From NCBI GenBank assembly GCA_902762295.1, contig CACWNX010000001.1:532094-596093 (forward strand): a stretch of 64,000 nt of DNA. Direction: 5' to 3'. Made by a program: the position numbers and the translations under genes. Positions 1 through 64,000 of this stretch are shown in pieces (within the stretch, counting starts at the first letter, position 1; every line of letters starts with the position of its first letter). This DNA comes from an uncultured Pseudomonadota bacterium (GTDB lineage: Bacteria; Pseudomonadota; Alphaproteobacteria; Rs-D84). A model generated the notes under the pieces. The model had not been told where the DNA came from and made no database searches. It saw nothing but the letters and a program-made list of their open reading frames with translations.

Positions 1-738
1 ATTGTTGATGTTGGTATATCGCGTTCCGGCTTAGTTGGTGTTTTTCGCAATGTTAAACCATTATCATGTGCCCACTTAGCTATACTTTTAACAGAATATT
101 GACCTGTCGCATATTCTTCAAACATCTTTTTAACCAAAGGCGCACGAACTGGGTCCAATGTAATGATTGCATTCTGTTTTTCATCTTCGTCATTTAAATA
201 CCCAAGTGGTGCGAAAGATTGCCATAAACCATTAGACCAATTTGTTTGCATTGAACGGTTAACATTATCGCGTAAACTATCAACATACGCTTGTGCAGCC
301 AATACACTCATATTCCATCGTAATTGTTCTGAAGATGTTGAATGGTCTGTAATGGTTAAACAATCTCTTAAAAAATGAATTTCCAATACAGATTTTTCTG
401 CCAAATCTTTTAATTCAACTGTCTCTTTAAAACTTCGTTGAATACGGTCAACACAGTCTGCAATTATAAGTGTTTTTGACTTTCTCGCTTTTACAAATTC
501 CAAAACTTCTTTAAATCGTTTGCGTTCACCGCGGGTTGAAGATTCAGTAATATTAAATATTTTTATTACTTTTATACCCATTGAATCACAGTATTGTTGA
601 CAATTCATAATCTGTGCGGTTGTAGATTGTCCACGCGCTTGTTCCCTTGAACTAACTCTGGCGAAAATCACCGCTTCTTTTGCTGTTGGACCGCTTGGTT
701 GTGCAAACAAATTATTAGTATTAAAAATATTTTCCATA
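1..738 (-). CDS. Large serine recombinase, N-terminal part. The gene runs off the window start, so it is partial.
   Basis: Minus-strand ATG at 738-736 preceded by an AAGGAG-like RBS. Translation MENIFNTNNLFAQPSGPTAKEAVIFARVSSREQARGQ... carries the resolvase-type catalytic serine motif (RVSSxEQ). The frame stays open to base 1, which is why it is absent from the ORF track. Confidence 0.65.
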
Positions 739-760
739 ATTTACTCCTTATAATTAGATT

Positions 761-943
761 TTATCGTGTATTAAATTGAAAGTACGCTGTTATTTTTTGC
801 TTTTTTTCTGTTTTATATGCTTTTGCTGCCATTGTAAAAAAATCAACCAGTTCCCATGCCATTGACGCCAGTTCTTTATCTGATATCTTTTCATCAGGAA
901 AAGCGTTTTTTATTTCTTTTTTCAATAAGTCAAAATCAGTCAT
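761..943 (-). CDS. Small hypothetical protein (60 aa) upstream of the serine recombinase; possible accessory or RDF-like factor.
   Basis: ORF from the track, co-oriented with and immediately upstream of the recombinase. No recognisable motif. Confidence 0.3.
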   Translation of the reverse strand: MTDFDLLKKEIKNAFPDEKISDKELASMAWELVDFFTMAAKAYKTEKKQKITAYFQFNTR

Positions 944-1077
944 TGTATAACATCTTTATTGTTTCATACTGACATCACAACCGTGTCAGAGATATTATAT
1001 AGAATTTGAACCCACAACCAATCTCTACGAACTAAACTTCCAATTCGGACAACAATTTTCCAATTCCGATAAAAATC

Positions 1078-1102
1078 TGGTTTGACCGACGGGGCAGACC
1101 AC
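1078..1102. repeat. Copy A of a 26-bp imperfect palindrome: TGGTTTGACCGACGGGGCAGACCAC.
   Basis: Aligns with the copies at 4528, 8826 and (inverted) 12546. Consensus GTGrTTTGACC-N4-GGGCrCACCAC. Confidence 0.6.
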
Positions 1103-1165
1103 GGTTATTAATCTGAAATAGCATGTTCGGTACAGAATAAACATGTGTGTTTTTGTCCCTTATTC

Positions 1166-1194
1166 TTGACTTTTTGTCCCAGATGTGTTATAAT
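1166..1194 (+). promoter_or_regulatory. Consensus sigma-70 promoter (TTGACT-17-TATAAT) driving the ietA-like operon.
   Basis: TTGACT at 1166-1171, 17-nt spacer, TATAAT at 1189-1194. RBS AGGGAGA lies 8 nt before the ATG at 1215. Confidence 0.6.
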
Positions 1195-1214
1195 GCACGA
1201 ACCAGGGAGAAAAA

Positions 1215-2255
1215 ATGAAAAAAAAGAATATAATAGATTTAATCAAATACCATGTAGAGGATAACGAACCGGCATTCCGTAATGAAGCATATGAAATTGC
1301 AAAGGACTTTGATTTGAATGGCGATTATCAATTAGCCGAATATATTATGAATTTAATGTCAAGCACGAATTCTTTTGTTCCACAACTGTTAGATAATGAA
1401 TCTTCTTTTTTAAAGAAGGTTGATATCAACACAGAACCATTGCCTTTACCTACCGCAATTAAAGATGATATTGTGGGCATTGTAAATGCGACAACACATA
1501 ATGTGGGGGTTAACAAATTTTTATTTGAGGGTGCCCCAGGCACAGGCAAAACCGAAACCGCTAAGCAAATAGCAAGAATTCTTAACAGGGATTTATTTGC
1601 TGTTGATTTTAGTACTATCATAGACAGCAAATTGGGGCAGACCATAAAAAATATCACGGCATTGTTTGATGAAATTAATTCTGTCGTGCATCCAGAAAAG
1701 GTTATAATTTTGTTTGACGAAATAGACGTGATTGCAATAGATCGAATGAATTCCAACGATTTAAGAGAAATGGGCAGAGCAACATCAACTATGTTAAAAG
1801 GTTTGGACTCTCTTAAAGATAAAATTGTTTTAATAGCAACGACAAACTTATTCACTTCGTTTGATAAGGCGCTTGTCCGCAGGTTTGATGCAGTAATAAA
1901 TTTTGATAGATATGGTCATGACGATTTGGAAGAAATTGCGACAATTATTTTGAACGATTTTTTACAAAAATTCAAAATTCCTGAACGCAATACCAAGTTG
2001 TTCAAAAAAATTTTGAATCTTATGGACAAGATACCATTGCCGGGTGATTTGAAAAATTTATTAAAAATTTCTGTCGCTTTCAGCAATCCTTCGGTGAAGT
2101 TTGATTATTTAAAAAGGTTGTTTAACACAATAACAAAAGAAAAAAACTTGGATATGCAAAAACTTCAATCTATGGGTTTTACAGTTAGGGATATTGAAAT
2201 CTTAACAGGTGTATCAAAAAGTCAGGTTTCCAGAGAATTAAGGGATAACAAATGA
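1215..2255 (+). CDS. ietA: AAA+ ATPase with C-terminal HTH, IetA-like (ATPase partner of an S8 protease).
   Basis: Walker A GAPGTGKT, Walker B ILFDEID, C-terminal HTH (ILTGVSKSQVSRELR). Its stop overlaps the start of the downstream subtilase (ATGA). The two-gene architecture matches the IetAS defence system from memory. Confidence 0.6.
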   Translation: MKKKNIIDLIKYHVEDNEPAFRNEAYEIAKDFDLNGDYQLAEYIMNLMSSTNSFVPQLLDNESSFLKKVDINTEPLPLPTAIKDDIVGIVNATTHNVGVNKFLFEGAPGTGKTETAKQIARILNRDLFAVDFSTIIDSKLGQTIKNITALFDEINSVVHPEKVIILFDEIDVIAIDRMNSNDLREMGRATSTMLKGLDSLKDKIVLIATTNLFTSFDKALVRRFDAVINFDRYGHDDLEEIATIILNDFLQKFKIPERNTKLFKKILNLMDKIPLPGDLKNLLKISVAFSNPSVKFDYLKRLFNTITKEKNLDMQKLQSMGFTVRDIEILTGVSKSQVSRELRDNK

Positions 2256-4468
2256 ATGAATTGTTGCAATTGAAAGGCAGATTTGAACAAAAAGCACGCA
2301 ATACCACTTTGGGAAGCCCTAATTTACCGACCAATGGTGTATTAAATGTGGAACATTTACGTGAATTAAAGTCTGAACTTGAATACCTTTTGGAATATTG
2401 GAAAGGCAACACAGTTATAAATGGTGCTTTGATAAGTGTGTTTTATACAGATATTATTCCAAAAAGCAGAAGAATCACGGGAACCTTTGCTAATGGCAAT
2501 ATTCATTCTAATGATTCTGTGGTTGGTGCCAAATTTATCGACGACGGCAAAACAAAACATGTTATAACACACTATATCTCTTTGGAATTATTAAAGAAAA
2601 CAATCGGGTTTTACGAATTAGCAATAGATGCATTGACGATTTTATTTAAAGGGGTCGTATCATACACAGATATTGATAAGATGAATAAAAAAATAATTCC
2701 ATATGATTACGATGGTCTGACTAAAACTAAATTTTTAAACATCATTATTGATGCGTATTATGTTGAAAAATTCGGAATAAATGTTCCAGAATACAATAAA
2801 AAGGAAAATTCAATTATTACAATTTATCAAACGGATATTCCAACTGGTTTGTTAATGGATCGTTTGGGAATAAAACTTCCGCCGACACGTATTATAGACC
2901 AAACAACAATGCTATTAACTCCCGATCAAATTGGTATTCTTTTTGATAAAGCCCCATATCTTGTGTCAATGTCTGTGACGGATTTGTCCAAATTCGATGA
3001 TATTGAATTAAAATTCACACAAACAAATAATACTATTGCGTCGATACCGTCCCCGAGTACAGAGCCTGTTATTGGTGTTATAGATACTCTTTTTGATAAT
3101 CGGGTCTATTTTTCTGAATGGGTAGAATACAAAGATATGGTATCTGCAGACATACCAAAAAAACAATCGGATTATGAACATGGGACAGCTGTTTCATCTA
3201 TCATAGTTGATGGTCCAACATTTAATCCAGAATTGGACGATGGCTGTGGCAGGTTTAGAGTTAGACATTTTGGCGTTGCAACTGGTGGTTCATTCAGCTC
3301 CTTTTCCATTTTGCGAGCCATCAAAGAAATTGTGGCAGCAAACAAAGATATAAAAGTATGGAATCTGTCATTGGGATCACAGTTGGAAATTAATGAAAAT
3401 TTCATATCACCAGAAGCCGCAATTCTTGATTCCATTCAGGCTGAAAATGATATTATTTTTATAATAGCTGGTACAAATAAAATAGACCCAAAATCAAAAA
3501 ATGTATTGATAGGTGCACCTGCAGATTCCATCAATTCGCTTGTCGTGAATGCAGTGACCCCTAAAAATTTGCCAACTGATTATTCCAGACGTGGCCCAGT
3601 ATTATCTTTTTTTATGAAACCTGACGTGAGTTATTATGGTGGTACAGATGACAACCGAATTCGGGTATGTACACCAACTGGTGAAAAACTTGTGCAAGGA
3701 ACATCCTTTGCGGCGCCTTGGATTGCCAGGAAAATGGCGTATTTGATTCATATTGCCGGTTTAACCAGAGAAGTGGCGAAAGCTTTGATTATAGATGCGG
3801 CAACTGGATGGAAAAAAGAAACAGATACAACAGAATACATCGGGCATGGCGTAGTCCCGGTCAAAATAAATGATATTGTTCAATCCCCAAAAGACGAAAT
3901 AAAATTCTTTTTGTCTGGCAAATCTGAGAAATACGATACCTATAATTATAATATACCTGTTCCAATTTCCAATGAAAAACATCCATTTATTGCGAAAGCA
4001 ACTCTGTGTTATTTTCCTGCGTGTTCAAGAAATCAAGGGGTGGATTATACCAATACGGAATTAGATATTTTATTTGGCAGGATTGGCAACGATAATGCGA
4101 TAAAACCAATTAATAACAATTACCAATCGGAAGTCGGACATTTCATGTATGAAAAAGAAGCCAGAAAATATTACAGAAAATGGGACAACATTAAACACAT
4201 TCGAGAAACAGAAAATAAAAACAAACCAAAGAAAATTTATACCGGGATGTGGGGAATTAGTATAAAAACAAAAGAACGCTTAGAACAAAAATTTGGCGAG
4301 GATTTGAAATTTGGAGTAGTTATAACACTAAAAGCAATTGATGGTGTAAACAGAATTGAAGATTTTATACAGCAATGTTCTTTACGCGGTTGGTTGGTTA
4401 ATAGAATCAACATTGAAAATAAAATTGATATTTATAATGCTGCAGAAGCTCATGTTGATTTTAGTTAA
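2252..4468 (+). CDS. ietS: S8 subtilisin-like serine protease, IetS-like.
   Basis: Asp motif VIGVIDT, His motif HGTAVSS, Ser motif GTSFAAPWIA in the canonical order, after a ~250-aa N-terminal extension. Translationally coupled to the upstream ATPase. Confidence 0.7.
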   Translation: MNELLQLKGRFEQKARNTTLGSPNLPTNGVLNVEHLRELKSELEYLLEYWKGNTVINGALISVFYTDIIPKSRRITGTFANGNIHSNDSVVGAKFIDDGKTKHVITHYISLELLKKTIGFYELAIDALTILFKGVVSYTDIDKMNKKIIPYDYDGLTKTKFLNIIIDAYYVEKFGINVPEYNKKENSIITIYQTDIPTGLLMDRLGIKLPPTRIIDQTTMLLTPDQIGILFDKAPYLVSMSVTDLSKFDDIELKFTQTNNTIASIPSPSTEPVIGVIDTLFDNRVYFSEWVEYKDMVSADIPKKQSDYEHGTAVSSIIVDGPTFNPELDDGCGRFRVRHFGVATGGSFSSFSILRAIKEIVAANKDIKVWNLSLGSQLEINENFISPEAAILDSIQAENDIIFIIAGTNKIDPKSKNVLIGAPADSINSLVVNAVTPKNLPTDYSRRGPVLSFFMKPDVSYYGGTDDNRIRVCTPTGEKLVQGTSFAAPWIARKMAYLIHIAGLTREVAKALIIDAATGWKKETDTTEYIGHGVVPVKINDIVQSPKDEIKFFLSGKSEKYDTYNYNIPVPISNEKHPFIAKATLCYFPACSRNQGVDYTNTELDILFGRIGNDNAIKPINNNYQSEVGHFMYEKEARKYYRKWDNIKHIRETENKNKPKKIYTGMWGISIKTKERLEQKFGEDLKFGVVITLKAIDGVNRIEDFIQQCSLRGWLVNRINIENKIDIYNAAEAHVDFS

Positions 4469-4527
4469 ACCGAAATTTTATTCTACTTAAGAATAATAAA
4501 GTTCTTATATATAAAAATAGAAAAAAT

Positions 4528-4553
4528 GTGGTTTGACCGATGGGGCGCACCAC
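4528..4553. repeat. Copy B of the 26-bp palindrome: GTGGTTTGACCGATGGGGCGCACCAC.
   Basis: Abuts the stop codon (4557-4559) of the serine recombinase gene. Confidence 0.6.
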
Positions 4554-4556
4554 AAA

Positions 4557-5156
4557 TTACCAACCCATACGATTTATAAAATTTGATACGGTTGCGGGTG
4601 ATACAGACATCATTTTTGCAATACGGTATTTTGTGAATCCTGCATCTAACCAATTTTTAATCTTTTTGGTATTGCGTGATAATTTCAATTTCTTTGATTG
4701 GGCTGCAAAGGGGCGTCCTAATCTTTTACCGGTTGCACGAATACTGTCCAGGGATGCTTTGGTGCGTTGTGATATTAAATTTCTCTCTATCTCTGCCGAA
4801 AGCCCAAAGGCAAATGCCATAACTTTACTTTGAATGTCGTTTCCTAATCTGTAATGTTCCTTTAATGTCCAAACCTGGCAATTTTTATTCAAACAGGTTT
4901 CTAAAATCCGCATAACTTCCAACAATGAACGACCAAGGCGTGAAATTTCAGCAGCAATCAAAATATCTCCGTCTTGTAATTCATCCAATAATTGCCCAAG
5001 TTTTCTTTTGTTTAATGGTTTTCTTGATGATATTGTTTCTTCAAGCCATCTATCCACTATTATATTGTTTTGATGTGCAAATTGTTCAATTTCAAAATGT
5101 TGATGTTCGCATGTTTGTTTATTTGATGATACACGAATATACCCAATAACTGCCAT
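4557..5156 (-). CDS. Small serine recombinase, DNA invertase/resolvase family (Hin/Gin/Tn3-resolvase-like).
   Basis: N-terminus MAVIGYIRVSSNKQ with the catalytic Ser. C-terminal HTH (YRIAKMMSVSPATVSNFI). 199 aa. Confidence 0.85.
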   Translation of the reverse strand: MAVIGYIRVSSNKQTCEHQHFEIEQFAHQNNIIVDRWLEETISSRKPLNKRKLGQLLDELQDGDILIAAEISRLGRSLLEVMRILETCLNKNCQVWTLKEHYRLGNDIQSKVMAFAFGLSAEIERNLISQRTKASLDSIRATGKRLGRPFAAQSKKLKLSRNTKKIKNWLDAGFTKYRIAKMMSVSPATVSNFINRMGW

Positions 5157-5417
5157 TTTTTCTAATCCTTTGGTTGATTAACTGTTTCAATTTAATAGAA
5201 CGTTTGTGGAATAAGCACCAAGAAACTAATCCGTTAAAACTTTAAAATCTTTGTCTGCCTTGGTTTTCTAAGGATTTTTAATTATAAAAATTTATTCATA
5301 AAAAATTCTGAAACTAAAAAAAATATGTTGATTTTATCGTTGGTTTGTTTTATAGTCCTATTCGTGGATAAAAAGAAGTATTCACAGTTTTTAATATTAA
5401 AAATAAAAGGAAAAAAA

Positions 5418-7331
5418 ATGAGACAATCAAAAACAACTTTAAAAGAATTAACCGCTCAATATCGTAGCGTGTTAAAACGTGCTTTTATTGCTGGTGTTAT
5501 GGCTGTCGCAACCGCTAATAGCGCAAATGCAGCAATTACACCTAGTGATATTAGTACCATTAACGATAGTATCAATATGGTGCAATCGGATGGAAATTAT
5601 ACAACTAGCATGGGTGATTTTAATGCTGGCACAACCGATTATAGCACTGCGGCAGGATATGGTTTGTACACATACGACCATGATAATAATCCAGAAACAG
5701 CAGAAATTGCATTAACTACAAACGATGGTAGTGAAACATTAGATAATACAGTATTCACATATACAGACAATACTGGTGCAACAACTAACTTAGGTGATAA
5801 TGCAACTGGATTTACAACAAGTGATTTTACAGGTGCGGCCGGAACAATAGATGTTGCTGATGGTACAACTGATTTGACAACATTAGAAGCAAATACAACA
5901 ACCGTTGGTTTAGGAAATTATCAATATATGGCTAACTTTGATAACTCTGGTGATGCATTAACAGCTTTGACAGAGGATGCACCAGAATTGAGTTCTTTCC
6001 ATAATGATATTACTTTAACAACAGGTGCAATCACTGTTAACGGAAACGACGAAGTAAACAAACCAAGTATCGACCAATATGGTTTTGCTATTACATTGCA
6101 TGATGGCAGCACAGGAAACTTTGATTTGGTTTATAATGAATCTACACACTTGTATTCTTATAATTATGATGGCGATGTTGTATTGGATGCAGCAGATATT
6201 GCAGCTGCGGATGCACAAGTTTCATCACAGTCTGCAAATTTAATTGCTGACACAACATTGTTCAATGGTGCTGTTGCGACAAACACAACCAATTATAACA
6301 GTGCAGTTGGCCATTATAATACTGTTCATGGTGTTTATGAATCTGATACAAATACTCAAAGCACATTAAATACTAATTATGGTAATTATGAAACAAGCTT
6401 TGCAGAAGCACAGGCGAATCAAACTGCTGCTGCTGGAAACTTATCAGAAGCACAAGGGGCTTATGCTGCTGATTTAGCAATATATACTCCGGTTGCAACT
6501 GCATATAATAACTATGAAAATTCTTTGGGTAAAAGTATAGACGCAAAGGATGAAACTGTATTAACAAGTGCAAAAGATTATGCAGATAGTTTAGCAGATA
6601 ACTATGATGCAGCGGGTTCAGCTGATGCCGAAAAGACACGTGCACAAGGTGAAGAAACCGCTATCCGTAGTGAATTTGCAGCAGCTGATACAACTCTGCA
6701 GAACAATATCGATGCAGAAACAAGTCGCGCGCAAGGGGAAGAAACCGCTATCCGTAGTGAATTTGCAGCAGCAGACACTACTTTGCAAAACAACATAAAT
6801 GCAGAAGCAACAGCTCGTCAAGCTGCAGATACTACATTGCAAGCTAACATCGATGCCGAAGCAAGCACTCGTGCAGCTGCTGATACAACTTTGCAGAACA
6901 ATATCGATGCTGAAGCTTTAGCTCGTGCTAATGCTGATACGGCATTGCAGAACAATATCGACAACGAAGTTGCTCGTGCTACAGCACAAGAAGCTGCTAT
7001 CCGTGGCGAAATTGCCGCTGCTGATGCTATGACATTGTCAAAAGCTAACTCTTACACAGACAGCCGTGTGAACACACTTGAAAAGAATGTATCTGGTGGT
7101 GTTGCAGCAGCTACAGCCTTATCATCAGTAGAAGTATCTAATGTAAAGAAAGGTGAAGTATCCGTTGGTGGTGGTTACGGATATTACAACAGCCAATCTG
7201 CAATGGCATTAGGTGCAGCTATGGGCTTGTCTGATAGATGGTCCATCAATGCAGGTGCCGGTATTGCAAGTGGTGATAAAACACAAGTAGCATTCCGTGC
7301 CGGTACAAACTACAAATTTAAATTGTTTTAA
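5418..7331 (+). CDS. Trimeric autotransporter adhesin, YadA-like.
   Basis: RBS plus ATG at 5418 (MRQSKTTL...). Long extended signal peptide ending ANSANA. Thr/Asn-rich passenger. Coiled-coil stalk with 14-26-aa repeats (AADTTLQNNIDAE...). C-terminal ~70-aa YadA-type anchor ending ...AFRAGTNYKFKLF. Confidence 0.7.
   Translation: MRQSKTTLKELTAQYRSVLKRAFIAGVMAVATANSANAAITPSDISTINDSINMVQSDGNYTTSMGDFNAGTTDYSTAAGYGLYTYDHDNNPETAEIALTTNDGSETLDNTVFTYTDNTGATTNLGDNATGFTTSDFTGAAGTIDVADGTTDLTTLEANTTTVGLGNYQYMANFDNSGDALTALTEDAPELSSFHNDITLTTGAITVNGNDEVNKPSIDQYGFAITLHDGSTGNFDLVYNESTHLYSYNYDGDVVLDAADIAAADAQVSSQSANLIADTTLFNGAVATNTTNYNSAVGHYNTVHGVYESDTNTQSTLNTNYGNYETSFAEAQANQTAAAGNLSEAQGAYAADLAIYTPVATAYNNYENSLGKSIDAKDETVLTSAKDYADSLADNYDAAGSADAEKTRAQGEETAIRSEFAAADTTLQNNIDAETSRAQGEETAIRSEFAAADTTLQNNINAEATARQAADTTLQANIDAEASTRAAADTTLQNNIDAEALARANADTALQNNIDNEVARATAQEAAIRGEIAAADAMTLSKANSYTDSRVNTLEKNVSGGVAAATALSSVEVSNVKKGEVSVGGGYGYYNSQSAMALGAAMGLSDRWSINAGAGIASGDKTQVAFRAGTNYKFKLF
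6620..6975 (+). repeat. Intragenic near-identical tandem repeats within the adhesin stalk. Unit ~78 bp; two copies nearly perfect, with ~3 further degenerate copies.
   Basis: The protein segment RAQGEETAIRSEFAAADTTLQNNIDAE is duplicated. TTLQ(N/A)NIDAEA repeats occur seven times. Confidence 0.8.
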
Positions 7332-7365
7332 TAAATCCTGATAATTTATTTTTGTTAGTATAAAC

Positions 7366-7400
7366 AATCCCTATATGCAAATATGGGGATTCGTTTTTTT
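7366..7400 (+). terminator. Rho-independent terminator after the adhesin gene.
   Basis: Hairpin AATCCCTATATGCAAATATGGGGATT followed by T7. Confidence 0.6.
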
Positions 7401-7722
7401 AGTTAACGCTTGCCACGGCCTGAATTTGAAGCATTCATACATGTTTTATTGAACTTCTTTGCATAAGTATTGTTGCCGTTTACCATTTGCGCATAAAATA
7501 CGACGATAGCTATACAATTTAAACAGTTTATCTTTAACTATATCAATTTAATAGTAAATACGACTCTGTTTTGCTCCGAAAGACTAAAAATAGTCAAAAA
7601 TCCTTAAAAATAGGGCTTTCGGGACTCTTTTTTTGCATTTTTTAGTTCGCGAAGGCCTAAAAACACGACATAATTTAAGTGTAAAAGAAGCAAAAAAGAA
7701 CCTAAAAACAAAGGAGTATACA

Positions 7723-7998
7723 ATGCTTAAACTTTACAAAAACTGGTTAATTCAAAAAGGTTATTCTACCACAACGCAGAATAACAAACCATCGACCGTT
7801 TACGACTATACCACATCGATTATTCGTGTGTGTAATTGGGAATCAAAGACGATTGAACAGTTAGCAGAATCTATTTCGACGATATTACCGCAATATACAA
7901 TCGGTGAACATTCTGCGCGTGGCCGTATGAAAAGCCGTGCTGTTCGTTGCAGTGTTAGGGCTTTCTCTAAATTCTTAATTGAAACACAGGTGGCTTAA
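7723..7998 (+). CDS. Hypothetical small protein (91 aa); weak resemblance to an integrase N-terminal SAM-like domain.
   Basis: AGGAG RBS 7 nt before the ATG at 7723. Pattern YKNWLIQKGYSTTTQNNKPSTVYDY. First gene of a three-gene plus-strand operon. Confidence 0.45.
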   Translation: MLKLYKNWLIQKGYSTTTQNNKPSTVYDYTTSIIRVCNWESKTIEQLAESISTILPQYTIGEHSARGRMKSRAVRCSVRAFSKFLIETQVA

Positions 7999-8332
7999 CA
8001 TGAATATGAATAAGATTGCTGAATTAAACGATAACCTGCGAAAGAATTTATTTACACCTGGGCAAAACCAGGTGTTTATATCGCATGGTGTTAACTCTTT
8101 GCCACATATTGAACGGGCTCGGTTGTTAGACAAAGTCCAAAATTTTAATGATTTTAATCACGCAAACGACCCATATAAAGAACACGATTTTGCACGCATA
8201 GAACACAGGGGAATAAATTATTTGTTCAAAATAGATTATTACAACCTTGATATGGATGCCGGTTCTGATGACCCAAGTAATCCAGATGTTACCACGCGTG
8301 TTTTAACGATAATGCGCGCAGACGAATATTAA
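7999..8332 (+). CDS. Hypothetical protein (~110 aa).
   Basis: ORF overlaps the end of the upstream gene. A start at 7999 (MNMNKIAELN) is plausible. No recognised motif. Confidence 0.4.
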
Positions 8333-8347
8333 ACAAAAGGAAATGAT

Positions 8348-8524
8348 ATGATAGCAGCCGTTCAACAAGTTGGAAATAATGTTCGTGTTTTAAACGAACA
8401 GGGTTTAACTCTGTTTATGAAATGTGGCGAATTAGTTGGATACACATCTCAAACCATCAGCATAAGATTAAATTCAACCGTTTGGACTTATGATTCTAGT
8501 GGCCGATGTTTGTTTGGAAGGTAA
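8348..8524 (+). CDS. Hypothetical small protein (58 aa).
   Basis: Compact ORF after an AAGGAAA RBS, followed directly by a strong terminator. Confidence 0.35.
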   Translation: MIAAVQQVGNNVRVLNEQGLTLFMKCGELVGYTSQTISIRLNSTVWTYDSSGRCLFGR

Positions 8525-8530
8525 ATATAA

Positions 8531-8565
8531 AACCTGCTGATTTTGAGTTAGCAGGTTATTTTTTA
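8531..8565 (+). terminator. Rho-independent terminator.
   Basis: AACCTGCT-N11-AGCAGGTT hairpin plus T8. Confidence 0.7.
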
Positions 8566-8676
8566 TCATTGTTCCAAATTTAGCCCAGAATCACCCCAAT
8601 TTGATTTGGTTTATAACTTATATCCGGTTAGTATTTGGGGCAACCACACTTGGTTTTTGGAACAATATGGTATGTT

Positions 8677-9366
8677 TCAGGTGATTGCGATACTATTGAT
8701 TAGATAATCTGGCTTATAATTTGCAATATTCAACCTTATCGGTAATGTGGCTATTTGATACCATAAACAAACGATAAATAATGGCTTTAATACAAATCGT
8801 TTAACCCATTTTACGAATTTGGATTGTGGTTTGACCTGTTGGGCGCACCACTTTTGTTGTTTCTTTTCTGGGATGTTAAATATAGTCGTTGTGGTTGATA
8901 GACGGCCTTTTATATCATGCTCAGTTTTGATTTGTTTGACGCAATAAAAAAATAAATGTTCCGGTGTAAAGGTTATAGGTTCCAATTCAAATGTTTGGTG
9001 TGTAAGGCGCAAATCATATTCGGTTCTATCCAGCGCACCTTGTAATTGTTCGGTTGTATATTTGCAGTTATAAATCAATATGTGAAAATGATAACCAAAC
9101 CATGAATTTTTTTCGGCAATACATATCATTGGCAGCGGTTTTTTGTTCCAGTGGTTCGGTCTAAGGCATTTTTGAAATCGTTTTATGACGGCTTTTAATT
9201 TGGCGTTATATTTATCTAAACCGCCATTTCGCCAATTCAATGGTAGTTGCACCGTTAAAAAGTGGCTTGGGTGATATTGCGATATGGCGTTTATTAACTT
9301 GACTTGGGTTGGTGTTGGTTCGCATTTTTCTTCGTTCAGCCATTGATTAACTTTATCTTGATACAT
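8677..9366 (-). CDS. HUH-endonuclease-superfamily protein, rolling-circle replication initiator (Rep)-like.
   Basis: Motifs in Rep order: motif I HFLTVQL (FLT), motif II GYHFHILIY (HUH), motif III FFYCVKQIK (YxxK). The 3' end of the ORF reads through palindrome copy C, so the true C-terminus is uncertain. Confidence 0.5.
   Translation of the reverse strand: MYQDKVNQWLNEEKCEPTPTQVKLINAISQYHPSHFLTVQLPLNWRNGGLDKYNAKLKAVIKRFQKCLRPNHWNKKPLPMICIAEKNSWFGYHFHILIYNCKYTTEQLQGALDRTEYDLRLTHQTFELEPITFTPEHLFFYCVKQIKTEHDIKGRLSTTTTIFNIPEKKQQKWCAQQVKPQSKFVKWVKRFVLKPLFIVCLWYQIATLPIRLNIANYKPDYLINSIAIT
8826..8851. repeat. Copy C of the 26-bp palindrome: GTGGTTTGACCTGTTGGGCGCACCAC.
   Basis: Same orientation as copies A and B. 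Lies inside the 3' end of the Rep-like ORF. Confidence 0.6.
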
Positions 9367-9553
9367 TTTTTAAACCTTTATTTAATGGGTATAAAAATTT
9401 ACATAGGACAGCGCGAAACAGGTCCCATTGAATCTAAACAGCAAAGCGTTATGATGGACGCGATGCCCAATTTAATAGAACCGATTTTTTACAGGATTCA
9501 TGTCGCAGAAATTTTCCGAAATATAAAAAATCCCCCAACGAAGGGGGACTGTA

Positions 9554-11341
9554 TCAGAAATCCTTGTTCTGAATCTGATAAATCAGTTGCGCGAAGCACC
9601 GATTTACGACAGTTGGACAGTAGTGTTCGCCCAGCATTGTTCTGAATTCATCATCCGTCACCACAATATCACCGTGTTGTATTGCGGTTGGGTCGGATTC
9701 AGGAATCGGACCATTTTTGCACCAGATATTACCTTTGCCGTCTCTGATTTTGATTTTTTCAGGTAATTCAAAATCTTTCGGCATACCCATCAACACCAGA
9801 ATTTCATAAAGTGTTCTATGCCGTGCGTCAGACTGTGTTCCATTTGTTCTGCAACGACCAGCCGGAAAATAATGCGCCGGTGCACCAGAGTGTGAAGATT
9901 CGCCAGTAATTGTTGGGGCCGGTCTATCACCATGTGCGCGTTTGATATTCACTTTCTCTATGCTACCGTCCGAATTATGAACTAATGCCAAAGTGTTTTT
10001 GCCTGCCTCGGTATTTTTCAACGCTTCAATAATTTCTGGTGCCAAATCCAGCGCATAATGCAATCGATTAACATCCATTCTTTGTTCGCCGGCTTCAATA
10101 GAAGGAATATCCTGCAAACACAGTTCTTCTGAAATTTTGAATTCATCTGGTTTGGGAAATTTCCAGACATTGGCGTCGGTTATTTCGGTTGTACCAAGAA
10201 TCTTTTGCACAAATTCTTTTTTGATACCCAGAATTATCGCACGATTACGGTTTTCGCCTGTGCCATAGCAATCTGCGTTAAGATAATCAATGTTGGTGAT
10301 GTAGCCCAATTCGTCGGCCTTATCTTTGATGTAATCATAGACGGTATCATAATTTTCATCTTTAATTGTGTCTGGACAACCTCCCAAAAATTCGGGAACG
10401 TTTTCACACATAAACATATCGTTATTATCACCGATATCCTCCAAAAATTGCATACCATACATGACCAATGAAGCATCAACCCGATTGACATTTTGTGTAC
10501 CCGCCTTGGAATAGGACTGACACGGCGGTGACATTAACACCACGCGGCATCTCCGCTTTTTGTGTGCTTTCAAAATCTGTTTGTATACGCTTAGGTTGGC
10601 TATACTACCCGTTATGACTTTACAACTTGGGTACAATTCTTGATGAATTTGCGCCCGTTTATCATGTAATTCGTTTGCTACGGCAACATTGATGTTCAAA
10701 TTTTTCAACAGGCACGTGCCTAAACCGATGTTTGCAAATAAACTGGTTGCACGCACTGTTTTATCAAATTTAACATTTGCTGGCAAAACAATATTTGAAA
10801 ACGCACCATGACATGTGTGTGTTGCCAATTTGGGATTTTTCTTTTTACAGCCCCTTTTTATTGTCAAGGCGCTGTTGATGCTTGGTACATCACCATTGGC
10901 CTTGGCTTCTGCTTTGGCTTTCGCCACACAGTCTGCGTCCAATTCACAGATGCTATGCCAGCGTTTGCCTTTTTTAAACCCATGCGCTTCCATTAATTTA
11001 TCTTTTGCTATCCGTGCTGCTGTAACTGCTGCGCCACTGCCTTTTGTGGGGCCAAGCGCTCTGACTTTATCCGCAATTCTGACGCCTTCATCCAATACTT
11101 TTCCAGCAATATCTTGCGCAAGGTCCAGCAAGTAATTATACAATTCTGGTTCCATATATGCGCAAGACCTCATAAGTTCAATTGCCGCATCAGTCGCTAT
11201 CATTCCCTGTGAAATATAGTCCGCTGTTCCAGCAGGTGTGGCAGGTAAAGCGGGTGGTGCCACAGTTATTACTGCTGGGGTTGAAGTTGTTAATGTTGGT
11301 GCTGTTGCACCGCTTGAAATAGATATACTTTTTGTTGCCAT
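9554..11341 (-). CDS. DNA (cytosine-5)-methyltransferase with a ~190-aa N-terminal extension.
   Basis: Motif I LFANIGLG, motif IV PPCQSYSKAG (the PCQ catalytic Cys), motif VI CENVPEF. The N-terminal region MATKSISISSGATAPTLTTST... is low-complexity. Confidence 0.85.
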   Translation of the reverse strand: MATKSISISSGATAPTLTTSTPAVITVAPPALPATPAGTADYISQGMIATDAAIELMRSCAYMEPELYNYLLDLAQDIAGKVLDEGVRIADKVRALGPTKGSGAAVTAARIAKDKLMEAHGFKKGKRWHSICELDADCVAKAKAEAKANGDVPSINSALTIKRGCKKKNPKLATHTCHGAFSNIVLPANVKFDKTVRATSLFANIGLGTCLLKNLNINVAVANELHDKRAQIHQELYPSCKVITGSIANLSVYKQILKAHKKRRCRVVLMSPPCQSYSKAGTQNVNRVDASLVMYGMQFLEDIGDNNDMFMCENVPEFLGGCPDTIKDENYDTVYDYIKDKADELGYITNIDYLNADCYGTGENRNRAIILGIKKEFVQKILGTTEITDANVWKFPKPDEFKISEELCLQDIPSIEAGEQRMDVNRLHYALDLAPEIIEALKNTEAGKNTLALVHNSDGSIEKVNIKRAHGDRPAPTITGESSHSGAPAHYFPAGRCRTNGTQSDARHRTLYEILVLMGMPKDFELPEKIKIRDGKGNIWCKNGPIPESDPTAIQHGDIVVTDDEFRTMLGEHYCPTVVNRCFAQLIYQIQNKDF

Positions 11342-11677
11342 TTTTTACTCCTTCTGAGTTTTTTTGGCCGCAAAAACCACCTTGCCCGTAGGCGCTTATA
11401 TGGGGTTCCTGCGAAATTAACTGAAAAATTTTTTTAACCTAAATCACCTATCGGCAATTTTCGGTTGCAAGTAAAAAATGGTTTTGTATAATTAAGATGT
11501 TTCAAGTCTCTTATACAACCATTTTTACTTGGCTTGTTTTGAGATTCTAGGGGTATGACTTTATGTTGTGCTCCTTTTTTTATTGATTAACTTGGGCACA
11601 ATATAAATGCAAAAAGGCAGTAAATCAATTACTGCCGTTCACCAAAAAAGTGGCTGTTTTCTGGGTTTTCTTAGTTT

Positions 11678-12487
11678 TTATAACTCATGTTTTTCAAGAA
11701 ATCTGCGTGGTGTATGAGTTTTTGAATAATTGATTAAGTGTTCTTTTATTTCGTCGTATGCTTTTTTATGTTTTTCGCTGGGATGTTTCGAAGAATATCC
11801 ACGCTTATATAATATGTTCAGATATTTTTGTAGTTCTGATATTGGAAAACGAATTTCACCATTTTCTTTTTTTATGTGTCGTGGAAAAACAGTTTGTGTC
11901 CCGTGTGTATTGCCTTTGTTGGGTGCAAATGAGTTTTGATGTTTTACCCAGTTATAAATTATTGGAAAACTCACACCAAATGAAGCATGCACTCTATACA
12001 CATCGATTGCTTTGTGTGGTTCTAATGATTGTATTTTAATAACACCACCAGGACGATTTTTTAACCAGTTTGTGGCAACTATTAACTTAGCAGAAAAATC
12101 AGCTGAAGGTGAATATGTACGGTCATATCGAATAAGATTTTCATAAGATATTTCGTCTTTTTCTTCATCTGAGAATTCGCGTTCTGTATCATCTATGAAC
12201 TTTCCAGTATAAAACCAACATGAATTATCGTGTTCATCATATTTATCGTGTTTATCTGGTTCGAATTCAAAAGATTCATTATGTAAAATGTCAGCATATT
12301 GTTTATGTTTAATACAAAATCTGCGAATTGTTTGATTCAGATTTGTTTTTATATGTTGTTGTAATTCTGATAACAAAAAATATGGGGTGTGAATTCTGGT
12401 ATGTAAACCCGCCAAATATTCTGGACTGGTTATAACCACTATAAAATTATCAACTTCGTATTGTTCAATTCTGTATGTTATTTTCAT
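11678..12487 (-). CDS. Hypothetical protein (269 aa); candidate restriction endonuclease or partner of the C5-MTase.
   Basis: Co-oriented, directly upstream of the MTase. Acidic D/E-rich central stretch. No recognisable catalytic motif. Confidence 0.5.
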   Translation of the reverse strand: MKITYRIEQYEVDNFIVVITSPEYLAGLHTRIHTPYFLLSELQQHIKTNLNQTIRRFCIKHKQYADILHNESFEFEPDKHDKYDEHDNSCWFYTGKFIDDTEREFSDEEKDEISYENLIRYDRTYSPSADFSAKLIVATNWLKNRPGGVIKIQSLEPHKAIDVYRVHASFGVSFPIIYNWVKHQNSFAPNKGNTHGTQTVFPRHIKKENGEIRFPISELQKYLNILYKRGYSSKHPSEKHKKAYDEIKEHLINYSKTHTPRRFLEKHEL

Positions 12488-12545
12488 AAAATCACCTGTT
12501 TTTGATGTGTGTATTTTGCACCATGTTCATAATAATCGCAAGTTT

Positions 12546-12571
12546 TTATCAAAATTGTGGTGTGCCAAGTG
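12546..12571. repeat. Copy D of the 26-bp palindrome, inverted orientation: GTGGTGTGCCAAGTGGGTCAAATCAC.
   Basis: Its reverse complement GTGATTTGACCCACTTGGCACACCAC matches the consensus. Confidence 0.55.
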
Positions 12572-12865
12572 GGTCAAATCACATTTCACTGAATAGCATG
12601 CATTAAAAAATTTGACCCTTCGCGTAAAGGCCTTTGAAATTTTTTTAATTTACAGTTAGCGATTTGATAACCGGATGTACGGTGGTGTATGGGGGGCGGC
12701 GGGTTCGTATCGGTGGCATCCGCGGTACCGGTTGCCGATATTGCCAGACGGGGTACATCCACTACCTTGGTATGAGTAGATATTCGTATTTATTTAAAAA
12801 TAGTTTGATTTCTTTGCCAAATTGCAACAAATCTTTGATTTCATTAGTTCGTGAATTGCACAGAT

Positions 12866-13443
12866 GGCCCTGCCAAAAATTAAAAATACCCGAATGGGTA
12901 TTTTTTATTTTTGTTCAACCCCCGGGTTTGAACCGGGATGGGTGCGAGGCGATAGTCGCAGCACCAATACGAGAATACACAATTAGAAAAATCATAAAAA
13001 CGGGGTCTGTTATGACGAGTTTTTATAGATTTTTATTATTGCGTATCGAGGAGGCGAGTGAAAATCCGAGTGGGACAATTAAGAAAATCTTAAAAAATCG
13101 ACTTTGGAGAATTTTTTTGATTTTATTTATTGCGTATCGAGGAGGCGAGTGAAAATCCGAGTGGGGCTGCCAGAAATCAAAAATGCCACCTTGGGTGGCG
13201 TTTTTTATTTCTCTTGGCGCCCCACGAGGATTGCGCAAGAATGTCAACGGCACGACAAGTGCCGTTTGAAAACGCAGTTTTCGTGGGCGGCCGCCCACAA
13301 GACATGCATGGCGAAAACGCAGACGAACAATTAGCAAACCCGCAAAAACGGATATGTTTAATAGAGTTTTTGCACATGGGTTTGATTATTGTTTGTCAAG
13401 GAAGCGGTGGGGCTGCCAAAAATCAAAATCCCGATTTTTTACG
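12866..13443 (+). repeat. Repeat-rich GC-rich non-coding block. It holds two ~45-bp direct repeats (13031-13074 and 13122-13167, TTATTGCGTATCGAGGAGGCGAGTGAAAATCCGAGTGGG). It also holds three copies of a GGGCTGCCAAAAATCAAAAAT-hairpin-T-run module (12866, 13163, 13408).
   Basis: Read directly from the sequence. The ORF-track entries here are short, overlapping and mutually antisense, and are judged spurious. The modules look like small-RNA 3' ends or terminators. Confidence 0.6.
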
Positions 13444-13620
13444 AACAAACTAAGCGATTTTTTCAAAGAAAACCGGGCTTTTTTATTGTCTACATAACAG
13501 TTCACAAATATCAACCGTAAAAACGCACTACTTATATCAATTCTCGAACTTTTCTTATAACAAATTGATTTATTAAATATTTTTGATATAATACCCAGCA
13601 GGATAATCTGGAGAATAAGA

Positions 13621-14124
13621 ATGGCTGGCATTATAGTATTCGGTGTTCCAAAAGGTTTTGATACATCAAGGTGCGATATAAATACGCGCAGATTTTTAGA
13701 GAGATTTTATGTGCCACACAATCCTGGTACAGAAATGAAGATTGTTCGCGGACCAAATAATAGTGTGCATTATTTGTTCATGGTATATGAAAATAAAGAT
13801 ATGGCATTCTGCGATGTTGATGGGCGTAGTGGTTCCTTTTTCGGCATCGATGTAATGTTGCAAAATCAATATATAACGGATACAAATAAACTTTTAAAAT
13901 TATTTCAGTTGACTTATGATAAATATGTGAAAAATAAAATCGTTGATGAAACTCCTAACGGTGTCAGAAAACACAAATTCAAAACGTTTGATAATGGTGA
14001 TAATGCAATAGCAACTTATGTAGCCAATAGTATGAATGCTTTGGTAAAAGAAAGACCAGAATTAAATATTTTCGAAGACATTCGGCAATTACCACCTGCC
14101 CAAAACCAAATGCAGAGGTATTAA
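13621..14124 (+). CDS. Hypothetical protein (167 aa).
   Basis: ORF from the track with RBS-like AGGA upstream. No motif. Confidence 0.5.
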   Translation: MAGIIVFGVPKGFDTSRCDINTRRFLERFYVPHNPGTEMKIVRGPNNSVHYLFMVYENKDMAFCDVDGRSGSFFGIDVMLQNQYITDTNKLLKLFQLTYDKYVKNKIVDETPNGVRKHKFKTFDNGDNAIATYVANSMNALVKERPELNIFEDIRQLPPAQNQMQRY

Positions 14125-14208
14125 AAATTTTGCAAAAATGTTTTTATTTCTTTCCCGAATCGCAACAATTCACGTATAACAGATATTTTGTGATAAAATT
14201 ACCATAAT

Positions 14209-14236
14209 TTGACATATTGTATGCCTGTGGTATAAT
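14209..14236 (+). promoter_or_regulatory. Consensus sigma-70 promoter (TTGACA-16-TATAAT), 8 nt upstream of the lipoprotein ATG. Implies a leaderless or near-leaderless transcript.
   Basis: TTGACA at 14209-14214, TATAAT at 14231-14236, ATG at 14244. Confidence 0.5.
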
Positions 14237-14243
14237 TTATGCT

Positions 14244-14360
14244 ATGAGAAAGATTTTATTATTTTTAATCTGTGTTTTTACGATTGCGATGGCGGGCTGT
14301 GGCGTAAAATCTGATTTGGCGCGCCCCGACGGCCCATTGCGCGATTACCCAGTGTACTAA
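14244..14360 (+). CDS. Small lipoprotein (38 aa).
   Basis: MRKILLFLICVFTIAMAGC, a type II signal peptide with a lipobox. Below the 60-aa cutoff, so absent from the ORF track. Confidence 0.5.
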   Translation: MRKILLFLICVFTIAMAGCGVKSDLARPDGPLRDYPVY

Positions 14361-14366
14361 GGGGGC

Positions 14367-15866
14367 GTGTTCGTGGCAAGCAAGGCGAATATTATCGTTG
14401 CACGCGAAAAAGTTCCAGATTCTGAATTAGAATCGGTACAGATGATTCCCCCCGACCAGGTGTGTGTCGTATATCTTGGCGGGAACGGAACGGTTTTGCG
14501 CCGCCGCAGTGATGGCACAATGTCAACCGAGCGCGAAAACGCCAATGGAAATGCACGATATATTATCAGGGAAATTATCAAGCCGATTTTTTCAACAGAA
14601 ATGGATGTCAATATTCCGGTTTATTCGATCGGATATGATTTTGATGACATGGATACCGCGGGTACAATCACACTGAGTGGCGATAATAAACGACACACAG
14701 TCAAAACCGCAACGGATGCCAAAAACAATGGCTATAAAAACTATCTGGTCGTTGATAATCATAATATCCGGCGGGTGTTGAAAAATGATGTTATGCCATA
14801 TTTGTCGGAAAACGGACACAGCATAGATGTTAGTGAAATTGAACATCGTTCGCGTTTTTTGAAAATTATTATTGATGGGGACAAGACAACAGAATTTAAT
14901 TTCAAAAAAGAACTGTATAATGTCCTGTTGGATTTAAAGTATTCGGATTCCGAAATTGATTTGATAACCGCAAATTTTGATAGACTGATTAAACATAATC
15001 ATACAGAACATATTGACGAACTGTTTCATGATATTTTATTGCCACGTATTTCCGAAAATGGTGCGCGTTTGCCGTTGAATGATGCACTGCGCAATATCCG
15101 CAAAATTACATTTGTTGCACATTGCTATGGTGCATTTGTTGCAAAAAAATTACAGGAAAAAATGAAATCTGAAATGCCCAAACTCGGCTATTCTGATTCC
15201 GAAATCAGGGCGGTTTTAAATCAAATGTTGGTTGTGGCACATGCGCCATCATGCCGTTTGGATAATCAAACAAATGGGTTTATAAGTTTTATGTCGGCAT
15301 CTGATAATACGGCACTGGTGCCGGCAAATTGGTTAAGCAAACACATCAAAGAAAACATATCGCAGGACAGTCGCGAAATGGTGCACAATTCATTGAAAAA
15401 TCACGAGCACCCATGGTTCCCACAGTCAGGTGATATCGCGGCACCGATTGCGTTTTTGCCGCGCAGATATGGAAATATGGTGATTGTTCCGCAATCGTTT
15501 GAATGGGTCATAGATAATGGAATGATTGGCACAGATGATAACGAGCATAATAATACCAGTTATGATTCACGGCAAAATGGCGAAACAAAAGCGGGGTATA
15601 TGTTGAATCGCTTTGCCAAAAATGTGATAGTAAATGGTATTAAAAATTCATTGACCCAGGCGGATGGGTTCATTCCGTTGCCCGATGTGTCTGAATTATT
15701 GTTTGCATATGACAGTCCGCAAAATAAACAGATATTTAATGAATTGCAAAAAAACGGTTTATCATTGGTTCGCGATGCCTATCAATCAGCAACCAATTTA
15801 TTGCAAGAACGTTCCAAAACGCGTCCCAAAAATATTCAGAAAAACACCAATTCCCCCCAGATGTAA
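14367..15866 (+). CDS. Hypothetical protein (499 aa, GTG start). Possibly secreted or effector-like.
   Basis: Long ORF beginning 6 nt after the lipoprotein stop, behind an AAGGGGG RBS. No recognised domain. Confidence 0.6.
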   Translation: MFVASKANIIVAREKVPDSELESVQMIPPDQVCVVYLGGNGTVLRRRSDGTMSTERENANGNARYIIREIIKPIFSTEMDVNIPVYSIGYDFDDMDTAGTITLSGDNKRHTVKTATDAKNNGYKNYLVVDNHNIRRVLKNDVMPYLSENGHSIDVSEIEHRSRFLKIIIDGDKTTEFNFKKELYNVLLDLKYSDSEIDLITANFDRLIKHNHTEHIDELFHDILLPRISENGARLPLNDALRNIRKITFVAHCYGAFVAKKLQEKMKSEMPKLGYSDSEIRAVLNQMLVVAHAPSCRLDNQTNGFISFMSASDNTALVPANWLSKHIKENISQDSREMVHNSLKNHEHPWFPQSGDIAAPIAFLPRRYGNMVIVPQSFEWVIDNGMIGTDDNEHNNTSYDSRQNGETKAGYMLNRFAKNVIVNGIKNSLTQADGFIPLPDVSELLFAYDSPQNKQIFNELQKNGLSLVRDAYQSATNLLQERSKTRPKNIQKNTNSPQM

Positions 15867-15875
15867 TCACACCTA

Positions 15876-15960
<85 letters not shown>

Positions 15961-16052
15961 ATCGGTCAGAAAACATGGTATGATAAAAAATACTTGATTT
16001 CCAGTAAAAAATAGCCTAACATTTCACGCAGTATAAATAAAAGGGCAATAAA

Positions 16053-16226
16053 ATGGCATCAAAGAAAGGCAGCAAAGAAATTATCAAACTGGAAAACAAA
16101 GAAACCGGTTATTATTACACTGTGACAAAAAATAACAAAACCGCAACGGGTAAAATAAAACGTCGTAAATACGATCCGAAACTGCGTAAACATGTCGAAA
16201 TGACCGAAGGCAAAATGTCGCACTAG
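16053..16226 (+). CDS. rpmG: 50S ribosomal protein L33.
   Basis: MASKKGSKEIIKLENKETGYYYTVTKNNKTATGKIKRRKYDPKLRKHVEMTEGKMSH, typical L33 length and sequence pattern. Confidence 0.85.
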   Translation: MASKKGSKEIIKLENKETGYYYTVTKNNKTATGKIKRRKYDPKLRKHVEMTEGKMSH

Positions 16227-16347
16227 TGGTTAGCGACGGCGGTTAGTGATTAGTTCATCGGTTGCAAATCGCAACCGATTTTTTTATTGCCCCACATCGC
16301 AAAACACCGGGCATTTGCCCGGTGTTTTGTTGCCCAATATAATTAAA

Positions 16348-16698
16348 TTACTGTTGAATGCAGAAACTAACCGCGTACATGGAACCTTCTTCAAATTTTG
16401 GTTCTTTGACCAATACGCGATAGCCCGCTACATCATCACCACAATCGTTTGGAACAACGTTCACATAGATGTGTTCGGCATCTGATGCATATTCCGTTGG
16501 ATTAACACTTGCAAACAGTGCGTTTGGTTCCTGGGTCTGGACCATCGTTAATTCCGGGGTAATTGGGCATTTCAATACATAATCGCCCCGTTCGCCGGTC
16601 ACGATTTTCTCGCATTCGGCACCGATAAATGTTTCGGTTTTTTCACCGCAACCCGCCAAAACGGCCGCTGCAAAGCCAACAAACATATATTTTTTCAT
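16348..16698 (-). CDS. Lipoprotein, hypothetical.
   Basis: MKKYMFVGFAAAVLAGCGEK..., a signal peptide with a lipobox. Start placed at the internal Met with an RBS (GGAGAAAAAAC ATG). Confidence 0.6.
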   Translation of the reverse strand: MKKYMFVGFAAAVLAGCGEKTETFIGAECEKIVTGERGDYVLKCPITPELTMVQTQEPNALFASVNPTEYASDAEHIYVNVVPNDCGDDVAGYRVLVKEPKFEEGSMYAVSFCIQQ

Positions 16699-16724
16699 GT
16701 TTTTTCTCCTTTTTTTGTTGTTTG

Positions 16725-18956
16725 TTATTTTCCAAATTTTCCACTGCGTGGAAATCCAACCGGGATTGTGCGCCCCTGGGTCGCGCGTTTGCCCGTCCAT
16801 GGTGTCCAATCATCCAATCGTGTTGTTCCACGTCCCGTTGTCCATCCAAAACCATCCGTCGCATTAAATGTCATCACGTCCAGAACATATGTGCGTTCGG
16901 CATTGTATTTCTGTAAAATAACACCCTTGCCACGAATCATTTCCGGAATTTCAGCCAGCGGGAATATCAGCAATTTATCATTTGAACCCGACATTGCAAC
17001 GGTGTCGCCCGTGACAGTAATACAGAATGCCGCCGGATTTTTATCATCCGTGTTCATAACCTGTTTGCCGGTACGCGTTTGGGCAACACAGTTTTCGCCC
17101 GCCACAATAAATCCGTTTCCGTGTCGTGATACCACCAAATACTTTGCCGATGTGTTCAAAACAAATGCGGCGACAATATTTTCTTCGGCACCAATATCCG
17201 CCATCATGCGAACCGATTCGCCAAAACCGCGCGCAGATGGCAAATCATTCGCCGTCAATGTAAACATACGGCCCGATGATCCGAACAGATTAATTTTGTC
17301 TGTGGACATTGCATGAAATGCAAATGCCAGTTCGTCGCCTTCTTTGAATTTCAAATCCAATGCGTTCAAATCCAAGTGACCCTTTGCCGCACGAATCCAA
17401 CCCATATTTGACAGTATTATTGTCAGTGGCTCCTTCTCGATAAATTCATCGGCATTCACAATGATTTCTTCGGTTTCGGGGGCCCATGTTGTACGCCGCC
17501 GCCCCAATGCCGTTTTTTTATCGTATTGCTTTTTTATATCGGCGAACCAGGCCTTTATCTGGTTGTTTTGAATTTCCGCGCTGTCAAGTAATGCGTTTAA
17601 TTGTTCGCGTTCTTCACGCAGATTTTTATCTTCGCGTCGGATTTCCATTTCTTCCAATTTTCGCAATGCACGCAGACGGGTGTTTAATATAGATTCAACC
17701 TGGATATCTGTTAATTTAAATTCATCCATTAATACGGCCTTAGGCTCATCTTCGGTTCGGATGATTTCAATTACGCGGTCAAGATTTAAATACACGACCA
17801 ACAAACCGCCCAAAATTTCCAATCGCCGTTCAATATTTGCCAAACGCCAACGTGACCGTCTGCACAGGACATTTTTCTGGTGCGCAATAAATTCCAATAA
17901 CACATCGCGAATGCCCATAACGCGCGGTGCGCCACGCGAATCAATCACATTAAAATTCATGTTAAATTTATATTCGGCATCCGTCATCGCAAACAAATGC
18001 GCCATCATTTTATCCGCCGGAATATTGCGCGACTTTGGTGTGATAACAATACGAACATCGGTGGTTGATTCGTCAACAATATCATCAATCAATGGCAATT
18101 TCTTTGCATCAACCATTTCGCCGATTTGTTCCATCAATTTAGACTTGATAATTCCGTATGGAATTTCGGTGATCACAACCTGGTATCCGCCACGTTCCAG
18201 TTCTTCAATTTCCCACCGTGCGCGAATACGGAATGAACCCTTGCCACTTTCATAGTTTTTAACAATTGTATCAAAATCGTCAATTAAGACACCACCGGTT
18301 GGAAAATCTGGGCCAATCATCTTACGGCAAATTTGTGCTGTGGTCGAATCGGGTTTATCCACCATAAGGGTCAATGCATCACATACCTCGGCCACATTGT
18401 GGGTTGGAATATTTGTTGCCATACCAACCGCAATACCCATACCACCATTCGCCAGTAAATTTGGGAACGCACCCGGCATAACAACCGGCTCAACCGTTGT
18501 GCCGTCAAAGTTTGGCATCATGTCAACACTGTCCTCGTCGATGCCGTCCATAATCAGCATCGCAGCATCGGTCATTTTTGATTCGGTGTAACGATATGCG
18601 GCCTGGGGGTCACCATCAATGTTTCCAAAATTACCCTGGCCATCAATCAGTGGATAGCGTACGGAAAAATCCTGGGCCAGGCGGACCATAGCATCATAGA
18701 CCGACGAATCGCCATGTGGGTGATAGTGTCCCAACACATCGCCAACAACCGTTGCGCATTTGCGAAATGCCGCCGATGGGGATAACTTTTGCCGCAACAT
18801 AGAATACAAAATACGGCGGTGAACAGGCTTTAACCCATCACGGACATCGGGCAGGGCACGCGATACAATCGTACTGACCGCGTAAGACAAATAACGCGTG
18901 GACAGTGCGTCCGCCAACTGCTGAGAATCAATCTTTTCAACTACTTCTTTTGCCAT
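16725..18956 (-). CDS. parC: DNA topoisomerase IV subunit A (type IIA topoisomerase A subunit, ParC-length).
   Basis: N-terminal [21 protein letters not shown] and the active-site region. 743 aa is shorter than typical GyrA. Confidence 0.7.
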
Positions 18957-19010
18957 AACGGTATAAAATTAGAACATTTGAAAAAAAATAACAACTGAAA
19001 AAATACGGAA

Positions 19011-19289
19011 TTATTGTCCAATTTTATTTTTTATTTCGCGAATCCGAGCCAAAATTTCCCGCAAATCGGCATCGGTGATATTCGGGCCGCTTTTGTTGCG
19101 TAATTCGTCTGCAAGAACAATACAGAGTGTCGCCAGTAATGAATTTTCTGGTAATGGACCAATTTTGTCCAAAATTTCCCGCGCGCGCACATCAACCATT
19201 TTGCCAAGTTCTATCAGGCGACCTTCTTGACCGTCTTCGCATCCCATCGGATAATTTTTGTTTACAATCGGTATAGAAACAACACTCAT
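19011..19289 (-). CDS. zapA: Cell division protein ZapA.
   Basis: Pattern VSIPIVNKNYPMGCEDGQEGRLIELG...LLATLCIVLADEL matches the ZapA family. Confidence 0.6.
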   Translation of the reverse strand: MSVVSIPIVNKNYPMGCEDGQEGRLIELGKMVDVRAREILDKIGPLPENSLLATLCIVLADELRNKSGPNITDADLREILARIREIKNKIGQ

Positions 19290-19495
19290 TTTAACTTCTT
19301 TAATAAATCAATGGATTGGTCAATAAGTTCGGTTGCATGGGCGTTTTTTGCACGCAAATTGCGGACCTGTTCGGTCAGAATGGCAACCTCCAGGTCGGTT
19401 TGCTTGCCCGCATCGGTCGCCGTCGCCCGCAGACGCATAGCGGATTCTTCTAGTTTTGTCAATTCATGAAAGATTTGATCTTTTATATCTGACAT
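19286..19495 (-). CDS. Small coiled-coil protein upstream of zapA (ZauP/ZapB-like).
   Basis: 69-aa coiled-coil ORF overlapping the zapA start. This arrangement is known in alphaproteobacteria. Confidence 0.45.
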   Translation of the reverse strand: MSDIKDQIFHELTKLEESAMRLRATATDAGKQTDLEVAILTEQVRNLRAKNAHATELIDQSIDLLKKLK

Positions 19496-19574
19496 ATTCG
19501 CATTTTAAGATATTTTTTATATGCGTTCAACCCTAAAATGTGATATAATTGTCCCGAAAAGTTCGTGGGGATTT

Positions 19575-20420
19575 ATGATGAAAAAGAAAATTGTATATAT
19601 TTCGGGTGCAGATACATTTGATGTAAATGATGTTCGGGCCGCATTTGAAGAGGTTCGTAGTACATTAAACCTTGATTCTGATACCATATTGTTTGGGGTC
19701 CCGGTGGATGATGCCGCCCCGGCGGTTGACAGGGTTTCAGAACCAATCGCGTGCGAAACGGTAATTGCCGAAGAATCGGTGGATGATGACACAGTTCCAA
19801 CACCAGAAATTGAACCAGTAGAAGTTTCAGATGATGACAACGATATAATCGCCGGTGATTCGGAATCAACTGTCCCAATTTTGTCTGTATTGGCATCAAA
19901 GTCGGTTGAAGTCGTTGACGATGATAGTGATTCACAAATATCAGATTCTGGTCCAGATATTATTGAAGAATCTGAAAATATTGAATTATCAGATTCGGAA
20001 ACAGATAATACATCGGATGAAATCACCGATGATATGCTGAATACCGATGCGCCCGAAGATACATCCGAAAAAACACTGGAAACATTGCTAGAATCTATGA
20101 CCCCGTTGCGTGAAGATGTGCATACCTCACAGAACGGGTTTGAAAAAGATAAATCAGATGCAGTAATTATGGATGATGTTGATGCAACACTGGAAAATCT
20201 TGCCAGCGAATTTGCCGAGACCCAAGACAAAATGCCAAAGCCAAAGAAAAATTCAGAACGTGGCAAAATCGGCAAATTAAAAAATATATTACCGTTTAAA
20301 AAGATGAAAAAAGACGATTCAGGTTTAATGGGCGATTTGTTTGGATGGGCCGGAATTGCCGCAAATGACGAAGATTTTTCTATCCCGGGATTCTTTACAA
20401 ATGCCGCATCAAAAAAATAG
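19575..20420 (+). CDS. Highly acidic, probably disordered protein (~280 aa).
   Basis: Start MMKKKIVYISGADTF after a GTGGGGA RBS. D/E/S-rich body. The antisense Ser-rich ORF 19517-20275 is judged spurious. Confidence 0.55.
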   Translation: MMKKKIVYISGADTFDVNDVRAAFEEVRSTLNLDSDTILFGVPVDDAAPAVDRVSEPIACETVIAEESVDDDTVPTPEIEPVEVSDDDNDIIAGDSESTVPILSVLASKSVEVVDDDSDSQISDSGPDIIEESENIELSDSETDNTSDEITDDMLNTDAPEDTSEKTLETLLESMTPLREDVHTSQNGFEKDKSDAVIMDDVDATLENLASEFAETQDKMPKPKKNSERGKIGKLKNILPFKKMKKDDSGLMGDLFGWAGIAANDEDFSIPGFFTNAASKK

Positions 20421-20434
20421 AAAGAATCTAGACA

Positions 20435-21472
20435 GTGAATGAAGTTTACAATGTTGTTCGGTTGTTGGAAAAATCTGGACTGCGTGTCCAGGGTGCCGAT
20501 GATGCATTTATATACATAGAAGATCCATCGTGCGTGTTGCGTGCGTTTGAAAATTTTTTAGAATATGCCTGGATGGCAATTGGTGTAATTACCGCAGGTT
20601 TGATAATCGGTTGGGGAATTTCAATGATTCGTGGTGCCAAAAATGCCATTACCGAAAACTTTAAAACATTAATTTTGGTTTTTGGAATTTTGACCGCGAT
20701 GTGGCCAATTCTGAATGTAATATACGGTGGAAATTTGGTTGGCGCAATGTGTAAAACAACAAAAGTTGCAATTTCAAATGTGAATGAAATTTTGACAACA
20801 AAACCCAAAAATGCGAGTTCAAATTTGTCACTTTACGAAGATATTGATATTTACGATTCGGGGCCGGTTAATGTGTCGGAACCAAGTTTGTCGGATTACA
20901 GCAGTCTTGATGAGTTTATGGATGAATTTGATGACGGCATTAGTGATGTGTTTGAATCTTATACACAAAATACAAATGTCGCATCAAATACGGTTTCTGT
21001 AAATTTATCGTCGGGTAATCGGGCGATATCCGCACATGTTAATCCAAATTCACCAGGTGAAATTTATTATACGCACTCTGATGGTTCAAGACATGCCAAT
21101 ATTGCCGGGTCATTAACATGGCGCGCAAATAATCCCGGTGCATTGCGTTCATCACAATTGACCAAACGTATGGGGGAAATAGGTATGACCGCAAATGGTT
21201 TCGCCATATTCCCCGATGAAGAAACCGGGCGGCGCGCTCAATTAGCATTGTTAAAAACACCACGATACCAGAATAAAACAATTGCCCAGGCGATAAATAT
21301 ATATGCGCCCGCATCGGATGGAAATAATCCGCAATCCTATGCCGCCAAGGTCGCGCGTGATTTAATGGTTTCGGTAAATACATTTATGCGCGATTTATCG
21401 GATAATCAATTGATACAGGTCGCTGCAACAATTCGGCGCATAGAAGGTTGGCGACCCGGTACAGTAAAATAA
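20435..21472 (+). CDS. Membrane protein, hypothetical (345 aa).
   Basis: Two predicted TM helices (AWMAIGVITAGLIIGWGI, LILVFGILTAMWPILNVI) followed by a soluble C-terminal domain. Confidence 0.6.
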   Translation: MNEVYNVVRLLEKSGLRVQGADDAFIYIEDPSCVLRAFENFLEYAWMAIGVITAGLIIGWGISMIRGAKNAITENFKTLILVFGILTAMWPILNVIYGGNLVGAMCKTTKVAISNVNEILTTKPKNASSNLSLYEDIDIYDSGPVNVSEPSLSDYSSLDEFMDEFDDGISDVFESYTQNTNVASNTVSVNLSSGNRAISAHVNPNSPGEIYYTHSDGSRHANIAGSLTWRANNPGALRSSQLTKRMGEIGMTANGFAIFPDEETGRRAQLALLKTPRYQNKTIAQAINIYAPASDGNNPQSYAAKVARDLMVSVNTFMRDLSDNQLIQVAATIRRIEGWRPGTVK

Positions 21473-21486
21473 TAGGGGAAATAATT

Positions 21487-22092
21487 ATGATACAAAATAA
21501 AAAAACATCAGGAATGTGGCGAATAGTGGTTCTGGGCATATTACTTATTGTTGGGGTGATGATAATTTATTTTATAGAAAATAATAAACACACCAAGAAT
21601 GTGGTCGCAGAAACCGGATCATTCACCGTATCAACAGAATCTGGTGAAACCTTTTCTGATGGACTTCAAAATTCATCAAACATTCGTCGCTTTGAACCCG
21701 ATGATTCGGGTGCCGGTATTACCGAAATTGCCGAATACACATATGATATAAACAATGATGGCCGACCCGACAGAATCACACGCAGTCGCGTAGAAAACGG
21801 AACCGTACATTTTCAATATGTTTATAAAATAGAATTAAATGATAATGAAAAATATGTTGATATAACACCACGTAATTTCTATACCGTTGAAGGCGCCGAA
21901 TGCGCATTACAAAAATTACAGTTTTCATTCAAACCCGATTTTTCGGTGACAAAAATATCACGTCCGATGGCTGATGATTGGAATACACCAACACAATCAA
22001 CAAAAACAGTTTTCGCATTGTGGAATAATAAAATACATACGGTGTCCAGCATTGAATATAAAACGGCGTGCGATGTTTCGGAATTATATTAA
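21487..22092 (+). CDS. Membrane-anchored hypothetical protein (~200 aa).
   Basis: AGGGGA RBS, MIQNKKTSGMWRIVVLGILLIVGVMIIYFI N-terminal anchor. Confidence 0.55.
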   Translation: MIQNKKTSGMWRIVVLGILLIVGVMIIYFIENNKHTKNVVAETGSFTVSTESGETFSDGLQNSSNIRRFEPDDSGAGITEIAEYTYDINNDGRPDRITRSRVENGTVHFQYVYKIELNDNEKYVDITPRNFYTVEGAECALQKLQFSFKPDFSVTKISRPMADDWNTPTQSTKTVFALWNNKIHTVSSIEYKTACDVSELY

Positions 22093-22767
22093 CCCGCAAT
22101 CACGCATAGAATACAATATGCCGCCCGATACAACAAAATGGTCGTAAAGTTTTACACCAACAATATCTAATTTTTGAATGATATCTTTTGTGACGATTTC
22201 ATCTTCGCGTGAAAATGATGTTTGTGCGCGTGGATGATTATGAATCAGTACAACAAACCGCGCATTTAATATCATTGCATGTTTCACAATTTCGGTCGGA
22301 TATACCGCAGCATCATTATTTGAACCAATACTGTGCATTTGGTTTTCAATTAAACGATAGTCCACATCCAAATATAATACATGCATTTCTTCAATTGGCT
22401 TTCCACCAAGCATCAGTTTACAGTAATTTTCAAAATGTTCCCGTGTTTGAAATATATTTGAATCTTTGGCTTCGCAATGATATCCGGCCAGCATAACTTG
22501 ATGAATCGTTTTTATAAATATTGCGGTGTTGCGTCCCATTCCTGGAACCTTGCACAGTTCGTCGATGGATGCGGATAAAATTGGATACATTCCACCAAAT
22601 TTTTTAAACAGCATCCGTGCCAACGGACGAACATCACGACGCGGAATCGCATAACTTAACAACAGTTCCAGTATCTCATATTTCGCGAGGTTTCCGTCAA
22701 GGAAATTTTGCCGCAGTCTTTCCCTGTGTCCGGCGCGTAAAGATAAATCAGATTCTTTTTCCGCCAT
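22084..22767 (-). CDS. radC: RadC-family protein (JAB/MPN-domain DNA repair protein).
   Basis: JAMM motif HNHPRAQTSFSREDEIVTKD. N-terminal helix-hairpin-helix region. Confidence 0.8.
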   Translation of the reverse strand: MAEKESDLSLRAGHRERLRQNFLDGNLAKYEILELLLSYAIPRRDVRPLARMLFKKFGGMYPILSASIDELCKVPGMGRNTAIFIKTIHQVMLAGYHCEAKDSNIFQTREHFENYCKLMLGGKPIEEMHVLYLDVDYRLIENQMHSIGSNNDAAVYPTEIVKHAMILNARFVVLIHNHPRAQTSFSREDEIVTKDIIQKLDIVGVKLYDHFVVSGGILYSMRDCGLI

Positions 22768-22774
22768 TTTTGTT

Positions 22775-23536
22775 TTATACCATTTTTTCGGTAAATATTA
22801 TAACACCATCTTCGGTAATACCCAATGTGTGTTCCCATTGTGCCGACAGTCCCCCATCAACCGTTCGTGCCGTCCAGCCGTCTGGGTCAATTTTGCATTC
22901 CGCGCGCCCAGTATTTATCATCGGTTCAATCGTAAATACTAATCCCGGAACCATTTTAACCTTGTCCCACATTTTATCATAGAAATGATATATCTGTGGA
23001 TCATCATGCATAACTTTGCCAATACCATGACCGACAAAATCACGTGATATTGAAAATCCATGTGGTTTAACGACCGTCTCTATGGTTTTGCCGATTTCGG
23101 ACAATGGCACACCTGGTGCGCAAACTGCGATGGCGGCGTTCAGCGCATCTTGACATGTTTGAACCAGTTCACGCGCGCGCGGTGAAACATTACCAATCAT
23201 AAACATACGCGACGAATCACCGTGAAACCCCTTGTATTCGGCGGTCAAATCTACATTTACAATGTCACCATCTTTTAGTATGACATCGTCACTTGGGATT
23301 CCATGCACAATTACATCATTAACCGATGTGCAAATGCTTTTTGGATAGCCCTGATATCCCAAATCTGATGAACGTGCACCGTTTTCCCGCAGAAATTCCG
23401 CCACCATTCGATCAATTTCACCGGTTGATATACCTGCGCGAATATACGGCGTTATATAATCAAAACACCGCGCAACCAAATCACCAACGACGCGCAGTCG
23501 TTTAAAATCCTTTGGCGCATACACAGATGATAACAT
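22775..23536 (-). CDS. map: Methionine aminopeptidase, type I.
   Basis: DIVNVDLTAEYKGFHGDSSRMF and HGIG motifs. 253 aa. Confidence 0.9.
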   Translation of the reverse strand: MLSSVYAPKDFKRLRVVGDLVARCFDYITPYIRAGISTGEIDRMVAEFLRENGARSSDLGYQGYPKSICTSVNDVIVHGIPSDDVILKDGDIVNVDLTAEYKGFHGDSSRMFMIGNVSPRARELVQTCQDALNAAIAVCAPGVPLSEIGKTIETVVKPHGFSISRDFVGHGIGKVMHDDPQIYHFYDKMWDKVKMVPGLVFTIEPMINTGRAECKIDPDGWTARTVDGGLSAQWEHTLGITEDGVIIFTEKMV

Positions 23537-23537
23537 T

Positions 23538-24527
23538 TTAATTCCTCCGTTTAATAGACATTTTATATGTTTTTAATACTAGTTTTAGCGCAAAGTCGCG
23601 TAACAAAATTTCTGCCGGCATACCGGTTGTTCGCATCTGGGATTCTAATTCATTCAGACGCGTTAAAACCGCACATATATCAGATTCAGACCATATTTTC
23701 ATCGCGGTATTAAATTTGTCAGAAACCTTCCAAAAAAGTCGTGGCAGTTGACCATCAACAACCGCGGTCAGCAGTGTTTTAAAATGACGATCCAGCATAC
23801 GAACCAACATATTCGGTTCGGCGTTATCATACAACAACCGATCCAGTGCAAGCAATGTTTGTTGAATATGTCCGGCGGTCAGCGAATACAGAAAATCATC
23901 GGTGTTTGCCGCGCCTGTGTCGGGTAAACATTTTTCAACATCATCCAAGTCAATGCTTTTTTTGTCGTCAACATATAATGCGATTTTCCCCAAGAAACCG
24001 CGCGTAATTCCACGATCGCCCCCAAGATGTGTCAGCATATATGTCATTGCATCGGGTGAAATCTGTTTTATACCCGCATTTGTAAAAAGTTCATTTCGTA
24101 TCAGTGTTTCCAATGTTTTTGTGTCATCGCTATAACACGCGATTGCGGCAATTTTTTCACCACCTTCAAACAAAGTGCGCAGCCCCCCACCAAAACGCAA
24201 ATCACCCGCCGTTACAATAACCATTGCATCCAATCCGGGATGTTCAACCAAGTCATGAATAATTTTTGCATCAGAATCACCGGCACCCGAAATTATAACC
24301 ATTTTGCGGCCACCAAACATAGATGGCGTGCATGCCTCGGCAAACAGGGCATCTGATTTGTCACGCAGTTCATTTGAATCCAACGCAAAAATATTATCTT
24401 TTTCAACAGATAATAATTCAACAGACTTGTCGCATAATTCATCAACCAACCCCGCGTCAGGACCATATACCAATACCGCCTTGACGCTTTGAATTCCTTT
24501 GGAAAAATCAGATTCTTTCCACTTCAT
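23538..24527 (-). CDS. holA: DNA polymerase III subunit delta.
   Basis: Family pattern (VLVYGPDAGL...). Conserved position in the lptE-holA arrangement. Confidence 0.75.
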   Translation of the reverse strand: MKWKESDFSKGIQSVKAVLVYGPDAGLVDELCDKSVELLSVEKDNIFALDSNELRDKSDALFAEACTPSMFGGRKMVIISGAGDSDAKIIHDLVEHPGLDAMVIVTAGDLRFGGGLRTLFEGGEKIAAIACYSDDTKTLETLIRNELFTNAGIKQISPDAMTYMLTHLGGDRGITRGFLGKIALYVDDKKSIDLDDVEKCLPDTGAANTDDFLYSLTAGHIQQTLLALDRLLYDNAEPNMLVRMLDRHFKTLLTAVVDGQLPRLFWKVSDKFNTAMKIWSESDICAVLTRLNELESQMRTTGMPAEILLRDFALKLVLKTYKMSIKRRN

Positions 24528-24997
24528 TATTTTTTTGATACCCCGCGTTCATATTCTGATACCGCAACAATTGCGCGGGTCCCGATTTTATCTGCTAATA
24601 CCGTAATCGTGTTCGCAACTGCATTATTATACGATGCATTTGCCGCGACCAAATATCGTACAAATGTGTATGATTCAGATGCGACCTCGGTCCCATGGGC
24701 AATCTGTGCGCCATTATGTGTCAATGTGTATTCCGCCCGCAACATTATTTCTTGCCATGTGGCATTTCCTGTTTTTTCCAATGCTTTATACTTTGTTTCC
24801 GGTGGCGCAAGTTTTACCGTTAAAATGTACGGCGCATTTTCATTTCGCGGACCACCAAATTTTGTGTTTAGCGAATTGCGCAATTCAATACCATTTATAC
24901 CACTTATTGCCGGAACATATATATCGGTTTTATTACCCGAAAAAATCGGGGTAAAGCCGCAACCACATAAAAATAAGCACATCAGAAATTTTTTCAT
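24527..24997 (-). CDS. lptE: LPS-assembly lipoprotein LptE.
   Basis: MKKFLMCLFLCGCGFTPIF lipobox. Size and position immediately upstream of holA. Confidence 0.65.
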   Translation of the reverse strand: MKKFLMCLFLCGCGFTPIFSGNKTDIYVPAISGINGIELRNSLNTKFGGPRNENAPYILTVKLAPPETKYKALEKTGNATWQEIMLRAEYTLTHNGAQIAHGTEVASESYTFVRYLVAANASYNNAVANTITVLADKIGTRAIVAVSEYERGVSKK

Positions 24998-25090
24998 CTT
25001 TATATCACCAATTTTTTTATAAACATTCGTTTTCTTATTGAAATTTATTCATATATTACCTAGACTTTTATTAAATCGCAAGGGGGAAAG

Positions 25091-26515
25091 ATGAATATTT
25101 TTCTTATTATGTTGATGTCATTATTTATGGCGGGATATTATATGTTCTTTGCGCCAAACACACGCGTTCGGGAACAAGAAACCGAACGTGCAATTGTTGT
25201 TTCAGATTTGCGTTCGGTCGCCGAATGTACAATTGCGGTTCATAATGCAACGATTGCAGGCGGCGTATTTGATGATGTTTGTGTGGCGCAAAATGATATT
25301 AAAACATCAAACTTTTGTTTGGATTCACGTGGTTCGATGGCCCAGTGTGACGGTGATGGGTCAAAGCGCGCGGTGGCGAACTTTATTGTGACTACAACGG
25401 CCCCACTGGATATATCTGATTACAACAATATGATGGAAATATTAGAGCAAAGTTTCGCAACCAGTGGTTCATTTGGGTTGTTCCAGGATGGATTTATCAT
25501 GGCGGGTGGAACAACATCTAAACGCACAGTTCCCGATGCAGTACAAAAACAATTGAATTTGGAAAATGGTCAACTGGTATATATGACACACTATGAAAAC
25601 CCTGGGGCAGGAAAGGTGTTTACGGTCACCGGCGGTGAAAATATTGTTTGTCCGGCCGGGACAAATAAAACATATCGTTTCGGGCGATGGCAATGTATCG
25701 GATATAATTTTAAAACCACATGTGGTGGTGATATGATGTGGGATAATACCTTATCTGAATGCGTGCCAGATGAATCACGCAAACCATTGTGCACTGGGAA
25801 TCAGACGGCGGTTATGGTTGAAAATTTATGGGAATGTGTCGACCCGTTCGCCGAACGCCAATGCCCGACCGGCATGTTGGCACGATTAAATTATGAAACA
25901 TTGGAATGGGAATGTGTTGAAGATCCAACCAACGTAAAGCCAAAATCAAAATGCACAATACCGAATATTCGTGTTGTGCGTGGCCGAGATGGCGCAACAT
26001 TAAGGTTGGCATCAACATCATGCACGGACTGTGAAAAAATGCTGATAAACGAAACCACGTGCGATGCAGTATGTGTGCCTGATCCGACCAAGATAACATC
26101 TCCGTCGTGTTATCCCGGGCGCGTTTCTGAATGCAGCGGTCCATCGCGTGCATTGTATTTTGGATTTCCAAATGCGGCATATGTTGCAAATGTGACCGAT
26201 GTAGCGAATTTGGAAGTGCCGTTTGATGGATTACATTCCCAGAATCGTAAATTTAATTGTTTTGAATGTCCAACTGGAATTATTGATGGTTCGCGTTCGG
26301 TGGCACCGTATGTTGCCGTGTGTACCAATAGGGCATATGCCAAAACATCATCTGATTCGGAATTTGATGCATCTGCATTGGACCCAGATTCGTACTGGGA
26401 ATATGGCCCTGAATCAGAAATTATGCCCGAAACTATCGAAAAAACAGACGAGAAACCAATTGAAAAATCTGAATCAGAATCGGATTTGGGCGCAAATGAT
26501 TTGTTTTCACGGTAA
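25091..26515 (+). CDS. Cysteine-rich protein with an N-terminal hydrophobic anchor (474 aa), unknown function.
   Basis: MNIFLIMLMSLFMAGYYMFF anchor. ~30 Cys, many in CxxxC/CPxG-type spacing. Acidic C-terminal tail. Confidence 0.6.
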   Translation: MNIFLIMLMSLFMAGYYMFFAPNTRVREQETERAIVVSDLRSVAECTIAVHNATIAGGVFDDVCVAQNDIKTSNFCLDSRGSMAQCDGDGSKRAVANFIVTTTAPLDISDYNNMMEILEQSFATSGSFGLFQDGFIMAGGTTSKRTVPDAVQKQLNLENGQLVYMTHYENPGAGKVFTVTGGENIVCPAGTNKTYRFGRWQCIGYNFKTTCGGDMMWDNTLSECVPDESRKPLCTGNQTAVMVENLWECVDPFAERQCPTGMLARLNYETLEWECVEDPTNVKPKSKCTIPNIRVVRGRDGATLRLASTSCTDCEKMLINETTCDAVCVPDPTKITSPSCYPGRVSECSGPSRALYFGFPNAAYVANVTDVANLEVPFDGLHSQNRKFNCFECPTGIIDGSRSVAPYVAVCTNRAYAKTSSDSEFDASALDPDSYWEYGPESEIMPETIEKTDEKPIEKSESESDLGANDLFSR

Positions 26516-26754
26516 AAATCATAAAGTTATCTACATATAGATAGAAATATCGATTCGCAAACTATATTTTGTGTTTTTTATGTTTTGCGAATCGCTTTCA
26601 AGGTAATTTTTATAATTTCGTTGATACAAAACACATTTTGGTGTGCGAATCGGTAAGTCGGTCACAGTCTGAATCGCCCGGATATGTGCCATTTTTAAAA
26701 GTAAAGTAAAAAAATAAAAAAAATTGCATTTTGTGTGTTGTTTATAATTGTCAA

Positions 26755-26803
26755 AAACTATATATTGTTGACGAAGTAATAACACGAACACAATATATTG
26801 TGT
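26755..26803 (+). promoter_or_regulatory. Tandem NrdR boxes upstream of nrdD.
   Basis: ACACAATATATTGTGT at 26788-26803 is a perfect 16-bp palindrome matching the NrdR-box consensus acaCwAtATaTwGtgt. A degenerate box AAACTATATATTGTTG sits ~33 bp upstream, consistent with the usual two-box spacing. Confidence 0.55.
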
Positions 26804-26855
26804 TTTTTGACAAAATTGGAGTTTTATAATGTCTGATACGCAGAAAGGGGGGAAA

Positions 26856-28871
26856 ATGCAAATTGCACCGACATTCGTTTGTAATATAATGAGTGTTCAG
26901 AAACGTTCGGGTGAAACGGTCACCTTTGATGCGAAAAAAATTTACGATGCAATTAAAAAGGCCGCATGTGCCACAAATGAAATATCTGATGAACGTGTTG
27001 TCCAAATCACAAATGAAGTATTGACCGATTTGGACAATAATTTTATGGGGCGCATTCCATCGGTCGAAGAAATTCAAGACACGGTTATTCGTAAATTGAT
27101 GGATTCCAGAGTTTATAAAACGGCCCAGGCATATATAATCTATCGTCAGAAACATTCTGAAATTCGTAACGCAAATGTTGATGCCGTTGACATAATTGAA
27201 AGTTATGTTGGTGGTTCGAACTGGCGTATTAAGGAAAATGCGAATATTGGTTATTCAATTGGTGGGCTGATTTTGCGTACCAGTGAACGTGTGACCGCAG
27301 AATATTGGCTGAATTTGATACCAACGGAAATTGCCGATGCGCATCGCAATGCGGCAATTCACCTGCATGATTTGGGTTGGTTAACCGGTTATTGTGCGGG
27401 TTGGTCATTGCGTGAGTTATTATATGAAGGTTTTAACGGCGTTCCGGGATATCTGCAGTGTGAACCGGCGCGTCATATGGCAACGGCGATTTCACATATG
27501 GTGAATTTCCTTGGAACATTGCAAAACGAATTTGCAGGTGCCCAGGCGTTTTCATCGGTTGATACATATCTGGCACCGTATGTTCGTATTGATAAAATGT
27601 CGTATGCAGATGTTAAGAACGCAATGCAGACATTGGTGTTTAACTGTGCGGTTCCGTGCCGCTGGGGAACCCAGACACCGTTTATCAACTTTACATTTGA
27701 TTGGACATGTCCAAAGGATTTACGCGCCCAGCGTCCATTCGTCGGTAAACAACAGGTCGATTTCACTTATGGTGATTTGCAGGCGGAAATGGATATGATA
27801 AACAAGGCATTCATAGAGGTTATGACCGAAGGTGATGCCCAGGGTCGTCCGTTTACCTTTCCAATTCCAACATATAATATAACGGATGATTTTCCTTGGG
27901 ACCATCCAAATGTGAAACCGTTGTTTGATTTGGCGGCAAAGTACGGTATCCCAAATTTCCAGAACTTTTTGAATTCTGATTTGAATCCAACGGATGTGCG
28001 TTCAATGTGTTGCAGGCTTCGCCTTGATGTACGCGAATTGTTAAAACGCGGTGGTGGTTTGTTTGGTTCGGCGGAAAAAACTGGATCTATTGGGGTGGTG
28101 ACAATGAATCTGGCACGGTTGGGATATTTGCACAAGGGTGATCGTGATGGTTTGTTCCGTGAATTAGAAAAACTGATGAACATGGGACGTGAATTTTTGG
28201 AAATTAAACGTCGGGTGATATCAAAGCATATGGAAAACGGTTTATATCCATTTACGCGTCGATATCTTGGAAACTGGAATCATCACTTTTCAACAATCGG
28301 TGTGAATGGTGCGAACGAAATGGTGTTGAACTTTACAAATGGTAAGGAAAATATCGCGACACCATATGGAAAGAAATTTGTTCTTGATTTAATGGACTTC
28401 ATGCGTGAAAAATTGGCGAATTTCCAGGAAGAAACCGGGAACCTGTATAATCTTGAAGCGACCCCGGCCGAAGGCTGTTCATATCGTTTTGCGAAAACAG
28501 ATGTTAAGAATTTCCCAGATATTATTACCGCCGGGACGCACGATGCACCATATTATACGAATTCAACCCAGTTGCCGGTGAACTTTACCGATGATCCGTT
28601 TGTTGCACTGGAACACCAGGAAGAATTGCAACGCAAATATACCGGTGGGACGATGTTGCATCTGTATATGGGTGAACCGGTGTCATCGGGCGAGGCGGCT
28701 CAAAAAATCGTTCGTACGATATTTGAAAATTACAAGATTCCGTATATGACCTTGACTCCGACATTTTCAATATGTCCAAAACATGGTTATTTACCGGGAC
28801 GACACGAGTTTTGTCCGAAATGTGATGCAGAATTAGGAATTACACCCGATGATGCATCAAACCGGGCATAA
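26856..28871 (+). CDS. nrdD: Anaerobic ribonucleoside-triphosphate reductase NrdD, catalytic chain lacking the C-terminal glycyl-radical domain.
   Basis: Strong SD AAGGGGGG before the ATG at 26856. N-terminal ATP cone (VQKRSGETVTFDAKKIYDAI). C-terminal Zn-ribbon remnants (CPKHG...CPKCD), then a stop. No RxxGY radical motif in this frame. Confidence 0.85.
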   Translation: MQIAPTFVCNIMSVQKRSGETVTFDAKKIYDAIKKAACATNEISDERVVQITNEVLTDLDNNFMGRIPSVEEIQDTVIRKLMDSRVYKTAQAYIIYRQKHSEIRNANVDAVDIIESYVGGSNWRIKENANIGYSIGGLILRTSERVTAEYWLNLIPTEIADAHRNAAIHLHDLGWLTGYCAGWSLRELLYEGFNGVPGYLQCEPARHMATAISHMVNFLGTLQNEFAGAQAFSSVDTYLAPYVRIDKMSYADVKNAMQTLVFNCAVPCRWGTQTPFINFTFDWTCPKDLRAQRPFVGKQQVDFTYGDLQAEMDMINKAFIEVMTEGDAQGRPFTFPIPTYNITDDFPWDHPNVKPLFDLAAKYGIPNFQNFLNSDLNPTDVRSMCCRLRLDVRELLKRGGGLFGSAEKTGSIGVVTMNLARLGYLHKGDRDGLFRELEKLMNMGREFLEIKRRVISKHMENGLYPFTRRYLGNWNHHFSTIGVNGANEMVLNFTNGKENIATPYGKKFVLDLMDFMREKLANFQEETGNLYNLEATPAEGCSYRFAKTDVKNFPDIITAGTHDAPYYTNSTQLPVNFTDDPFVALEHQEELQRKYTGGTMLHLYMGEPVSSGEAAQKIVRTIFENYKIPYMTLTPTFSICPKHGYLPGRHEFCPKCDAELGITPDDASNRA

Positions 28872-28914
28872 AAGTTTAACAATTAACACAATCAAAACAG
28901 GAAAGGAGAGTAAA

Positions 28915-29100
28915 ATGATTGCAAACACACAACAAAGAACACCATGTGAAGTTTTTTCGCGCAGTATGGGATTTATCCGACCGGTAAGTAATTTTAATAT
29001 TGGTAAATATTCGGAATTCTGTGAACGAAAAACATTTACCGAAGCGAACAGTTTGACCGCCGGCATACGCCATTGTGATTTATTGAAAAAGGTGGCATAG
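28915..29100 (+). CDS. Stand-alone NrdD glycyl-radical domain protein (61 aa).
   Basis: Own SD GGAAAGGAGAG 7 nt before the ATG at 28915. TPCEVFSRSMGFIRPVSNFNIGKYSEF matches the NrdD C-terminal radical motif (RVxGYxRPVxxWNxGKxxE). Confidence 0.6.
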   Translation: MIANTQQRTPCEVFSRSMGFIRPVSNFNIGKYSEFCERKTFTEANSLTAGIRHCDLLKKVA

Positions 29101-29105
29101 TAAAC

Positions 29106-29807
29106 ATGAATACGATTCAGATTGGCGGGTTGGTATCGTTCACAACGATAGATTATCCGGGCAAATTGGCATGTGTGCTGTTTCTGGTTGGTTGTCCAAT
29201 TCGTTGTGCGTATTGTTCCAACCCGCATCTGATTCCGTGTGAATCGGGCGAATACGATCCCGAAAAAATTTTTGATTGGTTAAAGACGCGGGTTGGTAAG
29301 TTAGAAGCCGTCGTCTTTTCCGGTGGAGAGGCACTGATGCAGGGCCCCGCACTTTTTGAATATATACGCCGTGTGCGCGATTTGGGCTTCAAAATTGGTT
29401 TGCATACCAATGGATTTTATCCTGAAAATTTAGCCGCTGCCTCGGATTTAGTTGATTGGATTGGCCTGGATTACAAGGCGACAAAATCAAATTATGAAAA
29501 ATTAACTGGTGTAAATATCGCCTATGAACGGATGATAAAAAGTCTTGATATATGGGCAAAAACCGGCAAGCCATGTGAAGTTCGGACGACTTGTGATCCA
29601 AGATTTGTTTCGTCCGATGATTTACGAAAAATTGCGCACGATGTGGCATCGCGCGGAATTAAAAACTTTGCCGTTCAGAAATATGTTCCACATTTTGAAG
29701 ATGATGAACACAAAACAAGTGCCGAAATGCGAAATGCATTTTTTAATGATGATGATTTGCGCGACGAAATAAATTCTCTGTTTGAAACCGTAACCTGGCG
29801 GGAATAA
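29106..29807 (+). CDS. nrdG: Anaerobic RNR activating protein, radical SAM.
   Basis: CPIRCAYCSNP is a CxxxCxxC radical-SAM cluster near the N-terminus. Immediately downstream of nrdD. Confidence 0.85.
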   Translation: MNTIQIGGLVSFTTIDYPGKLACVLFLVGCPIRCAYCSNPHLIPCESGEYDPEKIFDWLKTRVGKLEAVVFSGGEALMQGPALFEYIRRVRDLGFKIGLHTNGFYPENLAAASDLVDWIGLDYKATKSNYEKLTGVNIAYERMIKSLDIWAKTGKPCEVRTTCDPRFVSSDDLRKIAHDVASRGIKNFAVQKYVPHFEDDEHKTSAEMRNAFFNDDDLRDEINSLFETVTWRE

Positions 29808-29809
29808 TA

Positions 29810-30391
29810 TCAATTTTCATAGATAAACAATTTATGTGGCCACACAATGCCATTCCATCGTGTTGCGCCATATCGCGACAAATCAACGGTGCGGGCGGGG
29901 CGCATTCCGCGTATCGGCGCATCCAATGTTATTAAAACGCGGAATTTTTTTGCATATGGACGCAATTTATCGTTTATGCCCGGTCCCAGATATGCAATGC
30001 CTATATCAATATGCCGGCGCATTTTTCTGATGTATTTAAATGCGTCGGCACGAATCGCAATGCAATTACGCGTACGAAAAATAAAATTAAACATTTTCAA
30101 TACAGCAAATGAAAACGGCATATTTTCAATCGCGTAAACCGTTGCATTGGTGCGACGGGCAATTTGTCGTGCCAGTCCACCATATCCTGCACCAATTTCT
30201 ATAACAGTTTTTGCATTTGTATAGCGTGTGCGAATTTCCTGCACAACCGCGCGGCGTAATGCATCAGCGGATGGTACGAAAGGAATTTGGTGAAAACGAA
30301 AAACACACAATGCACGCTCGATATTTTGTATTATTTTATACAAAATGAACACGCCCATCAGGACACATAAAACTATAAGAAATGTTTTCAT
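29810..30391 (-). CDS. SAM-dependent methyltransferase (KsgA/Erm-like fold) with an N-terminal TM segment.
   Basis: Motif I VIEIGAGYGGLAR. Confidence 0.65.
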   Translation of the reverse strand: MKTFLIVLCVLMGVFILYKIIQNIERALCVFRFHQIPFVPSADALRRAVVQEIRTRYTNAKTVIEIGAGYGGLARQIARRTNATVYAIENMPFSFAVLKMFNFIFRTRNCIAIRADAFKYIRKMRRHIDIGIAYLGPGINDKLRPYAKKFRVLITLDAPIRGMRPARTVDLSRYGATRWNGIVWPHKLFIYEN

Positions 30392-30485
30392 AAATACAAT
30401 TATATCATAAATTAATCAAACCACTATTAACTATTTATTTGCGTTTTGGAAAAAATGCTGTATTATGTACCCCTGAAATTGAATC

Positions 30486-30579
30486 CGGATGGTTGGCAGA
30501 GCGGTTGAATGCATCCGACTTGAAATCGGACAAGGTATGAAATAAGACCTTCGGGGGTTCAAATCCCTCACCATCCGCC
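30486..30579 (+). tRNA. tRNA-Ser (anticodon TGA).
   Basis: GGATGGTTGGCAGAGCGGTTGAATGCATCCGACTTGAAATCGG + a long variable arm + GGGGGTTCAAATCCCTC ACCATCC G CCA. The anticodon loop CTTGAAA gives TGA. Confidence 0.85.
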
Positions 30580-30741
30580 AGTAATTAACCCGCCCAAAGT
30601 GGCGGGTAAATTTGTGGTGGACGAAGGGTGAATGTGCCCGCTTTGCAACAAAGTTGCAAAAGGGTTCACACGATAGTTGATGAAAACAAGTGCGCAGCAC
30701 GCAGTTTGAATCTTACGTGTGGTGAGCGTATGCGAACAAAT

Positions 30742-30800
30742 CCCGTGCTTCCGCCAGATTAAAATTTTTAAAAAAATTGCCAAGGGTGTTTTTTTATTTT
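30742..30800. repeat. Copy 1 of a ~50-bp element: CCGCCAGATTAAAAT...GCCAAGGGTGTTTTTTT.
   Basis: Near-identical to the element at 31474-31540 on the other side of the nudix gene. Related to the GCCARAAATCAAAAAT modules at 12866-13443. Confidence 0.55.
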
Positions 30801-30846
30801 ATTTTTCTTTCTGTTTTATTATCATATACCGGGCAAAGGAGATTTT

Positions 30847-31452
30847 ATGGAATATCTTGATATTTATGACGAATATATGAATAAAATCGGACAAGAGCCC
30901 CGTGACACGGTTCACCAAAACGGTTTGTGGCATAAGACTGTGCATTGTTGGATGTATGATGATGCGGGCAATATTTATTTTCAAATTCGTGCAGATTCTG
31001 GTAAACTATATACTACTGCATCTGGGCATGTGTTGGCGGGTGAAACAGTGCGAGATGCTTTCCACCGCGAAATATTCGAAGAAATCGGTATTAATACCGA
31101 TGCATCAAATGCTGTCGCATTAGATATCGTATTTTGGAGGCAAGACAAACCACAAAAAAACTGGCACGATCGTGCTTTTGCGCATATTTATGCAAATAAA
31201 TTACCGACCGGATTTACAGATTTCCATTTTCAACCTGACGAAGTTGCCGGATTGGTTCGTATAAATGCAAAAGATTGCCTTGATTTGTTAATGGATAAAT
31301 ATACTTCTGTACGTGCAATAAAAATTACAGCCAATCAATCGACGGATGTTGATATTACAAAAAACGATTTTCTGGCTGCGTCTAATGAAACACCTGTCGT
31401 AAAATATGGTTTTGTATTGCAAAGCATCATCCAGCAAAATTCGCATATTTAA
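30847..31452 (+). CDS. NUDIX hydrolase.
   Basis: Nudix box GETVRDAFHREIFEEIGI (GX5EX7REUXEEXGU). Confidence 0.8.
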   Translation: MEYLDIYDEYMNKIGQEPRDTVHQNGLWHKTVHCWMYDDAGNIYFQIRADSGKLYTTASGHVLAGETVRDAFHREIFEEIGINTDASNAVALDIVFWRQDKPQKNWHDRAFAHIYANKLPTGFTDFHFQPDEVAGLVRINAKDCLDLLMDKYTSVRAIKITANQSTDVDITKNDFLAASNETPVVKYGFVLQSIIQQNSHI

Positions 31453-31473
31453 GTACGGAAAATTTTGCAACAA

Positions 31474-31540
31474 AGTACTAGCCCGCCAGATTAAAATCAA
31501 AACACTCGCCATGGGTGTTTTATTTTTGTTGAGATTAGTA
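31474..31540. repeat. Copy 2 of the ~50-bp element: CCCGCCAGATTAAAATCAAAACACTCGCCATGGGTGTTTTATTTTT.
   Basis: See the copy at 30742. The pair flanks the nudix gene as direct repeats. Confidence 0.55.
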
Positions 31541-31557
31541 TCGGGCTTAATGTTTAA

Positions 31558-32376
31558 TTATTTCAATTTGGACTTTAAATTTTGTATTACCCGATTCAAA
31601 CTGTCGCGTTCTGCATCAAACTTTGCAATTCTATGTGAACGAACAGATTCATCGTGTGCAATGTTTGATTCTAATTCAATAATTTTTTTATGATTTTGAA
31701 TGAATTCATTACGAATGCGACCTATTTCAGGTACTGAAAAATTCGGCATTGTGTCAGATATAAACGCAAATTCATTGTCATCAAGATATTTATAAAACAA
31801 ATTTTGTGAATTCTCGTTATAAAATTGAAAAATCACCCCGTTGTCAAACTCTACCCCATATGGCATCAATTCAATTGGTGTTATATACAGGTAATCTACG
31901 ATATCTGTAAACGCGCGCAGTGGTGTTGTCGCATTTATTGGCATATAAGATTTTGCATATTTATAAACAACGTCATCAGACTTTGATACTTTATACAAAT
32001 GTGATGAAATAACCGCATTTATGTTTTTAATTTGATCTAGGCTTAAAAATTTACCCAAGGTATACTTCTTATCCAAACGGTCAAAATAATTGTGCAATGC
32101 GACACCAAATAACACATCATTACGTTCTTCAATTGAATCGATCATATGACGTGCTTGTGATGTTTTATCAAATTCAGACGTATCCGCAATATACGCATTT
32201 TTATCTGTTTCATTTTGTTTCAAGGCAGATTGCGTGCGCGCAATTTCCTGTTTTATCTTGCGTTGATTGCCATAATAGCCCCCAAATGCCAACGCAATCG
32301 CCAATAACCCAAAAATTCCAGAATAATGCGTACGATTTTTTATATTTTGTTCTTTTAAATTATTTGTTTTTTTCAT
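31558..32376 (-). CDS. Hypothetical membrane-anchored coiled-coil protein (272 aa).
   Basis: N-terminal TM IFGLLAIALAFGGYYG, then coiled-coil. Confidence 0.55.
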   Translation of the reverse strand: MKKTNNLKEQNIKNRTHYSGIFGLLAIALAFGGYYGNQRKIKQEIARTQSALKQNETDKNAYIADTSEFDKTSQARHMIDSIEERNDVLFGVALHNYFDRLDKKYTLGKFLSLDQIKNINAVISSHLYKVSKSDDVVYKYAKSYMPINATTPLRAFTDIVDYLYITPIELMPYGVEFDNGVIFQFYNENSQNLFYKYLDDNEFAFISDTMPNFSVPEIGRIRNEFIQNHKKIIELESNIAHDESVRSHRIAKFDAERDSLNRVIQNLKSKLK

Positions 32377-32489
32377 TTTAACTACTTCTTGATTTGTTTA
32401 ACCCAGAATTTATACTACAAAAAAATCAAACAGCAACTAAAAGTTTAAAAAAAACCGCCGTTCGGCGGTTTAAACAAATAAGATTCTTG

Positions 32490-33488
32490 TTATATCAGTT
32501 TTCCCATGGCAACGGCGGTATCACTCATTCGGTTTGAAAATCCCCATTCGTTGTCATACCATGCCGTTACATGCGCCAATTTCCCATCCAGAACATGTGT
32601 CTGACTGGCATCAAATACCGAACTGTATGCATCGTGTGTAAAATCAACCGATACCAACGGTAATTCGTTATAACCAAATATCTTTGAAACAGAATCACGC
32701 ATTGCAGAATTAATTTTTTCAACCGTTGTGGATTTTTTTAAATTTACAACCAATTCAACGACCGATACATCTGGGGTTGGAACGCGAATTGCGATACCGT
32801 CTAATTTACCCGCCAATTTTGGCAAGACTAATCCAATGGCCTTGGCGGCACCGGTGCTGGTCGGAATCATGGACAGCCCGGCTGCACGCGCACGACGAAA
32901 ATCTTTGTGCGTTTTATCTAATAACTGTTGGTCCCCGGTGTATGCATGTACAGTTGTCATCCAACCCGATTCAATACCAAACTTTTTATCCAAAATCGCC
33001 ACAACCGGTGCCAGACAATTTGTTGTGCATGATGCGTTTGAAACAATAACATCATTCTTTGTAAGTGTTTTTTCGTTCACACCGAACACAATCGTTTTGT
33101 CTGCACCCGCCGATGGTGCCGATACCAGAACGCGTTGTGCGCCCGCATCTAGGTGCACGCGTGCTTTATCCGCAGCGGTAAATATACCTGTACATTCCAT
33201 AACAATATCTATCTTCATTTCGCGCCATGGCAATTTTGTCGGGTCTTTTTCGGCAATACATTTGATTTTTTGGTTTCCAACAGTGATAATGTCGCCATTT
33301 AATTTTACATCCATTGGCAATTTTCCATGCACAGAATCATACTGCAATAAATAGGCATTCTGTTCTGCCGGTGCCAGATCGTTTATCGCGACAAATTCAA
33401 TATCTTTCCGTCCCGATTCCAGCGCCGCACGCAGAACCAGACGACCAATACGACCAAATCCATTTATTGCAACACGTATTTTTGACAT
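32490..33488 (-). CDS. gap: Glyceraldehyde-3-phosphate dehydrogenase.
   Basis: MSKIRVAINGFGRIGRLV NAD-binding N-terminus; active-site region SNASCTTNCLAP. Confidence 0.9.
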   Translation of the reverse strand: MSKIRVAINGFGRIGRLVLRAALESGRKDIEFVAINDLAPAEQNAYLLQYDSVHGKLPMDVKLNGDIITVGNQKIKCIAEKDPTKLPWREMKIDIVMECTGIFTAADKARVHLDAGAQRVLVSAPSAGADKTIVFGVNEKTLTKNDVIVSNASCTTNCLAPVVAILDKKFGIESGWMTTVHAYTGDQQLLDKTHKDFRRARAAGLSMIPTSTGAAKAIGLVLPKLAGKLDGIAIRVPTPDVSVVELVVNLKKSTTVEKINSAMRDSVSKIFGYNELPLVSVDFTHDAYSSVFDASQTHVLDGKLAHVTAWYDNEWGFSNRMSDTAVAMGKLI

Positions 33489-33609
33489 ATTTTACCTTCC
33501 TTTTGTTTTATATTTTTTGCTTGGTATATCTTAGCACTATTTGCGATGAATTCCAATCTGAATTTTTTATCATGCTTGAATTTGCAGATTAGGGCGGTAT
33601 AATGCACAT

Positions 33610-34497
33610 ATGATTAAACACAGTGCATATATTATTACTGGACCAACGGCATCAGGTAAATCATCATTCGCGCATGCATTGGCACGACGTGTCCATGGCG
33701 CAATTATAAATGCCGACAGTGTGCAAATTTATCGTGGTATAGAAAATATTTCGGCAAGTCCGTTTGCCGGTCGTCCTGTTTCTAATGAAATAGATGGTAT
33801 TCCGTATCGGTTGTTTTCAATTTTAACATTAAATGAACAGATTAGTGTTGCCGATTATATTAAAATGGCGCGTGAACAATATGATTCGGTCATATCGGAT
33901 GGATATGTTCCAATATTTGTAGGTGGAACAGGTTTCTATATAAACGGTATTATAAATGGGATTTCGCCAATTCCCGAAGTGTCGGTGTCAAATCGTCAAA
34001 AGGCACGTGCGATGGTTGCGGATGATTTAGATGTGGCACGTGCGATGGTACCAACATGTACGGCAACCGACCCGCAACGTGTTGCACGCGCACTGGAAGT
34101 GTTGTTTGAAACGGGTTGTCAATTATCCGATTGGCAAAAAATGCCGCGCATAGGTGCAATTTTACCGATGCCGTTCAGAATTTTGATAAACCCACCCCTG
34201 GATGAACTGCGTCAACGAATTGCGGCACGGATTCCGGAAATGATATTGGGTGGTGCACTGGACGAAGCAAAGTATATCAACGATAATAATTTTGATGTTC
34301 GGCGCGCCATTGGTGCTGAACAGTTGTGCGCGTATCTGGATGGCGAAATTTCACGTGACGATGCAATTGAAAATTGGATAACAAAAACAAATCAATATGC
34401 AAAACGGCAAAGAACTTGGTTTAAGACCCAGTTCAATGCCGATTTAACAATAAACCATATTCCAAATGAAAACGATTCGGATTTAGTTTTGAATTAA
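33610..34497 (+). CDS. miaA: tRNA dimethylallyltransferase.
   Basis: P-loop IITGPTASGKS and the MiaA family pattern. Confidence 0.9.
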   Translation: MIKHSAYIITGPTASGKSSFAHALARRVHGAIINADSVQIYRGIENISASPFAGRPVSNEIDGIPYRLFSILTLNEQISVADYIKMAREQYDSVISDGYVPIFVGGTGFYINGIINGISPIPEVSVSNRQKARAMVADDLDVARAMVPTCTATDPQRVARALEVLFETGCQLSDWQKMPRIGAILPMPFRILINPPLDELRQRIAARIPEMILGGALDEAKYINDNNFDVRRAIGAEQLCAYLDGEISRDDAIENWITKTNQYAKRQRTWFKTQFNADLTINHIPNENDSDLVLN

Positions 34498-34498
34498 A

Positions 34499-35086
34499 TT
34501 ATTTGCTGTGTGAATTTTTTTGAAAACGTATTTGGTCTGGACTGATAATGGTTTTTCCGGTTTTTGTTTTTGTTGGAACGAAACCTTCACCATTTGCGGT
34601 TGCGCGATATGCAAATCCAGGCCCAAGATTTTCCGCAATTTGTTTGCGTTCATGAAAATTTTTGTTGATGCGATTGCGTTTTGCGCGTTTCGCTTCTTTT
34701 GCCTGAATCAGTTTTTTAACATACGGAAAATCTGTATAAAAACTGTCAATCAAGTCGTGACGTGCGGTGCAATAATCACCATCATATTTGGGGGCGCGCT
34801 TTGTAAAGTGTGCCAGATAACGCGCCATCCACTGGGTCATCGGAAATAAAAATTCAATATCTGTGTTTGATATAGTCATAATAAACACGCGTGATTTACG
34901 CACGATAAAATCCATGTTTTCGGGTGTGCACGGTGTGGTTTCACGCCATGTAGCCTTGATTTCCGGAATGGTCGGAATGAATTTTATATAGTGATTGTCA
35001 CGCAGAGATTCTGCGATATATTGTGTAAAGCGATCTTTTTCTTGTTCAAATTCGGTTACATACTTTTCATTTATTTTTTCGGACAT
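34499..35086 (-). CDS. Hypothetical protein (195 aa).
   Basis: ORF from the track. Basic C-terminus. Confidence 0.5.
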   Translation of the reverse strand: MSEKINEKYVTEFEQEKDRFTQYIAESLRDNHYIKFIPTIPEIKATWRETTPCTPENMDFIVRKSRVFIMTISNTDIEFLFPMTQWMARYLAHFTKRAPKYDGDYCTARHDLIDSFYTDFPYVKKLIQAKEAKRAKRNRINKNFHERKQIAENLGPGFAYRATANGEGFVPTKTKTGKTIISPDQIRFQKNSHSK

Positions 35087-35202
35087 ATATTACCCCCTTT
35101 GGTGTTTGTCTTATGTGAATAAGTATAATACATTATTTTGTTTTGTCAAGAGAATCAATAAATGGTGTTGAAAAGTGATAAGAAAACGGCTAATTTAAAA
35201 CC

Positions 35203-37404
35203 ATGTTTAAGTCTGGAACAGTTGTAAAAGTTTTACTGCCAAATGTTGTGAATTCTGGGTACGACTATCGGTTGATTGCTGATGCCGATTTAGGTACTTT
35301 TGTGCGTGTGACGGTTATGAATCGTCCGTATATTGGTGTGGTTTTTGGAATAGGGGACAGTGGTTTACCGGCCGATAAAATAAAAAATGTGCAGCGGGTT
35401 TTTCCTTGGAAAATATCAGTGGCGGATTTGCAATGGATTCAAAAAATGTCTGATTGGACACTGATGACACCCGGTGCAGTTTTGCGTTTGATTCTGAATG
35501 TGCCGGACGCGTTTTGCGAGCCGCGAACCGAGCAACTGTATTCATATAACTTTGATGCCAACAAATCCAAAATGACCGAAAATCGTCAAATGGTTTTTGA
35601 TGCGTTTGAAATGAACGATAATGAACCAATGTCAATAACTGATATTCAAAATATCGCACATGTTGGGGCATCGGTTGTTCGTACAATGGTTGCTCGTGGA
35701 ATGCTGAATCCGGTTGCATCACGAAATATTGTGCGAACATTTAAATATGAATATTCAGACATAGGTACAGTAGAACTTAATAAAGAGCAACGCGCAGCCG
35801 CCGATGCGATTGCGCGCGATATCACCAATGGGGGCTTTTCAGTGAATTTACTTGATGGTATCACCGGCAGTGGTAAAACCCAGGTGTATTTTGATTCGGC
35901 ATGGCGTGCATACAGCACCGGTAAATCGGTATTGCTAATGATGCCGGAAATCGCACTGACCGCCCAATTTATAAAAAGATTTGAATCGCGATTTGGTGCG
36001 CCACCTGTTGTTTGGCACAGTAATTTAACCGCTGCGCGTAGGCGCGATATATGGCGTGGTGTTATGTGCGGTGATATTCGTATGGTCGTTGGAACGCGCA
36101 GTGCATTGTTTCTGCCGTGGCAAAATCTTGGTTTGATTGTGGTGGACGAAGAGCATGATTCATCATATAAACAGGAAGATATGGGGAACTATCATGGACG
36201 CGATATGGCGATTTTGCGCGCAAAATTGTCCGATTTTCCGGTCGTATTGGCCAGTGCGACACCATCCGAAGAAACAATGCGCAATGTTGAAATTGGTCGT
36301 TTTGGACACTTGATTTTAAAGTCGCGATATGGTGGTGCCGAATTACCAAAAATTGAAACAATCGATATGCGCGAAAATAAACCGGCAGAATATTGTGTGA
36401 ATTCGGAAACCGGCGATATGAAGCCGGGGTATTTGTCACCGATGCTCTGCGATGCGATTGGCGAAGTTTTGAATAAACATCAGCAGGCAATGTTATTCAT
36501 AAATCGTCGTGGTTTTGCACCGATTGTTCAATGTAAAAAATGTGGTTGGGTTGCGACATGTCCAGATTGTTCAATTGGTATGACATACCATAAAAAAATT
36601 GGAAAACTATTATGTCACATATGTGGGCGAACCGTAAGTTTGCCTGATAAATGTCCCGACTGTGGCAATGATGTTTCAATGCGTGGCGCAGGTTTGGAAA
36701 AAATAGAAGAAGAAGTACATGTAAAATTTCCACATGCGCGAACCGCCCTGGTGTCCAGCGATACAATGGTGTCGCGTGGTGCACTGGAACGAATGGTTAT
36801 GCGTATGGAATCGGGCGAATTAGATATAATAATTGGAACACAAATTTTGGCCAAGGGACACCATTTTCCAAATCTGACATTGGTTGGTGTTGTTGATGCC
36901 GATATGGGATTATTCGGAACGGATTTTCGCGCCCCCGAACACACATTTCAACAATTATTCCAGGTCGCCGGTCGTGCCGGTCGTGGCGCGATGCCTGGGC
37001 GTGTAATGTTGCAAACATATCAACCAACACACCCTGTGTTGGTTGCAATTTGTAATGGTAATCGTGATGAGTTCCTGCACGCCGATATGGATGCCCGCAA
37101 ATCTGCAAAGATGCCCCCGTTTGGTCAATTGGTTGCCGTTATTGTAGAATGCAAGAACGAATCAAAATTAAAAAAATTCTGTGATGAATTGGCACAAAGT
37201 GTTCCAAATGCATCTGGGGTGCGCATAATGGGCCCGATTGTTGCGCAAATGTACCAAGTTCGTGGTTTTTATCGTATGCGATTTCTTGTTTGTGGTGATG
37301 CACGTTCGGCGCTGCAACCGATTGTAAAACTATGGATGTCTCGTGTAAATGTGCCGGCAAATATTCGTGTTAAATTAGATGTTGGTCCCCAAAATTTTAT
37401 GTAA
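35203..37404 (+). CDS. priA: Primosomal protein N' (PriA helicase).
   Basis: Walker A DGITGSGKTQVYF, DEEH box, Cys-rich Zn region (CKKCGW...CPDC...CHICG...CPDCG). Confidence 0.9.
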   Translation: MFKSGTVVKVLLPNVVNSGYDYRLIADADLGTFVRVTVMNRPYIGVVFGIGDSGLPADKIKNVQRVFPWKISVADLQWIQKMSDWTLMTPGAVLRLILNVPDAFCEPRTEQLYSYNFDANKSKMTENRQMVFDAFEMNDNEPMSITDIQNIAHVGASVVRTMVARGMLNPVASRNIVRTFKYEYSDIGTVELNKEQRAAADAIARDITNGGFSVNLLDGITGSGKTQVYFDSAWRAYSTGKSVLLMMPEIALTAQFIKRFESRFGAPPVVWHSNLTAARRRDIWRGVMCGDIRMVVGTRSALFLPWQNLGLIVVDEEHDSSYKQEDMGNYHGRDMAILRAKLSDFPVVLASATPSEETMRNVEIGRFGHLILKSRYGGAELPKIETIDMRENKPAEYCVNSETGDMKPGYLSPMLCDAIGEVLNKHQQAMLFINRRGFAPIVQCKKCGWVATCPDCSIGMTYHKKIGKLLCHICGRTVSLPDKCPDCGNDVSMRGAGLEKIEEEVHVKFPHARTALVSSDTMVSRGALERMVMRMESGELDIIIGTQILAKGHHFPNLTLVGVVDADMGLFGTDFRAPEHTFQQLFQVAGRAGRGAMPGRVMLQTYQPTHPVLVAICNGNRDEFLHADMDARKSAKMPPFGQLVAVIVECKNESKLKKFCDELAQSVPNASGVRIMGPIVAQMYQVRGFYRMRFLVCGDARSALQPIVKLWMSRVNVPANIRVKLDVGPQNFM

Positions 37405-37432
37405 TAAAAAACCGTGCAATCGCACGGTAATT

Positions 37433-37786
37433 TTATCTTCGGCGCAAAATTCCCAACGCGCGTGTAAACAAAGACGGTTGATTCATAAGTTCTTTTTCGC
37501 GATTATTTGATTTTTGCTGCGCAGCACTTGGCATCGGGTTTGTCTGGCGACGAATCATTGCACGAATAACATCAATGTCTTTGTACAACAAATTTGCGCG
37601 ATAGCGGTCATATACATCGCCTGGTTCTGGAATTTCTTGTAATTGTGAACGCAGTGCATCTTCTTTTTGATGCAGCCATTTGATATAACTTTCCTTATCT
37701 AATATTTCACCATTACGTGAAACAATGTTCGCATTCAGCATTTCATCAAAGAATGCTTTTTCGGTTTCTTGCAGATAGTTTGACAT
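37433..37786 (-). CDS. Hypothetical protein (117 aa).
   Basis: ORF from the track. Confidence 0.45.
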   Translation of the reverse strand: MSNYLQETEKAFFDEMLNANIVSRNGEILDKESYIKWLHQKEDALRSQLQEIPEPGDVYDRYRANLLYKDIDVIRAMIRRQTNPMPSAAQQKSNNREKELMNQPSLFTRALGILRRR

Positions 37787-37816
37787 TTCGTTTCCCTTTT
37801 TTGTTTTTATTATTTT

Positions 37817-38812
37817 TTATACAACCTCGGTCACGGCGCGCAGTGAACCATCACGCGAAAGTTGCACAACACGAATCTTTTGCTTCATTTCCGCAATTAA
37901 ATCGGTACGATCATATGCAGGCTGGGTGTGTAAAATACGGTCCGCGAATGCAGCATATGCGGCATCGGCGCTTTCTGCGTGAATCGTTGTATAGAAATGT
38001 TCATGGCCCGTTCCCAACATTTCCCACATCACCGCCGCATTATCGGTCGATATTTCGCCACCTATAATTACATCGGGTGTCATACGAACCACCAAATCTA
38101 ATAATCGCGCATAGTTAAAATCATTTGTTTGTTCTGTACGCGATAATACAAAGTGAACACGATTTTTTTGTGGAACGCGGACTTCGCGTGCATCTTCAAC
38201 CGTGATAACACGACTGTTTTGGTCAATCAGTGTCAGCATGTGGTTCAGAAATGTTGTTTTCCCGGTTGCGGTTGCACCACTGATAATAATCGGACTGCCG
38301 TCGTTTATTGCGGACATCAAGCGGTCATATGGGTCATCAGGGCGATTCGTTTCACGTGGTTTTACACGCATTAATTTTTCGCCACGTTTTAAATGATAGT
38401 TTTCAAATGATGTTTCGGATACCCCACCACCACGGATATTTAACGCAACACCACCGGTTATATCGCGTTCATCATATTGAACATTTGGCCCGGCAATCGC
38501 ACTGAAACGGTGGTTACCCGGTAATGTCGCATAGACAACCGGCATTCCGTGAATCGGGTCAAATGGTCGTTCATAGATATTTGCAATTGTGTGAATTAAA
38601 TCAACCAAGTATTGTTTTGAAAGTATCGGTGCATCATATGCAACCCACGGAACGCGCGCGCCGTGCAGACGCATCCAGACTTCGCCGGCGTGATTTATGG
38701 CGATTTCTTCAACAAATGATGGACGGTAAAAATCCGCCAACGGTTTCAATAAAGATTCTAATACAATATTTGACATCAAATCTATTTTATCATAAATCGG
38801 TGCTTGAATCAA
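37817..38812 (-). CDS. virB11: Type IV secretion ATPase VirB11.
   Basis: N-terminus LLKPLADFYRPSFVEEIAINHAGEVW matches the VirB11 N-terminal pattern (LLKPIL...EEIAINRPGE). Walker A ISGATATGKTT. 331 aa. Confidence 0.8.
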   Translation of the reverse strand: MIQAPIYDKIDLMSNIVLESLLKPLADFYRPSFVEEIAINHAGEVWMRLHGARVPWVAYDAPILSKQYLVDLIHTIANIYERPFDPIHGMPVVYATLPGNHRFSAIAGPNVQYDERDITGGVALNIRGGGVSETSFENYHLKRGEKLMRVKPRETNRPDDPYDRLMSAINDGSPIIISGATATGKTTFLNHMLTLIDQNSRVITVEDAREVRVPQKNRVHFVLSRTEQTNDFNYARLLDLVVRMTPDVIIGGEISTDNAAVMWEMLGTGHEHFYTTIHAESADAAYAAFADRILHTQPAYDRTDLIAEMKQKIRVVQLSRDGSLRAVTEVV

Positions 38813-38853
38813 AAAAGTTTATTTGATAGAATCACAAAAAAGAGAGAAGAAAA

Positions 38854-39414
38854 ATGAAAAAATTATTTTTGCTTTTTATTGGTCTAGGACTTGCACTGAC
38901 TGGATGCAGTGGTACAGATCGGCCCTATGATGTGGATGATTTTGAAAATGGTGGACCGAATGCGCCACTGTATAACGAACGAACCGGCGCGATGATGCAG
39001 GCGGACAACCAGTATGCAGGTATCGATTCTTATCGCCCAAAAACCGAATTAGAAAAGGAAGAAAAAAATAAGCGCTGGAATACATCGCGTATGGAAACCC
39101 GTTGGCAGGAGTATAAAGGCGCAATGGTGCGGGTTCAGATACTGCTGGGGAACAGCGATTTGCGCGAAATGCGCCTGCGCTTAATGCAAAATGCGGACGG
39201 TATGGATATGAATCGTGATATTCGTGGCGTGTTGTCCCAGGTCGCAGATTATGAAATGAAACGCGTATGTGGTCGTAATGCCGATGGTATTGTCTTGGTT
39301 TATGATAACCCATCGTTTGAAACTATGCGACCGACACCGTTTTTTGATTATCGCATAGAGGCCGAGGGTGCAACAATGCGCGAATATGGTTTCCGGTGCG
39401 TTTATAACAACTAG
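38854..39414 (+). CDS. Lipoprotein, hypothetical (186 aa).
   Basis: MKKLFLLFIGLGLALTGCSG lipobox. Confidence 0.6.
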   Translation: MKKLFLLFIGLGLALTGCSGTDRPYDVDDFENGGPNAPLYNERTGAMMQADNQYAGIDSYRPKTELEKEEKNKRWNTSRMETRWQEYKGAMVRVQILLGNSDLREMRLRLMQNADGMDMNRDIRGVLSQVADYEMKRVCGRNADGIVLVYDNPSFETMRPTPFFDYRIEAEGATMREYGFRCVYNN

Positions 39415-39445
39415 CAAAACAAACTTAACAAAAAAAGGATGAAAG

Positions 39446-39778
39446 ATGAAAAAAATGCTTGGTGTGTTTGGTGTGTGTGGCGCATTGTTCTGCGCGGGTT
39501 GTGATGCGGGTGATGTGACCGCACAAAACGGTGATACGGTTGTGATTGATTTCGCAGGTTTCTTGGACGGTGTTCAATTTGAAGGTGGTACCGCGTCGTC
39601 ATATCCGTTGGTTTTGGGCAGTGGTCAATTTGTCCCGGGCTTTGAAGAACAATTGGTCGGTGCCAAGAAAGGTGAAGAACGCGATGTTAATATCACATTT
39701 CCACAACAATATGTTCCAAACCTTGCCGGTAAAGATGTTGTGTTCAAAGTTAAAATTGTTGATATCAAAAAGAAATAA
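39446..39778 (+). CDS. FKBP-type peptidyl-prolyl cis-trans isomerase (short form, with a lipoprotein-like signal).
   Basis: [20 protein letters not shown]...[17 protein letters not shown] matches the FKBP domain pattern. N-terminal signal peptide with Cys. Confidence 0.65.
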
Positions 39779-39794
39779 TTTTGAATCTGTTGAA

Positions 39795-39822
39795 AAAACC
39801 GCCCGTTTGGGCGGTTTTTTAT
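39795..39822 (+). terminator. Rho-independent terminator (possibly bidirectional).
   Basis: AACCGCCCGTTTGGGCGGTT hairpin flanked by an A-run and a T-run. Confidence 0.7.
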
Positions 39823-39830
39823 TTAATAAA

Positions 39831-40655
39831 TTATTCATCAATTGCCATAATAAATATACCGCGTTTGTTTGCGGTTTCGATTACCGTATCCTTGTGCACA
39901 ACAAAGCATGTTTTTGTGTTTACCACAATCCCGTTCAGTTTTGCGTCTGCAACGGCGTTTACCGTATCAACACCAATTGCAGGTATATCAATGCATAAAT
40001 CTTGACCAGGTTTTGTCATTTTTGCAAATACACCACCAATTTTTTTATGGCCTTTACGCATTTTAACAACGCGTTCCAGCATGCGGGCAGTGCCTTCGGC
40101 GGCCTCTACCGCGATAACCTGTTTATCAACAACAACCGATGCGCCAATGTCCGCCGCCCCAATAACATGAGAAACATCAATCGCGCGTTCAATATTTTTT
40201 TTGTCTGCCGCCGTTGGTTTCTTGCGTGTTAATATTCCGGCGTGTTCAAATGTCAGTTCTGGTGCCAAATCTTGGGCCGCGACGACATTAAACCCGGCAT
40301 TTTTCATAATGTTTTTTAATGCAACCGCCATAGAATCATACCCCCGTTGATTTTTTAATATCTTAAACAGGGCGAACAGTGTCCATAAATCCGGTCGCAA
40401 ATCCGATAGATTCGGATGCCCAATCGCCCCAACAAATGTCACGTTTTTTATTCCCATGCGTCGCGCCGTTCGTACCGCCACACCGCCCCCGCCAATACGG
40501 ATAACCATATCAGGATTCAAACGCGAATCATAAAAATTCTTTAATCCAATAACAAAAACATCCCAACCACGCGCGCGCAACGCATCACGCACCAGAAACG
40601 GTAAATCCAGTGCGCCGGCGACGATTGCAATCTTTTTGTCTGATTTTTTAACCAT
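39831..40655 (-). CDS. LpxI-like (DUF1009) protein, candidate UDP-2,3-diacylglucosamine hydrolase.
   Basis: N-terminus KKIAIVAGALDLP. Family-like size (274 aa) and pattern. Recalled from memory only. Confidence 0.45.
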   Translation of the reverse strand: MVKKSDKKIAIVAGALDLPFLVRDALRARGWDVFVIGLKNFYDSRLNPDMVIRIGGGGVAVRTARRMGIKNVTFVGAIGHPNLSDLRPDLWTLFALFKILKNQRGYDSMAVALKNIMKNAGFNVVAAQDLAPELTFEHAGILTRKKPTAADKKNIERAIDVSHVIGAADIGASVVVDKQVIAVEAAEGTARMLERVVKMRKGHKKIGGVFAKMTKPGQDLCIDIPAIGVDTVNAVADAKLNGIVVNTKTCFVVHKDTVIETANKRGIFIMAIDE

Positions 40656-40755
40656 GTTTTTATGTTAGGCGCAAAACGTCTATGAATCAAGTTATAATAT
40701 TTGCGTGTGTGTTATAAACGGTTTATAATGTTGGTAAAATAAAAGTGGTGAATTT

Positions 40756-41679
40756 ATGCAGACTTGTCCGTTTTTTGGAATTTGTGGTGGTTGTAAATAT
40801 GATTTTACTGCCCCGGATTACCGTGAACAAAAGTTGAATTTGTTGGCGGATTGGGACCTGTTTGGCAAAATTTTTTGGACGCAATCTGGTTGCCGTCGCC
40901 GGGCAGATTTTTGTTTCGGCGATGGAAAATTTGGTTTTTTTGAACGCGGAACTAAAAATATTGTCCCGGTGAAATATTGTCCAAATCTTGCACCAGAGAT
41001 AAATGCGGTATTGACCAAATTGTCGCGTTTCCCGTGGAATGGTACGGGTTCGGCATTGGTGACATTATGTGAAAACGGCTTGGATTTAGCGGTAAATTCC
41101 GATGTCCCATATTTTTCGCGCGAATTTAAATCTGTGGCGGAGAAATCCGATTTTATACGCGTTTCATGGAATGGTGCAATAGTTTGTCAATCTGATACAC
41201 CGCGTGTGCGATTCGGTGATACGATTACTGAATACCCTGTTGGGGCGTTTCTGCAACCAACGGTGGAAAGTGAAAGCATAATGCGCGATTTTGTTGTCAA
41301 ACACGTCATGGACGCACGACATATCGCAGATTTATTCTGCGGAATTGGTAATTTCACATTCGCATTAAATGCAGATGGTTTTGATATAGTTGGACCGTTT
41401 AATCGGCGTGATTTATTCAAAAAACCGATGACTGCAAAAATGTTGAATAATTACGATGCTGTGGTGCTGGATCCACCTCGTGCCGGCGCAGAATCTCAGT
41501 GTCGTGAAATTGCGAAATCAAATGTGTCGCGTGTAATTTATGTTTCTTGTAATCCGGCAACCTTGCAACGCGATTCGCAAATTATGATACGCGCAGGGTA
41601 CAGAATTATTGATGTTATGGCATTTGACCAGTTTGTTGGCACACCACATTGGGAAATTGCGGCTGTGTTTAAGAAATAA
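40756..41679 (+). CDS. RNA (uracil-5-)-methyltransferase, RumA/TrmA family.
   Basis: N-terminal Fe-S Cys cluster CPFFGICGGCKY. SAM motifs (DLFCGIGNF, VLDPPRAG). Confidence 0.7.
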   Translation: MQTCPFFGICGGCKYDFTAPDYREQKLNLLADWDLFGKIFWTQSGCRRRADFCFGDGKFGFFERGTKNIVPVKYCPNLAPEINAVLTKLSRFPWNGTGSALVTLCENGLDLAVNSDVPYFSREFKSVAEKSDFIRVSWNGAIVCQSDTPRVRFGDTITEYPVGAFLQPTVESESIMRDFVVKHVMDARHIADLFCGIGNFTFALNADGFDIVGPFNRRDLFKKPMTAKMLNNYDAVVLDPPRAGAESQCREIAKSNVSRVIYVSCNPATLQRDSQIMIRAGYRIIDVMAFDQFVGTPHWEIAAVFKK

Positions 41680-41726
41680 TCATTCTGTTATAAAAAACTA
41701 CCGCCGTTTCCGGCGGTATTTTCGAA

Positions 41727-41900
41727 TGCCCTGAAAGGAAGGAAAGGAGAAAAAGAAATGGGCATTCAAAACTCTGTGTGGGGTCCAAAGTCCAGAGGAG
41801 AGAGAATGTAGGAGGGAGTCTGGAACCTCTGGACCCCGTGGACATTTAAGTGTCCTGTCATCGGGTTTTACCCCTTTGACGAATCGAAATATAATACAAT
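41727..41900 (+). ncRNA. Candidate structured RNA element.
   Basis: Perfect 9-bp stem GAATGCCC/GGGCATTC enclosing a purine-rich loop. Then nested pairings GGGGTCCAAAGTCCAGAGG...CCTCTGGACCCC and GGACATTTAAGTGTCC. Lies in the intergenic space after a terminator at 41690-41726. Confidence 0.25.
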
Positions 41901-42042
41901 AAAAACGGTTTGTCAAGTGTTTTTGTCAAAAATTTTTTTAGTCAAACTAAAACCCTTGTTTTCCTAGGAAATACAGCCACTTGTTAGGTTTTTGCGTTGG
42001 GGTTAAAATATCTGTATGTTCAACAATAACCAGGGGGAAAAT

Positions 42043-42291
42043 ATGACACATGACGATATTTGGCGCGCAATAGAAAAATTTGCTACCCAACATGGTATGT
42101 CCTGTTCTGGACTGGCGCGGTGCAGTGGTTTAGATCCAACGACGTTTAATAAAAGTAAACGTTGGACCAAAGAAGGGCAACCCCGTTGGCCCTCGACCAA
42201 CAGTATTTCTAAAATTTTGTCTTCTACGGGTTCGTCTATTCAAGATTTTACAAATCTGATTGATAACCCTAACCGCGAGCATACAAATTAG
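42043..42291 (+). CDS. Small HTH (XRE-like) transcriptional regulator.
   Basis: GGGGG RBS. HTH pattern WRAIEKFATQHGMSCSGLARCSGLDPTTFNKSKR. Confidence 0.45.
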   Translation: MTHDDIWRAIEKFATQHGMSCSGLARCSGLDPTTFNKSKRWTKEGQPRWPSTNSISKILSSTGSSIQDFTNLIDNPNREHTN

Positions 42292-42353
42292 TACTTTACT
42301 TATAATAATCTCTTACAGCCGCCCGGTATCTGCCGATATCGGGATATTTTTTA

Positions 42354-42809
42354 TTGGACACAGTGATTTCAATAAGTTATCCTTTCTATATGTTATCTGG
42401 AATACGGATTTTTTCAGACGATAAATATTGGAATCAAATTCTGTCGGATTTCAATGCGACATTGGTGACGAACCCGTCAATGGCGGACGTTAAACTGGAT
42501 GATTTAAAATTAAATTTGCCTGTATCGCCGATGGATTTAAAAACAACAATTATTGCGGCATTGGACAATACGAAAATTTTAAATGCCGTGTTTGGACGAC
42601 CGGTGCAACTGTCAGATACACAAACCCAGATAGTTGTTCGTCTGTATAAAAACGGCGCGATGACATCTGATGATTTAAAGATGGCGATGGGGTATGCGTC
42701 GAATGCAAATACTCATGCGGTTGAAACGGCGATATACGGGCTGCGTAAGTTGTTTGGACATGAATTTATAAAAAACGATAATGGGGTATTTTCGCTTGGC
42801 GGGATATAA
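42354..42809 (+). CDS. OmpR/PhoB-type winged-helix DNA-binding protein with no recognisable receiver domain.
   Basis: C-terminal LSDTQTQIVVRLYKNGAMTSDDLKMAMG...THAVETAIYGLRKLFG matches the OmpR-family trans-regulatory domain. Confidence 0.45.
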   Translation: MDTVISISYPFYMLSGIRIFSDDKYWNQILSDFNATLVTNPSMADVKLDDLKLNLPVSPMDLKTTIIAALDNTKILNAVFGRPVQLSDTQTQIVVRLYKNGAMTSDDLKMAMGYASNANTHAVETAIYGLRKLFGHEFIKNDNGVFSLGGI

Positions 42810-43461
42810 AGTTATTTCTTTTGATAAAATATCCAGTACACAAGATTATGCACACGATATGATTGCGCGTGGTGACGCGTCGGATCATACGGTTGTTGTT
42901 GCAAATGCCCAATATGCCGGCCGTGGGCGATATCGTCGTAAATGGGTCTCGCATCATGGTAATTTGTATGCCAGTTTTGTATTTCTGTCGCCGGAACGTG
43001 ATCCGCGGTTATCCTATGCGGTGGCCGTTGCGATTGTTGATACGATAATGTCATTTGGAATAAATTCGCAAATCAAATGGCCAAATGATATTTTAATCGA
43101 TGGTAAAAAGGTCGCAGGTACCCTGATTGAATATGCCGGGCGATTCGTTATTGTCGGAATTGGCATAAATGTTGGAACAAACCCAACAGTGCCAGAATAT
43201 CAAACCACAAAATTATTAAACTATGCGAATGTTGATTTAAAAGAATTATTTGCGCGATTGGCAAAAAATTTAGATAAATGGTTGTGCGCAGAATTCGATT
43301 CGGTGCGACGTTTCTGGATGGAAACGGCGGTGGGATTAAATAGATTAGTAAAGTATCGGGGTGAAATGGTTGAAATGATTGGGATAAATGACAATGGGGC
43401 ATTGGTGGTTCGACGCGCAACCGAATATTTTTTAATTCATGGTGATGAAGTTTTGATATGA
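42781..43461 (+). CDS. birA: Biotin--protein ligase (group I BirA, no HTH).
   Basis: GRGRYRRKW motif and KWPNDIL. Confidence 0.8.
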   Translation: MGYFRLAGYKVISFDKISSTQDYAHDMIARGDASDHTVVVANAQYAGRGRYRRKWVSHHGNLYASFVFLSPERDPRLSYAVAVAIVDTIMSFGINSQIKWPNDILIDGKKVAGTLIEYAGRFVIVGIGINVGTNPTVPEYQTTKLLNYANVDLKELFARLAKNLDKWLCAEFDSVRRFWMETAVGLNRLVKYRGEMVEMIGINDNGALVVRRATEYFLIHGDEVLI

Positions 43462-43631
43462 TGGATTGCCAAGAAAGCCAAGGTTATTTATAAAGTTCTT
43501 GACTTTTAGTTTGTTTTGTGATATCATAGTTGCTGTCAAAAGAAGAAATTGTGTTCACACATTTGTGTGAATTTTTTTATGCCGCATTTTTACGCGGCAT
43601 TTTTTTATTCATCACGGGGGGACGTTTTATC

Positions 43632-44042
43632 ATGGAATTCAAAGTGATAGAAATACAAAACGAATCGATGGCTTTGGCATATGCGATTGCGCGTGTTGTG
43701 TATGCAGAAACATTGGCAAAATCTTTGCGTGTTGTAGAGGCACTAACATCGATGATTTCAAATATTGTACGATGCGATAATCGCAATATCAAAGATGTAA
43801 TATCTGATAAAACATTATTTGAATCATTAAACAGCGAATCGAATCGTCATAAATTTTTGTCGGTTGATGCGTCGCGTCGTGATTTTCAAATGTGTGTTCG
43901 TGTTGCGCAAACCATGCAGCACGGGTGTTTGCCAGATATGTGTAACCATGCAACACGGTTTCATCGTGATGAATTATTGCCTGAATGGGCGCTTGCGCGG
44001 GGGTATGTTGCCGATATTGATGGAATTTTATTTTATGCGTAA
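43632..44042 (+). CDS. SleB/CwlJ-like cell-wall hydrolase (Hydrolase_2 family).
   Basis: C-terminal pattern ATRFHRDELLPEWALARGYVADIDGILFY, plus N-terminal AIARVVYAE. Confidence 0.5.
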   Translation: MEFKVIEIQNESMALAYAIARVVYAETLAKSLRVVEALTSMISNIVRCDNRNIKDVISDKTLFESLNSESNRHKFLSVDASRRDFQMCVRVAQTMQHGCLPDMCNHATRFHRDELLPEWALARGYVADIDGILFYA

Positions 44043-44054
44043 ATGGATTTTTAA

Positions 44055-44243
44055 ATGAATAAATTTATTCGTGGTGGATTTTTTGCAAATCGCAAAACAC
44101 AAATTATGACGGTGGTTGGAATTATATCTGCCGTTTGTGCATATTTAGTCGGCGATTCGGATTTGTTTGCTGTAATCCAGGCAATTATTGCGGTTTGCGC
44201 GGTTTATGTGTTGGATAAATCAAAACAAAACAAAGGAAAATGA
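44055..44243 (+). CDS. Small membrane protein (62 aa).
   Basis: One TM (IMTVVGIISAVCAYLV). Overlaps the next gene by ATGA-like coupling. Confidence 0.35.
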   Translation: MNKFIRGGFFANRKTQIMTVVGIISAVCAYLVGDSDLFAVIQAIIAVCAVYVLDKSKQNKGK

Positions 44244-44244
44244 A

Positions 44245-44901
44245 ATGGAAAATGTCCCAGAAAAATTTTTAAACAAAGATGGTTCACTTAATGAAGATGC
44301 GTTATTGAAATCATATAACGAATTGGAAAAAAAGATTGGAAATATGGTATCAATTCCAACATCCGATTCTGATGAAGTCGCGCAACGCCGCTTTTTTCGG
44401 GCGATTGGTGTCCCAGAAAGTTCTGATGAATACCCACATAATGAACTTTTTGATGATGAAAATGTCAGGTCAGAATTTCATAAAATCGGATTAACAAACA
44501 ATCAAGTTGAAAAAATTTATAACATCGCCGAAGAATATTTGTCGCCGGTATTATCAGAAATTTTTTCTGCACAACAAGAATCAAATGCAATATCTGAATT
44601 AAAAAAATTTTTCGGGTCTGATGAAAAAATGTACAATGCTTTAATTGAAATTAAATCGTTCGGTGAACGTTTTTTACCAATCGATGCATTCAACGAACTG
44701 TGCGCCAGCGCCCAGGGAATTCAAGGTGTCTATAAGATGATGCAAACAATGGAACCACATGTTGAAACATCGAATGGCGATACAAAAAATTTAACCGATG
44801 ATGATTTACGACGAATGATGCGTGATCCAAAATATTGGCGTGATCATGATGCGGAATATATTCGCAAAATTGAAAACGGATTTAAAAAATTGTATTCATA
44901 A
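44245..44901 (+). CDS. Phage scaffolding-like protein (podovirus gp9-like).
   Basis: Acidic helical protein directly upstream of the capsid gene. The C-terminus RRMMRDPKYWRDHDAEYIRK resembles the remembered T7 gp9 tail. Inference only. Confidence 0.45.
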   Translation: MENVPEKFLNKDGSLNEDALLKSYNELEKKIGNMVSIPTSDSDEVAQRRFFRAIGVPESSDEYPHNELFDDENVRSEFHKIGLTNNQVEKIYNIAEEYLSPVLSEIFSAQQESNAISELKKFFGSDEKMYNALIEIKSFGERFLPIDAFNELCASAQGIQGVYKMMQTMEPHVETSNGDTKNLTDDDLRRMMRDPKYWRDHDAEYIRKIENGFKKLYS

Positions 44902-45018
44902 TGAAAAATTTTTCATAAAAATTTACTTTTCTTCTTTACTATTTTTTTTCTTTAATATAAAATAATAATCAAGAACAAAAGAATTTGTTCTAACCAAAAA
45001 AATACAAAGGAGAGAAGA

Positions 45019-45309
45019 ATGGCATTCACATTCTTGAAAACTGCGGCAAAGAAACCAGCTGCAAAAAAACCGGCGGCCAAGAAACCGGCTGCTAAGAAAC
45101 CTGCTGTAAAGAAAGCGGCTGCGAAAAAACCAGCGGCAAAGAAAGTTGCAGCAAAAAAACCGGCTGCAAAGAAAGTTGCAGCAAAAAAACCGGTTGCAAA
45201 AAAAGTTGCAGTGAAGAAAGTTGCGGCGAAAAAACCGGTTGCAAAAAAAGTTGCGGCAAAAAAACCGGCTGCAAAAAAGCCATGTGCAAAATGTGCAAAA
45301 AGAAAATAA
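45019..45309 (+). CDS. Lys/Ala-rich histone H1/Hc1-like DNA-binding protein (AKKPAAKK repeats).
   Basis: ~18 tandem KKPAA/KKVAA repeats. Cys pair CAKCAKRK at the C-terminus. Confidence 0.6.
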   Translation: MAFTFLKTAAKKPAAKKPAAKKPAAKKPAVKKAAAKKPAAKKVAAKKPAAKKVAAKKPVAKKVAVKKVAAKKPVAKKVAAKKPAAKKPCAKCAKRK

Positions 45310-45536
45310 TCTTGTTTGCAAAATCTGATTAAATGCCCGCATTGCGGGCATTTATCGTTTATAAAAATTTTCAGTCGGATTGTGTATCTGACTGAATTTT
45401 TTTATCTTTGGATAATCCAATTATTTGGACCCAGTTGAATTTATTAATGGCGCTAAACGGCATAACCAAAAATAAATTTTTGGTGGACGAAATATTATTC
45501 GTCCTTTGTTTTAATTTTTTAACAAAAGGAATAATT

Positions 45537-46352
45537 ATGTCTGTTTCCATAGATCAAGCATTTGTGAAACAATTTGAAGCAGATGTCCATCTTGCGTACC
45601 AGCAAATGGGCACAAAACTGCGTTCAACGATTCGCAGTAAATCGGGTGTTGTTGGTGCAACCACAACATTTCAAAAAATTGGTAAAGGCACCGCCAGTAC
45701 AAAGTCACGTCATGGTATTGTGCCGGTAATGAATCTGAATCATACACCGGTGGAATGCACACTGCAAGATTACTATGCAGGCGATTGGGTTGATGCATTG
45801 GACGAATTAAAAATCAATGTTGATGAACGTCGCGTTGTTGCATCCGCGGGTGCATACGCACTGGGGCGCAAGACCGATGAACTGATTATCGCCGCGATGA
45901 ATCAAACAACCCAAAATGTCGGAGATTATTCAACAGGATTGACCAAAGCATTGATTTTAAGCGCATTGGAAAAATTGAATGAAAACGATGTCCCAGATGA
46001 TGGCCGCAGATTTGCAGTTGTTGGTGTACACCAGTGGAATGAACTGTTGGGTATCGCAGAATTTTCATCGGCAGATTATGTCGGTTCTGATTTACCGTTC
46101 ATCACGGGTGGCGAAGGCAAACGATGGTTAGGTATCACATGGTTGTTGCATAACGGATTACCGGTTTCGTCTGATAATCGTGATTGCTTTATTTATCATG
46201 CATCCAGTATTGGACATGCGTGTGGCCAGGAGGTTAAAACCGATATCACATGGCATGGTGAACGTGCCGCGCACTTTATCAGCAACAGTATGTCCCAAGG
46301 GGCGGTTCTGATAGATAACGACGGTATTGTACGTGTTAAATGTGGCGAATAA
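45537..46352 (+). CDS. Phage major capsid protein (T7 gp10-like).
   Basis: AAAGGAATAATT RBS. Patterns KSRHGIVPVMNLNHTP and a C-terminal ...GIVRVKCGE resemble T7 gp10. Position between scaffold and tail-tube genes. Confidence 0.55.
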   Translation: MSVSIDQAFVKQFEADVHLAYQQMGTKLRSTIRSKSGVVGATTTFQKIGKGTASTKSRHGIVPVMNLNHTPVECTLQDYYAGDWVDALDELKINVDERRVVASAGAYALGRKTDELIIAAMNQTTQNVGDYSTGLTKALILSALEKLNENDVPDDGRRFAVVGVHQWNELLGIAEFSSADYVGSDLPFITGGEGKRWLGITWLLHNGLPVSSDNRDCFIYHASSIGHACGQEVKTDITWHGERAAHFISNSMSQGAVLIDNDGIVRVKCGE

Positions 46353-46375
46353 CTCACTAATAACGGGGGTAAAAA

Positions 46376-46606
46376 ATGGCTTTTCAGAATAAAAATTTAT
46401 CGGTAATTGCGTATGCAAACGGATTCACATTGTGGCACTATGTTGCAAATGAAACATTGGCAACAATCATTGCCAGTGGCTATTTTAACATGGTTAAAAC
46501 TTTGATGAATTCAGGTGATATCGTAATCATTAACGCATCAGATAAAACATCAATTAAAAAAATTGTAGTCGGCGATAGCGCGGTAACAACCGGAGCGTTA
46601 GATTAA
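46376..46606 (+). CDS. Hypothetical phage structural protein (76 aa).
   Basis: Follows the capsid gene behind a GGGGG RBS. A terminator hairpin AGGGCCGGATTTTCCGGCCC follows at 46629-46650. Confidence 0.4.
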   Translation: MAFQNKNLSVIAYANGFTLWHYVANETLATIIASGYFNMVKTLMNSGDIVIINASDKTSIKKIVVGDSAVTTGALD

Positions 46607-46682
46607 TAACGATATTAGTTCATAACTTACAGGGCCGGATTTTCCGGCCCAAATTTTAATGTTAGATAACAAAGGTAAAAAA

Positions 46683-47201
46683 ATGCTGACGAAAATAGAT
46701 TTATGTTCAATGGCGTTGTTGAAACTTGGTGAAAACCCAATTCAGTCATTATCGGATGATACCGCCGCGGCGAAACTTGGACGCACATTGATTGATTTTG
46801 TAATAGATACATTATTATCATCGCATCCATGGCGTTTTGCGTGCCGTACATATAATTTAACAAAAGATGAAAACGGTGATTTTAATATTCCGTCCGATGT
46901 ATTGCGTATACTAAAAACCAATGGGCGCATAATGGAAAATCGCGTGGTTTCTGATTCAGATAACATCACAATAACTGCAATTGTGCGTATCGCACCAAAT
47001 GAATTTCCAAGTTATTTTGCATCATTGGTTGCAACAAAACTTGCATCAGAATTTTGTATGCCGTTGATATCAGATACGGCGGTTTTTCGGACATTGGTCG
47101 CACTTTATGAAACAGAATTACAAACCGCAAAATTCATAGACAGCACTACATCGGTCAACCCGGCAATAGAAAACTTTTCTTTGATAGACAGCAGATTTTA
47201 A
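46683..47201 (+). CDS. Tail tubular protein A (T7 gp11-like, gatekeeper).
   Basis: IDLCSMALLKLGENPIQSLSDDTAAAKLGRTLIDFVIDTLLSSHPWRFA parallels the T7 gp11 N-terminus (ILASIGEPPVSTLEGD...ILNKINRQIQSRGWTF). Confidence 0.55.
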   Translation: MLTKIDLCSMALLKLGENPIQSLSDDTAAAKLGRTLIDFVIDTLLSSHPWRFACRTYNLTKDENGDFNIPSDVLRILKTNGRIMENRVVSDSDNITITAIVRIAPNEFPSYFASLVATKLASEFCMPLISDTAVFRTLVALYETELQTAKFIDSTTSVNPAIENFSLIDSRF

Positions 47202-47219
47202 TATCCAAAGGAACTTAAC

Positions 47220-48926
47220 ATGGTGAATTTTATAAAAACACAAACATCATTTGCAAATGGCGAAGTAGCCCCAAACTTTTTTGCAAATTCCGACATTCAT
47301 GGGCTTGCGCGAATGGAAAATATGGATGTTATATCGGGCGGTGGTTTGACCCGTCGTGCAGGATTGAAAAAAATCGCAAAATTATCTGGACCGGCGCGGT
47401 TAATTCCATTTTCTGTATCAGAAACAGAAAATTATACATTAGCAATTATGAACGGTGTTATGCGTATATTCGCAGGCGATACAATCGTCCAAGATATGTT
47501 TGTCCCGTGGTCATATACAGATACAGAATTGCTACAATATTCGCAGAGATTCGGGACAATGATATTTGTTCACCCAAATCATAGACCAAGAATATTATCA
47601 TGCGTAAATGGTGAATTTGACATAAAAAATTTTATTTTCGCATCTTCGGATGATAACGGAAAATATTATATACCGTATATGCGGTTTGAAGATTCAGAAA
47701 ATATAAATATTACAGTCACGTATGATAATGGAAATATTCATTTTATAACCGGTGTTGATTTCTGGACACCGGATAATGTCGGTGGTTATTTATCATTATT
47801 AAATAACAGTTGGCTGGTCACATCATATATTGGACCACGTGATATTATCGCAACAACCAATGGAACATATCTTTTGCCAAATAATCCAATATCAGATTGG
47901 CAAGAGGCCGCGTTCAGCCCACGACGCGGATGGCCGACCAGTATAACATTTCATCAAAACCGACTTGTGTTTGGTGGTTCAAAATCATGGCCAGGTGGTG
48001 TTTGGATGTCACGTGTCGGCGACCATAAAAATTTTGACATCGGTACGGGGCTTGATGACGAAGCAATATACTTTACGTTGTTGTCTGGCAAGCGCCAGCA
48101 TATATGCACGCTGATTAGCAGTGATAATTTGCAAATATTTACATCCGAAGGCGAATGGGCAGTATCAAATAAACCATTAACGCCAGAGTCAGTAGATATA
48201 AAAATGCATACCGCGATTGGCTGCGTCGCCGACCGATATTTGCCACCGCAAATTATGGAGGGAACAACAGTTTTTGTACCCAACAATAAAAAAGATATCA
48301 GAGAACTGGTTCTTGATGATCTTAGTAAAAATTACAATGCAAATAATTTATCGGCATTATCGGAACATTTGATAAATAATCCGATAGATATCGCGTACAA
48401 CAAAAACACCAAAAAATTATTTGTTGTTATGTCAGACGGTAATATGGCGGTATTAAATTGGAATTCAATACTAGAAATTGCGGCATGGGGGCGATACACA
48501 ACAACCGGTAAATTTAAATCTGTGGTGGCATCGGGTGGTGACACTTTTGTTGTGACTGAACGTGGTTCGCAATATTTCCTGGAACGATTTGATGACAACA
48601 CAATGATAGATGCAGGTGAATATCCCTATACAGTTTGTGCACGGGGTTTGCCGTTAATGTCATCAGGTCACAACGCAAAAAACACACGGATTACAAAAAT
48701 TACCGCGCGTGTGCATGATTCCAAGACATTATTTATAAATAATTATCGGGCAGAATTTCCAAATGAAATTTATTCAAATGATTCATCCGGATTTTCTGGG
48801 GACATATCGGTTAATGTACTTGGAACAATCCATGATATGGTTGATGCGCCGTGGGAGATATCAACCTCTGATGCGTTGCCATTGACCGTTTTATCAATCA
48901 CAACATATGGCAGATATCAAATTTAA
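47220..48926 (+). CDS. Tail tubular protein B-like (T7 gp12-like nozzle), shortened.
   Basis: Position after gp11-like. The N-terminal pattern resembles gp12. 568 aa. Confidence 0.45.
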   Translation: MVNFIKTQTSFANGEVAPNFFANSDIHGLARMENMDVISGGGLTRRAGLKKIAKLSGPARLIPFSVSETENYTLAIMNGVMRIFAGDTIVQDMFVPWSYTDTELLQYSQRFGTMIFVHPNHRPRILSCVNGEFDIKNFIFASSDDNGKYYIPYMRFEDSENINITVTYDNGNIHFITGVDFWTPDNVGGYLSLLNNSWLVTSYIGPRDIIATTNGTYLLPNNPISDWQEAAFSPRRGWPTSITFHQNRLVFGGSKSWPGGVWMSRVGDHKNFDIGTGLDDEAIYFTLLSGKRQHICTLISSDNLQIFTSEGEWAVSNKPLTPESVDIKMHTAIGCVADRYLPPQIMEGTTVFVPNNKKDIRELVLDDLSKNYNANNLSALSEHLINNPIDIAYNKNTKKLFVVMSDGNMAVLNWNSILEIAAWGRYTTTGKFKSVVASGGDTFVVTERGSQYFLERFDDNTMIDAGEYPYTVCARGLPLMSSGHNAKNTRITKITARVHDSKTLFINNYRAEFPNEIYSNDSSGFSGDISVNVLGTIHDMVDAPWEISTSDALPLTVLSITTYGRYQI

Positions 48927-48944
48927 TAACTAAAAGGATAAAAA

Positions 48945-49292
48945 ATGGGTCAAATACTTTCAGATGTTAAAGATATATTAAACTATAAAGACATTAAGCA
49001 AGAAGCAAAAACATCCAAAAATAAAATTCTTGAACAGATTTCAAAAGACGATGCCGAAAAAGAGAATCTGATAAAAAAACTTTTGGCATCACAACGTGCT
49101 AAATATGGCGCATCGGGCATGTCGCCAAAAGGATTAACCGAAAAGGCAGTGCTAGAACGTATAAAAGATGAAACCGAAAAACCATATGAAACAAAACGTC
49201 AGACGAATTTGAATAAATTAAAAAATATCAAAACCAAGAAAAAAAATTTATTGGTGTCTGTATTGGAACACATGGACGACTTGATTAAGTAA
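48945..49292 (+). CDS. Hypothetical protein (115 aa, charged, helical); possible small terminase.
   Basis: Immediately precedes the terminase ATPase ORF. Confidence 0.35.
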   Translation: MGQILSDVKDILNYKDIKQEAKTSKNKILEQISKDDAEKENLIKKLLASQRAKYGASGMSPKGLTEKAVLERIKDETEKPYETKRQTNLNKLKNIKTKKKNLLVSVLEHMDDLIK

Positions 49293-49293
49293 T

Positions 49294-49887
49294 ATGAATC
49301 AATATCATCAATTTTTAGATGCCTGGAATTCTGTATTGGGTATGACAACCCCAGCGCATCATTATCGTATGACAGATTTTTTGGTTGATGTTTTAGAAAG
49401 TGATGCACATCGTGGTCTGTTAATGGCATTCCGGCATTCGGGTAAATCAACAATTGTTGGAATATTTGCAACATGTGTATTATTCTTGCGGCCAGAAACG
49501 CGAATTTTAATACTGTCTGCCCAGGCACATCAGGCAACGCGTATGGTTATGCATATTCGTAATATCTTGGAAAATCATCCATGGTGTCGTGATATGATTC
49601 CAAAAAATCGTCGTGAATGGGCGGAAAACAAAATTACAATAAACCGACCAATTGGAATTCGCGAACCATCGGTTGTGTGTCAAGGAATATATGGTAATGT
49701 GACAGGCATGCGTGCAGATTTAATAATTTGCGATGATGTAGAGGTACCCAATACCTGTAATACTGGGCAAAAGCGAACCGCAATACGCGAAAGACTGCGA
49801 GAACTGGATTTTGTGCTCTCACCGAATGGTTCAATGGTTTATATCGGAACACCGCACACATTGGATACAATATACCGAACAAATTAA
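49294..49887 (+). CDS. Phage terminase large subunit, N-terminal ATPase fragment.
   Basis: Walker A AFRHSGKST, Walker B LIICDDVE, coupling motif YIGTP. The ORF ends at 49887 before any nuclease domain. Confidence 0.6.
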   Translation: MNQYHQFLDAWNSVLGMTTPAHHYRMTDFLVDVLESDAHRGLLMAFRHSGKSTIVGIFATCVLFLRPETRILILSAQAHQATRMVMHIRNILENHPWCRDMIPKNRREWAENKITINRPIGIREPSVVCQGIYGNVTGMRADLIICDDVEVPNTCNTGQKRTAIRERLRELDFVLSPNGSMVYIGTPHTLDTIYRTN

Positions 49888-50537
49888 ATGCTAGTACCGT
49901 TTTTTTGTATATTCAAAATGTCGTGCAGTTTATCCAAAATTTGATGTCCCGCTTCACCAAACATCGGCAGATATGTTTCATATTCCAACATATCAACCTG
50001 TAATTGCGCGCGTGCGCGGTCATTTATTGGATTTGATATGATATTATTTGCACTGTCCCATGCGCGATAGGCATTCCATGTCCGAACGACATCGTCAAAG
50101 CGTTCAAGTTCGGTCGGATTATTACCTAATGCGCTTTGGGTCAGTGCAATCCAATTTGTGCCGAATTTTTTGATAACAGGATTTTTCATAAAATTGTTCA
50201 GGCCATCTTGATTAGGGGTAAATACATTAACCGCCGCAATTAGCTGTTTGATATCTTCGGATGAAATATCTATATTCAGTGTTGCATCAACCATCATCCC
50301 GCCATACGGCAATAATTCACGCGCAATGGAATCCATTGGGGTTTCACCCGAACGCAGATTTTTAATGTGTTCAACCAGCATTTTACCCGTTGGTAAATTT
50401 ACCAGTTCGCGCATAACATCTTCGGTGGCTTCGTCCATGAAAACAGGATTCAACACCGCCCAGCCACCGTCTATAACATGCGCCTGGCGGTATAGATTTA
50501 ATAACTTTTGTGCGGTGACACTGGCCTTTGCTTTCAT
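49884..50537 (-). CDS. Hypothetical protein (217 aa) within the terminase-interrupting module.
   Basis: ORF from the track, antisense to the phage structural genes. Confidence 0.5.
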   Translation of the reverse strand: MKAKASVTAQKLLNLYRQAHVIDGGWAVLNPVFMDEATEDVMRELVNLPTGKMLVEHIKNLRSGETPMDSIARELLPYGGMMVDATLNIDISSEDIKQLIAAVNVFTPNQDGLNNFMKNPVIKKFGTNWIALTQSALGNNPTELERFDDVVRTWNAYRAWDSANNIISNPINDRARAQLQVDMLEYETYLPMFGEAGHQILDKLHDILNIQKNGTSI

Positions 50538-50567
50538 CTCGATTATCCCCTCCTTGGTCGGTTTAAT

Positions 50568-51578
50568 TTATTCTGTAATGACCATAATAACCCGATGCAT
50601 GGTTTGGTATGAGATTTTTTCCTCTGGTGCCATCATTTGCCCATACAGATTGCCTTTGGAATCACGACGCACAACGGCGATATTCGCGGTCGCCGCATCG
50701 TCAGGTTTTAACGTGTTAAAGTCGGCATCAATAAAGACCGCCAAATCGCCAACATTAACCGGTGACTTTATATCGGCAAAGACATAAGATTTCTCGGGAA
50801 TAACCCCGCCAAGCCTTTTAGAATTCGGCACAACCGCATATATACCGCGTCGTCCTTCAAGATTTGCGGGTGCAACAATCATATTTGTATCAGATTTCTT
50901 GAACGATATTGATTTGCCTTCGGGTTTACCGAATACCGGAACCAGTTTTTTGCGTGCGTTTTCATACAATTTTGCACCATACATGTGACCACGGGTATCG
51001 CCCAAATCGACCGGCGAATCACCCGGTATCAGAACTGCGGTGACCTTTTCTTTGACTTTGTTCATTTGTTTGGTCAATTCGCCCGATTTGTACAGTGTGG
51101 CGATTTTATCAAACATGCCTTCAACCGATTGTGCAAATGAACGCGCCAATGGCTCAATTTCATTTTTATACACTTCGCGTTGTCCGACCTCTATCTTGTG
51201 ATACACGGACAGTGTCATACCTGCGTCTTTTGCGGCCTGTGCAATGGTTTTGCCAGATTGCTGGCGGATTTTACGTAAACCGCTGCCGAATATTTTTAAG
51301 CCACTGTCCTCGTTGTCGGCCATACGGCGTTTAATTTCACTCTGCCATTTGGTGGCGACATCATCGGTATCTTTGATAAAAATATCGGATAATTTACAGC
51401 CCAATATGTTGCAGATATTTAATAACTGCTTTTGATTTAAACGGCGAACACCTTTCTCAATCTTAGATACCGCCGACAAAGACAAATTTGAACGACGCGC
51501 CAGTTCGGTCATTTTCATTCCTGCGGCCAGACGAATATTGCGAATGTTGTTTGGAAAGATGATTTCTTCTTGGGCCAT
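50568..51578 (-). CDS. Tandem-HTH (two XRE-type domains) regulator with a C-terminal domain; phage CI-like repressor candidate.
   Basis: AAGGAG RBS, start MAQEEIIF. HTH 1 IRNIRLAAGMKMTELARRSNLSLSAVSKIEKG. HTH 2 LRKIRQQSGKTIAQAAKDAGMTLSVYHKIEVG. Confidence 0.6.
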   Translation of the reverse strand: MAQEEIIFPNNIRNIRLAAGMKMTELARRSNLSLSAVSKIEKGVRRLNQKQLLNICNILGCKLSDIFIKDTDDVATKWQSEIKRRMADNEDSGLKIFGSGLRKIRQQSGKTIAQAAKDAGMTLSVYHKIEVGQREVYKNEIEPLARSFAQSVEGMFDKIATLYKSGELTKQMNKVKEKVTAVLIPGDSPVDLGDTRGHMYGAKLYENARKKLVPVFGKPEGKSISFKKSDTNMIVAPANLEGRRGIYAVVPNSKRLGGVIPEKSYVFADIKSPVNVGDLAVFIDADFNTLKPDDAATANIAVVRRDSKGNLYGQMMAPEEKISYQTMHRVIMVITE

Positions 51579-51680
51579 AGTAAACTCCTTAGTAAATCTT
51601 GACAAAATAATAGTCAAATTTATAAAACTTGGCAAGTAAAAAGTTAATACTGGTTGGTAAAAAACAGATACCACTAACCA

Positions 51681-53222
51681 CTAGTCTATATCGTCTGGAA
51701 TTGCGGATAAATCAATTGGGACGGCATCAGGTGCATCCGATGTCGGTTCCGGTGCATCATCAACAAATTGTGGCACACGATTCGCCATGTCGTCCAGATT
51801 ATCAAACAAACTGTATTCGGCCAAGAATGCAACATTTACTGTATCGGTTCGGCCATGACGGTTTTTACCAATAATGATATCGGCTTTGCCACGTGATTTT
51901 TCCAAGCGCTTTTCCCACGAATCTTTGGATTTATCACTTGGAGTATTAGAAAGCCGGAATGATGGATCACGATTCGTTAAATAATATTCTTCGCGATATG
52001 TGAACATCACAATGTCGGCATCTTGTTCAATAGACCCAGATTCACGCAAATCGGCCAACTGGGGGCGTTTGTCATCCCGGGATTCAACACTGCGTGATAA
52101 TTGAGACAATGCAACCACCGGAACATTAAATTCTTTGGCCAGCATTTTTAAACTGCGTGTAATTTCAGATAATTCTTGGACACGATTATCTTTGTTTTTT
52201 CCGCCCGGTGAAGTCAGCAATTGCAGATAATCAACCACAATCAGTGCAATACCGTTATACTTTCGTGCCAATCGCCGTACACGCGTGCGAATCATCGGTA
52301 CCGACATCCCCGGTGTATCATCAATGAATAACGGAATACGACTTATCGCATCAGAAAATTGAGTCATTTTTAGAAAGTCTTCATCGGTCAGCGAACCTTC
52401 ACGCATTGCAGATGCCGGAATTCGTGATTGAGATGATAATACACGTGCCGCCAATTCAGATGCACCCATTTCAAGGCTGAAAAACGCAACCGCACCCTTA
52501 TATTGGCTGTTTGCACGACCAGAAAAGATTGCGTTTGCGGCATTGAATGCAATGTTTAGTGCCAATGCGGTTTTACCCATACCTGGGCGGCCGGCGATAA
52601 TCAACAGATTTGATTTATGCATGCCACTAATTGCACGATCCAAATCGGTCAACCCCGTGGTAAGCCCCGACAGTTTTCCATCGGCCTTGTATGCGATTTC
52701 TGCCTCAATCAAGGCATCTTTTAACGCATTTGCAATTGGTGTGACATCGCGCCCGGTATCACCAACGGTTGCAAGGTTGAATAATTTTTGTTCGGCAACT
52801 TCTATCTGGGTGGAAACCGGATTATCCAGGTCTTCCACAAATGCGGCATCGGTAATTCCCTGACCCAGGTTGATAAGTTCGCGCCGCAACGCATTGTCAT
52901 GCACGATACGACCGTATTGTTCAACATTTACCACCGTCGCCCCGGCCCCAGCCAACTGAGTCAGATAATCAACACCACCAACCGATTCCAATGTTCCCTG
53001 TTGGTCAAGGTAATTTTTAATTGTAATGATGTCAAACGGGATACCCGCCGCAAAGTGGCGCATAGCCAATTTATAAATTTCTTGGTGCGCGGGATGCGAA
53101 AAATCTTCGGGTTTTAAGAATTCAGAAATTTTTTCCAATGCCCGATTGTTCATCAGAACCGCGGCCAACACGGCCTGTTCGGCTTCTAAATTCGTTGGTA
53201 AAGTTTTGGGAGTGAAGTCCAT
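51681..53222 (-). CDS. DnaB-family replicative DNA helicase (~505 aa from Met MDFTPKT).
   Basis: N-terminal LEAEQAVLAAVL, Walker A GRPGMGKTALALNIA, Walker B IVVDYLQLL. The track ORF extends 77 codons further upstream, likely beyond the real start. Confidence 0.8.
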   Translation of the reverse strand: MDFTPKTLPTNLEAEQAVLAAVLMNNRALEKISEFLKPEDFSHPAHQEIYKLAMRHFAAGIPFDIITIKNYLDQQGTLESVGGVDYLTQLAGAGATVVNVEQYGRIVHDNALRRELINLGQGITDAAFVEDLDNPVSTQIEVAEQKLFNLATVGDTGRDVTPIANALKDALIEAEIAYKADGKLSGLTTGLTDLDRAISGMHKSNLLIIAGRPGMGKTALALNIAFNAANAIFSGRANSQYKGAVAFFSLEMGASELAARVLSSQSRIPASAMREGSLTDEDFLKMTQFSDAISRIPLFIDDTPGMSVPMIRTRVRRLARKYNGIALIVVDYLQLLTSPGGKNKDNRVQELSEITRSLKMLAKEFNVPVVALSQLSRSVESRDDKRPQLADLRESGSIEQDADIVMFTYREEYYLTNRDPSFRLSNTPSDKSKDSWEKRLEKSRGKADIIIGKNRHGRTDTVNVAFLAEYSLFDNLDDMANRVPQFVDDAPEPTSDAPDAVPIDLSAIPDDID

Positions 53223-54069
53223 GTCAGATATAGTATATGAAAAAAATGTTTTTTCAACGCCTTTTTTATCGGGGTATATGGAATTAAAAATACCAATACT
53301 GGATTCAAACGGAAATTCCGCGTGGCCGGCGGTTTTCCCGCTTGAAAAGATAGAACAAATTCGCAAAACCGTTGGCGAACGGTACTTTTCGGCCCAGATG
53401 ATGCTGAAATTCGTTGCACCCGAACGGATTCGGTTGGACCCAGGCGGAATCAAATTCTATGACAATGAATATGATGTACGAAATTCACGAATCGGCGAAC
53501 ACTTTATCACCGGCGCGTGCGTATATTGGGATCCATCCGGCGGGCGACGTGGTGGCGACAACAGTGTGTGCGCAATGATATACCGCGATGACAATAATCA
53601 TTGCGTGTTTATTCACGATATAATGTATATCGTTGTTCCCGAAAATACGGATTATCCATTGGCATACCAATGCGATTCAGTGCTGTCATTTGTACGGCGA
53701 CATAAAATGCGTGTTTTGGCACTGGAAACAAACGGACTAGGAAATGCATTACCCGAGATAATGCGTACGACGATTGACCGTGCCGGATACAGTATTCAAA
53801 TTCGTCCGATTACAAATTCACGTCGCAAAGAAGACCGAATATTGGATGCAATAGAACCATTGCTGTCAACTGGTCGATTATATGCACACAAACGAATCAC
53901 CCAGACCCCGTTTATATCAGAAATGTTATCTTGGTCGCCAATGGGTGCCCCAGAACATGATGACGGATTAGATGCGGTGTCGGGCGCGATTACTGGAAAT
54001 CCGATTGCGTTGCATCCGATTGGTTCATCGCTGAACCGATATACCGCAAACACAGATTTCAAAATTTAA
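53221..54069 (+). CDS. Phage terminase large subunit, C-terminal nuclease fragment.
   Basis: GGAGTGAAG RBS with ATG at 53221 (MSDIVYEK). RNaseH-like nuclease patterns VYWDPSGGRRGGD and HDDGLDAVSGA. The track ORF begins at 53146, overlapping dnaB. Confidence 0.5.
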   Translation: MSDIVYEKNVFSTPFLSGYMELKIPILDSNGNSAWPAVFPLEKIEQIRKTVGERYFSAQMMLKFVAPERIRLDPGGIKFYDNEYDVRNSRIGEHFITGACVYWDPSGGRRGGDNSVCAMIYRDDNNHCVFIHDIMYIVVPENTDYPLAYQCDSVLSFVRRHKMRVLALETNGLGNALPEIMRTTIDRAGYSIQIRPITNSRRKEDRILDAIEPLLSTGRLYAHKRITQTPFISEMLSWSPMGAPEHDDGLDAVSGAITGNPIALHPIGSSLNRYTANTDFKI

Positions 54070-54093
54070 CAACATAACCAAAAAGGAATAAAT

Positions 54094-55320
54094 ATGAAAT
54101 ATGATTTACAACAAATGTATGTGCGCGCATTGGCACTGCGTGAACCATGGATTCGGCGTTGGACTGATGCACGCAGATATACAATGCCATCAACAGATTC
54201 AGACATGGCAACATTGTTTGATGCAACCGCATCTGATGCCGCGGATAACCTTGCAGCATGTATGTATTCATTACTGACACCGCCAGAATCGCTGTGGTTG
54301 ACCCTGGTTCCCGAAGGGCCCGATTCGCCCAATGCAGAAATCGCGACGGCGGCACTGCGCGCGAATCTGAACGAATCAAATTTTTATACAACCGTGCACC
54401 AGTGTTATATGGATTTGGTCACCCTTGGGACGGCGTGTTTGTTTATGTCGGAAAATCCGATTGGTGCCGCCAGTGCGTTTTCTTTTACCGCAATCCCAAT
54501 GCAAGACATCGCGATTTTGCCGAATGCAGTATTTCATACGGCGACAATGACAGCAGTGGATATTATACAAAAATATCCAGATTGGACACCGCCACGTGAA
54601 ATAATGGATAAAATGAAACAGAATCCCGAATACCAATTACGCATGGTTCAGTCGTTGGTTGATACAGAATTCACAGCATGGATAGATGTTGGTGGTGATA
54701 TTGAAAATAATATCGTTGCACACGGAACATTTGAAACGAACCCATATTTGATATTCCGGTGGGCGGTGGCCAGTGGTGAATTGTACGGTATGGGACCGGT
54801 GATTCGTGCATTACCCGATATTAAAACGGCAAACAAAGTCGTTGAATTGGTATTGAAAAACGCGACAATCGCGGTTAGTGGTATTTGGCAGGCCGATGAT
54901 GATGGTGTTATAAACCTTGGCAATATCAATTTAACACCGGGTGCAATTATTCCCAAGGCCGTGGGCAGCAGTGGTCTGACCCCGCTGACCAGTGGTGCGA
55001 ATTTTGATGTATCACAAATTGTATTAAAAGATTTGCGTGAACGGATTCGTCATACATTATTGGCAGATCGAATCGGGTTATTGTCAGACAAAGAAATGAC
55101 GGCAACTGAAATTCTGGCGCGCAACGCAGATATGTTGCGTATTTTGGGTGCAACATATGGGCGATTACTGCATGAATTTATTCGCCCGTTGTGTGATCGT
55201 GGACTTCAGATACTATCGCGGCGCGGCGTAATAGATAAAATATCATTACACAGTGATGCGGAATTAAAATACATTGCGCCAATTGCGAAAATGGTTGCCG
55301 ACAATGAAACACTGATTTAG
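54094..55320 (+). CDS. Phage portal (head-tail connector) protein, T7 gp8-like.
   Basis: LREPWIRRWTDARRYTMPSTDSD parallels the T7 gp8 N-terminus (RAPYETRAQNCAQYTIPSLFPKDSD). 408 aa. Confidence 0.5.
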   Translation: MKYDLQQMYVRALALREPWIRRWTDARRYTMPSTDSDMATLFDATASDAADNLAACMYSLLTPPESLWLTLVPEGPDSPNAEIATAALRANLNESNFYTTVHQCYMDLVTLGTACLFMSENPIGAASAFSFTAIPMQDIAILPNAVFHTATMTAVDIIQKYPDWTPPREIMDKMKQNPEYQLRMVQSLVDTEFTAWIDVGGDIENNIVAHGTFETNPYLIFRWAVASGELYGMGPVIRALPDIKTANKVVELVLKNATIAVSGIWQADDDGVINLGNINLTPGAIIPKAVGSSGLTPLTSGANFDVSQIVLKDLRERIRHTLLADRIGLLSDKEMTATEILARNADMLRILGATYGRLLHEFIRPLCDRGLQILSRRGVIDKISLHSDAELKYIAPIAKMVADNETLI

Positions 55321-55334
55321 CAAAGGGGGCGAGC

Positions 55335-55541
55335 ATGGAAAAAAATGAAATTGCCTATGCGCGAACATTTTTAACCCCATCGGGTCACGCAGTACTGGAA
55401 CATCTGCGTAAAATAACGATTGAACGCGTACTGGGACCAAATGCAACCGAATCAGAATTACGAACGGTTGAAGGTATGCGTGCATTGGTTCATCAAATTG
55501 AAAACATGGTTGAACGGGGGCGCGATAATGCAAAGATATAA
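55335..55541 (+). CDS. Hypothetical small phage protein (68 aa).
   Basis: ORF from the track. Confidence 0.35.
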   Translation: MEKNEIAYARTFLTPSGHAVLEHLRKITIERVLGPNATESELRTVEGMRALVHQIENMVERGRDNAKI

Positions 55542-55785
55542 CGGATTATCGGGTATTATTGACACATTGCGCAGTGGTTGGTTTCTAATTGCGTTTATCG
55601 CAGGACTGATTTACTGGGTTGCGCGTCAAGATAATGCACTTGTTGAATTGGACCGGTTGACGGTTCGTATGACGACATTGGAAAATCGCACAACGGTTCT
55701 TGAAAGTGGAATAGGGCAATTACAATTAAAAATAGATGCCATCAAGGAAGATTTAACACTGATAAAAACCGCGGTTATAAAGTAA
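55529..55785 (+). CDS. Small membrane/coiled-coil protein (85 aa), holin-like.
   Basis: TM WFLIAFIAGLIYWV followed by a coiled coil. Overlapping start. Terminator downstream. Confidence 0.35.
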
Positions 55786-55787
55786 AA

Positions 55788-55828
55788 AAATCCCACAGAA
55801 TTTTTTTCTGTGGGATTAGATTTTTTTT
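55788..55828 (+). terminator. Rho-independent terminator, end of the phage-like module.
   Basis: CCCACAG-N9-CTGTGGG hairpin plus T8. Confidence 0.65.
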
Positions 55829-55834
55829 ACTGGT

Positions 55835-55984
55835 TTAGCAACCACCGGTTGCACTGCCAATCCATTTAGAAATAGAAATATCTTTGTGCAGCAAGAAATG
55901 ATATTCGCAATTTCCAGATTTATATGCACCTGTGCAGGCGGCCAAAGTCAAAACAGCAAACAACGCTAAGATAACTTTTTTCAT
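55835..55984 (-). CDS. Small lipoprotein (49 aa).
   Basis: GGAGAACAA RBS. MKKVILALFAVLTLAACTG lipobox. Below the ORF-track cutoff. Confidence 0.45.
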   Translation of the reverse strand: MKKVILALFAVLTLAACTGAYKSGNCEYHFLLHKDISISKWIGSATGGC

Positions 55985-56067
55985 TTGTTCTCCTTTTAGT
56001 TTACACATTTGTGATTATATTCCGCATATTTTTGTTTTACAAGTTTTTTATTATAAAATGCGGATTA

Positions 56068-56424
56068 TTAAAATGCGTTTTTTATCCATTTGATATGAAA
56101 TCCGTGCACGATAATTACATCAAATCGTGAATCGCCGTGCCAATGTTTTTCAATTAAATATGTTTCCGCCGCCGCACGCAGTCGCCGAATCTGGGGTGTC
56201 GTAATTGCATCCCATGCGGCGTTTATGGTTTTACGGTGTTTAACCTCTATAAACACAATTAAATTTCTGCGTTGTGCGATAATATCAATTTCGGCGCGAT
56301 TTGTATAACGTCCGGTTATGTATCGCCGCCGCACAATCCGAAACCCATGCAGTATCAAATACGCGCATGCCAATATCTCTGAAAATATGCCGGTTTTATA
56401 CGAATCCATTTTACTAAAACGCAT
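56068..56424 (-). CDS. YraN-family (UPF0102) endonuclease-like protein.
   Basis: GEIDII...FIEVKHR pattern. 118 aa. Confidence 0.65.
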   Translation of the reverse strand: MRFSKMDSYKTGIFSEILACAYLILHGFRIVRRRYITGRYTNRAEIDIIAQRRNLIVFIEVKHRKTINAAWDAITTPQIRRLRAAAETYLIEKHWHGDSRFDVIIVHGFHIKWIKNAF

Positions 56425-57250
56425 ACGGTTTTACCGCAAAGTTTTCTTGGGATTGTTCAATATTCAAAGAACTGTCTTCGGCATTACGGCCACAGTCCGT
56501 CAATTCTAATTCACCATAATATGCCGTCATCATCGGGTCATATGCATTATCAGAACTTGCCCATTTATCAGAATCGGCATTCGGTGCGCCATATTTTTCA
56601 ATTACATTTTGCCACCATGACATGATTTTTTTATCGCGTTGATTTGCAAACTTTTCAGCATCGCCCTCTATTTCGTCGACATCGTTTTTATATACAATTT
56701 TCCATACGACATTATCGGTGGCGTTGCTGGTAAAATATACATCAATTGTTTCGCCTGTTGATGATCGAACCAGGTGCAATTCCGATGCGTACAATACACC
56801 ACGATTTCGTGCCAATGAATTTATACACTGATCCAATCGTTTCGGTATAACAATATTTTGTTGTCGGCATTCATAGTCCAAACTGTATTTCCAATCGGGA
56901 TGCATAGAATAAACAACCGCATCCTTTGGACGATTCGTATACAGACCATTTTCACGCACAACCATTTGAACTTCGTCAAAATTCATCCCCAACATAATCC
57001 CCAGAATATCAAAATTTCCGACCGCAACCGGCGATGCACCTGGATTTATTGCAACATTTGTCATATCGCAACCCAATTTCGTCATATCGTTATTTGTTTC
57101 AATAGTATAGTCATCAGATGTCTCAAACTCGGCATCACCAAAATCGTTGAAATCAAATTCATCCGCCACTGCAAATGGTGTCACCAGAAAAATCATACCA
57201 ACAAAAATCAACAAATGTTTCATTGAACTAATCCTTTTCAAACTGAACAT
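56414..57250 (-). CDS. Secreted protein (278 aa) with signal peptide; possible VirB9-like periplasmic component.
   Basis: Signal peptide MKHLLIFVGMIFLVTPFAVA. Acidic N-terminal region. No firm motif. Confidence 0.5.
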   Translation of the reverse strand: MFSLKRISSMKHLLIFVGMIFLVTPFAVADEFDFNDFGDAEFETSDDYTIETNNDMTKLGCDMTNVAINPGASPVAVGNFDILGIMLGMNFDEVQMVVRENGLYTNRPKDAVVYSMHPDWKYSLDYECRQQNIVIPKRLDQCINSLARNRGVLYASELHLVRSSTGETIDVYFTSNATDNVVWKIVYKNDVDEIEGDAEKFANQRDKKIMSWWQNVIEKYGAPNADSDKWASSDNAYDPMMTAYYGELELTDCGRNAEDSSLNIEQSQENFAVKPYAF

Positions 57251-57890
57251 CGTTTACCCGAAATACAAACCACAAGGCCGGATTTGCACCTATTTCTGAT
57301 GCATATTGAATATTTTCAATGGGTCTAATACCTTGCGAAATATCGCCCAGGCTAATATACATCCGCCCGCGCGTGATTTCGGGAACCTGGTCCATATCAT
57401 TTGGTTTATACCATGTTTTTAGTTCGTATTCAACCATGTAATAATCACTGTCGGGTGTGGGACGCACAATTTCATCAAAAACCGTTACAGTACGCATAAC
57501 ACCATTTTCGGCCATTTTATGAATTTTTTGCGCTTCGCCACTGACCCAGTCTTTAAACACATTTGAACGATGATCTGACATATAATATAAAATCGCTTTT
57601 ATATTTCCTGCCTGTTCGCGCATTGCAATATTTTCAACATCGGGTACAACATAGAAATATTCGTTCACAAATTTCTGAATCAACCAATCACGCAACCGTC
57701 GTTGACCAACTTCGTCAACACTGCGTGGAACATCTGATGCCGATACCCCTGTCAACGATGTGCGCAGAAAATATGGTTCAATGGTCATCTTGTCTGCATT
57801 GTCATATAATCCGGCCGCAACAAATACCATTGCAAAAACTGCAATCAGTGTCACAAGTCCGATAATATATCCCAATAATCGTTTCATCAT
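57228..57890 (-). CDS. Bitopic membrane protein (220 aa), VirB8/DotI-like topology.
   Basis: N-terminal TM LLGYIIGLVTLIAVFAMVFVAAG, then a periplasmic domain with a C-terminal NPALWFVFRV pattern. Confidence 0.5.
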   Translation of the reverse strand: MMKRLLGYIIGLVTLIAVFAMVFVAAGLYDNADKMTIEPYFLRTSLTGVSASDVPRSVDEVGQRRLRDWLIQKFVNEYFYVVPDVENIAMREQAGNIKAILYYMSDHRSNVFKDWVSGEAQKIHKMAENGVMRTVTVFDEIVRPTPDSDYYMVEYELKTWYKPNDMDQVPEITRGRMYISLGDISQGIRPIENIQYASEIGANPALWFVFRVNDVQFEKD

Positions 57891-58591
57891 TGTAACCTGT
57901 ATGAATTAAATCCAGTTATATAATACCCTAATGTTTGTGGATATCGTGCAGTATCTTTGTCGCGTGCAACCTTTACATATGCGATAATATTAAAATCCCC
58001 ATTCAGGTTTGAACGCACACGCGCCCGTACAACCCACGAACCACCGGATACGGTTGGCACACCATCTGGGTAAATTATCATTTTTGTTGGATCCATAAAC
58101 CATCGGTCACCAAATGATTCGCGCGCCCGATACAGCGGCACAACATTTGTCACAAAATTCTGGTACATGCCTTCGCCACTGATGCAATACAGGTCACACC
58201 CACCATCGTTCCAAAAAGTATTTGCAATTTCATGCCCGCATACATCGGCGCGATTACACTGTCCCCAGTGCAATTCATTTTGTTCGGAATTACCCGTAAT
58301 TGTAAACCACTTTTCTGTAAATATTCCAACCAAGGCGCGTTGCATAGAACTGAAATACGGGATATCGCGCTTGGTAATATCGCGCCCAATCAAATGCCAT
58401 TCACCGCGTGTCCCATTTACGTACACTATAAACGGATTTATACGCATGTTGCGTTGTAACCATGGTAACGCAATACAGCATGCAATAATTAAAAACATTG
58501 AAATCATTACCCAAATTGCCACCGTCCGCGACAATGCAATGCGCCGACCCGCAACAAATGCCGATGTATCAAAATCATCTGGGTATGCCAA
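57887..58591 (-). CDS. Bitopic membrane protein (234 aa), VirB8-like topology.
   Basis: Cytoplasmic N-terminus, TM VAIWVMISMFLIIACCIALPW, periplasmic ~180 aa. Confidence 0.5.
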   Translation of the reverse strand: MAYPDDFDTSAFVAGRRIALSRTVAIWVMISMFLIIACCIALPWLQRNMRINPFIVYVNGTRGEWHLIGRDITKRDIPYFSSMQRALVGIFTEKWFTITGNSEQNELHWGQCNRADVCGHEIANTFWNDGGCDLYCISGEGMYQNFVTNVVPLYRARESFGDRWFMDPTKMIIYPDGVPTVSGGSWVVRARVRSNLNGDFNIIAYVKVARDKDTARYPQTLGYYITGFNSYRLQ

Positions 58592-58843
58592 TACTCTCTC
58601 CTACTAACATTACGTAACCGCAGATTTATCCACGATATACCATGATGCATGCGCACGGACTAAGTTTTAATTCATTCGTGTCGTATCCGACACCGACCGG
58701 TTCACGGTCATAAATCTGACCACATGCCGCCAGTACCAGCCCAACCAATATTCCTGTGATAACACTCTTCATTTCTTTCCCCCTTTGGAATCATTTTGAT
58801 TATAAGAAAAATTTAATCGCCCGGTCAAGTGTAAATACGCACA

Positions 58844-61123
58844 TTAAAACTGGGTTTCAAACGACAGCAAGAATCGCCGTTCGCGGTCGTATTTTTTTGA
58901 CAATATCGGCCAACCCCAACTGAAATTCATTGGTCCCATTGGTGTGTTCCAGAAAATACCAAAACCAACGGATGCACGTAAACTCTGGTCTATATAATTG
59001 TCTTTGATTTCACCGGTTCGTGGATCTTTGTATGTGTCTTCGCGTGCGGGTGGTTTGCCCAATATTCCATAATCTGCAAATACAAATCCTTTTACCTGGT
59101 ATTCATCGGGAATAAAGATTGGAAAATTTAACTGTGTTGAACCGTTCACCTTCCACATGCCACCAAGCGAATAGGAATTATAGTACCAATTACGACTGCC
59201 TACACCGGCAATATCAAAACCGCGTAATGATTCACCGCCCAAGAAATACCGGTAAACACGCGGAACATAATCGTCACCGATTGACTGAATATACCCAAAG
59301 TCTAATGAAGTTTTTAATTGCCAACGGTCATCCAGGAAATTTACCATTGCGGTTGCATCGGCACTGTATCGCATAAATGTTTCGGTGCCACCAAACCCAG
59401 TGTATGCAATACCAATGTTTCCAACAACACCGGTATGGGTATGCTGTTCAAAATTCGTATCCAGGTTATAATACTTTAAATATGTCCCCAGAGTATACAG
59501 ACGCGCGCTTTGCCAGCCACCAATTTGTAAATCATAGTTTTGGTCAAATGATGCAGACAGACGCAAAACCTGACTCCAGTGGTCGGTTAACTGCCAACCC
59601 AAACGCCCGGCAATCGTTAATGAATCGCGGTCATACCCAAAGCCCCCTAATCGTTTATAGTTATACATTGTATACGACACATCAAAACCCGCAGATAACG
59701 CACGGCCGAACAAGAATGGTTCGGTAAAACTGAATAATGCCTGTTTTTGATATTGTGCAATTGAACCGCGAAGTTGCACCGTCTGTCCCCGACCCATAAA
59801 GTTGTTTTCGGTAATTCCGGCATCTAGCATAAACCCATTTATGTTTGACCAACCAACCCCACCAGATAATTCACCGGTCGGTTGTTCTTCAACCTTGATA
59901 TCAAGATTCATCATGTTTGCATCGGGAATACGACTTGGCACCATTTGCACATCTTTAAAATAACGCGTACGCATCAGACGTTGCCGACCCTGTTCAATGG
60001 TCTGCAATGAAAACGGGTCGCCGGCACGCATCGGAATCAAATTATTTATTACCGAATCAAATGTCCGCACATTCCCCAGGATGTTAATTGAATTTAAATA
60101 AATACGATTTGTCTTTTGAATTTTAAAATTTAAATCTATGGTTCGCGAATCGTCGTTTTTTGTTGGTATCGGTTCAACATTTACAAATGCATATCCATAA
60201 TCGGCAACCGCACCGCGCAATGCAGAAATCGTAGATTCTACTTCGTCCACATTATATGTGTCACCACTTGATGTTTTCAGCGCATTATACAGTACATCAT
60301 CTGGAACATCGGAAAACGGATTGTCAATTTCAATTTTTCCGATATTATATTTTTCGCCCTCGTCAACGGTAAATTCTACCGAATAATACTCGCGATCGGG
60401 TGTAAATGTACCGCGGGCATTTTTTACCTGGAAATCAACATAGCCGTTGCGCAAATAAAACTGGCGCAGCATTTGTTGGTCATATAATATGCGGTCTTCG
60501 TCATAGACATCAAATTGGGTCATAATGCGCCACCACGCGTGTTCACGTGATAAAATTTCACCACGCAGTGTGCGATTACTGAATCGTTCGTTGCCGTTGA
60601 ATGTGATAGATTTTATATATGTCGGATGTCCTTCGGTAATTTCATAGACGACATTTACACGATTATCATCTAATACAATTTTCTTTGGTTCTATTTTTGT
60701 ACCAAAGAATCCTTTGCGCTGGTACACTGTCAACATGCGGCCAACATCTGCGCCAATGACCGATTCATCAAATGCGGCGCGTTCTTTTAATTTAATTTCT
60801 TGTTTTAAATCATCGGTTGAAACTTCATCATTACCTTCAACCGTAACCATATTTACAATTGGTGCTTCGGTAATATTTATTTTCAATATATTCCCAGACA
60901 TTTGAACCGAAACACGTGAAAAATAACCGCTTTCCTGTAATTGCTTTGCAATTGTGTTTGTGCGTTCGGTGTCAACATTATCGCCAACACGGACCCCACC
61001 CAGTATACGGACGGATTCTGCATCCATACGTTGATTTCCAACAACATCTATACGCGATACGGTTGCGGCATTTGCGCCAAACGCAAACAACAGAGCAATA
61101 AAACATAATAATTTTTTCATCAT
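58844..61123 (-). CDS. bamA: Outer membrane protein assembly factor BamA.
   Basis: Signal peptide, POTRA repeats, C-terminal beta-barrel ending ...RFLLSFETQF. 759 aa. Directly downstream of rseP. Confidence 0.9.
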   Translation of the reverse strand: MMKKLLCFIALLFAFGANAATVSRIDVVGNQRMDAESVRILGGVRVGDNVDTERTNTIAKQLQESGYFSRVSVQMSGNILKINITEAPIVNMVTVEGNDEVSTDDLKQEIKLKERAAFDESVIGADVGRMLTVYQRKGFFGTKIEPKKIVLDDNRVNVVYEITEGHPTYIKSITFNGNERFSNRTLRGEILSREHAWWRIMTQFDVYDEDRILYDQQMLRQFYLRNGYVDFQVKNARGTFTPDREYYSVEFTVDEGEKYNIGKIEIDNPFSDVPDDVLYNALKTSSGDTYNVDEVESTISALRGAVADYGYAFVNVEPIPTKNDDSRTIDLNFKIQKTNRIYLNSINILGNVRTFDSVINNLIPMRAGDPFSLQTIEQGRQRLMRTRYFKDVQMVPSRIPDANMMNLDIKVEEQPTGELSGGVGWSNINGFMLDAGITENNFMGRGQTVQLRGSIAQYQKQALFSFTEPFLFGRALSAGFDVSYTMYNYKRLGGFGYDRDSLTIAGRLGWQLTDHWSQVLRLSASFDQNYDLQIGGWQSARLYTLGTYLKYYNLDTNFEQHTHTGVVGNIGIAYTGFGGTETFMRYSADATAMVNFLDDRWQLKTSLDFGYIQSIGDDYVPRVYRYFLGGESLRGFDIAGVGSRNWYYNSYSLGGMWKVNGSTQLNFPIFIPDEYQVKGFVFADYGILGKPPAREDTYKDPRTGEIKDNYIDQSLRASVGFGIFWNTPMGPMNFSWGWPILSKKYDRERRFLLSFETQF

Positions 61124-62175
61124 AACTTAAACACCCGTGCTAAATCGTTCCACATTGTCAAGGCGAATACAAATGCCAAAAATATCCACCCACAAACAAT
61201 TACAATATCCATCCCGCGACCACCAAGTTTTTTCCCGGTTACCCCCTCTATTAACAAAATCAGCAAATATCCACCATCCAGCACCGGCAATGGCAACAGG
61301 TTTATCACCCCAAGGTTCACCGACAATAGCGCAATAATAGCCAGCAACGCAAAAAATCCATTTGCCAATGCCTGACCCGAAACTTCGGCAATGGTAATAA
61401 ATGACCCAAGTTGCTTTGCCGAACGGTCACCCGTCACAATCTGTTTTAACACCGTCAACAATGTTTTAGATTGGTAATATGTTTCGCGTGCACCCGAATA
61501 AATTGCGCCAAAAAATCCTGACTTCCTAAGTTCGGTTTTTGCGCCATCTGCAACCAACCCCCAACGGGCACTGGGTGCTAATTTCACCGATATCAATTCT
61601 TTACCACGGGCAACCAAAACATCTGCATCGTGTGTGCCGGCTAATTCCTTAGCAATAATCAATTCACCCCAATTAGTAATTTTTTCATCGTCAATTTGGA
61701 CAATTATGTCCCCAGGTTTAATTCCTGCGTTGAATGCGACACTTTCCTGGATAACCTGACCGATAACCGGCAACTGAACTGTGCGCGGTTTAAACATAAA
61801 TATCCCAGAATATATTGCCCATGCCAACATAAAATTCATAAACACACCGGCGGCAATAATAATAAATTGCTTCCATGCAGGTACCGATAAATAATGCCCA
61901 ACCTTTTTATCATCGGGTAAATCTTGATATTTTTTACGATTGAACATATCTTCTTGGCCATATATGGAAACATATCCCCCAAGTGGCAGGCATGCAATTT
62001 TCCATACCGTTCCGCGTTTGTCGTGCCACTTGACAATCGCCGGACCAAATCCGATTGAAAATGCATCAACACGAACACCGGCCCAGCGCGCCGCCAAAAA
62101 ATGCCCCAATTCATGTATAAAAACCACAACACCCAATACAATCAACAGTGCAATAATGGTTGTTATCGTATGCAT
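61120..62175 (-). CDS. rseP: Regulator of sigma-E protease RseP (site-2 protease).
   Basis: HELGHFLAAR zinc-protease motif, PDZ region, LDGG motif. Confidence 0.85.
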   Translation of the reverse strand: MHTITTIIALLIVLGVVVFIHELGHFLAARWAGVRVDAFSIGFGPAIVKWHDKRGTVWKIACLPLGGYVSIYGQEDMFNRKKYQDLPDDKKVGHYLSVPAWKQFIIIAAGVFMNFMLAWAIYSGIFMFKPRTVQLPVIGQVIQESVAFNAGIKPGDIIVQIDDEKITNWGELIIAKELAGTHDADVLVARGKELISVKLAPSARWGLVADGAKTELRKSGFFGAIYSGARETYYQSKTLLTVLKQIVTGDRSAKQLGSFITIAEVSGQALANGFFALLAIIALLSVNLGVINLLPLPVLDGGYLLILLIEGVTGKKLGGRGMDIVIVCGWIFLAFVFALTMWNDLARVFKL

Positions 62176-62193
62176 TTTTCCATCCTTTCTTTG

Positions 62194-62844
62194 CTATGCT
62201 AAAACCATCCATACTATCGGCAATACATAAATCCATCCGTCAAACCGATCAATTATACCACCATGTTTGCCAAGAATATTGCTAAAATCTTTTATTTTCA
62301 ATTTGCGCTTTACAAAACTGGCGGTTAAATCACCGTATTGCGACAGTAATGCAATGCTGATACCAATCCAGAGTAATTGCGGTACAAAGTGCCCCATTGT
62401 TATATGACCATATGCAATCGCGGCAATTGTTCCACCAATAATACCAAAAATCTGCCCCGCCCATGTTTTATGTTCAGAAATCTTTTCCCACATTTTATCG
62501 CCACTAATCATTCGGCCAAAACCCCATGCACAAATATCAGCGGCACATACAATAACCAGTATCATCAAAATCATCATTGGCCTGTGTCCAATTTTCATTA
62601 ACGATATGAAATCCAGCCCAAGCAATAGCAAGAAACCCAAAAAAATTGCAAGGTTTTTTCCACTGAACATCACATCACGCGTTGCGTGCCACAGGCATGA
62701 TAAAAATTCTAAAATCATTCCGGCACCAACAACCATGCATAAATAATAAATTCCCGGCACACCAATGCGTTCCATTAACCATGCAACAACCGCGATGACA
62801 ATCAAACCGAACGCTACTAAAACTCTGTTCATTGTTTCCGACAT
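62194..62844 (-). CDS. cdsA: Phosphatidate cytidylyltransferase.
   Basis: Multi-TM protein with the CdsA C-terminal signature (SxxKRxxxxKDxxxxLxGHGGxxDRFD). Confidence 0.8.
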   Translation of the reverse strand: MSETMNRVLVAFGLIVIAVVAWLMERIGVPGIYYLCMVVGAGMILEFLSCLWHATRDVMFSGKNLAIFLGFLLLLGLDFISLMKIGHRPMMILMILVIVCAADICAWGFGRMISGDKMWEKISEHKTWAGQIFGIIGGTIAAIAYGHITMGHFVPQLLWIGISIALLSQYGDLTASFVKRKLKIKDFSNILGKHGGIIDRFDGWIYVLPIVWMVLA

Positions 62845-62853
62845 TTTTTGTTC

Positions 62854-63612
62854 CTATTTTTTCTTGCCTGAATAATTTGCTTTTTTTCCGCCACCAAACC
62901 GGCGATTGCGATGGGCATATTCATCCAGAACAAATTGCCACAGTTTTTCAGATTTTACCAATTCTGGCCAATGTTCTGGAATAAACAATAATTCCGCATA
63001 TGCCAATTTCCACAACAAGAAATTAGAAATTCTGAATTCATTGCTTGTTCTGACCATTAAATCAATAGGTAATAAATCCCCTGTATCAAGAAATGTTTCA
63101 AATGTTTCACGTGTGACCGGCGCACCCGCGGCAATGGCGGCATTTGTTGCGTTTATAATCTCGTCTTGACCACCATAGTTTAATGCAAATACGACCGTTC
63201 CGCCGGTGTTTTCTGCGGATTCAGATTCCAATTTATCGCATAAATCGGCAAGTTTTTTTGGCAATCGTTCACGTGTGCCAATTACGCGATAACGCAAATT
63301 CTTTTCAATCGCGTGTTTCAAATTTTTAGTTAATTCTTGGTAAAATAAATCCATCAAGAAATTAACCTCTTCATCCGAACGATTCCAATTTTCGGTTGAA
63401 AAGATAAAGAACGTGACCGTTGTCACACCGCGCGCAATGAACCAGTCCACCAGGTTTTCAAAATTAGATATTCCGGCCTTGTGTCCCATTAACGGTGGCA
63501 GACCGCGTGCCTCGGCCCAACGACGATTACCATCACAAATGAATGCCACATGTTGCGGAATTTTTTTTGGTGTTGCACCTTCTTTGACCTTTTTGGAAAA
63601 CAATTTGAACAT
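62854..63612 (-). CDS. uppS: Undecaprenyl diphosphate synthase.
   Basis: HVAFICDGNRRWA and the conserved C-terminus. Start placed at MFKLFSKK by alignment to the family N-terminus. The track ORF extends to 63651. Confidence 0.8.
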   Translation of the reverse strand: MFKLFSKKVKEGATPKKIPQHVAFICDGNRRWAEARGLPPLMGHKAGISNFENLVDWFIARGVTTVTFFIFSTENWNRSDEEVNFLMDLFYQELTKNLKHAIEKNLRYRVIGTRERLPKKLADLCDKLESESAENTGGTVVFALNYGGQDEIINATNAAIAAGAPVTRETFETFLDTGDLLPIDLMVRTSNEFRISNFLLWKLAYAELLFIPEHWPELVKSEKLWQFVLDEYAHRNRRFGGGKKANYSGKKK

Positions 63613-63654
63613 TTTTAATCCAGTATTTTGTGTTAAACGAACATAAGCCAATTA

Positions 63655-64000
63655 TTAAACAGACATAATATCAGATTCTTTCTGTTTCGCGATTGAATCA
63701 ACCTCGGCACTGCGTGCATCAAAGACCTTTTGCAAATCGGTTTCATACTTGCGTTGATCGTCTTCAGAAATTTCTTTGTCGGTGACGGCGCGTTTAATTT
63801 TGCCCATTGCATCTTGGCGAATATTGCGCATAGAAATCTTGGCTTCTTCGGCGTATTTGCCGGCGACCTTGGTTAATTCTTTACGCCGTTCTTCGGTTAA
63901 TGGCGGCATGTTCAGGCGGATAACACCACCGGCACTCATTGGGTTTAAACCCAATCCAGAATCACGAATCGCCTTTTCAACGGCACCGACATTTGAAATA
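63655..64000 (-). CDS. frr: Ribosome recycling factor, C-terminal part. The gene continues beyond the window end.
   Basis: [36 protein letters not shown]... matches the Frr C-terminal half. The frame stays open to base 64000. Confidence 0.85.

Follow-up and report, generated by a model that had tools for sequence, protein, structure and literature searches.

The structural module described here is similar to those of T7 and the HTVC010P-type pelagiphages. In the Pelagibacter phage Hodr, whose capsid and portal are 46% and 32% identical to those of the locus, the gene order is TerL-portal-scaffold-capsid-adaptor-nozzle; the N-terminal half of the locus terminase is 34% identical to the TerL of a T7-like cyanophage. 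The known gene transfer agents (GTAs), such as RcGTA, offer a comparison of another kind: they are without injection machinery and rely on uptake by the recipient.

The source of the window (the whole 64-kb stretch of DNA that was analysed) is a rumen Candidatus Enterousia of the order Rs-D84. Genomes of Enterousia and its relatives are smaller than 1 Mb, and the Enterousia-type genomes are strongly reduced (PMC12306168). Of species-representative genomes, 541 have a relative of the capsid; the 80 best, which are of rumen and gut origin, are Ca. Enterousia or uncultured alphaproteobacterial MAGs, and serve as the species-level sample for the comparison of synteny. No paper that connects Enterousia or Rs-D84 with a GTA or with a capsid cluster was found; the particle system is undescribed in the searchable literature.

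An earlier note had drawn the locus as a module of ~11.5 kb at 44245-55828. Phage structural genes do occupy that interval, but because three minus-strand genes separate the terminase parts, only ~8.8 of the 11.5 kb is phage-derived, and the unit begins further left, where an endolysin, a holin candidate, a promoter with two terminators and an HTH remnant of the element's repressor lie beyond 44245. Host genes flank the cluster, LpxI, a tRNA methyltransferase and birA on the left and YraN, BamA and RseP on the right, and the same flanks recur across species. That there is a larger intact prophage of which the cluster is merely an arm, a prospect which the earlier note had raised against its own reading, is next to impossible in the face of these housekeeping genes on both sides; moreover, queries with genes of relatives (fibre, TerS position, lysozyme and others) find no counterpart within the 64-kb window. 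In agreement with the same note, profile scans of the cluster's ORFs and of those directly flanking it detect neither a core nor a fibre gene, and no polymerase gene inside the cluster. The scans likewise turn up no integrase and no gene for replication. The window lineage lacks a recognisable receptor-binding protein, fibre included, and a small terminase. No att-like repeats flank the cluster and no tRNA adjoins it within the window. A fibre, regulators or other parts encoded elsewhere in the genome may change this picture.

Lysis, head and neck genes

42016..42291, plus strand: 91-aa HTH protein, remnant (HTH domain only) of a LexA/S24-type repressor
42354..43461 (shared with birA), plus strand: orf42354, 151 aa, no family assigned by profile searches
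42781-43461, plus strand: birA, biotin-protein ligase (PF03099)
43632..44042, plus strand: SleB/Hydrolase_2-type endolysin, 136 aa (phrog_938 endolysin, E 6e-6)
44055..44243, plus strand: 62-aa membrane protein with a hydrophobic segment, holin candidate
44245..44901, plus strand: T7-type scaffold (capsid assembly) protein, 218 aa (PF05396, E 3e-10)
45019..45309, plus strand: histone H1/Hc2-like AKKPAAKK-repeat protein, 96 aa (PF07382 (HC2), 52.7 bits against a cutoff of 40)
45537..46352, plus strand: major capsid protein, 271 aa (PF19821, E 2e-75; phrog_3437, E 6e-73)
46376..46606, plus strand: p76, 76 aa (phrog_18004, function unknown)
46659..47201, plus strand: tail tubular protein A/adaptor, gp11-like (PF17212; phrog_394, E 2e-31)
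47220..48926, plus strand: nozzle, gp12-like, 568 aa (phrog_376, E 6e-84)
48945..49292, plus strand: p115, conserved 115-aa post-nozzle protein
54094..55320, plus strand: T7-type portal, gp8-like, 408 aa (PF12236, E 3e-80; phrog_332)
55335..55541, plus strand: Bbp19-like small phage protein (PF25181, E 1e-10)
55528..55785, plus strand: p121, 85 aa, N-terminal transmembrane segment and coiled coil, lysis-associated candidate

The earlier assignments of scaffold, capsid, tail-tube A, tail-tube B, terminase parts and portal are each backed by profile HMMs. Scaffold homologs sit 5' of the capsid gene in all relatives, p76 lies 3' of it in nearly all, and the Bbp19-like gene is the 3' neighbour of the portal gene in relatives. 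p115, for which profile searches return no family match, has homologs 3' of the nozzle gene in the related loci L085, L087, L088, L171 and L173. The capsid has 4684 database homologs, the best 120 of which are 76-100% identical, nearly all at least 82%. The phrog_394 match of the adaptor begins at residue 9, with 46683 a possible true start. The nozzle matches a solved 'Tail Nozzle' (PDB 8ck1_A, E 1e-27), its homologs carry PF25675, and its 568 aa compare with 634-638 aa in less reduced relatives.

The histone-like gene that had been noticed between scaffold and capsid is indeed there, scoring above the PF07382 cutoff; scores with the NCBIfam H1-like models are below theirs. An ORF of this kind (38-164 aa, mostly beginning MAFTFLK and ending in a Cys-containing C-terminus) occupies the same place in all 66 of 66 loci of the Enterousia type, and three deeper relatives have it there too; on account of this constancy of position the proposal that the protein belongs to the particle system gains support. 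The protein may itself be packaged, as the note suggested. In L082, a relative with canonical gene order, the scaffold-capsid spacer is 35 bp, leaving no room for it.

The lysis genes stand first in the operon. The endolysin matches (by tblastn) PF07486-annotated genes of L083, L084, L086 and L088 (E 1e-8 to 1e-11). In most loci orf42354 and birA separate the repressor remnant from the lysis/structural operon; the left flank differs in L004 and L014, with the break between birA and the endolysin gene, which there too is still joined to the cluster. The adjoining holin candidate is kept in 65 loci and has no family match in profile searches. The small membrane protein previously remarked at the other end is p121, kept in 67 loci, which combines its transmembrane segment and coiled coil with a weak match to XhlA (PF10779, E 0.005; the Pfam description is haemolysin only). 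XhlA has a role in the PBSX lysis system. The 91-aa HTH protein is 43-49% identical to the N-terminal part of ~206-211-aa repressors whose genes adjoin the cluster in the less reduced relatives L083, L084, L086, L088 and L173 (PF00717 is listed for those of L086 and L088, and weakly for that of L173); with a median dN of 0.12, its gene ranks as the second most conserved of the region.

The split terminase and the genes inside it

49294..49887, plus strand: TerL N-half (TerN), 197 aa, ATPase core (phrog_38 positions 288-459, E 7e-38)
49884..50537, minus strand: p217, 217-aa all-helical protein between the terminase halves
50568..51578, minus strand: 336-aa protein, two XRE-type HTH domains (PF01381 twice) and an unassigned C-terminal domain
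51681..53222, minus strand: dnaB, host-type replicative helicase, 513 aa (NF006606 equivalog, 600.6 bits against a cutoff of 540)
53221..54069, plus strand: TerL C-half (TerC), 282 aa, rest of the ATPase domain and RNase H-like nuclease (PF22530, PF17289)

Terminase ATPase, terminase nuclease and portal had been read as consecutive. Their identities stand (phrog_38, PF22530, PF12236), but the terminase halves are not adjacent: they are separate cistrons 3.3 kb apart, with three opposite-strand host genes in the gap. TerN carries the Walker A, Walker B and GTP motifs, which are intact in all of 78 sequences, and aligns to the intact TerL of relatives up to residue ~205. TerC corresponds to phrog_38 positions 481-703 (PF22530 being T7 RNaseH-like) and keeps WDPS and DDG.DA in 75/75 sequences. 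Both halves align to the intact TerL of L083, which in turn matches T7 gp19 (4bij/8dgc) at E ~1e-19. The alignments to relatives place the break cleanly in a variable loop, and the identical break point, with differing intervening genes, is found in four lineages. The ATG of TerC is conserved across loci, and public gene calls likewise make it 282 aa; a GGGAG Shine-Dalgarno-like motif lies 5' of it in the window sequence and coincides with the reverse complement of conserved dnaB codons for MDFTP. Since the break is clean and in a variable loop, the motifs are intact, TerC has its own conserved ATG and the arrangement recurs in four lineages, the terminase would appear to be functional as two separately translated polypeptides.

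The p217 stop codon overlaps that of TerN within a TTAA palindrome, and the dnaB start codon overlaps that of TerC within a CATG palindrome, with a promoter-like site ending 7 nt 5' of the dnaB ATG in 51/75 loci. p217 has 990 homologs at E <= 0.001, the few named sources being alphaproteobacterial MAGs; its AF2 model (pLDDT 82) has no PDB match. The double-HTH protein is 67-86% identical across species and has no detectable relationship to the S24 repressor of relatives. DnaB scores below the phage_DnaB cutoff.

Signals, selection and descent

43499..43527, plus strand: sigma-70-type promoter of the lysis/structural operon, TTGACT-17-TGnTATCAT, with extended -10
43553..43608, plus strand: two tandem intrinsic leader terminators, each with a T-run (hairpins 43553-43572 and 43579-43600)
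45330..45396, plus strand: two terminator-like hairpins 3' of the histone-like gene
45430..45500, plus strand: element 5' of the capsid gene with two short stems, GGAYAATCC..GGACCC and TGGCGC..GCATAACCA
46632..46650, plus strand: GC-rich terminator-like hairpin 3' of capsid and p76
55789..55828, bidirectional by shape: closing terminator hairpin, A-run before and T-run after

Promoter and terminators are conserved. Across 43 aligned species the TTGAC never varies, and the TG and TAnnnT positions vary hardly or not at all. Leader terminators occur at every one of 60 loci, on average 1.9 at each (other strand, 1/60), and all 13 pairs of their RNAalifold consensus have compensatory changes. The scaffold-capsid interval has plus-strand terminator-like sites in 67/67 loci (repeats inflate the minus-strand count there). 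The element upstream of the capsid gene is conserved at >=85% across loci, with compensatory changes at 10 of 14 predicted pairs, and has no Rfam match. The post-capsid hairpin, in 61/80 loci as against 18/80 on the other strand, is at the position that T-phi has after gene 10 in T7. The terminator that had been seen at the end of the cluster is real by its hairpin (55789-55817) and T-run.

The gene order is common to every locus long enough to judge (80 species-level genomes), dnaB inside the terminase included: HTH, orf42354, birA, endolysin, holin candidate, scaffold, capsid, p76, adaptor, nozzle, p115 and TerN on the plus strand; p217, HTH2 and dnaB on the minus strand; then TerC, portal, Bbp19 and p121. 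ORFs are intact for capsid in 80/80, TerN in 77/77 and TerC in 74/75. Even to the closest species dS is above ~0.7, and for most genes it exceeds 1; dN is 0.043 for capsid (the lowest among 19 genes compared, and half that of DnaB), 0.08 for TerN, 0.085 for dnaB, 0.09 for portal, 0.16 for birA and 0.2 for TerC. Pairwise distances of element genes correlate with those of birA and dnaB (Pearson 0.78-0.87; dnaB with birA, 0.81). The element genes co-diverge with birA and dnaB and are inherited vertically with the host. An origin of the conservation as an artefact of one recent clone is excluded by the 17-50% protein divergence among loci.

An interrupted terminase looks disrupted at first sight and most phage functions are gone, as would befit a functionless cryptic prophage in decay, held only by the essential dnaB and birA embedded in it. 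Entanglement of that kind shields from deletion but not from point mutation, and the ORFs are nonetheless intact in ~75-80 species, with dN/dS of ~0.04-0.2 (dS being saturated), catalytic motifs in both terminase halves and covarying hairpins, in host genomes that are under strong reduction (PMC12306168). Decay is accordingly very improbable.

The earlier suggestion of a GTA-, tailocin- or satellite-like element narrows to the first of these, which fits best. A tailocin is excluded because head, portal and terminase are present. The satellite alternative supposes something like a capsid-forming PICI, with its own head and neck, that leaves fibres, core proteins and perhaps replication to a helper podovirus and still spreads horizontally. 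A unit of ~9-13 kb with head and packaging genes and no fibre or core does resemble the capsid-forming satellites, which are of similar size and content, and IMG/VR lists many such loci as ~10-kb proviruses. What makes the alternative improbable is the want of an integrase, replication or primase gene, att-like flanking repeats or an adjoining tRNA in the window, together with vertical inheritance at one fixed chromosomal position, with one gene order, in 80 species, saturated dS and all, and host essential genes interleaved (dnaB and birA, and ftsZ in the L172 locus).

Relatives and the probable role of the predicted particles

The relatives, chromosomal loci in other uncultured Alphaproteobacteria, form a series of reduction that starts with forms whose fibre and terminase are intact and which have a LexA-like repressor, and ends with the Enterousia form. 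An S24 repressor is combined in L173, L086 and L088 with a gene in the TerS position, an unsplit TerL, a fibre and a Hydrolase_2 endolysin, and a GTA_holin_3TM gene is present as well in L086 and L173. L083 and L084 are without fibre; split TerL and the histone-like gene are common to L085, L171, L172 and Enterousia. The fibre measures 363-620 aa in L086 and L173, is a stub of ~180 aa in 33/80 species and is missing from the window. Ejection proteins are absent from every variant examined.

That progressive loss of the fibre and the lack of ejection proteins, taken with the leading place of the lysis genes, the weak XhlA match of p121 and the unusually strong constraint on the capsid, which may reflect some role apart from the transfer of DNA, lend something to the proposal that particles or lysis module serve another purpose: programmed lysis of a subpopulation to release DNA or nutrients, a defective PBSX-like particle that packages DNA without delivering it, or an intracellular container for protein or DNA. 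We think it unlikely. Portal, adaptor, nozzle and both terminase halves are under purifying selection, with ATPase and nuclease motifs intact, which makes sense only if DNA is packaged in a closed, neck-sealed head; for a particle without injection machinery the known GTAs are precedent.

At least 80 species have inherited this gene set and kept it unbroken, and it is almost certainly a particle system owned by the host, neither a live virus nor a dead one. The domesticated system first proposed, as opposed to a complete prophage, is strongly supported by the synteny, the low dN at saturated dS, the co-divergence and the host flanks; a gene transfer agent of a new kind is the probable identity. 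We put at roughly 60% the full reading, in which it is the GTA-like remnant of a temperate podovirus, domesticated, gated by antitermination and fixed in the chromosomes of Ca. Enterousia and related genome-reduced Alphaproteobacteria of the order Rs-D84 and its neighbours. The remnant has kept the endolysin, small membrane proteins, scaffold, capsid, portal, adaptor, nozzle, small conserved proteins and a terminase of two polypeptides (ATPase core; lid and nuclease), presumably the minimum for building and filling a head and then leaving the cell. It has lost the integrase, replication genes, ejection/core proteins, TerS-position gene and, in the Enterousia lineage, the fibre, and gained the gene for a histone H1-like basic protein within the head module. 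The near-consensus promoter would be constitutively active and transcription halted at the two leader terminators until a putative antitermination signal let RNA polymerase pass these and the terminators after the histone-like and capsid genes, which may also set protein ratios. A few cells would then build particles, pack available DNA (host chromosome) non-specifically by the headful, and lyse. Ejection proteins being absent, delivery to recipients would depend on the recipient.

The overall behaviour would be that of a gene-transfer-agent-like viriform. Compared with T7, the gene order is circularly permuted, a reading borne out by relatives with the canonical TerL-portal-scaffold-capsid-adaptor-nozzle order, and polymerase, core and fibre genes are missing; a packaging motor gene is stably cut in two, with the gene of a replication helicase in the gap.

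Gene content and inheritance of the cluster

An earlier note, written by a model from the sequence alone, had called T7-type scaffold, capsid, tail-tube, terminase and portal genes and a histone-like gene in this part of the window, and ORF listing and profile searches bear out all of its gene calls. The cluster reaches further left than the scaffold gene with which that note began, so as to include an endolysin and a small membrane protein.

Features of the cluster (window coordinates, strand, identity)
43632-44042: endolysin, SleB/Hydrolase_2-type (phrog_938; homologous to PF07486 genes of relatives)
44055-44243: 62-aa membrane protein
44245-44901, +: scaffold, T7-type (PF05396)
45019-45309, +: AKKPAAKK-repeat protein (PF07382)
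45537-46352, +: capsid (PF19821, E 2e-75)
post-capsid, +: p76, 76 aa (phrog_18004)
46659-47201, +: adaptor, 'tubular A' (phrog_394)
47220-48926, +: nozzle (phrog_376; solved Tail Nozzle 8ck1_A, E 1e-27)
between nozzle and TerN, +: p115, 115 aa
49294-49887, +: TerN, terminase ATPase part
49884-50537, -: p217, 217 aa, between the terminase parts
50568-51578, -: HTH2, 336 aa, two XRE-type HTH domains, between the terminase parts
51681-53222, -: dnaB, between the terminase parts
53221-54069, +: TerC, terminase nuclease part (PF22530, 'T7 RNaseH-like')
54094-55320, +: portal, T7-type (PF12236, E 3e-80)
after portal, +: Bbp19-like protein
+: 85-aa protein with a transmembrane segment and a coiled coil
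55789-55817 plus T-run: hairpin terminator closing the cluster

The capsid protein matches PF19821, PF25209 weakly, and no other family. The endolysin and the 62-aa membrane protein remain with the cluster in homologous loci whose left flank differs (L004, L014). Further left, a 91-aa HTH protein (42016-42291) has 43-49% identity to the N-terminal domain of a LexA/S24-type repressor, the gene of which lies divergently beside the cluster in less reduced relatives. Since birA and an unassigned 151-aa ORF (orf42354) lie between this HTH gene and the endolysin gene, host genes are interleaved with the element at two places. A by-eye look took orf42354 for a winged-helix protein, which is unsupported by Pfam or by a PDB sequence search.

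The dnaB gene is not that of a phage helicase: it scores 600.6 bits against a cutoff of 540 for the host equivalog NF006606 and falls below the phage_DnaB cutoff. HTH2 has no similarity to the S24 repressor and is not its descendant; no family was found for its C-terminal domain. For p217 there is no match in Pfam, PHROG or NCBIfam, and no PDB fold match to its AF2 model (pLDDT 82); its 990 homologues at E <= 0.001 are apparently confined to MAGs of Alphaproteobacteria. The p115 protein, considered as a small terminase, is instead a conserved post-nozzle gene product. No integrase, replication or excision genes are found among the ORFs scanned between 37.8 and 62.2 kb (Pfam, PHROG, NCBIfam), and no internal core (gp14-16-like) or fibre genes among the scanned ORFs of the cluster and its flanks. 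Queries from relatives for the fibre and for the small-terminase (TerS) position have no match anywhere in the 64-kb window, and neither the window nor any of the 80 closest Enterousia-type loci has the small-terminase-position gene (phrog_31793 in relatives).

The capsid has 4684 database homologues, the best 120 of them at 76-100% identity (nearly all at 82% or more) and some of these on contigs of up to 1 Mb. Relatives of the element are present in 541 genomes in a scan of one genome per GTDB species; the best 80 of the 541 belong to Candidatus Enterousia or to unnamed alphaproteobacterial MAGs and come from the rumen and gut of cattle, yak, goat, deer, horse, rabbit and chicken, the window's own proteins being present in rumen assemblies. 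Enterousia, in the uncultured order Rs-D84, has genomes of 0.75-1.0 Mb that lack a TCA cycle and respiratory chains (PMC12306168).

Every sufficiently long locus of the 80 repeats the window's gene order, down to the trio of minus-strand genes that sits between the terminase parts, and the ORFs are intact (capsid in 80/80, TerN in 77/77, TerC in 74/75). Synonymous divergence is near or at saturation even against the closest species (dS 0.7 to above 2), at dN of 0.04-0.3: capsid 0.043, TerN 0.08, dnaB 0.085, portal 0.09, birA 0.16, TerC 0.2 and nozzle 0.22, with the capsid the slowest-evolving of 19 genes compared. Protein distances of element genes correlate with those of birA and dnaB at Pearson coefficients of 0.78-0.87, the value for dnaB against birA being 0.81. 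The flanks are housekeeping genes, with LpxI, a tRNA methyltransferase and birA on the left, and YraN, BamA and RseP on the right. The earlier note had allowed that the region might be part of a larger prophage extending beyond the ORFs that it analysed. With housekeeping genes on both sides, fixed order, intact ORFs, low dN at saturated dS and co-divergence with the host, that reading is excluded, as is that of a decaying remnant. What this establishes is a host-owned, selectively maintained T7-type system of head, neck, packaging and lysis genes.

Two observations concern the surroundings. To the right of YraN, three adjacent minus-strand proteins (56414-58591; 278, 220 and 234 aa) have no Pfam match, and their homologues adjoin yraN in several other loci. 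Left of the region lies a T2SSE-type secretion ATPase (37817-38812, -).

A terminase in two cistrons, a histone-like gene and predicted control

The earlier note's calls of a terminase ATPase followed by a nuclease stand; what it did not report is that these are separate cistrons, 3.3 kb apart. The stop codons of TerN (49885-49887) and p217 overlap in the palindrome TTAA, and the start codons of dnaB and TerC (ATG at 53221) overlap in the palindrome CATG (53220-53223). The TerC ATG and the residues that follow it (..NVFSTPFLSGY..) are conserved across related genomes, and a GGGAG Shine-Dalgarno-like motif lies upstream of it in the window, all of which argues that TerC is translated independently and that two polypeptides are made. 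Alignment with the intact terminases of relatives places the break in a variable loop directly after the GTP motif: where intact TerL reads '..YIGTPHNYYTIYQTEVDPAKPETEPFL..', the split form has '..YIGTPHTLDTIYRTN' and a stop, plus 'MSDIVYEKNVFSTPFL..', the halves summing exactly to the intact protein with no residues missing or extra. Walker A (SGKST), Walker B (DDVE) and GTPH are kept in 78/78 TerN sequences, and the nuclease motifs WDPS and DDG.DA in 75/75 TerC sequences. The ATPase and RNase H-like nuclease motifs of a TerL are thus all there, though not in a single polypeptide. The closest relatives of TerN (50%-identity representatives, from a search of 1.84 billion cluster representatives) are mostly 450-515 aa long, which is the length of an intact TerL.

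Several ways of rejoining the halves were considered. Joining by an intron is contradicted by the TerN stop codon and TerC's own ATG, and Rfam at E <= 1 detects neither group I nor group II introns across 41.5-56.5 kb; the exact sum of the halves leaves no extra residues and no room for inteins. An invertible or excisable insert that restores TerL would call for features that are missing, namely flanking direct or inverted repeats (none found at the edges of the dnaB insert) and a recombinase gene, and all 76 Enterousia-type loci have the insert in one and the same orientation. Four lineages are split at this break point, each with different genes between the halves: dnaB alone and co-directional in L085; a 901-aa protein and dnaB, on the opposite strand, in L171; tRNA-Phe, ftsZ and the portal gene in L172; and dnaB, HTH2 and p217, on the opposite strand, in Enterousia. 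Because the intervening genes differ, the fission is old and independent of them, and both halves have been kept throughout. That retention is the strongest available argument for a terminase working in two polypeptides, and it makes these loci a natural experiment in which a viral packaging ATPase/nuclease has been split inside its ATPase domain and is still maintained. The L172 locus (14812-20515 of ENA ERZ16268197 scaffold_111), split at this loop, also has accB-accC directly upstream of its lysis genes, a further instance in which the element encloses essential host genes.

An ORF of AKK/P repeats, 38-164 aa long, occupies the same position in 66/66 loci, in most cases with the N-terminus MAFTFLK and a Cys-containing C-terminus, and the gene is also found in L085 and L172. 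L082, which has the canonical phage gene order, has a 35-bp spacer with no room for it; among the architectures examined, the histone-like gene is present only where TerL is split. It clearly looks to be part of the system, and is one of few instances in which the head module of a tailed phage has taken up a histone-like gene. One may speculate that its product is packaged or condenses DNA, or that it makes the task of a split motor easier. The PF07382 score is 52.7 against a cutoff of 40, and the NCBIfam H1-like models give 44 and 40 bits against cutoffs of 80 and 135; since these are low-complexity repeats, the likeness may be compositional and homology to chlamydial Hc2 is uncertain. The repeats produce, as a mirror artefact, a 142-aa ORF on the strand opposite this gene (44923-45351, -), and public annotations sometimes list that antisense ORF in place of the histone-like gene (as in L087, 9368-9772, -).

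The spacer between birA and the endolysin gene contains a near-consensus promoter (TTGACT-17-TGnTATCAT, 43499-43527) with an invariant core, and downstream of it two hairpin and U-run terminators (43553-43572 and 43579-43600) that are present in 60/60 loci, with compensatory changes in 13/13 consensus pairs. Plus-strand terminators recur downstream of the histone-like gene in 67/67 loci and downstream of capsid-p76 in 61/80. Phage T7 places T-phi at the position that matches the post-capsid terminator. The predicted layout, going by this architecture, is that of an antitermination-gated late operon. A strongly conserved two-stem element lies upstream of the capsid gene at 45430-45500 (GGAYAATCC..GGACCC and TGGCGC..GCATAACCA), with some compensatory changes and no Rfam match.

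A promoter-like site for dnaB (TTGAAA-16-TACTAT, 53230-53257, -) lies inside the first TerC codons and ends 7 nt before the dnaB ATG in 51/75 species, a spacing on which the dnaB mRNA would probably be leaderless. In Enterousia, transcription can reach TerC and the portal gene only by running antisense to dnaB, and the two may interfere with one another; such interference cannot be general, dnaB being co-directional in L085. A candidate internal promoter for TerC-portal (52572-52601, +; about 630 nt upstream; 41/75 loci) is unconvincing: it could drive these genes or be a by-product of the conserved dnaB codons in which it lies.

Origin and stepwise reduction

The nearest phage is Pelagibacter phage Hodr (EXVC031P), at 46% identity for the capsid and 32% for the portal. 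Its order is TerL-portal-scaffold-capsid-p76-adaptor-nozzle, of which the window's order is a circular permutation, much as the earlier note had proposed with respect to the T7 order. TerL is nearest to that of T7-like cyanopodophages (34%), and both halves align to the intact TerL of the relative L083, which itself matches 4bij and 8dgc, structures of T7 gp19, at E of about 1e-19. Relatives in the chromosomes of other uncultured Alphaproteobacteria fall into a graded series.

Variants of the cluster
L173, L086, L088 (~13 kb): S24 repressor, phrog_31793 (small-terminase position), intact TerL of 495-499 aa, Hydrolase_2 endolysin, portal, scaffold, capsid, adaptor, nozzle of 634-636 aa and fibre of 278-620 aa (T7 gp17-type N-domain); also GTA_holin_3TM in L086 and L173, and a fibre-assembly protein in L173
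L083, L084: as the preceding, without fibre
L082 (MT838907.1), an unverified human faecal fragment: same canonical order, portal to nozzle
L085, L171, L172, Enterousia type: scaffold first, histone-like gene after scaffold, TerL split at the same loop

Integrase, replication genes and core proteins are found in none of these variants, each of which lies between host genes. In 33/80 Enterousia-type species (L038 at about 13760-14310, and 32 other loci of L031-L080), p115 and TerN are separated by a fibre stub of about 180 aa, lost in the lineage of the window; it consists only of the T7 gp17-type N-terminal, adaptor-binding domain and a short coiled coil. The repressor beside the cluster keeps its S24 catalytic motif (GDSMEP..K) in L086 (4773-5402), has apparently lost the serine motif in L083 (2555-3175; by eye, from translated sequences) and is reduced to the HTH domain in the window, a progression that suggests stepwise loss of SOS-type control. 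Taken together, the steps (a repressor with its S24 domain, then without the catalytic serine in one relative, then HTH only; a fibre, then a stub, then none) offer a compact comparative data set for the reduction of prophages into host organelle-like systems. L085 has features of its own: a 256-aa protein and a DUF5131 protein are inserted between its histone-like and capsid genes (8176-9711), and the spacers around its co-directional dnaB (14604-14745 and 16297-16432) carry duplicated units of about 40 nt, and hairpins.

Probable function and relation to known systems

The cluster has features that mark GTAs and viriforms: it is chromosomal, phage-derived, vertically inherited and under purifying selection (same locus and order in 80 species), with no self-propagation functions among the scanned ORFs. 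Its most likely function, judged from its genes, would be GTA-like, in the making of DNA-filled particles by a lysing subpopulation. This is argued by the constraint on portal, adaptor, nozzle and the residues that move and cut DNA, by the loss of the small-terminase-position gene, and by a capsid that is homologous to, and of equal length with, that of a 34-kb phage; if T=7 has been retained, a headful would exceed the element several-fold. Against it stand the lack of a fibre in the window lineage and of ejection proteins. The rival readings, all weighed as less likely, are a role other than transfer, a satellite that depends on a helper, a relic and a larger prophage.

To our knowledge, only a few independent domestications have given rise to GTAs. 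The three GTA families with formal recognition bear no architectural relation to the Enterousia element. Our fullest reading, to which we give roughly one chance in three (0.35), is that it represents a fourth independent GTA lineage and the first of T7/podovirus type in Alphaproteobacteria, carried by every genome examined among the Ca. Enterousia-type gut symbionts (under 1 Mb), with a two-polypeptide terminase that predates the diversification of the group and has dnaB (ftsZ in one relative) nested in it, a histone H1-like protein co-opted into the head module and perhaps packaged, and gating by read-through of tandem leader terminators. In the literature searched, no paper was found that links Enterousia or Rs-D84 to phage-like particles, and searches on GTA with T7-like, on split terminase with dnaB and on MT838907 gave no description of the element. 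Since the recognised GTA families are also unrelated in architecture, the family, and in particular its split-terminase, histone-bearing branch, appears to be undescribed.

IMG/VR lists many such loci (L092, L099, L100, L106-L113 and others) as viral genomes of 10.0-10.8 kb that begin exactly at the capsid gene. They are not independent phage genomes, being provirus cuts of about 10 kb from the chromosomal cluster, and filing them as proviruses inflates virus counts for rumen and gut samples. At least 80 species keep this T7-type cluster intact, with a capsid that evolves more slowly than DnaB, in genomes from which respiration, the TCA cycle and most transporters have gone; such retention argues for a value of the predicted particles to the cells. 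Plausibly, the exchange of DNA would counter mutational decay in populations that are small and may depend on a host.

Other classes of element fit less well. The cluster has the structural module of a complete podovirus, without its replication and transcription genes, core, fibre or integrase. It is unlike a satellite (a capsid-forming PICI) in lacking integrase, replication and primase genes, in its fixed locus and in its co-divergence with the host, and unlike a tailocin in having capsid, scaffold, portal and terminase genes and no tail tube or sheath genes. With the HTVC010P-type pelagiphages and T7-like podoviruses it shares homologous scaffold, capsid, p76, adaptor, nozzle and portal and a T7-type TerL; those, however, are phages of 34-45 kb with replication and fibre genes and the order TerL-portal-scaffold-capsid, whereas the Enterousia element is down to about 9 kb, has a circularly permuted order with host genes between its parts and occupies a fixed chromosomal position.

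Parts of the architecture have their own parallels. The late operon of phage lambda consists of PR', tR', lysis genes and head genes under Q antitermination; as there, the strong promoter of the Enterousia element runs at once into terminators, with lysis and head genes and further internal terminators beyond. The Caulobacter GTA is reported to be controlled by GafYZ through transcriptional activation and anti-termination (PMC11150451). In contrast to both, no Q-like or GafYZ-like protein has been identified at the Enterousia element, where antitermination is predicted from layout. Herpesvirus UL15 has two exons, separated by the opposite-strand genes UL16 and UL17 and joined by mRNA splicing. 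UL15, a terminase gene that appears in PMC6843332, resembles the present case in having parts of a packaging ATPase/nuclease kilobases apart with opposite-strand genes between; the Enterousia TerL differs in being two polypeptides and in lacking an intron signature (Rfam).

Among GTAs, FpGTA of Faecalibacterium prausnitzii, GTA-like and 'most likely podovirus-like', was recently called the first podovirus-like element of this kind, and its packaging of random host DNA was detected by sequencing encapsidated DNA (PMC12946183). It too belongs to a gut bacterium, but one of the Bacillota, and occupies two separate loci; it is set apart here by description only. BaGTA (Bartogtaviriformidae) likewise belongs to a host-associated alphaproteobacterial lineage, co-evolves with its host and has a link to DNA replication (its run-off replication origin), but it needs 29 genes, spread over about 79 kb, has been reported from Bartonella alone and has no reported T7-type portal or nozzle; this separation, too, is by description. 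RcGTA (Rhodogtaviriformidae), a GTA of demonstrated rather than predicted function, is siphovirus-type, with a long tail, a tape measure and a TerL of a different clade. The Enterousia element instead has a PF19821 capsid, T7-type portal (PF12236), adaptor, nozzle and TerL, the TerL split, and a histone-like gene, with no tail tube or tape measure gene in the cluster, and so falls outside the RcGTA-like group. What the two have in common is a chromosomal, vertically inherited cluster of head and packaging genes of about 10-15 kb, without replication or integration genes, and release by lysis, which is predicted for the Enterousia element, some relatives of which carry Pfam GTA_holin_3TM. Like the Enterousia element, RcGTA-type clusters are under purifying selection and are kept even in reduced genomes (PMC9254644).

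Follow-up and report, generated by a model that had tools for sequence, protein, structure and literature searches.

A T7-type large terminase gene in two pieces around a cellular-type dnaB in a host-flanked element of reduced-genome Alphaproteobacteria

Background

In herpesviruses the terminase gene UL15 consists of two exons that flank the antisense genes UL16 and UL17, and the exons are joined by spliceosomal splicing, a route which to our knowledge does not exist in bacteria. At the locus described here a terminase ATPase-nuclease gene is likewise interrupted by oppositely oriented genes; no self-splicing element was found in it (Rfam). The large-terminase gene is also the target of interruption, by an intein/intron, in Campylobacter phage IBB_35 (PMC3322345), where RNA or protein splicing leads to one polypeptide, whereas there is no intron or intein sequence here. 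NrdA of Aeromonas phage Aeh1 is described as split by the homing endonuclease gene mobE (PMC3045599; Friedrich et al. 2007), with pieces that reassemble non-covalently and retain function. The terminase here similarly appears as two separately translated pieces, which may reassemble in the same way. The two cases differ in that the gap here is what appears to be an antisense three-gene host block, including an essential gene and lacking a homing endonuclease, and in that the split is fixed across a bacterial lineage with codon-level overlaps on both sides.

The joined halves share the full, collinear ATPase and RNaseH-like motif set of the T7-type large terminase (gp19 family), and the genomic partners of that enzyme, namely portal, scaffold, capsid and tubular proteins A and B, are present here too. 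Unlike the T7-type terminase, a single polypeptide, the one here is encoded by two ORFs 3.3 kb apart, and unlike T7 the element is without T7 RNA or DNA polymerase genes and lies in a bacterial chromosome. Antitermination controls two alphaproteobacterial GTAs, CcGTA (GafZ; PMC11150451) and BaGTA (BrrG; bioRxiv 10.1101/2024.11.20.624540). The element resembles both in being a compact, chromosomally fixed, phage-derived cluster of head, tail, packaging and lysis genes without replication or integration genes, and in having a promoter followed by leader terminators, with more terminators within the operon. It differs from them in its structural module, which is T7-like and not HK97/RcGTA-like or BaGTA-like. 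No known antiterminator was recognised by homology, and literature searches gave no account of a T7-like GTA.

Elements with an intact TerL occur in Caenispirillum, Roseomonas, Thalassospira, Magnetospirillum, Elioraea, Micavibrio and gut MAGs, and share p91, portal, Bbp19, scaffold, capsid, tube A and B, TerL and hydrolase with the element described here. They are about 11-13 kb long, with housekeeping genes around them wherever the flanks were inspected. They differ in having a single TerL ORF of 480-510 aa, in fetched flanks without dnaB, and in gene order, which is either portal-...-TerL-hydrolase or TerL-hydrolase-portal-...

Results and discussion

The two halves of the terminase

All coordinates are positions within the window, the whole stretch of 64,000 nt that was analysed; the features are collected in Table 1. 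Its source is close to Candidatus Enterousia (order Rs-D84), a reduced-genome gut/rumen alphaproteobacterium. A preliminary description had read the locus as a large terminase split into two ORFs around a 3.3-kb antisense block, and all ORFs were present as described, including an ATPase ORF with Walker A/B motifs that ends at 49887 and a 217-aa protein encoded antisense between the halves.

Table 1. Features of the split-terminase element and the antisense block
Feature	Position	Strand	Description
p91	42016..42291	+	small Cro/CI-type HTH, candidate element regulator; weak Pfam HTH_26 match
Operon promoter (predicted)	43499..43527	+	TTGACT-17-TG-TATCAT; structural and lysis operon
Leader hairpins	43553..43600	+	tandem, intrinsic-terminator-like; 43553-43572 and 43579-43600
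Cell-wall hydrolase, endolysin-like	43632..44042	+	PHROG 938 endolysin; homologues with Pfam Hydrolase_2
p62	44055..44243	+	small hydrophobic protein, two hydrophobic segments in translation; all split loci
T7-type scaffolding protein	44245..44901	+	Pfam Phage_T7_Capsid, E = 3.4e-10
Lysine-rich AKKP-repeat protein	45019..45309	+	histone H1-like; Pfam HC2, E = 7.7e-14
Major capsid protein	45537..46352	+	Pfam Phage_capsid_2, E = 2e-75
p76	46376..46606	+	small conserved protein 3' of capsid gene; PHROG 18004
Tail tubular protein A	46659..47201	+	Pfam Tube, PHROG 394
Tail tubular protein B (nozzle)	47220..48926	+	PHROG 376, E = 6e-84
p115	48945..49292	+	position of T7 small terminase subunit; conserved in all split loci
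TerL-N	49294..49887	+	197 aa; Rossmann-type ATPase core of T7-type large terminase
p217	49884..50537	-	217 aa, all-alpha; stop overlaps TerL-N stop (TTAA)
2xHTH regulator	50568..51578	-	336 aa, two XRE-type HTH; Pfam HTH_3, two stretches
dnaB	51681..53222	-	513 aa, cellular-type replicative DNA helicase; NCBIfam NF006606 equivalog
TerL-C	53221..54069	+	282 aa; ATPase lid/linker and RNaseH-like nuclease domain
dnaB promoter (predicted)	53230..53257	-	TTGAAA-16-TACTAT; embedded in TerL-C codons 4-15
Portal (head-to-tail connector)	54094..55320	+	Pfam Head-tail_con, E = 3e-80
Bbp19-like protein	55335-55541	+	Pfam Phage_Bbp19
p85, membrane/XhlA-like	55528-55785	+	weak XhlA match
Bidirectional terminator hairpin	55789..55817	both	12-bp stem; end of element

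TerL-N carries the Walker A (SGKST), Walker B (CDDVE) and GTPH motifs. It matched positions 288-459 of PHROG 38 in a family scan, covers positions 2-190 of the 500 of NCBIfam termin_lrg_T7 and scores 221.6 bits against NF033889 (T7-type large terminase), for which the cut-off is 150. TerL-C, with the motifs WDP, ETNG and DDGLDA, matched positions 481-703 of the same PHROG family as well as Pfam Terminase-T7_RNaseH-like (E = 1.3e-9), and on its own it scores 112 bits against NF033889, under the cut-off. Together the 479 aa of the two halves amount to a T7-type large terminase that is complete and collinear; aligned end to end with intact relatives of 480-510 aa, the concatenated protein keeps every invariant residue, with no residues removed at the cut. 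The match to the T7-type terminase PDB chains 8dgc and 4bij continues straight over the junction, and an AF2 model of the terminase finds its best fold match in the PhiV-1 terminase chain 8dgc_E (E = 6e-26). The ASCE ATPase motifs of T7-type terminases, including the catalytic Glu, are present in TerL-N in all 42 split loci that we collected, and the RNaseH-like nuclease with its conserved acidic residues in TerL-C; in none of the 42 are ATPase and nuclease on a single polypeptide.

The surrounding element

The element spans roughly 42-55.8 kb of the window and consists largely of T7-like structural and lysis genes. Homologues of p91 adjoin split and intact elements alike in other Alphaproteobacteria, the homologue of tail tubular protein B in one further locus (L092) matches Pfam Phage_nozzle, and p62 may be holin-like, judging from its sequence. 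No family match was obtained for p115 in Pfam, PHROG or NCBIfam, and family scans of the cluster identified no small terminase subunit, tail fibre, internal core or ejection proteins.

Between 42 and 56 kb, scans of the ORFs against protein families likewise revealed no integrase, polymerase or primase, and the sole replication gene in this interval is the cellular-type dnaB. We read the element as a domesticated T7-like cluster, GTA-like in that it is without integrase, polymerase and replication genes of its own. An ordinary prophage was rejected, the cluster being a compact, host-flanked set of T7-like structural and lysis genes without integrase or replication genes. As in GTAs, structural, packaging and lysis genes stand without replication, integration or lysogeny-excision genes, and the cluster bears the marks of vertical inheritance and purifying selection, with the same flanks and dN/dS of 0.02-0.16 for most structural genes. 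The flanking genes, BirA upstream and YraN downstream, recur across split loci, as does the gene order. Most Rs-D84 genomes measure less than 1 Mb (PMC12306168), and retention of a 14-kb cluster in genomes of this size argues for selection.

Distribution and selection

Of 172 loci fetched, 42 carry the split and 128, from other Alphaproteobacteria, an intact TerL. The split loci belong to Candidatus Enterousia and related gut/rumen Alphaproteobacteria with genomes under 1 Mb, and dnaB lies between the halves in every one of them, with the same gene order and the same 4-nt junction overlaps; among the intact loci, dnaB, the regulator and p217 are found in the fetched flanks of 0/128. TerL-C of the split loci is 54-84% identical to the window copy and represents many species. 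Walker A, Walker B, GTPH, WDP, ExNG and DDxLDA are all kept in 42/42.

Estimates of dN/dS are 0.03-0.07 for TerL-N, 0.07-0.16 for TerL-C, 0.02-0.08 for DnaB, 0.02-0.07 for the portal and, in most pairs, 0.02-0.06 for the major capsid protein, many of these ratios being approximate as dS is often above 1; in the least diverged pair (L017/L018) they are 0.04 for TerL-N and 0.07 for TerL-C. Purifying selection on both halves is thus about as strong as on DnaB. Function as two polypeptides fits all the evidence and is the probable explanation of the split that we favour.

The halves could instead be functional but co-opted separately, as a stand-alone ATPase and a stand-alone nuclease with roles for example in DNA degradation, defence or replication, and with structural genes that make a DNA-free particle. 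Purifying selection indicates that each protein matters, not that the two cooperate; TerS, tail fibre and ejection proteins were not found in the cluster, and the evolutionary rate of TerL-C is about double that of TerL-N. However, in the split loci the two halves always occur together, adjoining portal, capsid and scaffold, and they keep all motifs for coupled ATPase and nuclease action. The portal gene directly 3' of TerL-C is equally constrained, and the cut falls in a loop at the cost of zero residues, and on balance we regard separate co-option as unlikely.

Position of the cut and nature of the junctions

Comparison with the TerL family, which the preliminary description had proposed, confirmed the split, however not its placing at the ATPase/nuclease boundary. 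The cut follows the last strand of the ATPase core (GTPH motif), and therefore about 80 residues of the ATPase lid/linker travel with the nuclease half, so that the halves are not a clean ATPase and a clean nuclease. In the AF2 model a strand (175-185) is followed by the cut loop, a helix (238-256) and the nuclease domain (275-455); the loop is variable and has pLDDT < 50 (residues 196-222).

Each junction is a 4-nt overlap without spacer, stop/stop at one end and start/start at the other. The stop codons of TerL-N and p217 share TTAA at 49884-49887, and the sequence around this junction varies between species. At the other end, the helicase and nuclease starts overlap head to head, as previously noted, in a CATG common to the ATG of DnaB (53222..53220) and that of TerL-C (53221-53223). 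The nuclease ORF does begin at 53221 with its own RBS, a GGGAG Shine-Dalgarno 8 nt 5' of the ATG that is conserved among split loci along with the N-terminal peptide MS(D/N)IVYEKNVFSTPFL; the start at CATG is kept in all split loci and the internal Met20 is not.

Reconstitution of an intact terminase at the DNA, RNA or protein level, by excision of the block, intron trans-splicing or a split intein, has comparable mechanisms in other interrupted genes (the skin element in sigK), TerL genes with intein and intron are documented (PMC3322345), and lysing producer cells could afford the loss of dnaB. Nevertheless, the target-site duplications and intron/intein signatures for which a search had been suggested did not appear: there are no direct repeats at the two junctions, Rfam gave no intron or ribozyme (its sole match was at chance level), and in the alignment with intact terminases neither side of the break carries surplus residues. 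As the last residues of TerL-N and the first of TerL-C already belong to the terminase, intein halves would have no room. The block is without a recombinase domain in Pfam and NCBIfam scans, and thus has neither the recombinase nor the junction repeats of a skin/sigK-type excised element; no HNH, GIY-YIG or LAGLIDADG homing endonuclease domain is found in the gap. The TerL-N/p217 junction, moreover, is not of constant sequence, and the best 120 of 849 TerL-N homologues are about 200 aa long with the fused form in none of those 120, making such a reconstitution very improbable.

A recent disruptive insertion with decaying fragments, or an assembly artefact, both raised in the preliminary description, is what one would first suspect when foreign DNA interrupts a phage gene in one genome. 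This is refuted, as the split with its conserved overlaps is fixed in 42 independent loci, which represent many species and many projects, the same layout in dozens of independent assemblies rules out an assembly error, and both halves are under purifying selection with dN/dS far below 1, intact motifs and no frameshifts or internal stops. No second TerL lies within the window.

The antisense block

The gap had been taken for a replication and lysogeny module, however, its DnaB passes the cut-off of the cellular equivalog NF006606 (600.6 bits, cut-off 540) and of TIGR00665 (507, cut-off 385) while falling below that of phage_DnaB TIGR03600 (407.7, cut-off 498.65), and a phage-type DnaB was rejected on these grounds. 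Its best relatives among solved structures are cellular DnaBs, and its length is 513 aa from the conserved ATG in place of the 505 aa given earlier. It is, as had been stated, the only DnaB-type helicase in the window, and from its sequence we take it to be the cell's own essential replicative helicase gene and not a phage module.

The regulator, whose ORF is open to 51674, is 74-91% identical among split loci. Its description as CI-like with two XRE HTH stands as far as the two HTH_3 stretches are concerned; a C-terminal S24 domain is absent. Even at E = 10, Pfam has no match for the C-terminal 157 aa, and these show no similarity to LexA/S24 peptidases (LexA profile comparison probability 1.6%), and a CI/LexA-type repressor was rejected for lack of the S24 autopeptidase domain.

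Transcription signals and a possible route to a two-piece motor

The operon promoter has 10/12 consensus matches with an extended -10 in a consensus scan, and a TTGACT promoter is found in 17/17 distinct leaders of split loci. At least two leader hairpins are present in 16 of these 17, with stem sequences that differ between species, and folding of the leader RNA gives z = -2.7. Terminator-like hairpins follow the AKKP-repeat gene (45330-45396) and a strong terminator lies 3' of p76 (46632-46650); no strong terminator was found at either terminase junction. All promoter and terminator calls are consensus patterns, and the region has as many promoter-like sites overall as are expected from shuffled sequence, therefore only conservation of the sites carries weight.

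In the 400 nt upstream of TerL-C there is no conserved promoter on the plus strand, and neither TerL-C nor portal, Bbp19 or p85 has a recognisable promoter to itself, from which we infer antiterminated read-through from the operon promoter; an unconventional TerL-C promoter may also lie inside dnaB. We favour, with reasonable though limited confidence, a two-piece terminase in a GTA-like element that is probably transcribed by antiterminated read-through antisense across dnaB. Early in the lineage, the TerL gene would have been cut in a variable surface loop just past the ATPase core by a 3.3-kb chromosomal block of opposite orientation carrying dnaB, the 2xHTH regulator and p217. TerL-N and TerL-C are now translated separately and would reassemble non-covalently into a working packaging motor, while TerL-C, portal, Bbp19 and p85 would be transcribed from the 43.5-kb promoter. 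On its way this transcript would cross p217, the regulator and dnaB in antisense direction, as well as the promoter of dnaB, and interference of this kind would make particle production and dnaB expression mutually antagonistic. Particle production and a GTA function are proposed as parts of the same reading.

Whether the nesting of dnaB in the split terminase is a selected commitment switch and not a frozen accident is a more tentative matter, and we consider the former rather unlikely. Under such a switch, the antiterminated late transcript through the block would allow TerL-C and portal to be made, would occlude the leaderless dnaB promoter and would generate 3.3 kb of antisense RNA directed at dnaB and its regulator. 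As read-through would both make TerL-C and portal and silence dnaB, a complete motor would form only where the helicase is shut off; if true, a subpopulation would sacrifice itself, its particle production being bound irreversibly to an arrest of replication, and the terminase in two pieces would be the first viral packaging ATPase in nature to act as a non-covalent heterodimer.

Synonymous variation in TerL-C is 0.48 bits in the first 20 codons against 1.2-1.4 bits elsewhere in the gene, and other constraints, such as translation initiation, could lie behind its suppression in codons 4-15. A distance of 7 nt separates the end of the predicted dnaB promoter embedded there from the ATG of dnaB, implying that the mRNA is leaderless; the promoter is found in all 34 distinct split loci, and 32 of them have the same 7-nt spacing.

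The large terminase is encoded in two pieces around three antisense genes

The locus unites four features: a two-piece large terminase (TerL) that is selectively maintained across a lineage, a seemingly domesticated T7-like element, a dnaB gene nested in it and a predicted promoter lying in terminase codons. It relates as a variant to two known kinds, the split 'genes-in-pieces' enzymes and the domesticated phage clusters that resemble gene transfer agents (GTAs). The ORF map and family scans bear out the preliminary description of a TerL split into two ORFs, TerL-N and TerL-C, with antisense genes for a 217-residue protein (p217), a regulator and DnaB between them. TerL-N corresponds to positions 288-459 of PHROG 38 (large terminase) and 2-190 of 500 in NCBIfam termin_lrg_T7 (221.6 bits, cut-off 150), and TerL-C to positions 481-703 of PHROG 38 and to the Pfam T7 RNaseH-like terminase domain. 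In the raw sequence, a TTAA is common to the stop codons of TerL-N and p217 and a CATG to the start codons of DnaB and TerL-C, leaving the replicative helicase gene nested in a gap closed at either end by a codon-level overlap.

Features of the split terminase locus and its surroundings (window positions)
Feature	Position	Strand	Remarks
Subtilase	2252-4468		Upstream chromosome
YadA-like-anchor protein	5325-7331		Upstream chromosome
C-5 cytosine DNA methyltransferase	9554-11341	-	Upstream chromosome
Operon leader	43499-43631	+	Candidate control region
Structural-operon promoter (predicted)	43499-43527	+	TTGACT-N17-extended -10
Leader hairpin 1	43553-43572		Terminator-like
Leader hairpin 2	43579-43600		Terminator-like
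HC2-like protein	45019-45309	+	96 aa
GC-rich terminator	46632-46650	+	GGGCCGG...CCGGCCC
TerL-N	49294-49887	+	197 aa; ORF map
Shared stop codons	49884-49887		TTAA
p217	49884-50537	-	ORF map
Regulator	50568-51578	-	ORF open to 51674; ORF map
Promoter-like sites	51577-51635	-	TTGCCA-17-TATTAT, TTGTCA-17-TACTAT
DnaB	51681-53222	-	ORF map
Shared start codons	53220-53223		CATG
TerL-C	53221-54069	+	282 aa; ORF map
TerL-C internal Met20	53278	+	Rejected start; 263 aa
Portal gene	54094-55320	+	ORF map

Each half has a start codon and a Shine-Dalgarno or coupled-translation context of its own; for TerL-C, a GGGAG Shine-Dalgarno sequence is found 8 nt before the ATG, and the portal gene follows TerL-C after 24 nt. 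A start of TerL-C at the internal Met20, as in one public annotation, was rejected because the peptide upstream of this residue is conserved but the residue itself is not. No second TerL or DnaB was found elsewhere in the 64-kb window, and the DnaB in the gap is, as described earlier, its sole DnaB-type helicase.

Position of the break in the protein

When joined, the halves (479 aa) are collinear from end to end with intact relatives of 480-510 aa, with all invariant residues retained and none lost or gained at the junction. Those retained include Walker A (G50-K51-S52), Walker B (D147-D148, with E150) and G185-T186-P187-H188 of the ATPase, as well as E366, D444, D445 and D448 of the nuclease, and similarity to the T7-type terminase PDB chains 8dgc and 4bij is continuous across the junction. 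Alignment to full-length terminases places the cut after the GTPH motif, in a length-variable stretch bounded by 'GTPHxxxxIY' and 'PFLxGFxxLxIP'. In an AlphaFold2 model of the concatenate (mean pLDDT 76.8; top fold match PhiV-1 terminase chain 8dgc_E, E = 6e-26), the break falls in a low-confidence loop (residues 196-222), preceded by the last core beta-strand of the ATPase (175-185) and followed by a helix (238-256) and the nuclease domain (275-455). TerL-N is a Rossmann-type ATPase core, and TerL-C comprises the lid/linker region and the nuclease; we take the region between break and nuclease to correspond to the lid subdomain known from the structures of the terminases of P74-26 and Sf6. 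The earlier labels of ATPase ORF and nuclease ORF are thus only approximate, since the break precedes helix 238-256 and the Pfam nuclease domain begins at about residue 279 of the concatenate, so that the lid/linker region goes with the nuclease.

Two-piece protein or rejoined enzyme

Textbooks describe large terminases as single-chain motors, with covalent linkage assumed to be the path of communication among ATPase, lid and nuclease. Repeats, direct or inverted, that could mark target-site duplications or recombination sites were sought; there were short matches only and no pair spanning both junctions, and family scans detected no recombinase in the intervening block. An Rfam scan of 48.5-54.5 kb (E <= 1) for introns and ribozymes returned one chance-level match far below its gathering score. 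A split intein was ruled out: both halves reach the junction with terminase residues, which leaves no room for one. A search of 5.8 billion proteins gave 849 TerL-N homologues, and no fused form of TerL was present among the best 120 of these.

Since neither repeats, recombinase, intron, room for an intein nor a fused form was found, we favour, with some reserve, a non-covalent reassembly of the TerL-N core with the TerL-C lid-nuclease. The main rival, that TerL-N and TerL-C have been separately co-opted, appears unlikely. Reconstitution of an intact terminase by excision or splicing is effectively excluded by the same observations at the junctions and by the unfused state of the best 120 homologues. 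Non-covalent reassembly of the terminase would have a parallel, in principle, in the 'genes-in-pieces' NrdA of phage Aeh1 (PMC3045599). Our literature search found no report of a split terminase. A natural, lineage-conserved example would reveal where the chain tolerates breakage and offer a ready-made system for studying inter-subdomain coupling.

Conservation, selection and age of the split

Unrelated projects have yielded 15 contigs that encode an identical TerL-N protein. The best 120 of its 849 homologues are all 177-217 aa long and 70-88% identical; the closest full-length terminases (450-515 aa) show 43-50% identity. Amongst 172 related loci fetched from genomes, metagenomes and IMG/VR (numbered with the prefix L), TerL is split in 42, and in every one of these p217, the regulator and dnaB lie between the halves, whereas in the fetched flanks of the 128 loci with an intact TerL these genes never occur. 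This distribution points to a single ancient event in the ancestor of the split clade. The 4-nt stop/stop overlap is found in most split loci and the CATG start/start overlap in all.

The ATPase and nuclease motifs are intact in 42/42 split loci. Pairwise Nei-Gojobori dN/dS is 0.03-0.07 for TerL-N and 0.07-0.16 for TerL-C, alongside 0.02-0.08 for DnaB, 0.02-0.07 for the portal and, in most pairs, 0.02-0.06 for the capsid; even the least diverged pair (L017/L018, dS ~0.2-0.4) gives 0.04 for TerL-N and 0.07 for TerL-C. Conservation, motif retention and low dN/dS together indicate that both halves are functional proteins. A recent disruptive insertion, decayed fragments beside a second full-length TerL, or a sequencing or assembly error, all raised in the preliminary description, can be dismissed, given an architecture shared by 42 loci, one TerL-N on 15 contigs, motifs kept throughout, dN/dS far from the neutral range and no other copy in the window.

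A domesticated, GTA-like element in a reduced genome

The named split loci in GTDB genomes belong to 'Candidatus Enterousia sp.' or 'Ca. Enterousia avicola', and the remainder to rumen and gut Alphaproteobacteria MAGs. Enterousia has been placed in the order Rs-D84, with genomes mostly below 1 Mb and severe metabolic reduction (PMC12306168, 2025). The rest of the window is ordinary chromosome, with genes for a ParC/GyrA-type topoisomerase, NrdD, PriA, LpxI, BirA, YraN and BamA. Upstream lie a subtilase, a YadA-like-anchor protein, probably a trimeric autotransporter adhesin, and a cytosine methyltransferase, that is, surface and restriction-modification functions in a very small genome.

The element runs from ~42 kb, with p91 (a small HTH protein), p151, BirA, promoter and leader, through the cell-wall hydrolase, p62 (holin-like), T7 scaffold, lysine-rich HC2-like protein and capsid, then p76, tube A, tube B/nozzle, p115 and TerL-N, to the antisense block and TerL-C, and ends at ~55.8 kb with portal, Bbp19-like protein, p85 and a bidirectional terminator (proteins being named by length in residues). 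Family scans detected no integrase, polymerase or primase in it, and a megablast search with the 45-56 kb region found no match among 50,697 phage records. The same host genes flank it in species whose housekeeping proteins are only ~55-70% identical, and median identities of capsid (86%) and portal (83%) are on par with that of DnaB (85%). Since these three enzymes are missing, the flanks fixed and capsid and portal as conserved as DnaB, the element has the profile of a domesticated, GTA-like cluster, not of an active prophage.

The gene for the HC2 (histone H1-like) protein lies between those for scaffold and capsid. The protein consists almost wholly of AKKP/AAKK repeats and might condense DNA as an internal protein; it was not detected by tblastn in more distant split loci or in intact elements. 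Just outside the element in a related species, adjoining YraN, is a 158-residue protein with an Mtd_N domain (L007, 17200-20630; L008, 17637-18113), a domain that forms the N terminus of the tropism determinant of Bordetella phage BPP-1. This protein may be a tail fibre or receptor-binding protein, a kind that the cluster itself lacks. In more divergent split loci (L007, L036, L045, L060) the interval from p115 to TerL-N is ~550 nt longer than in the window, with a called ORF of ~180 aa in L007 (9496-10044) and L008 which may encode a small terminase subunit or another accessory protein.

Intact relatives and origin of the arrangement

Clusters with an intact TerL (L009, L023-L092, L102-L172), in units of ~11-13 kb, are widespread in Alphaproteobacteria, including Caenispirillum, Roseomonas, Thalassospira, Magnetospirillum, Elioraea, Micavibrio and other gut MAGs. 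They contain the p91 HTH protein, portal, Bbp19, scaffold, capsid, tubes A and B, TerL and hydrolase and carry neither an integrase nor replication genes; those whose flanks were inspected, such as L092 and L009, are surrounded by housekeeping genes. In IMG/VR most intact copies are ~10-13-kb fragments; of the best 80 viral matches, the longest contig measures 56 kb. We found no paper on this compact cluster or on any T7-like GTA, and these ~12-kb clusters may represent an apparently undescribed GTA family; as such they are candidates for a new GTA type, including in gut and rumen microbiomes.

Intact clusters follow either the order portal-Bbp19-scaffold-capsid-tubeA-tubeB-X-TerL-hydrolase or TerL-hydrolase-portal-...-tubeB. 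Compared with both, the Enterousia order (hydrolase-...-tubeB-p115-TerL-portal-Bbp19) involves a block move on top of the insertion, for which tandem duplication followed by reciprocal loss is a speculative explanation.

The intervening genes

DnaB carries both DnaB domains and exceeds the cellular equivalog cut-offs (NF006606, 600.6 against 540 bits; TIGR00665, 507 against 385) but falls below that of the phage-DnaB model (407.7 against 498.65); its top solved relatives are cellular DnaBs, far ahead of phage SPP1 G40P. By these family models it is the host replication helicase and not a phage module, at odds with the replication and lysogeny module proposed earlier. The regulator, 74-91% identical among split loci, does have the two XRE HTH domains first described (two HTH_3 stretches in Pfam); its C-terminal domain gave no Pfam match at E <= 10 and no similarity to LexA. 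The all-alpha p217 had no match in Pfam, PHROGs or NCBIfam and no informative fold match, and its best 120 homologues, all of similar length, come from alphaproteobacterial MAGs and metagenomes.

Transcription signals and a read-through proposal

A minus-strand TTGAAA-N16-TAC(T/C)AT, the predicted dnaB promoter, is present in all 34 distinct split loci. In 32 of them 7 nt lie between its end and the dnaB ATG, a spacing that predicts a leaderless dnaB transcript. In L075 and L162, an insertion near the TerL-C 5' end leaves the predicted promoter in place, 22-25 nt from the ATG, and the newly formed leader of L075 has a Shine-Dalgarno-like AAGGA, which fits dnaB being leaderless in the other loci. 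The predicted promoter occupies TerL-C codons 4-15, where synonymous variation is almost nil (0.48 bits in the first 20 codons, 1.2-1.4 in the remainder). No conserved sigma-70-like plus-strand promoter for TerL-C was found within 400 nt upstream.

The predicted structural-operon promoter is conserved in 17/17 distinct leaders and two tandem terminator-like hairpins in 16, their stem sequences varying among species with pairing retained; the leader may act in control by antitermination or attenuation, and no clear counterpart of its terminators was seen in the intact-type element L092. Further predicted terminators lie 3' of the HC2-like gene (two hairpins) and of p76. The strong GC-rich terminator just 3' of the capsid and p76 genes recalls by position the T7 T-phi terminator after gene 10. 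Neither junction of the antisense block has a strong terminator.

The simplest reading of these conserved sequence features is processive antitermination. RNA polymerase would be modified at the operon leader, bypass the internal terminators, continue past TerL-N and antisense through p217, the regulator gene and dnaB, cross the dnaB promoter and then transcribe TerL-C, portal, Bbp19 and p85. Antitermination by GafZ has been established experimentally in the Caulobacter GTA (PMC11150451), and that by BrrG has been reported for BaGTA (bioRxiv 10.1101/2024.11.20.624540). No antiterminator was identified here; the candidates p91 and p151 had no PHROG or NCBIfam match. If the proposal holds, late-gene and dnaB transcription would collide head-on and be mutually exclusive on one template. 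The promoter of an essential helicase would lie inside virus-derived coding sequence and the virus-derived genes would probably depend on transcription through the helicase gene, an unusually intimate host/ex-viral regulatory fusion in bacteria with genomes pared to <1 Mb.

The 102 nt separating dnaB from the regulator gene contain two overlapping promoter-like sites, and for this reason the regulator may have its own promoter, possibly autoregulated.
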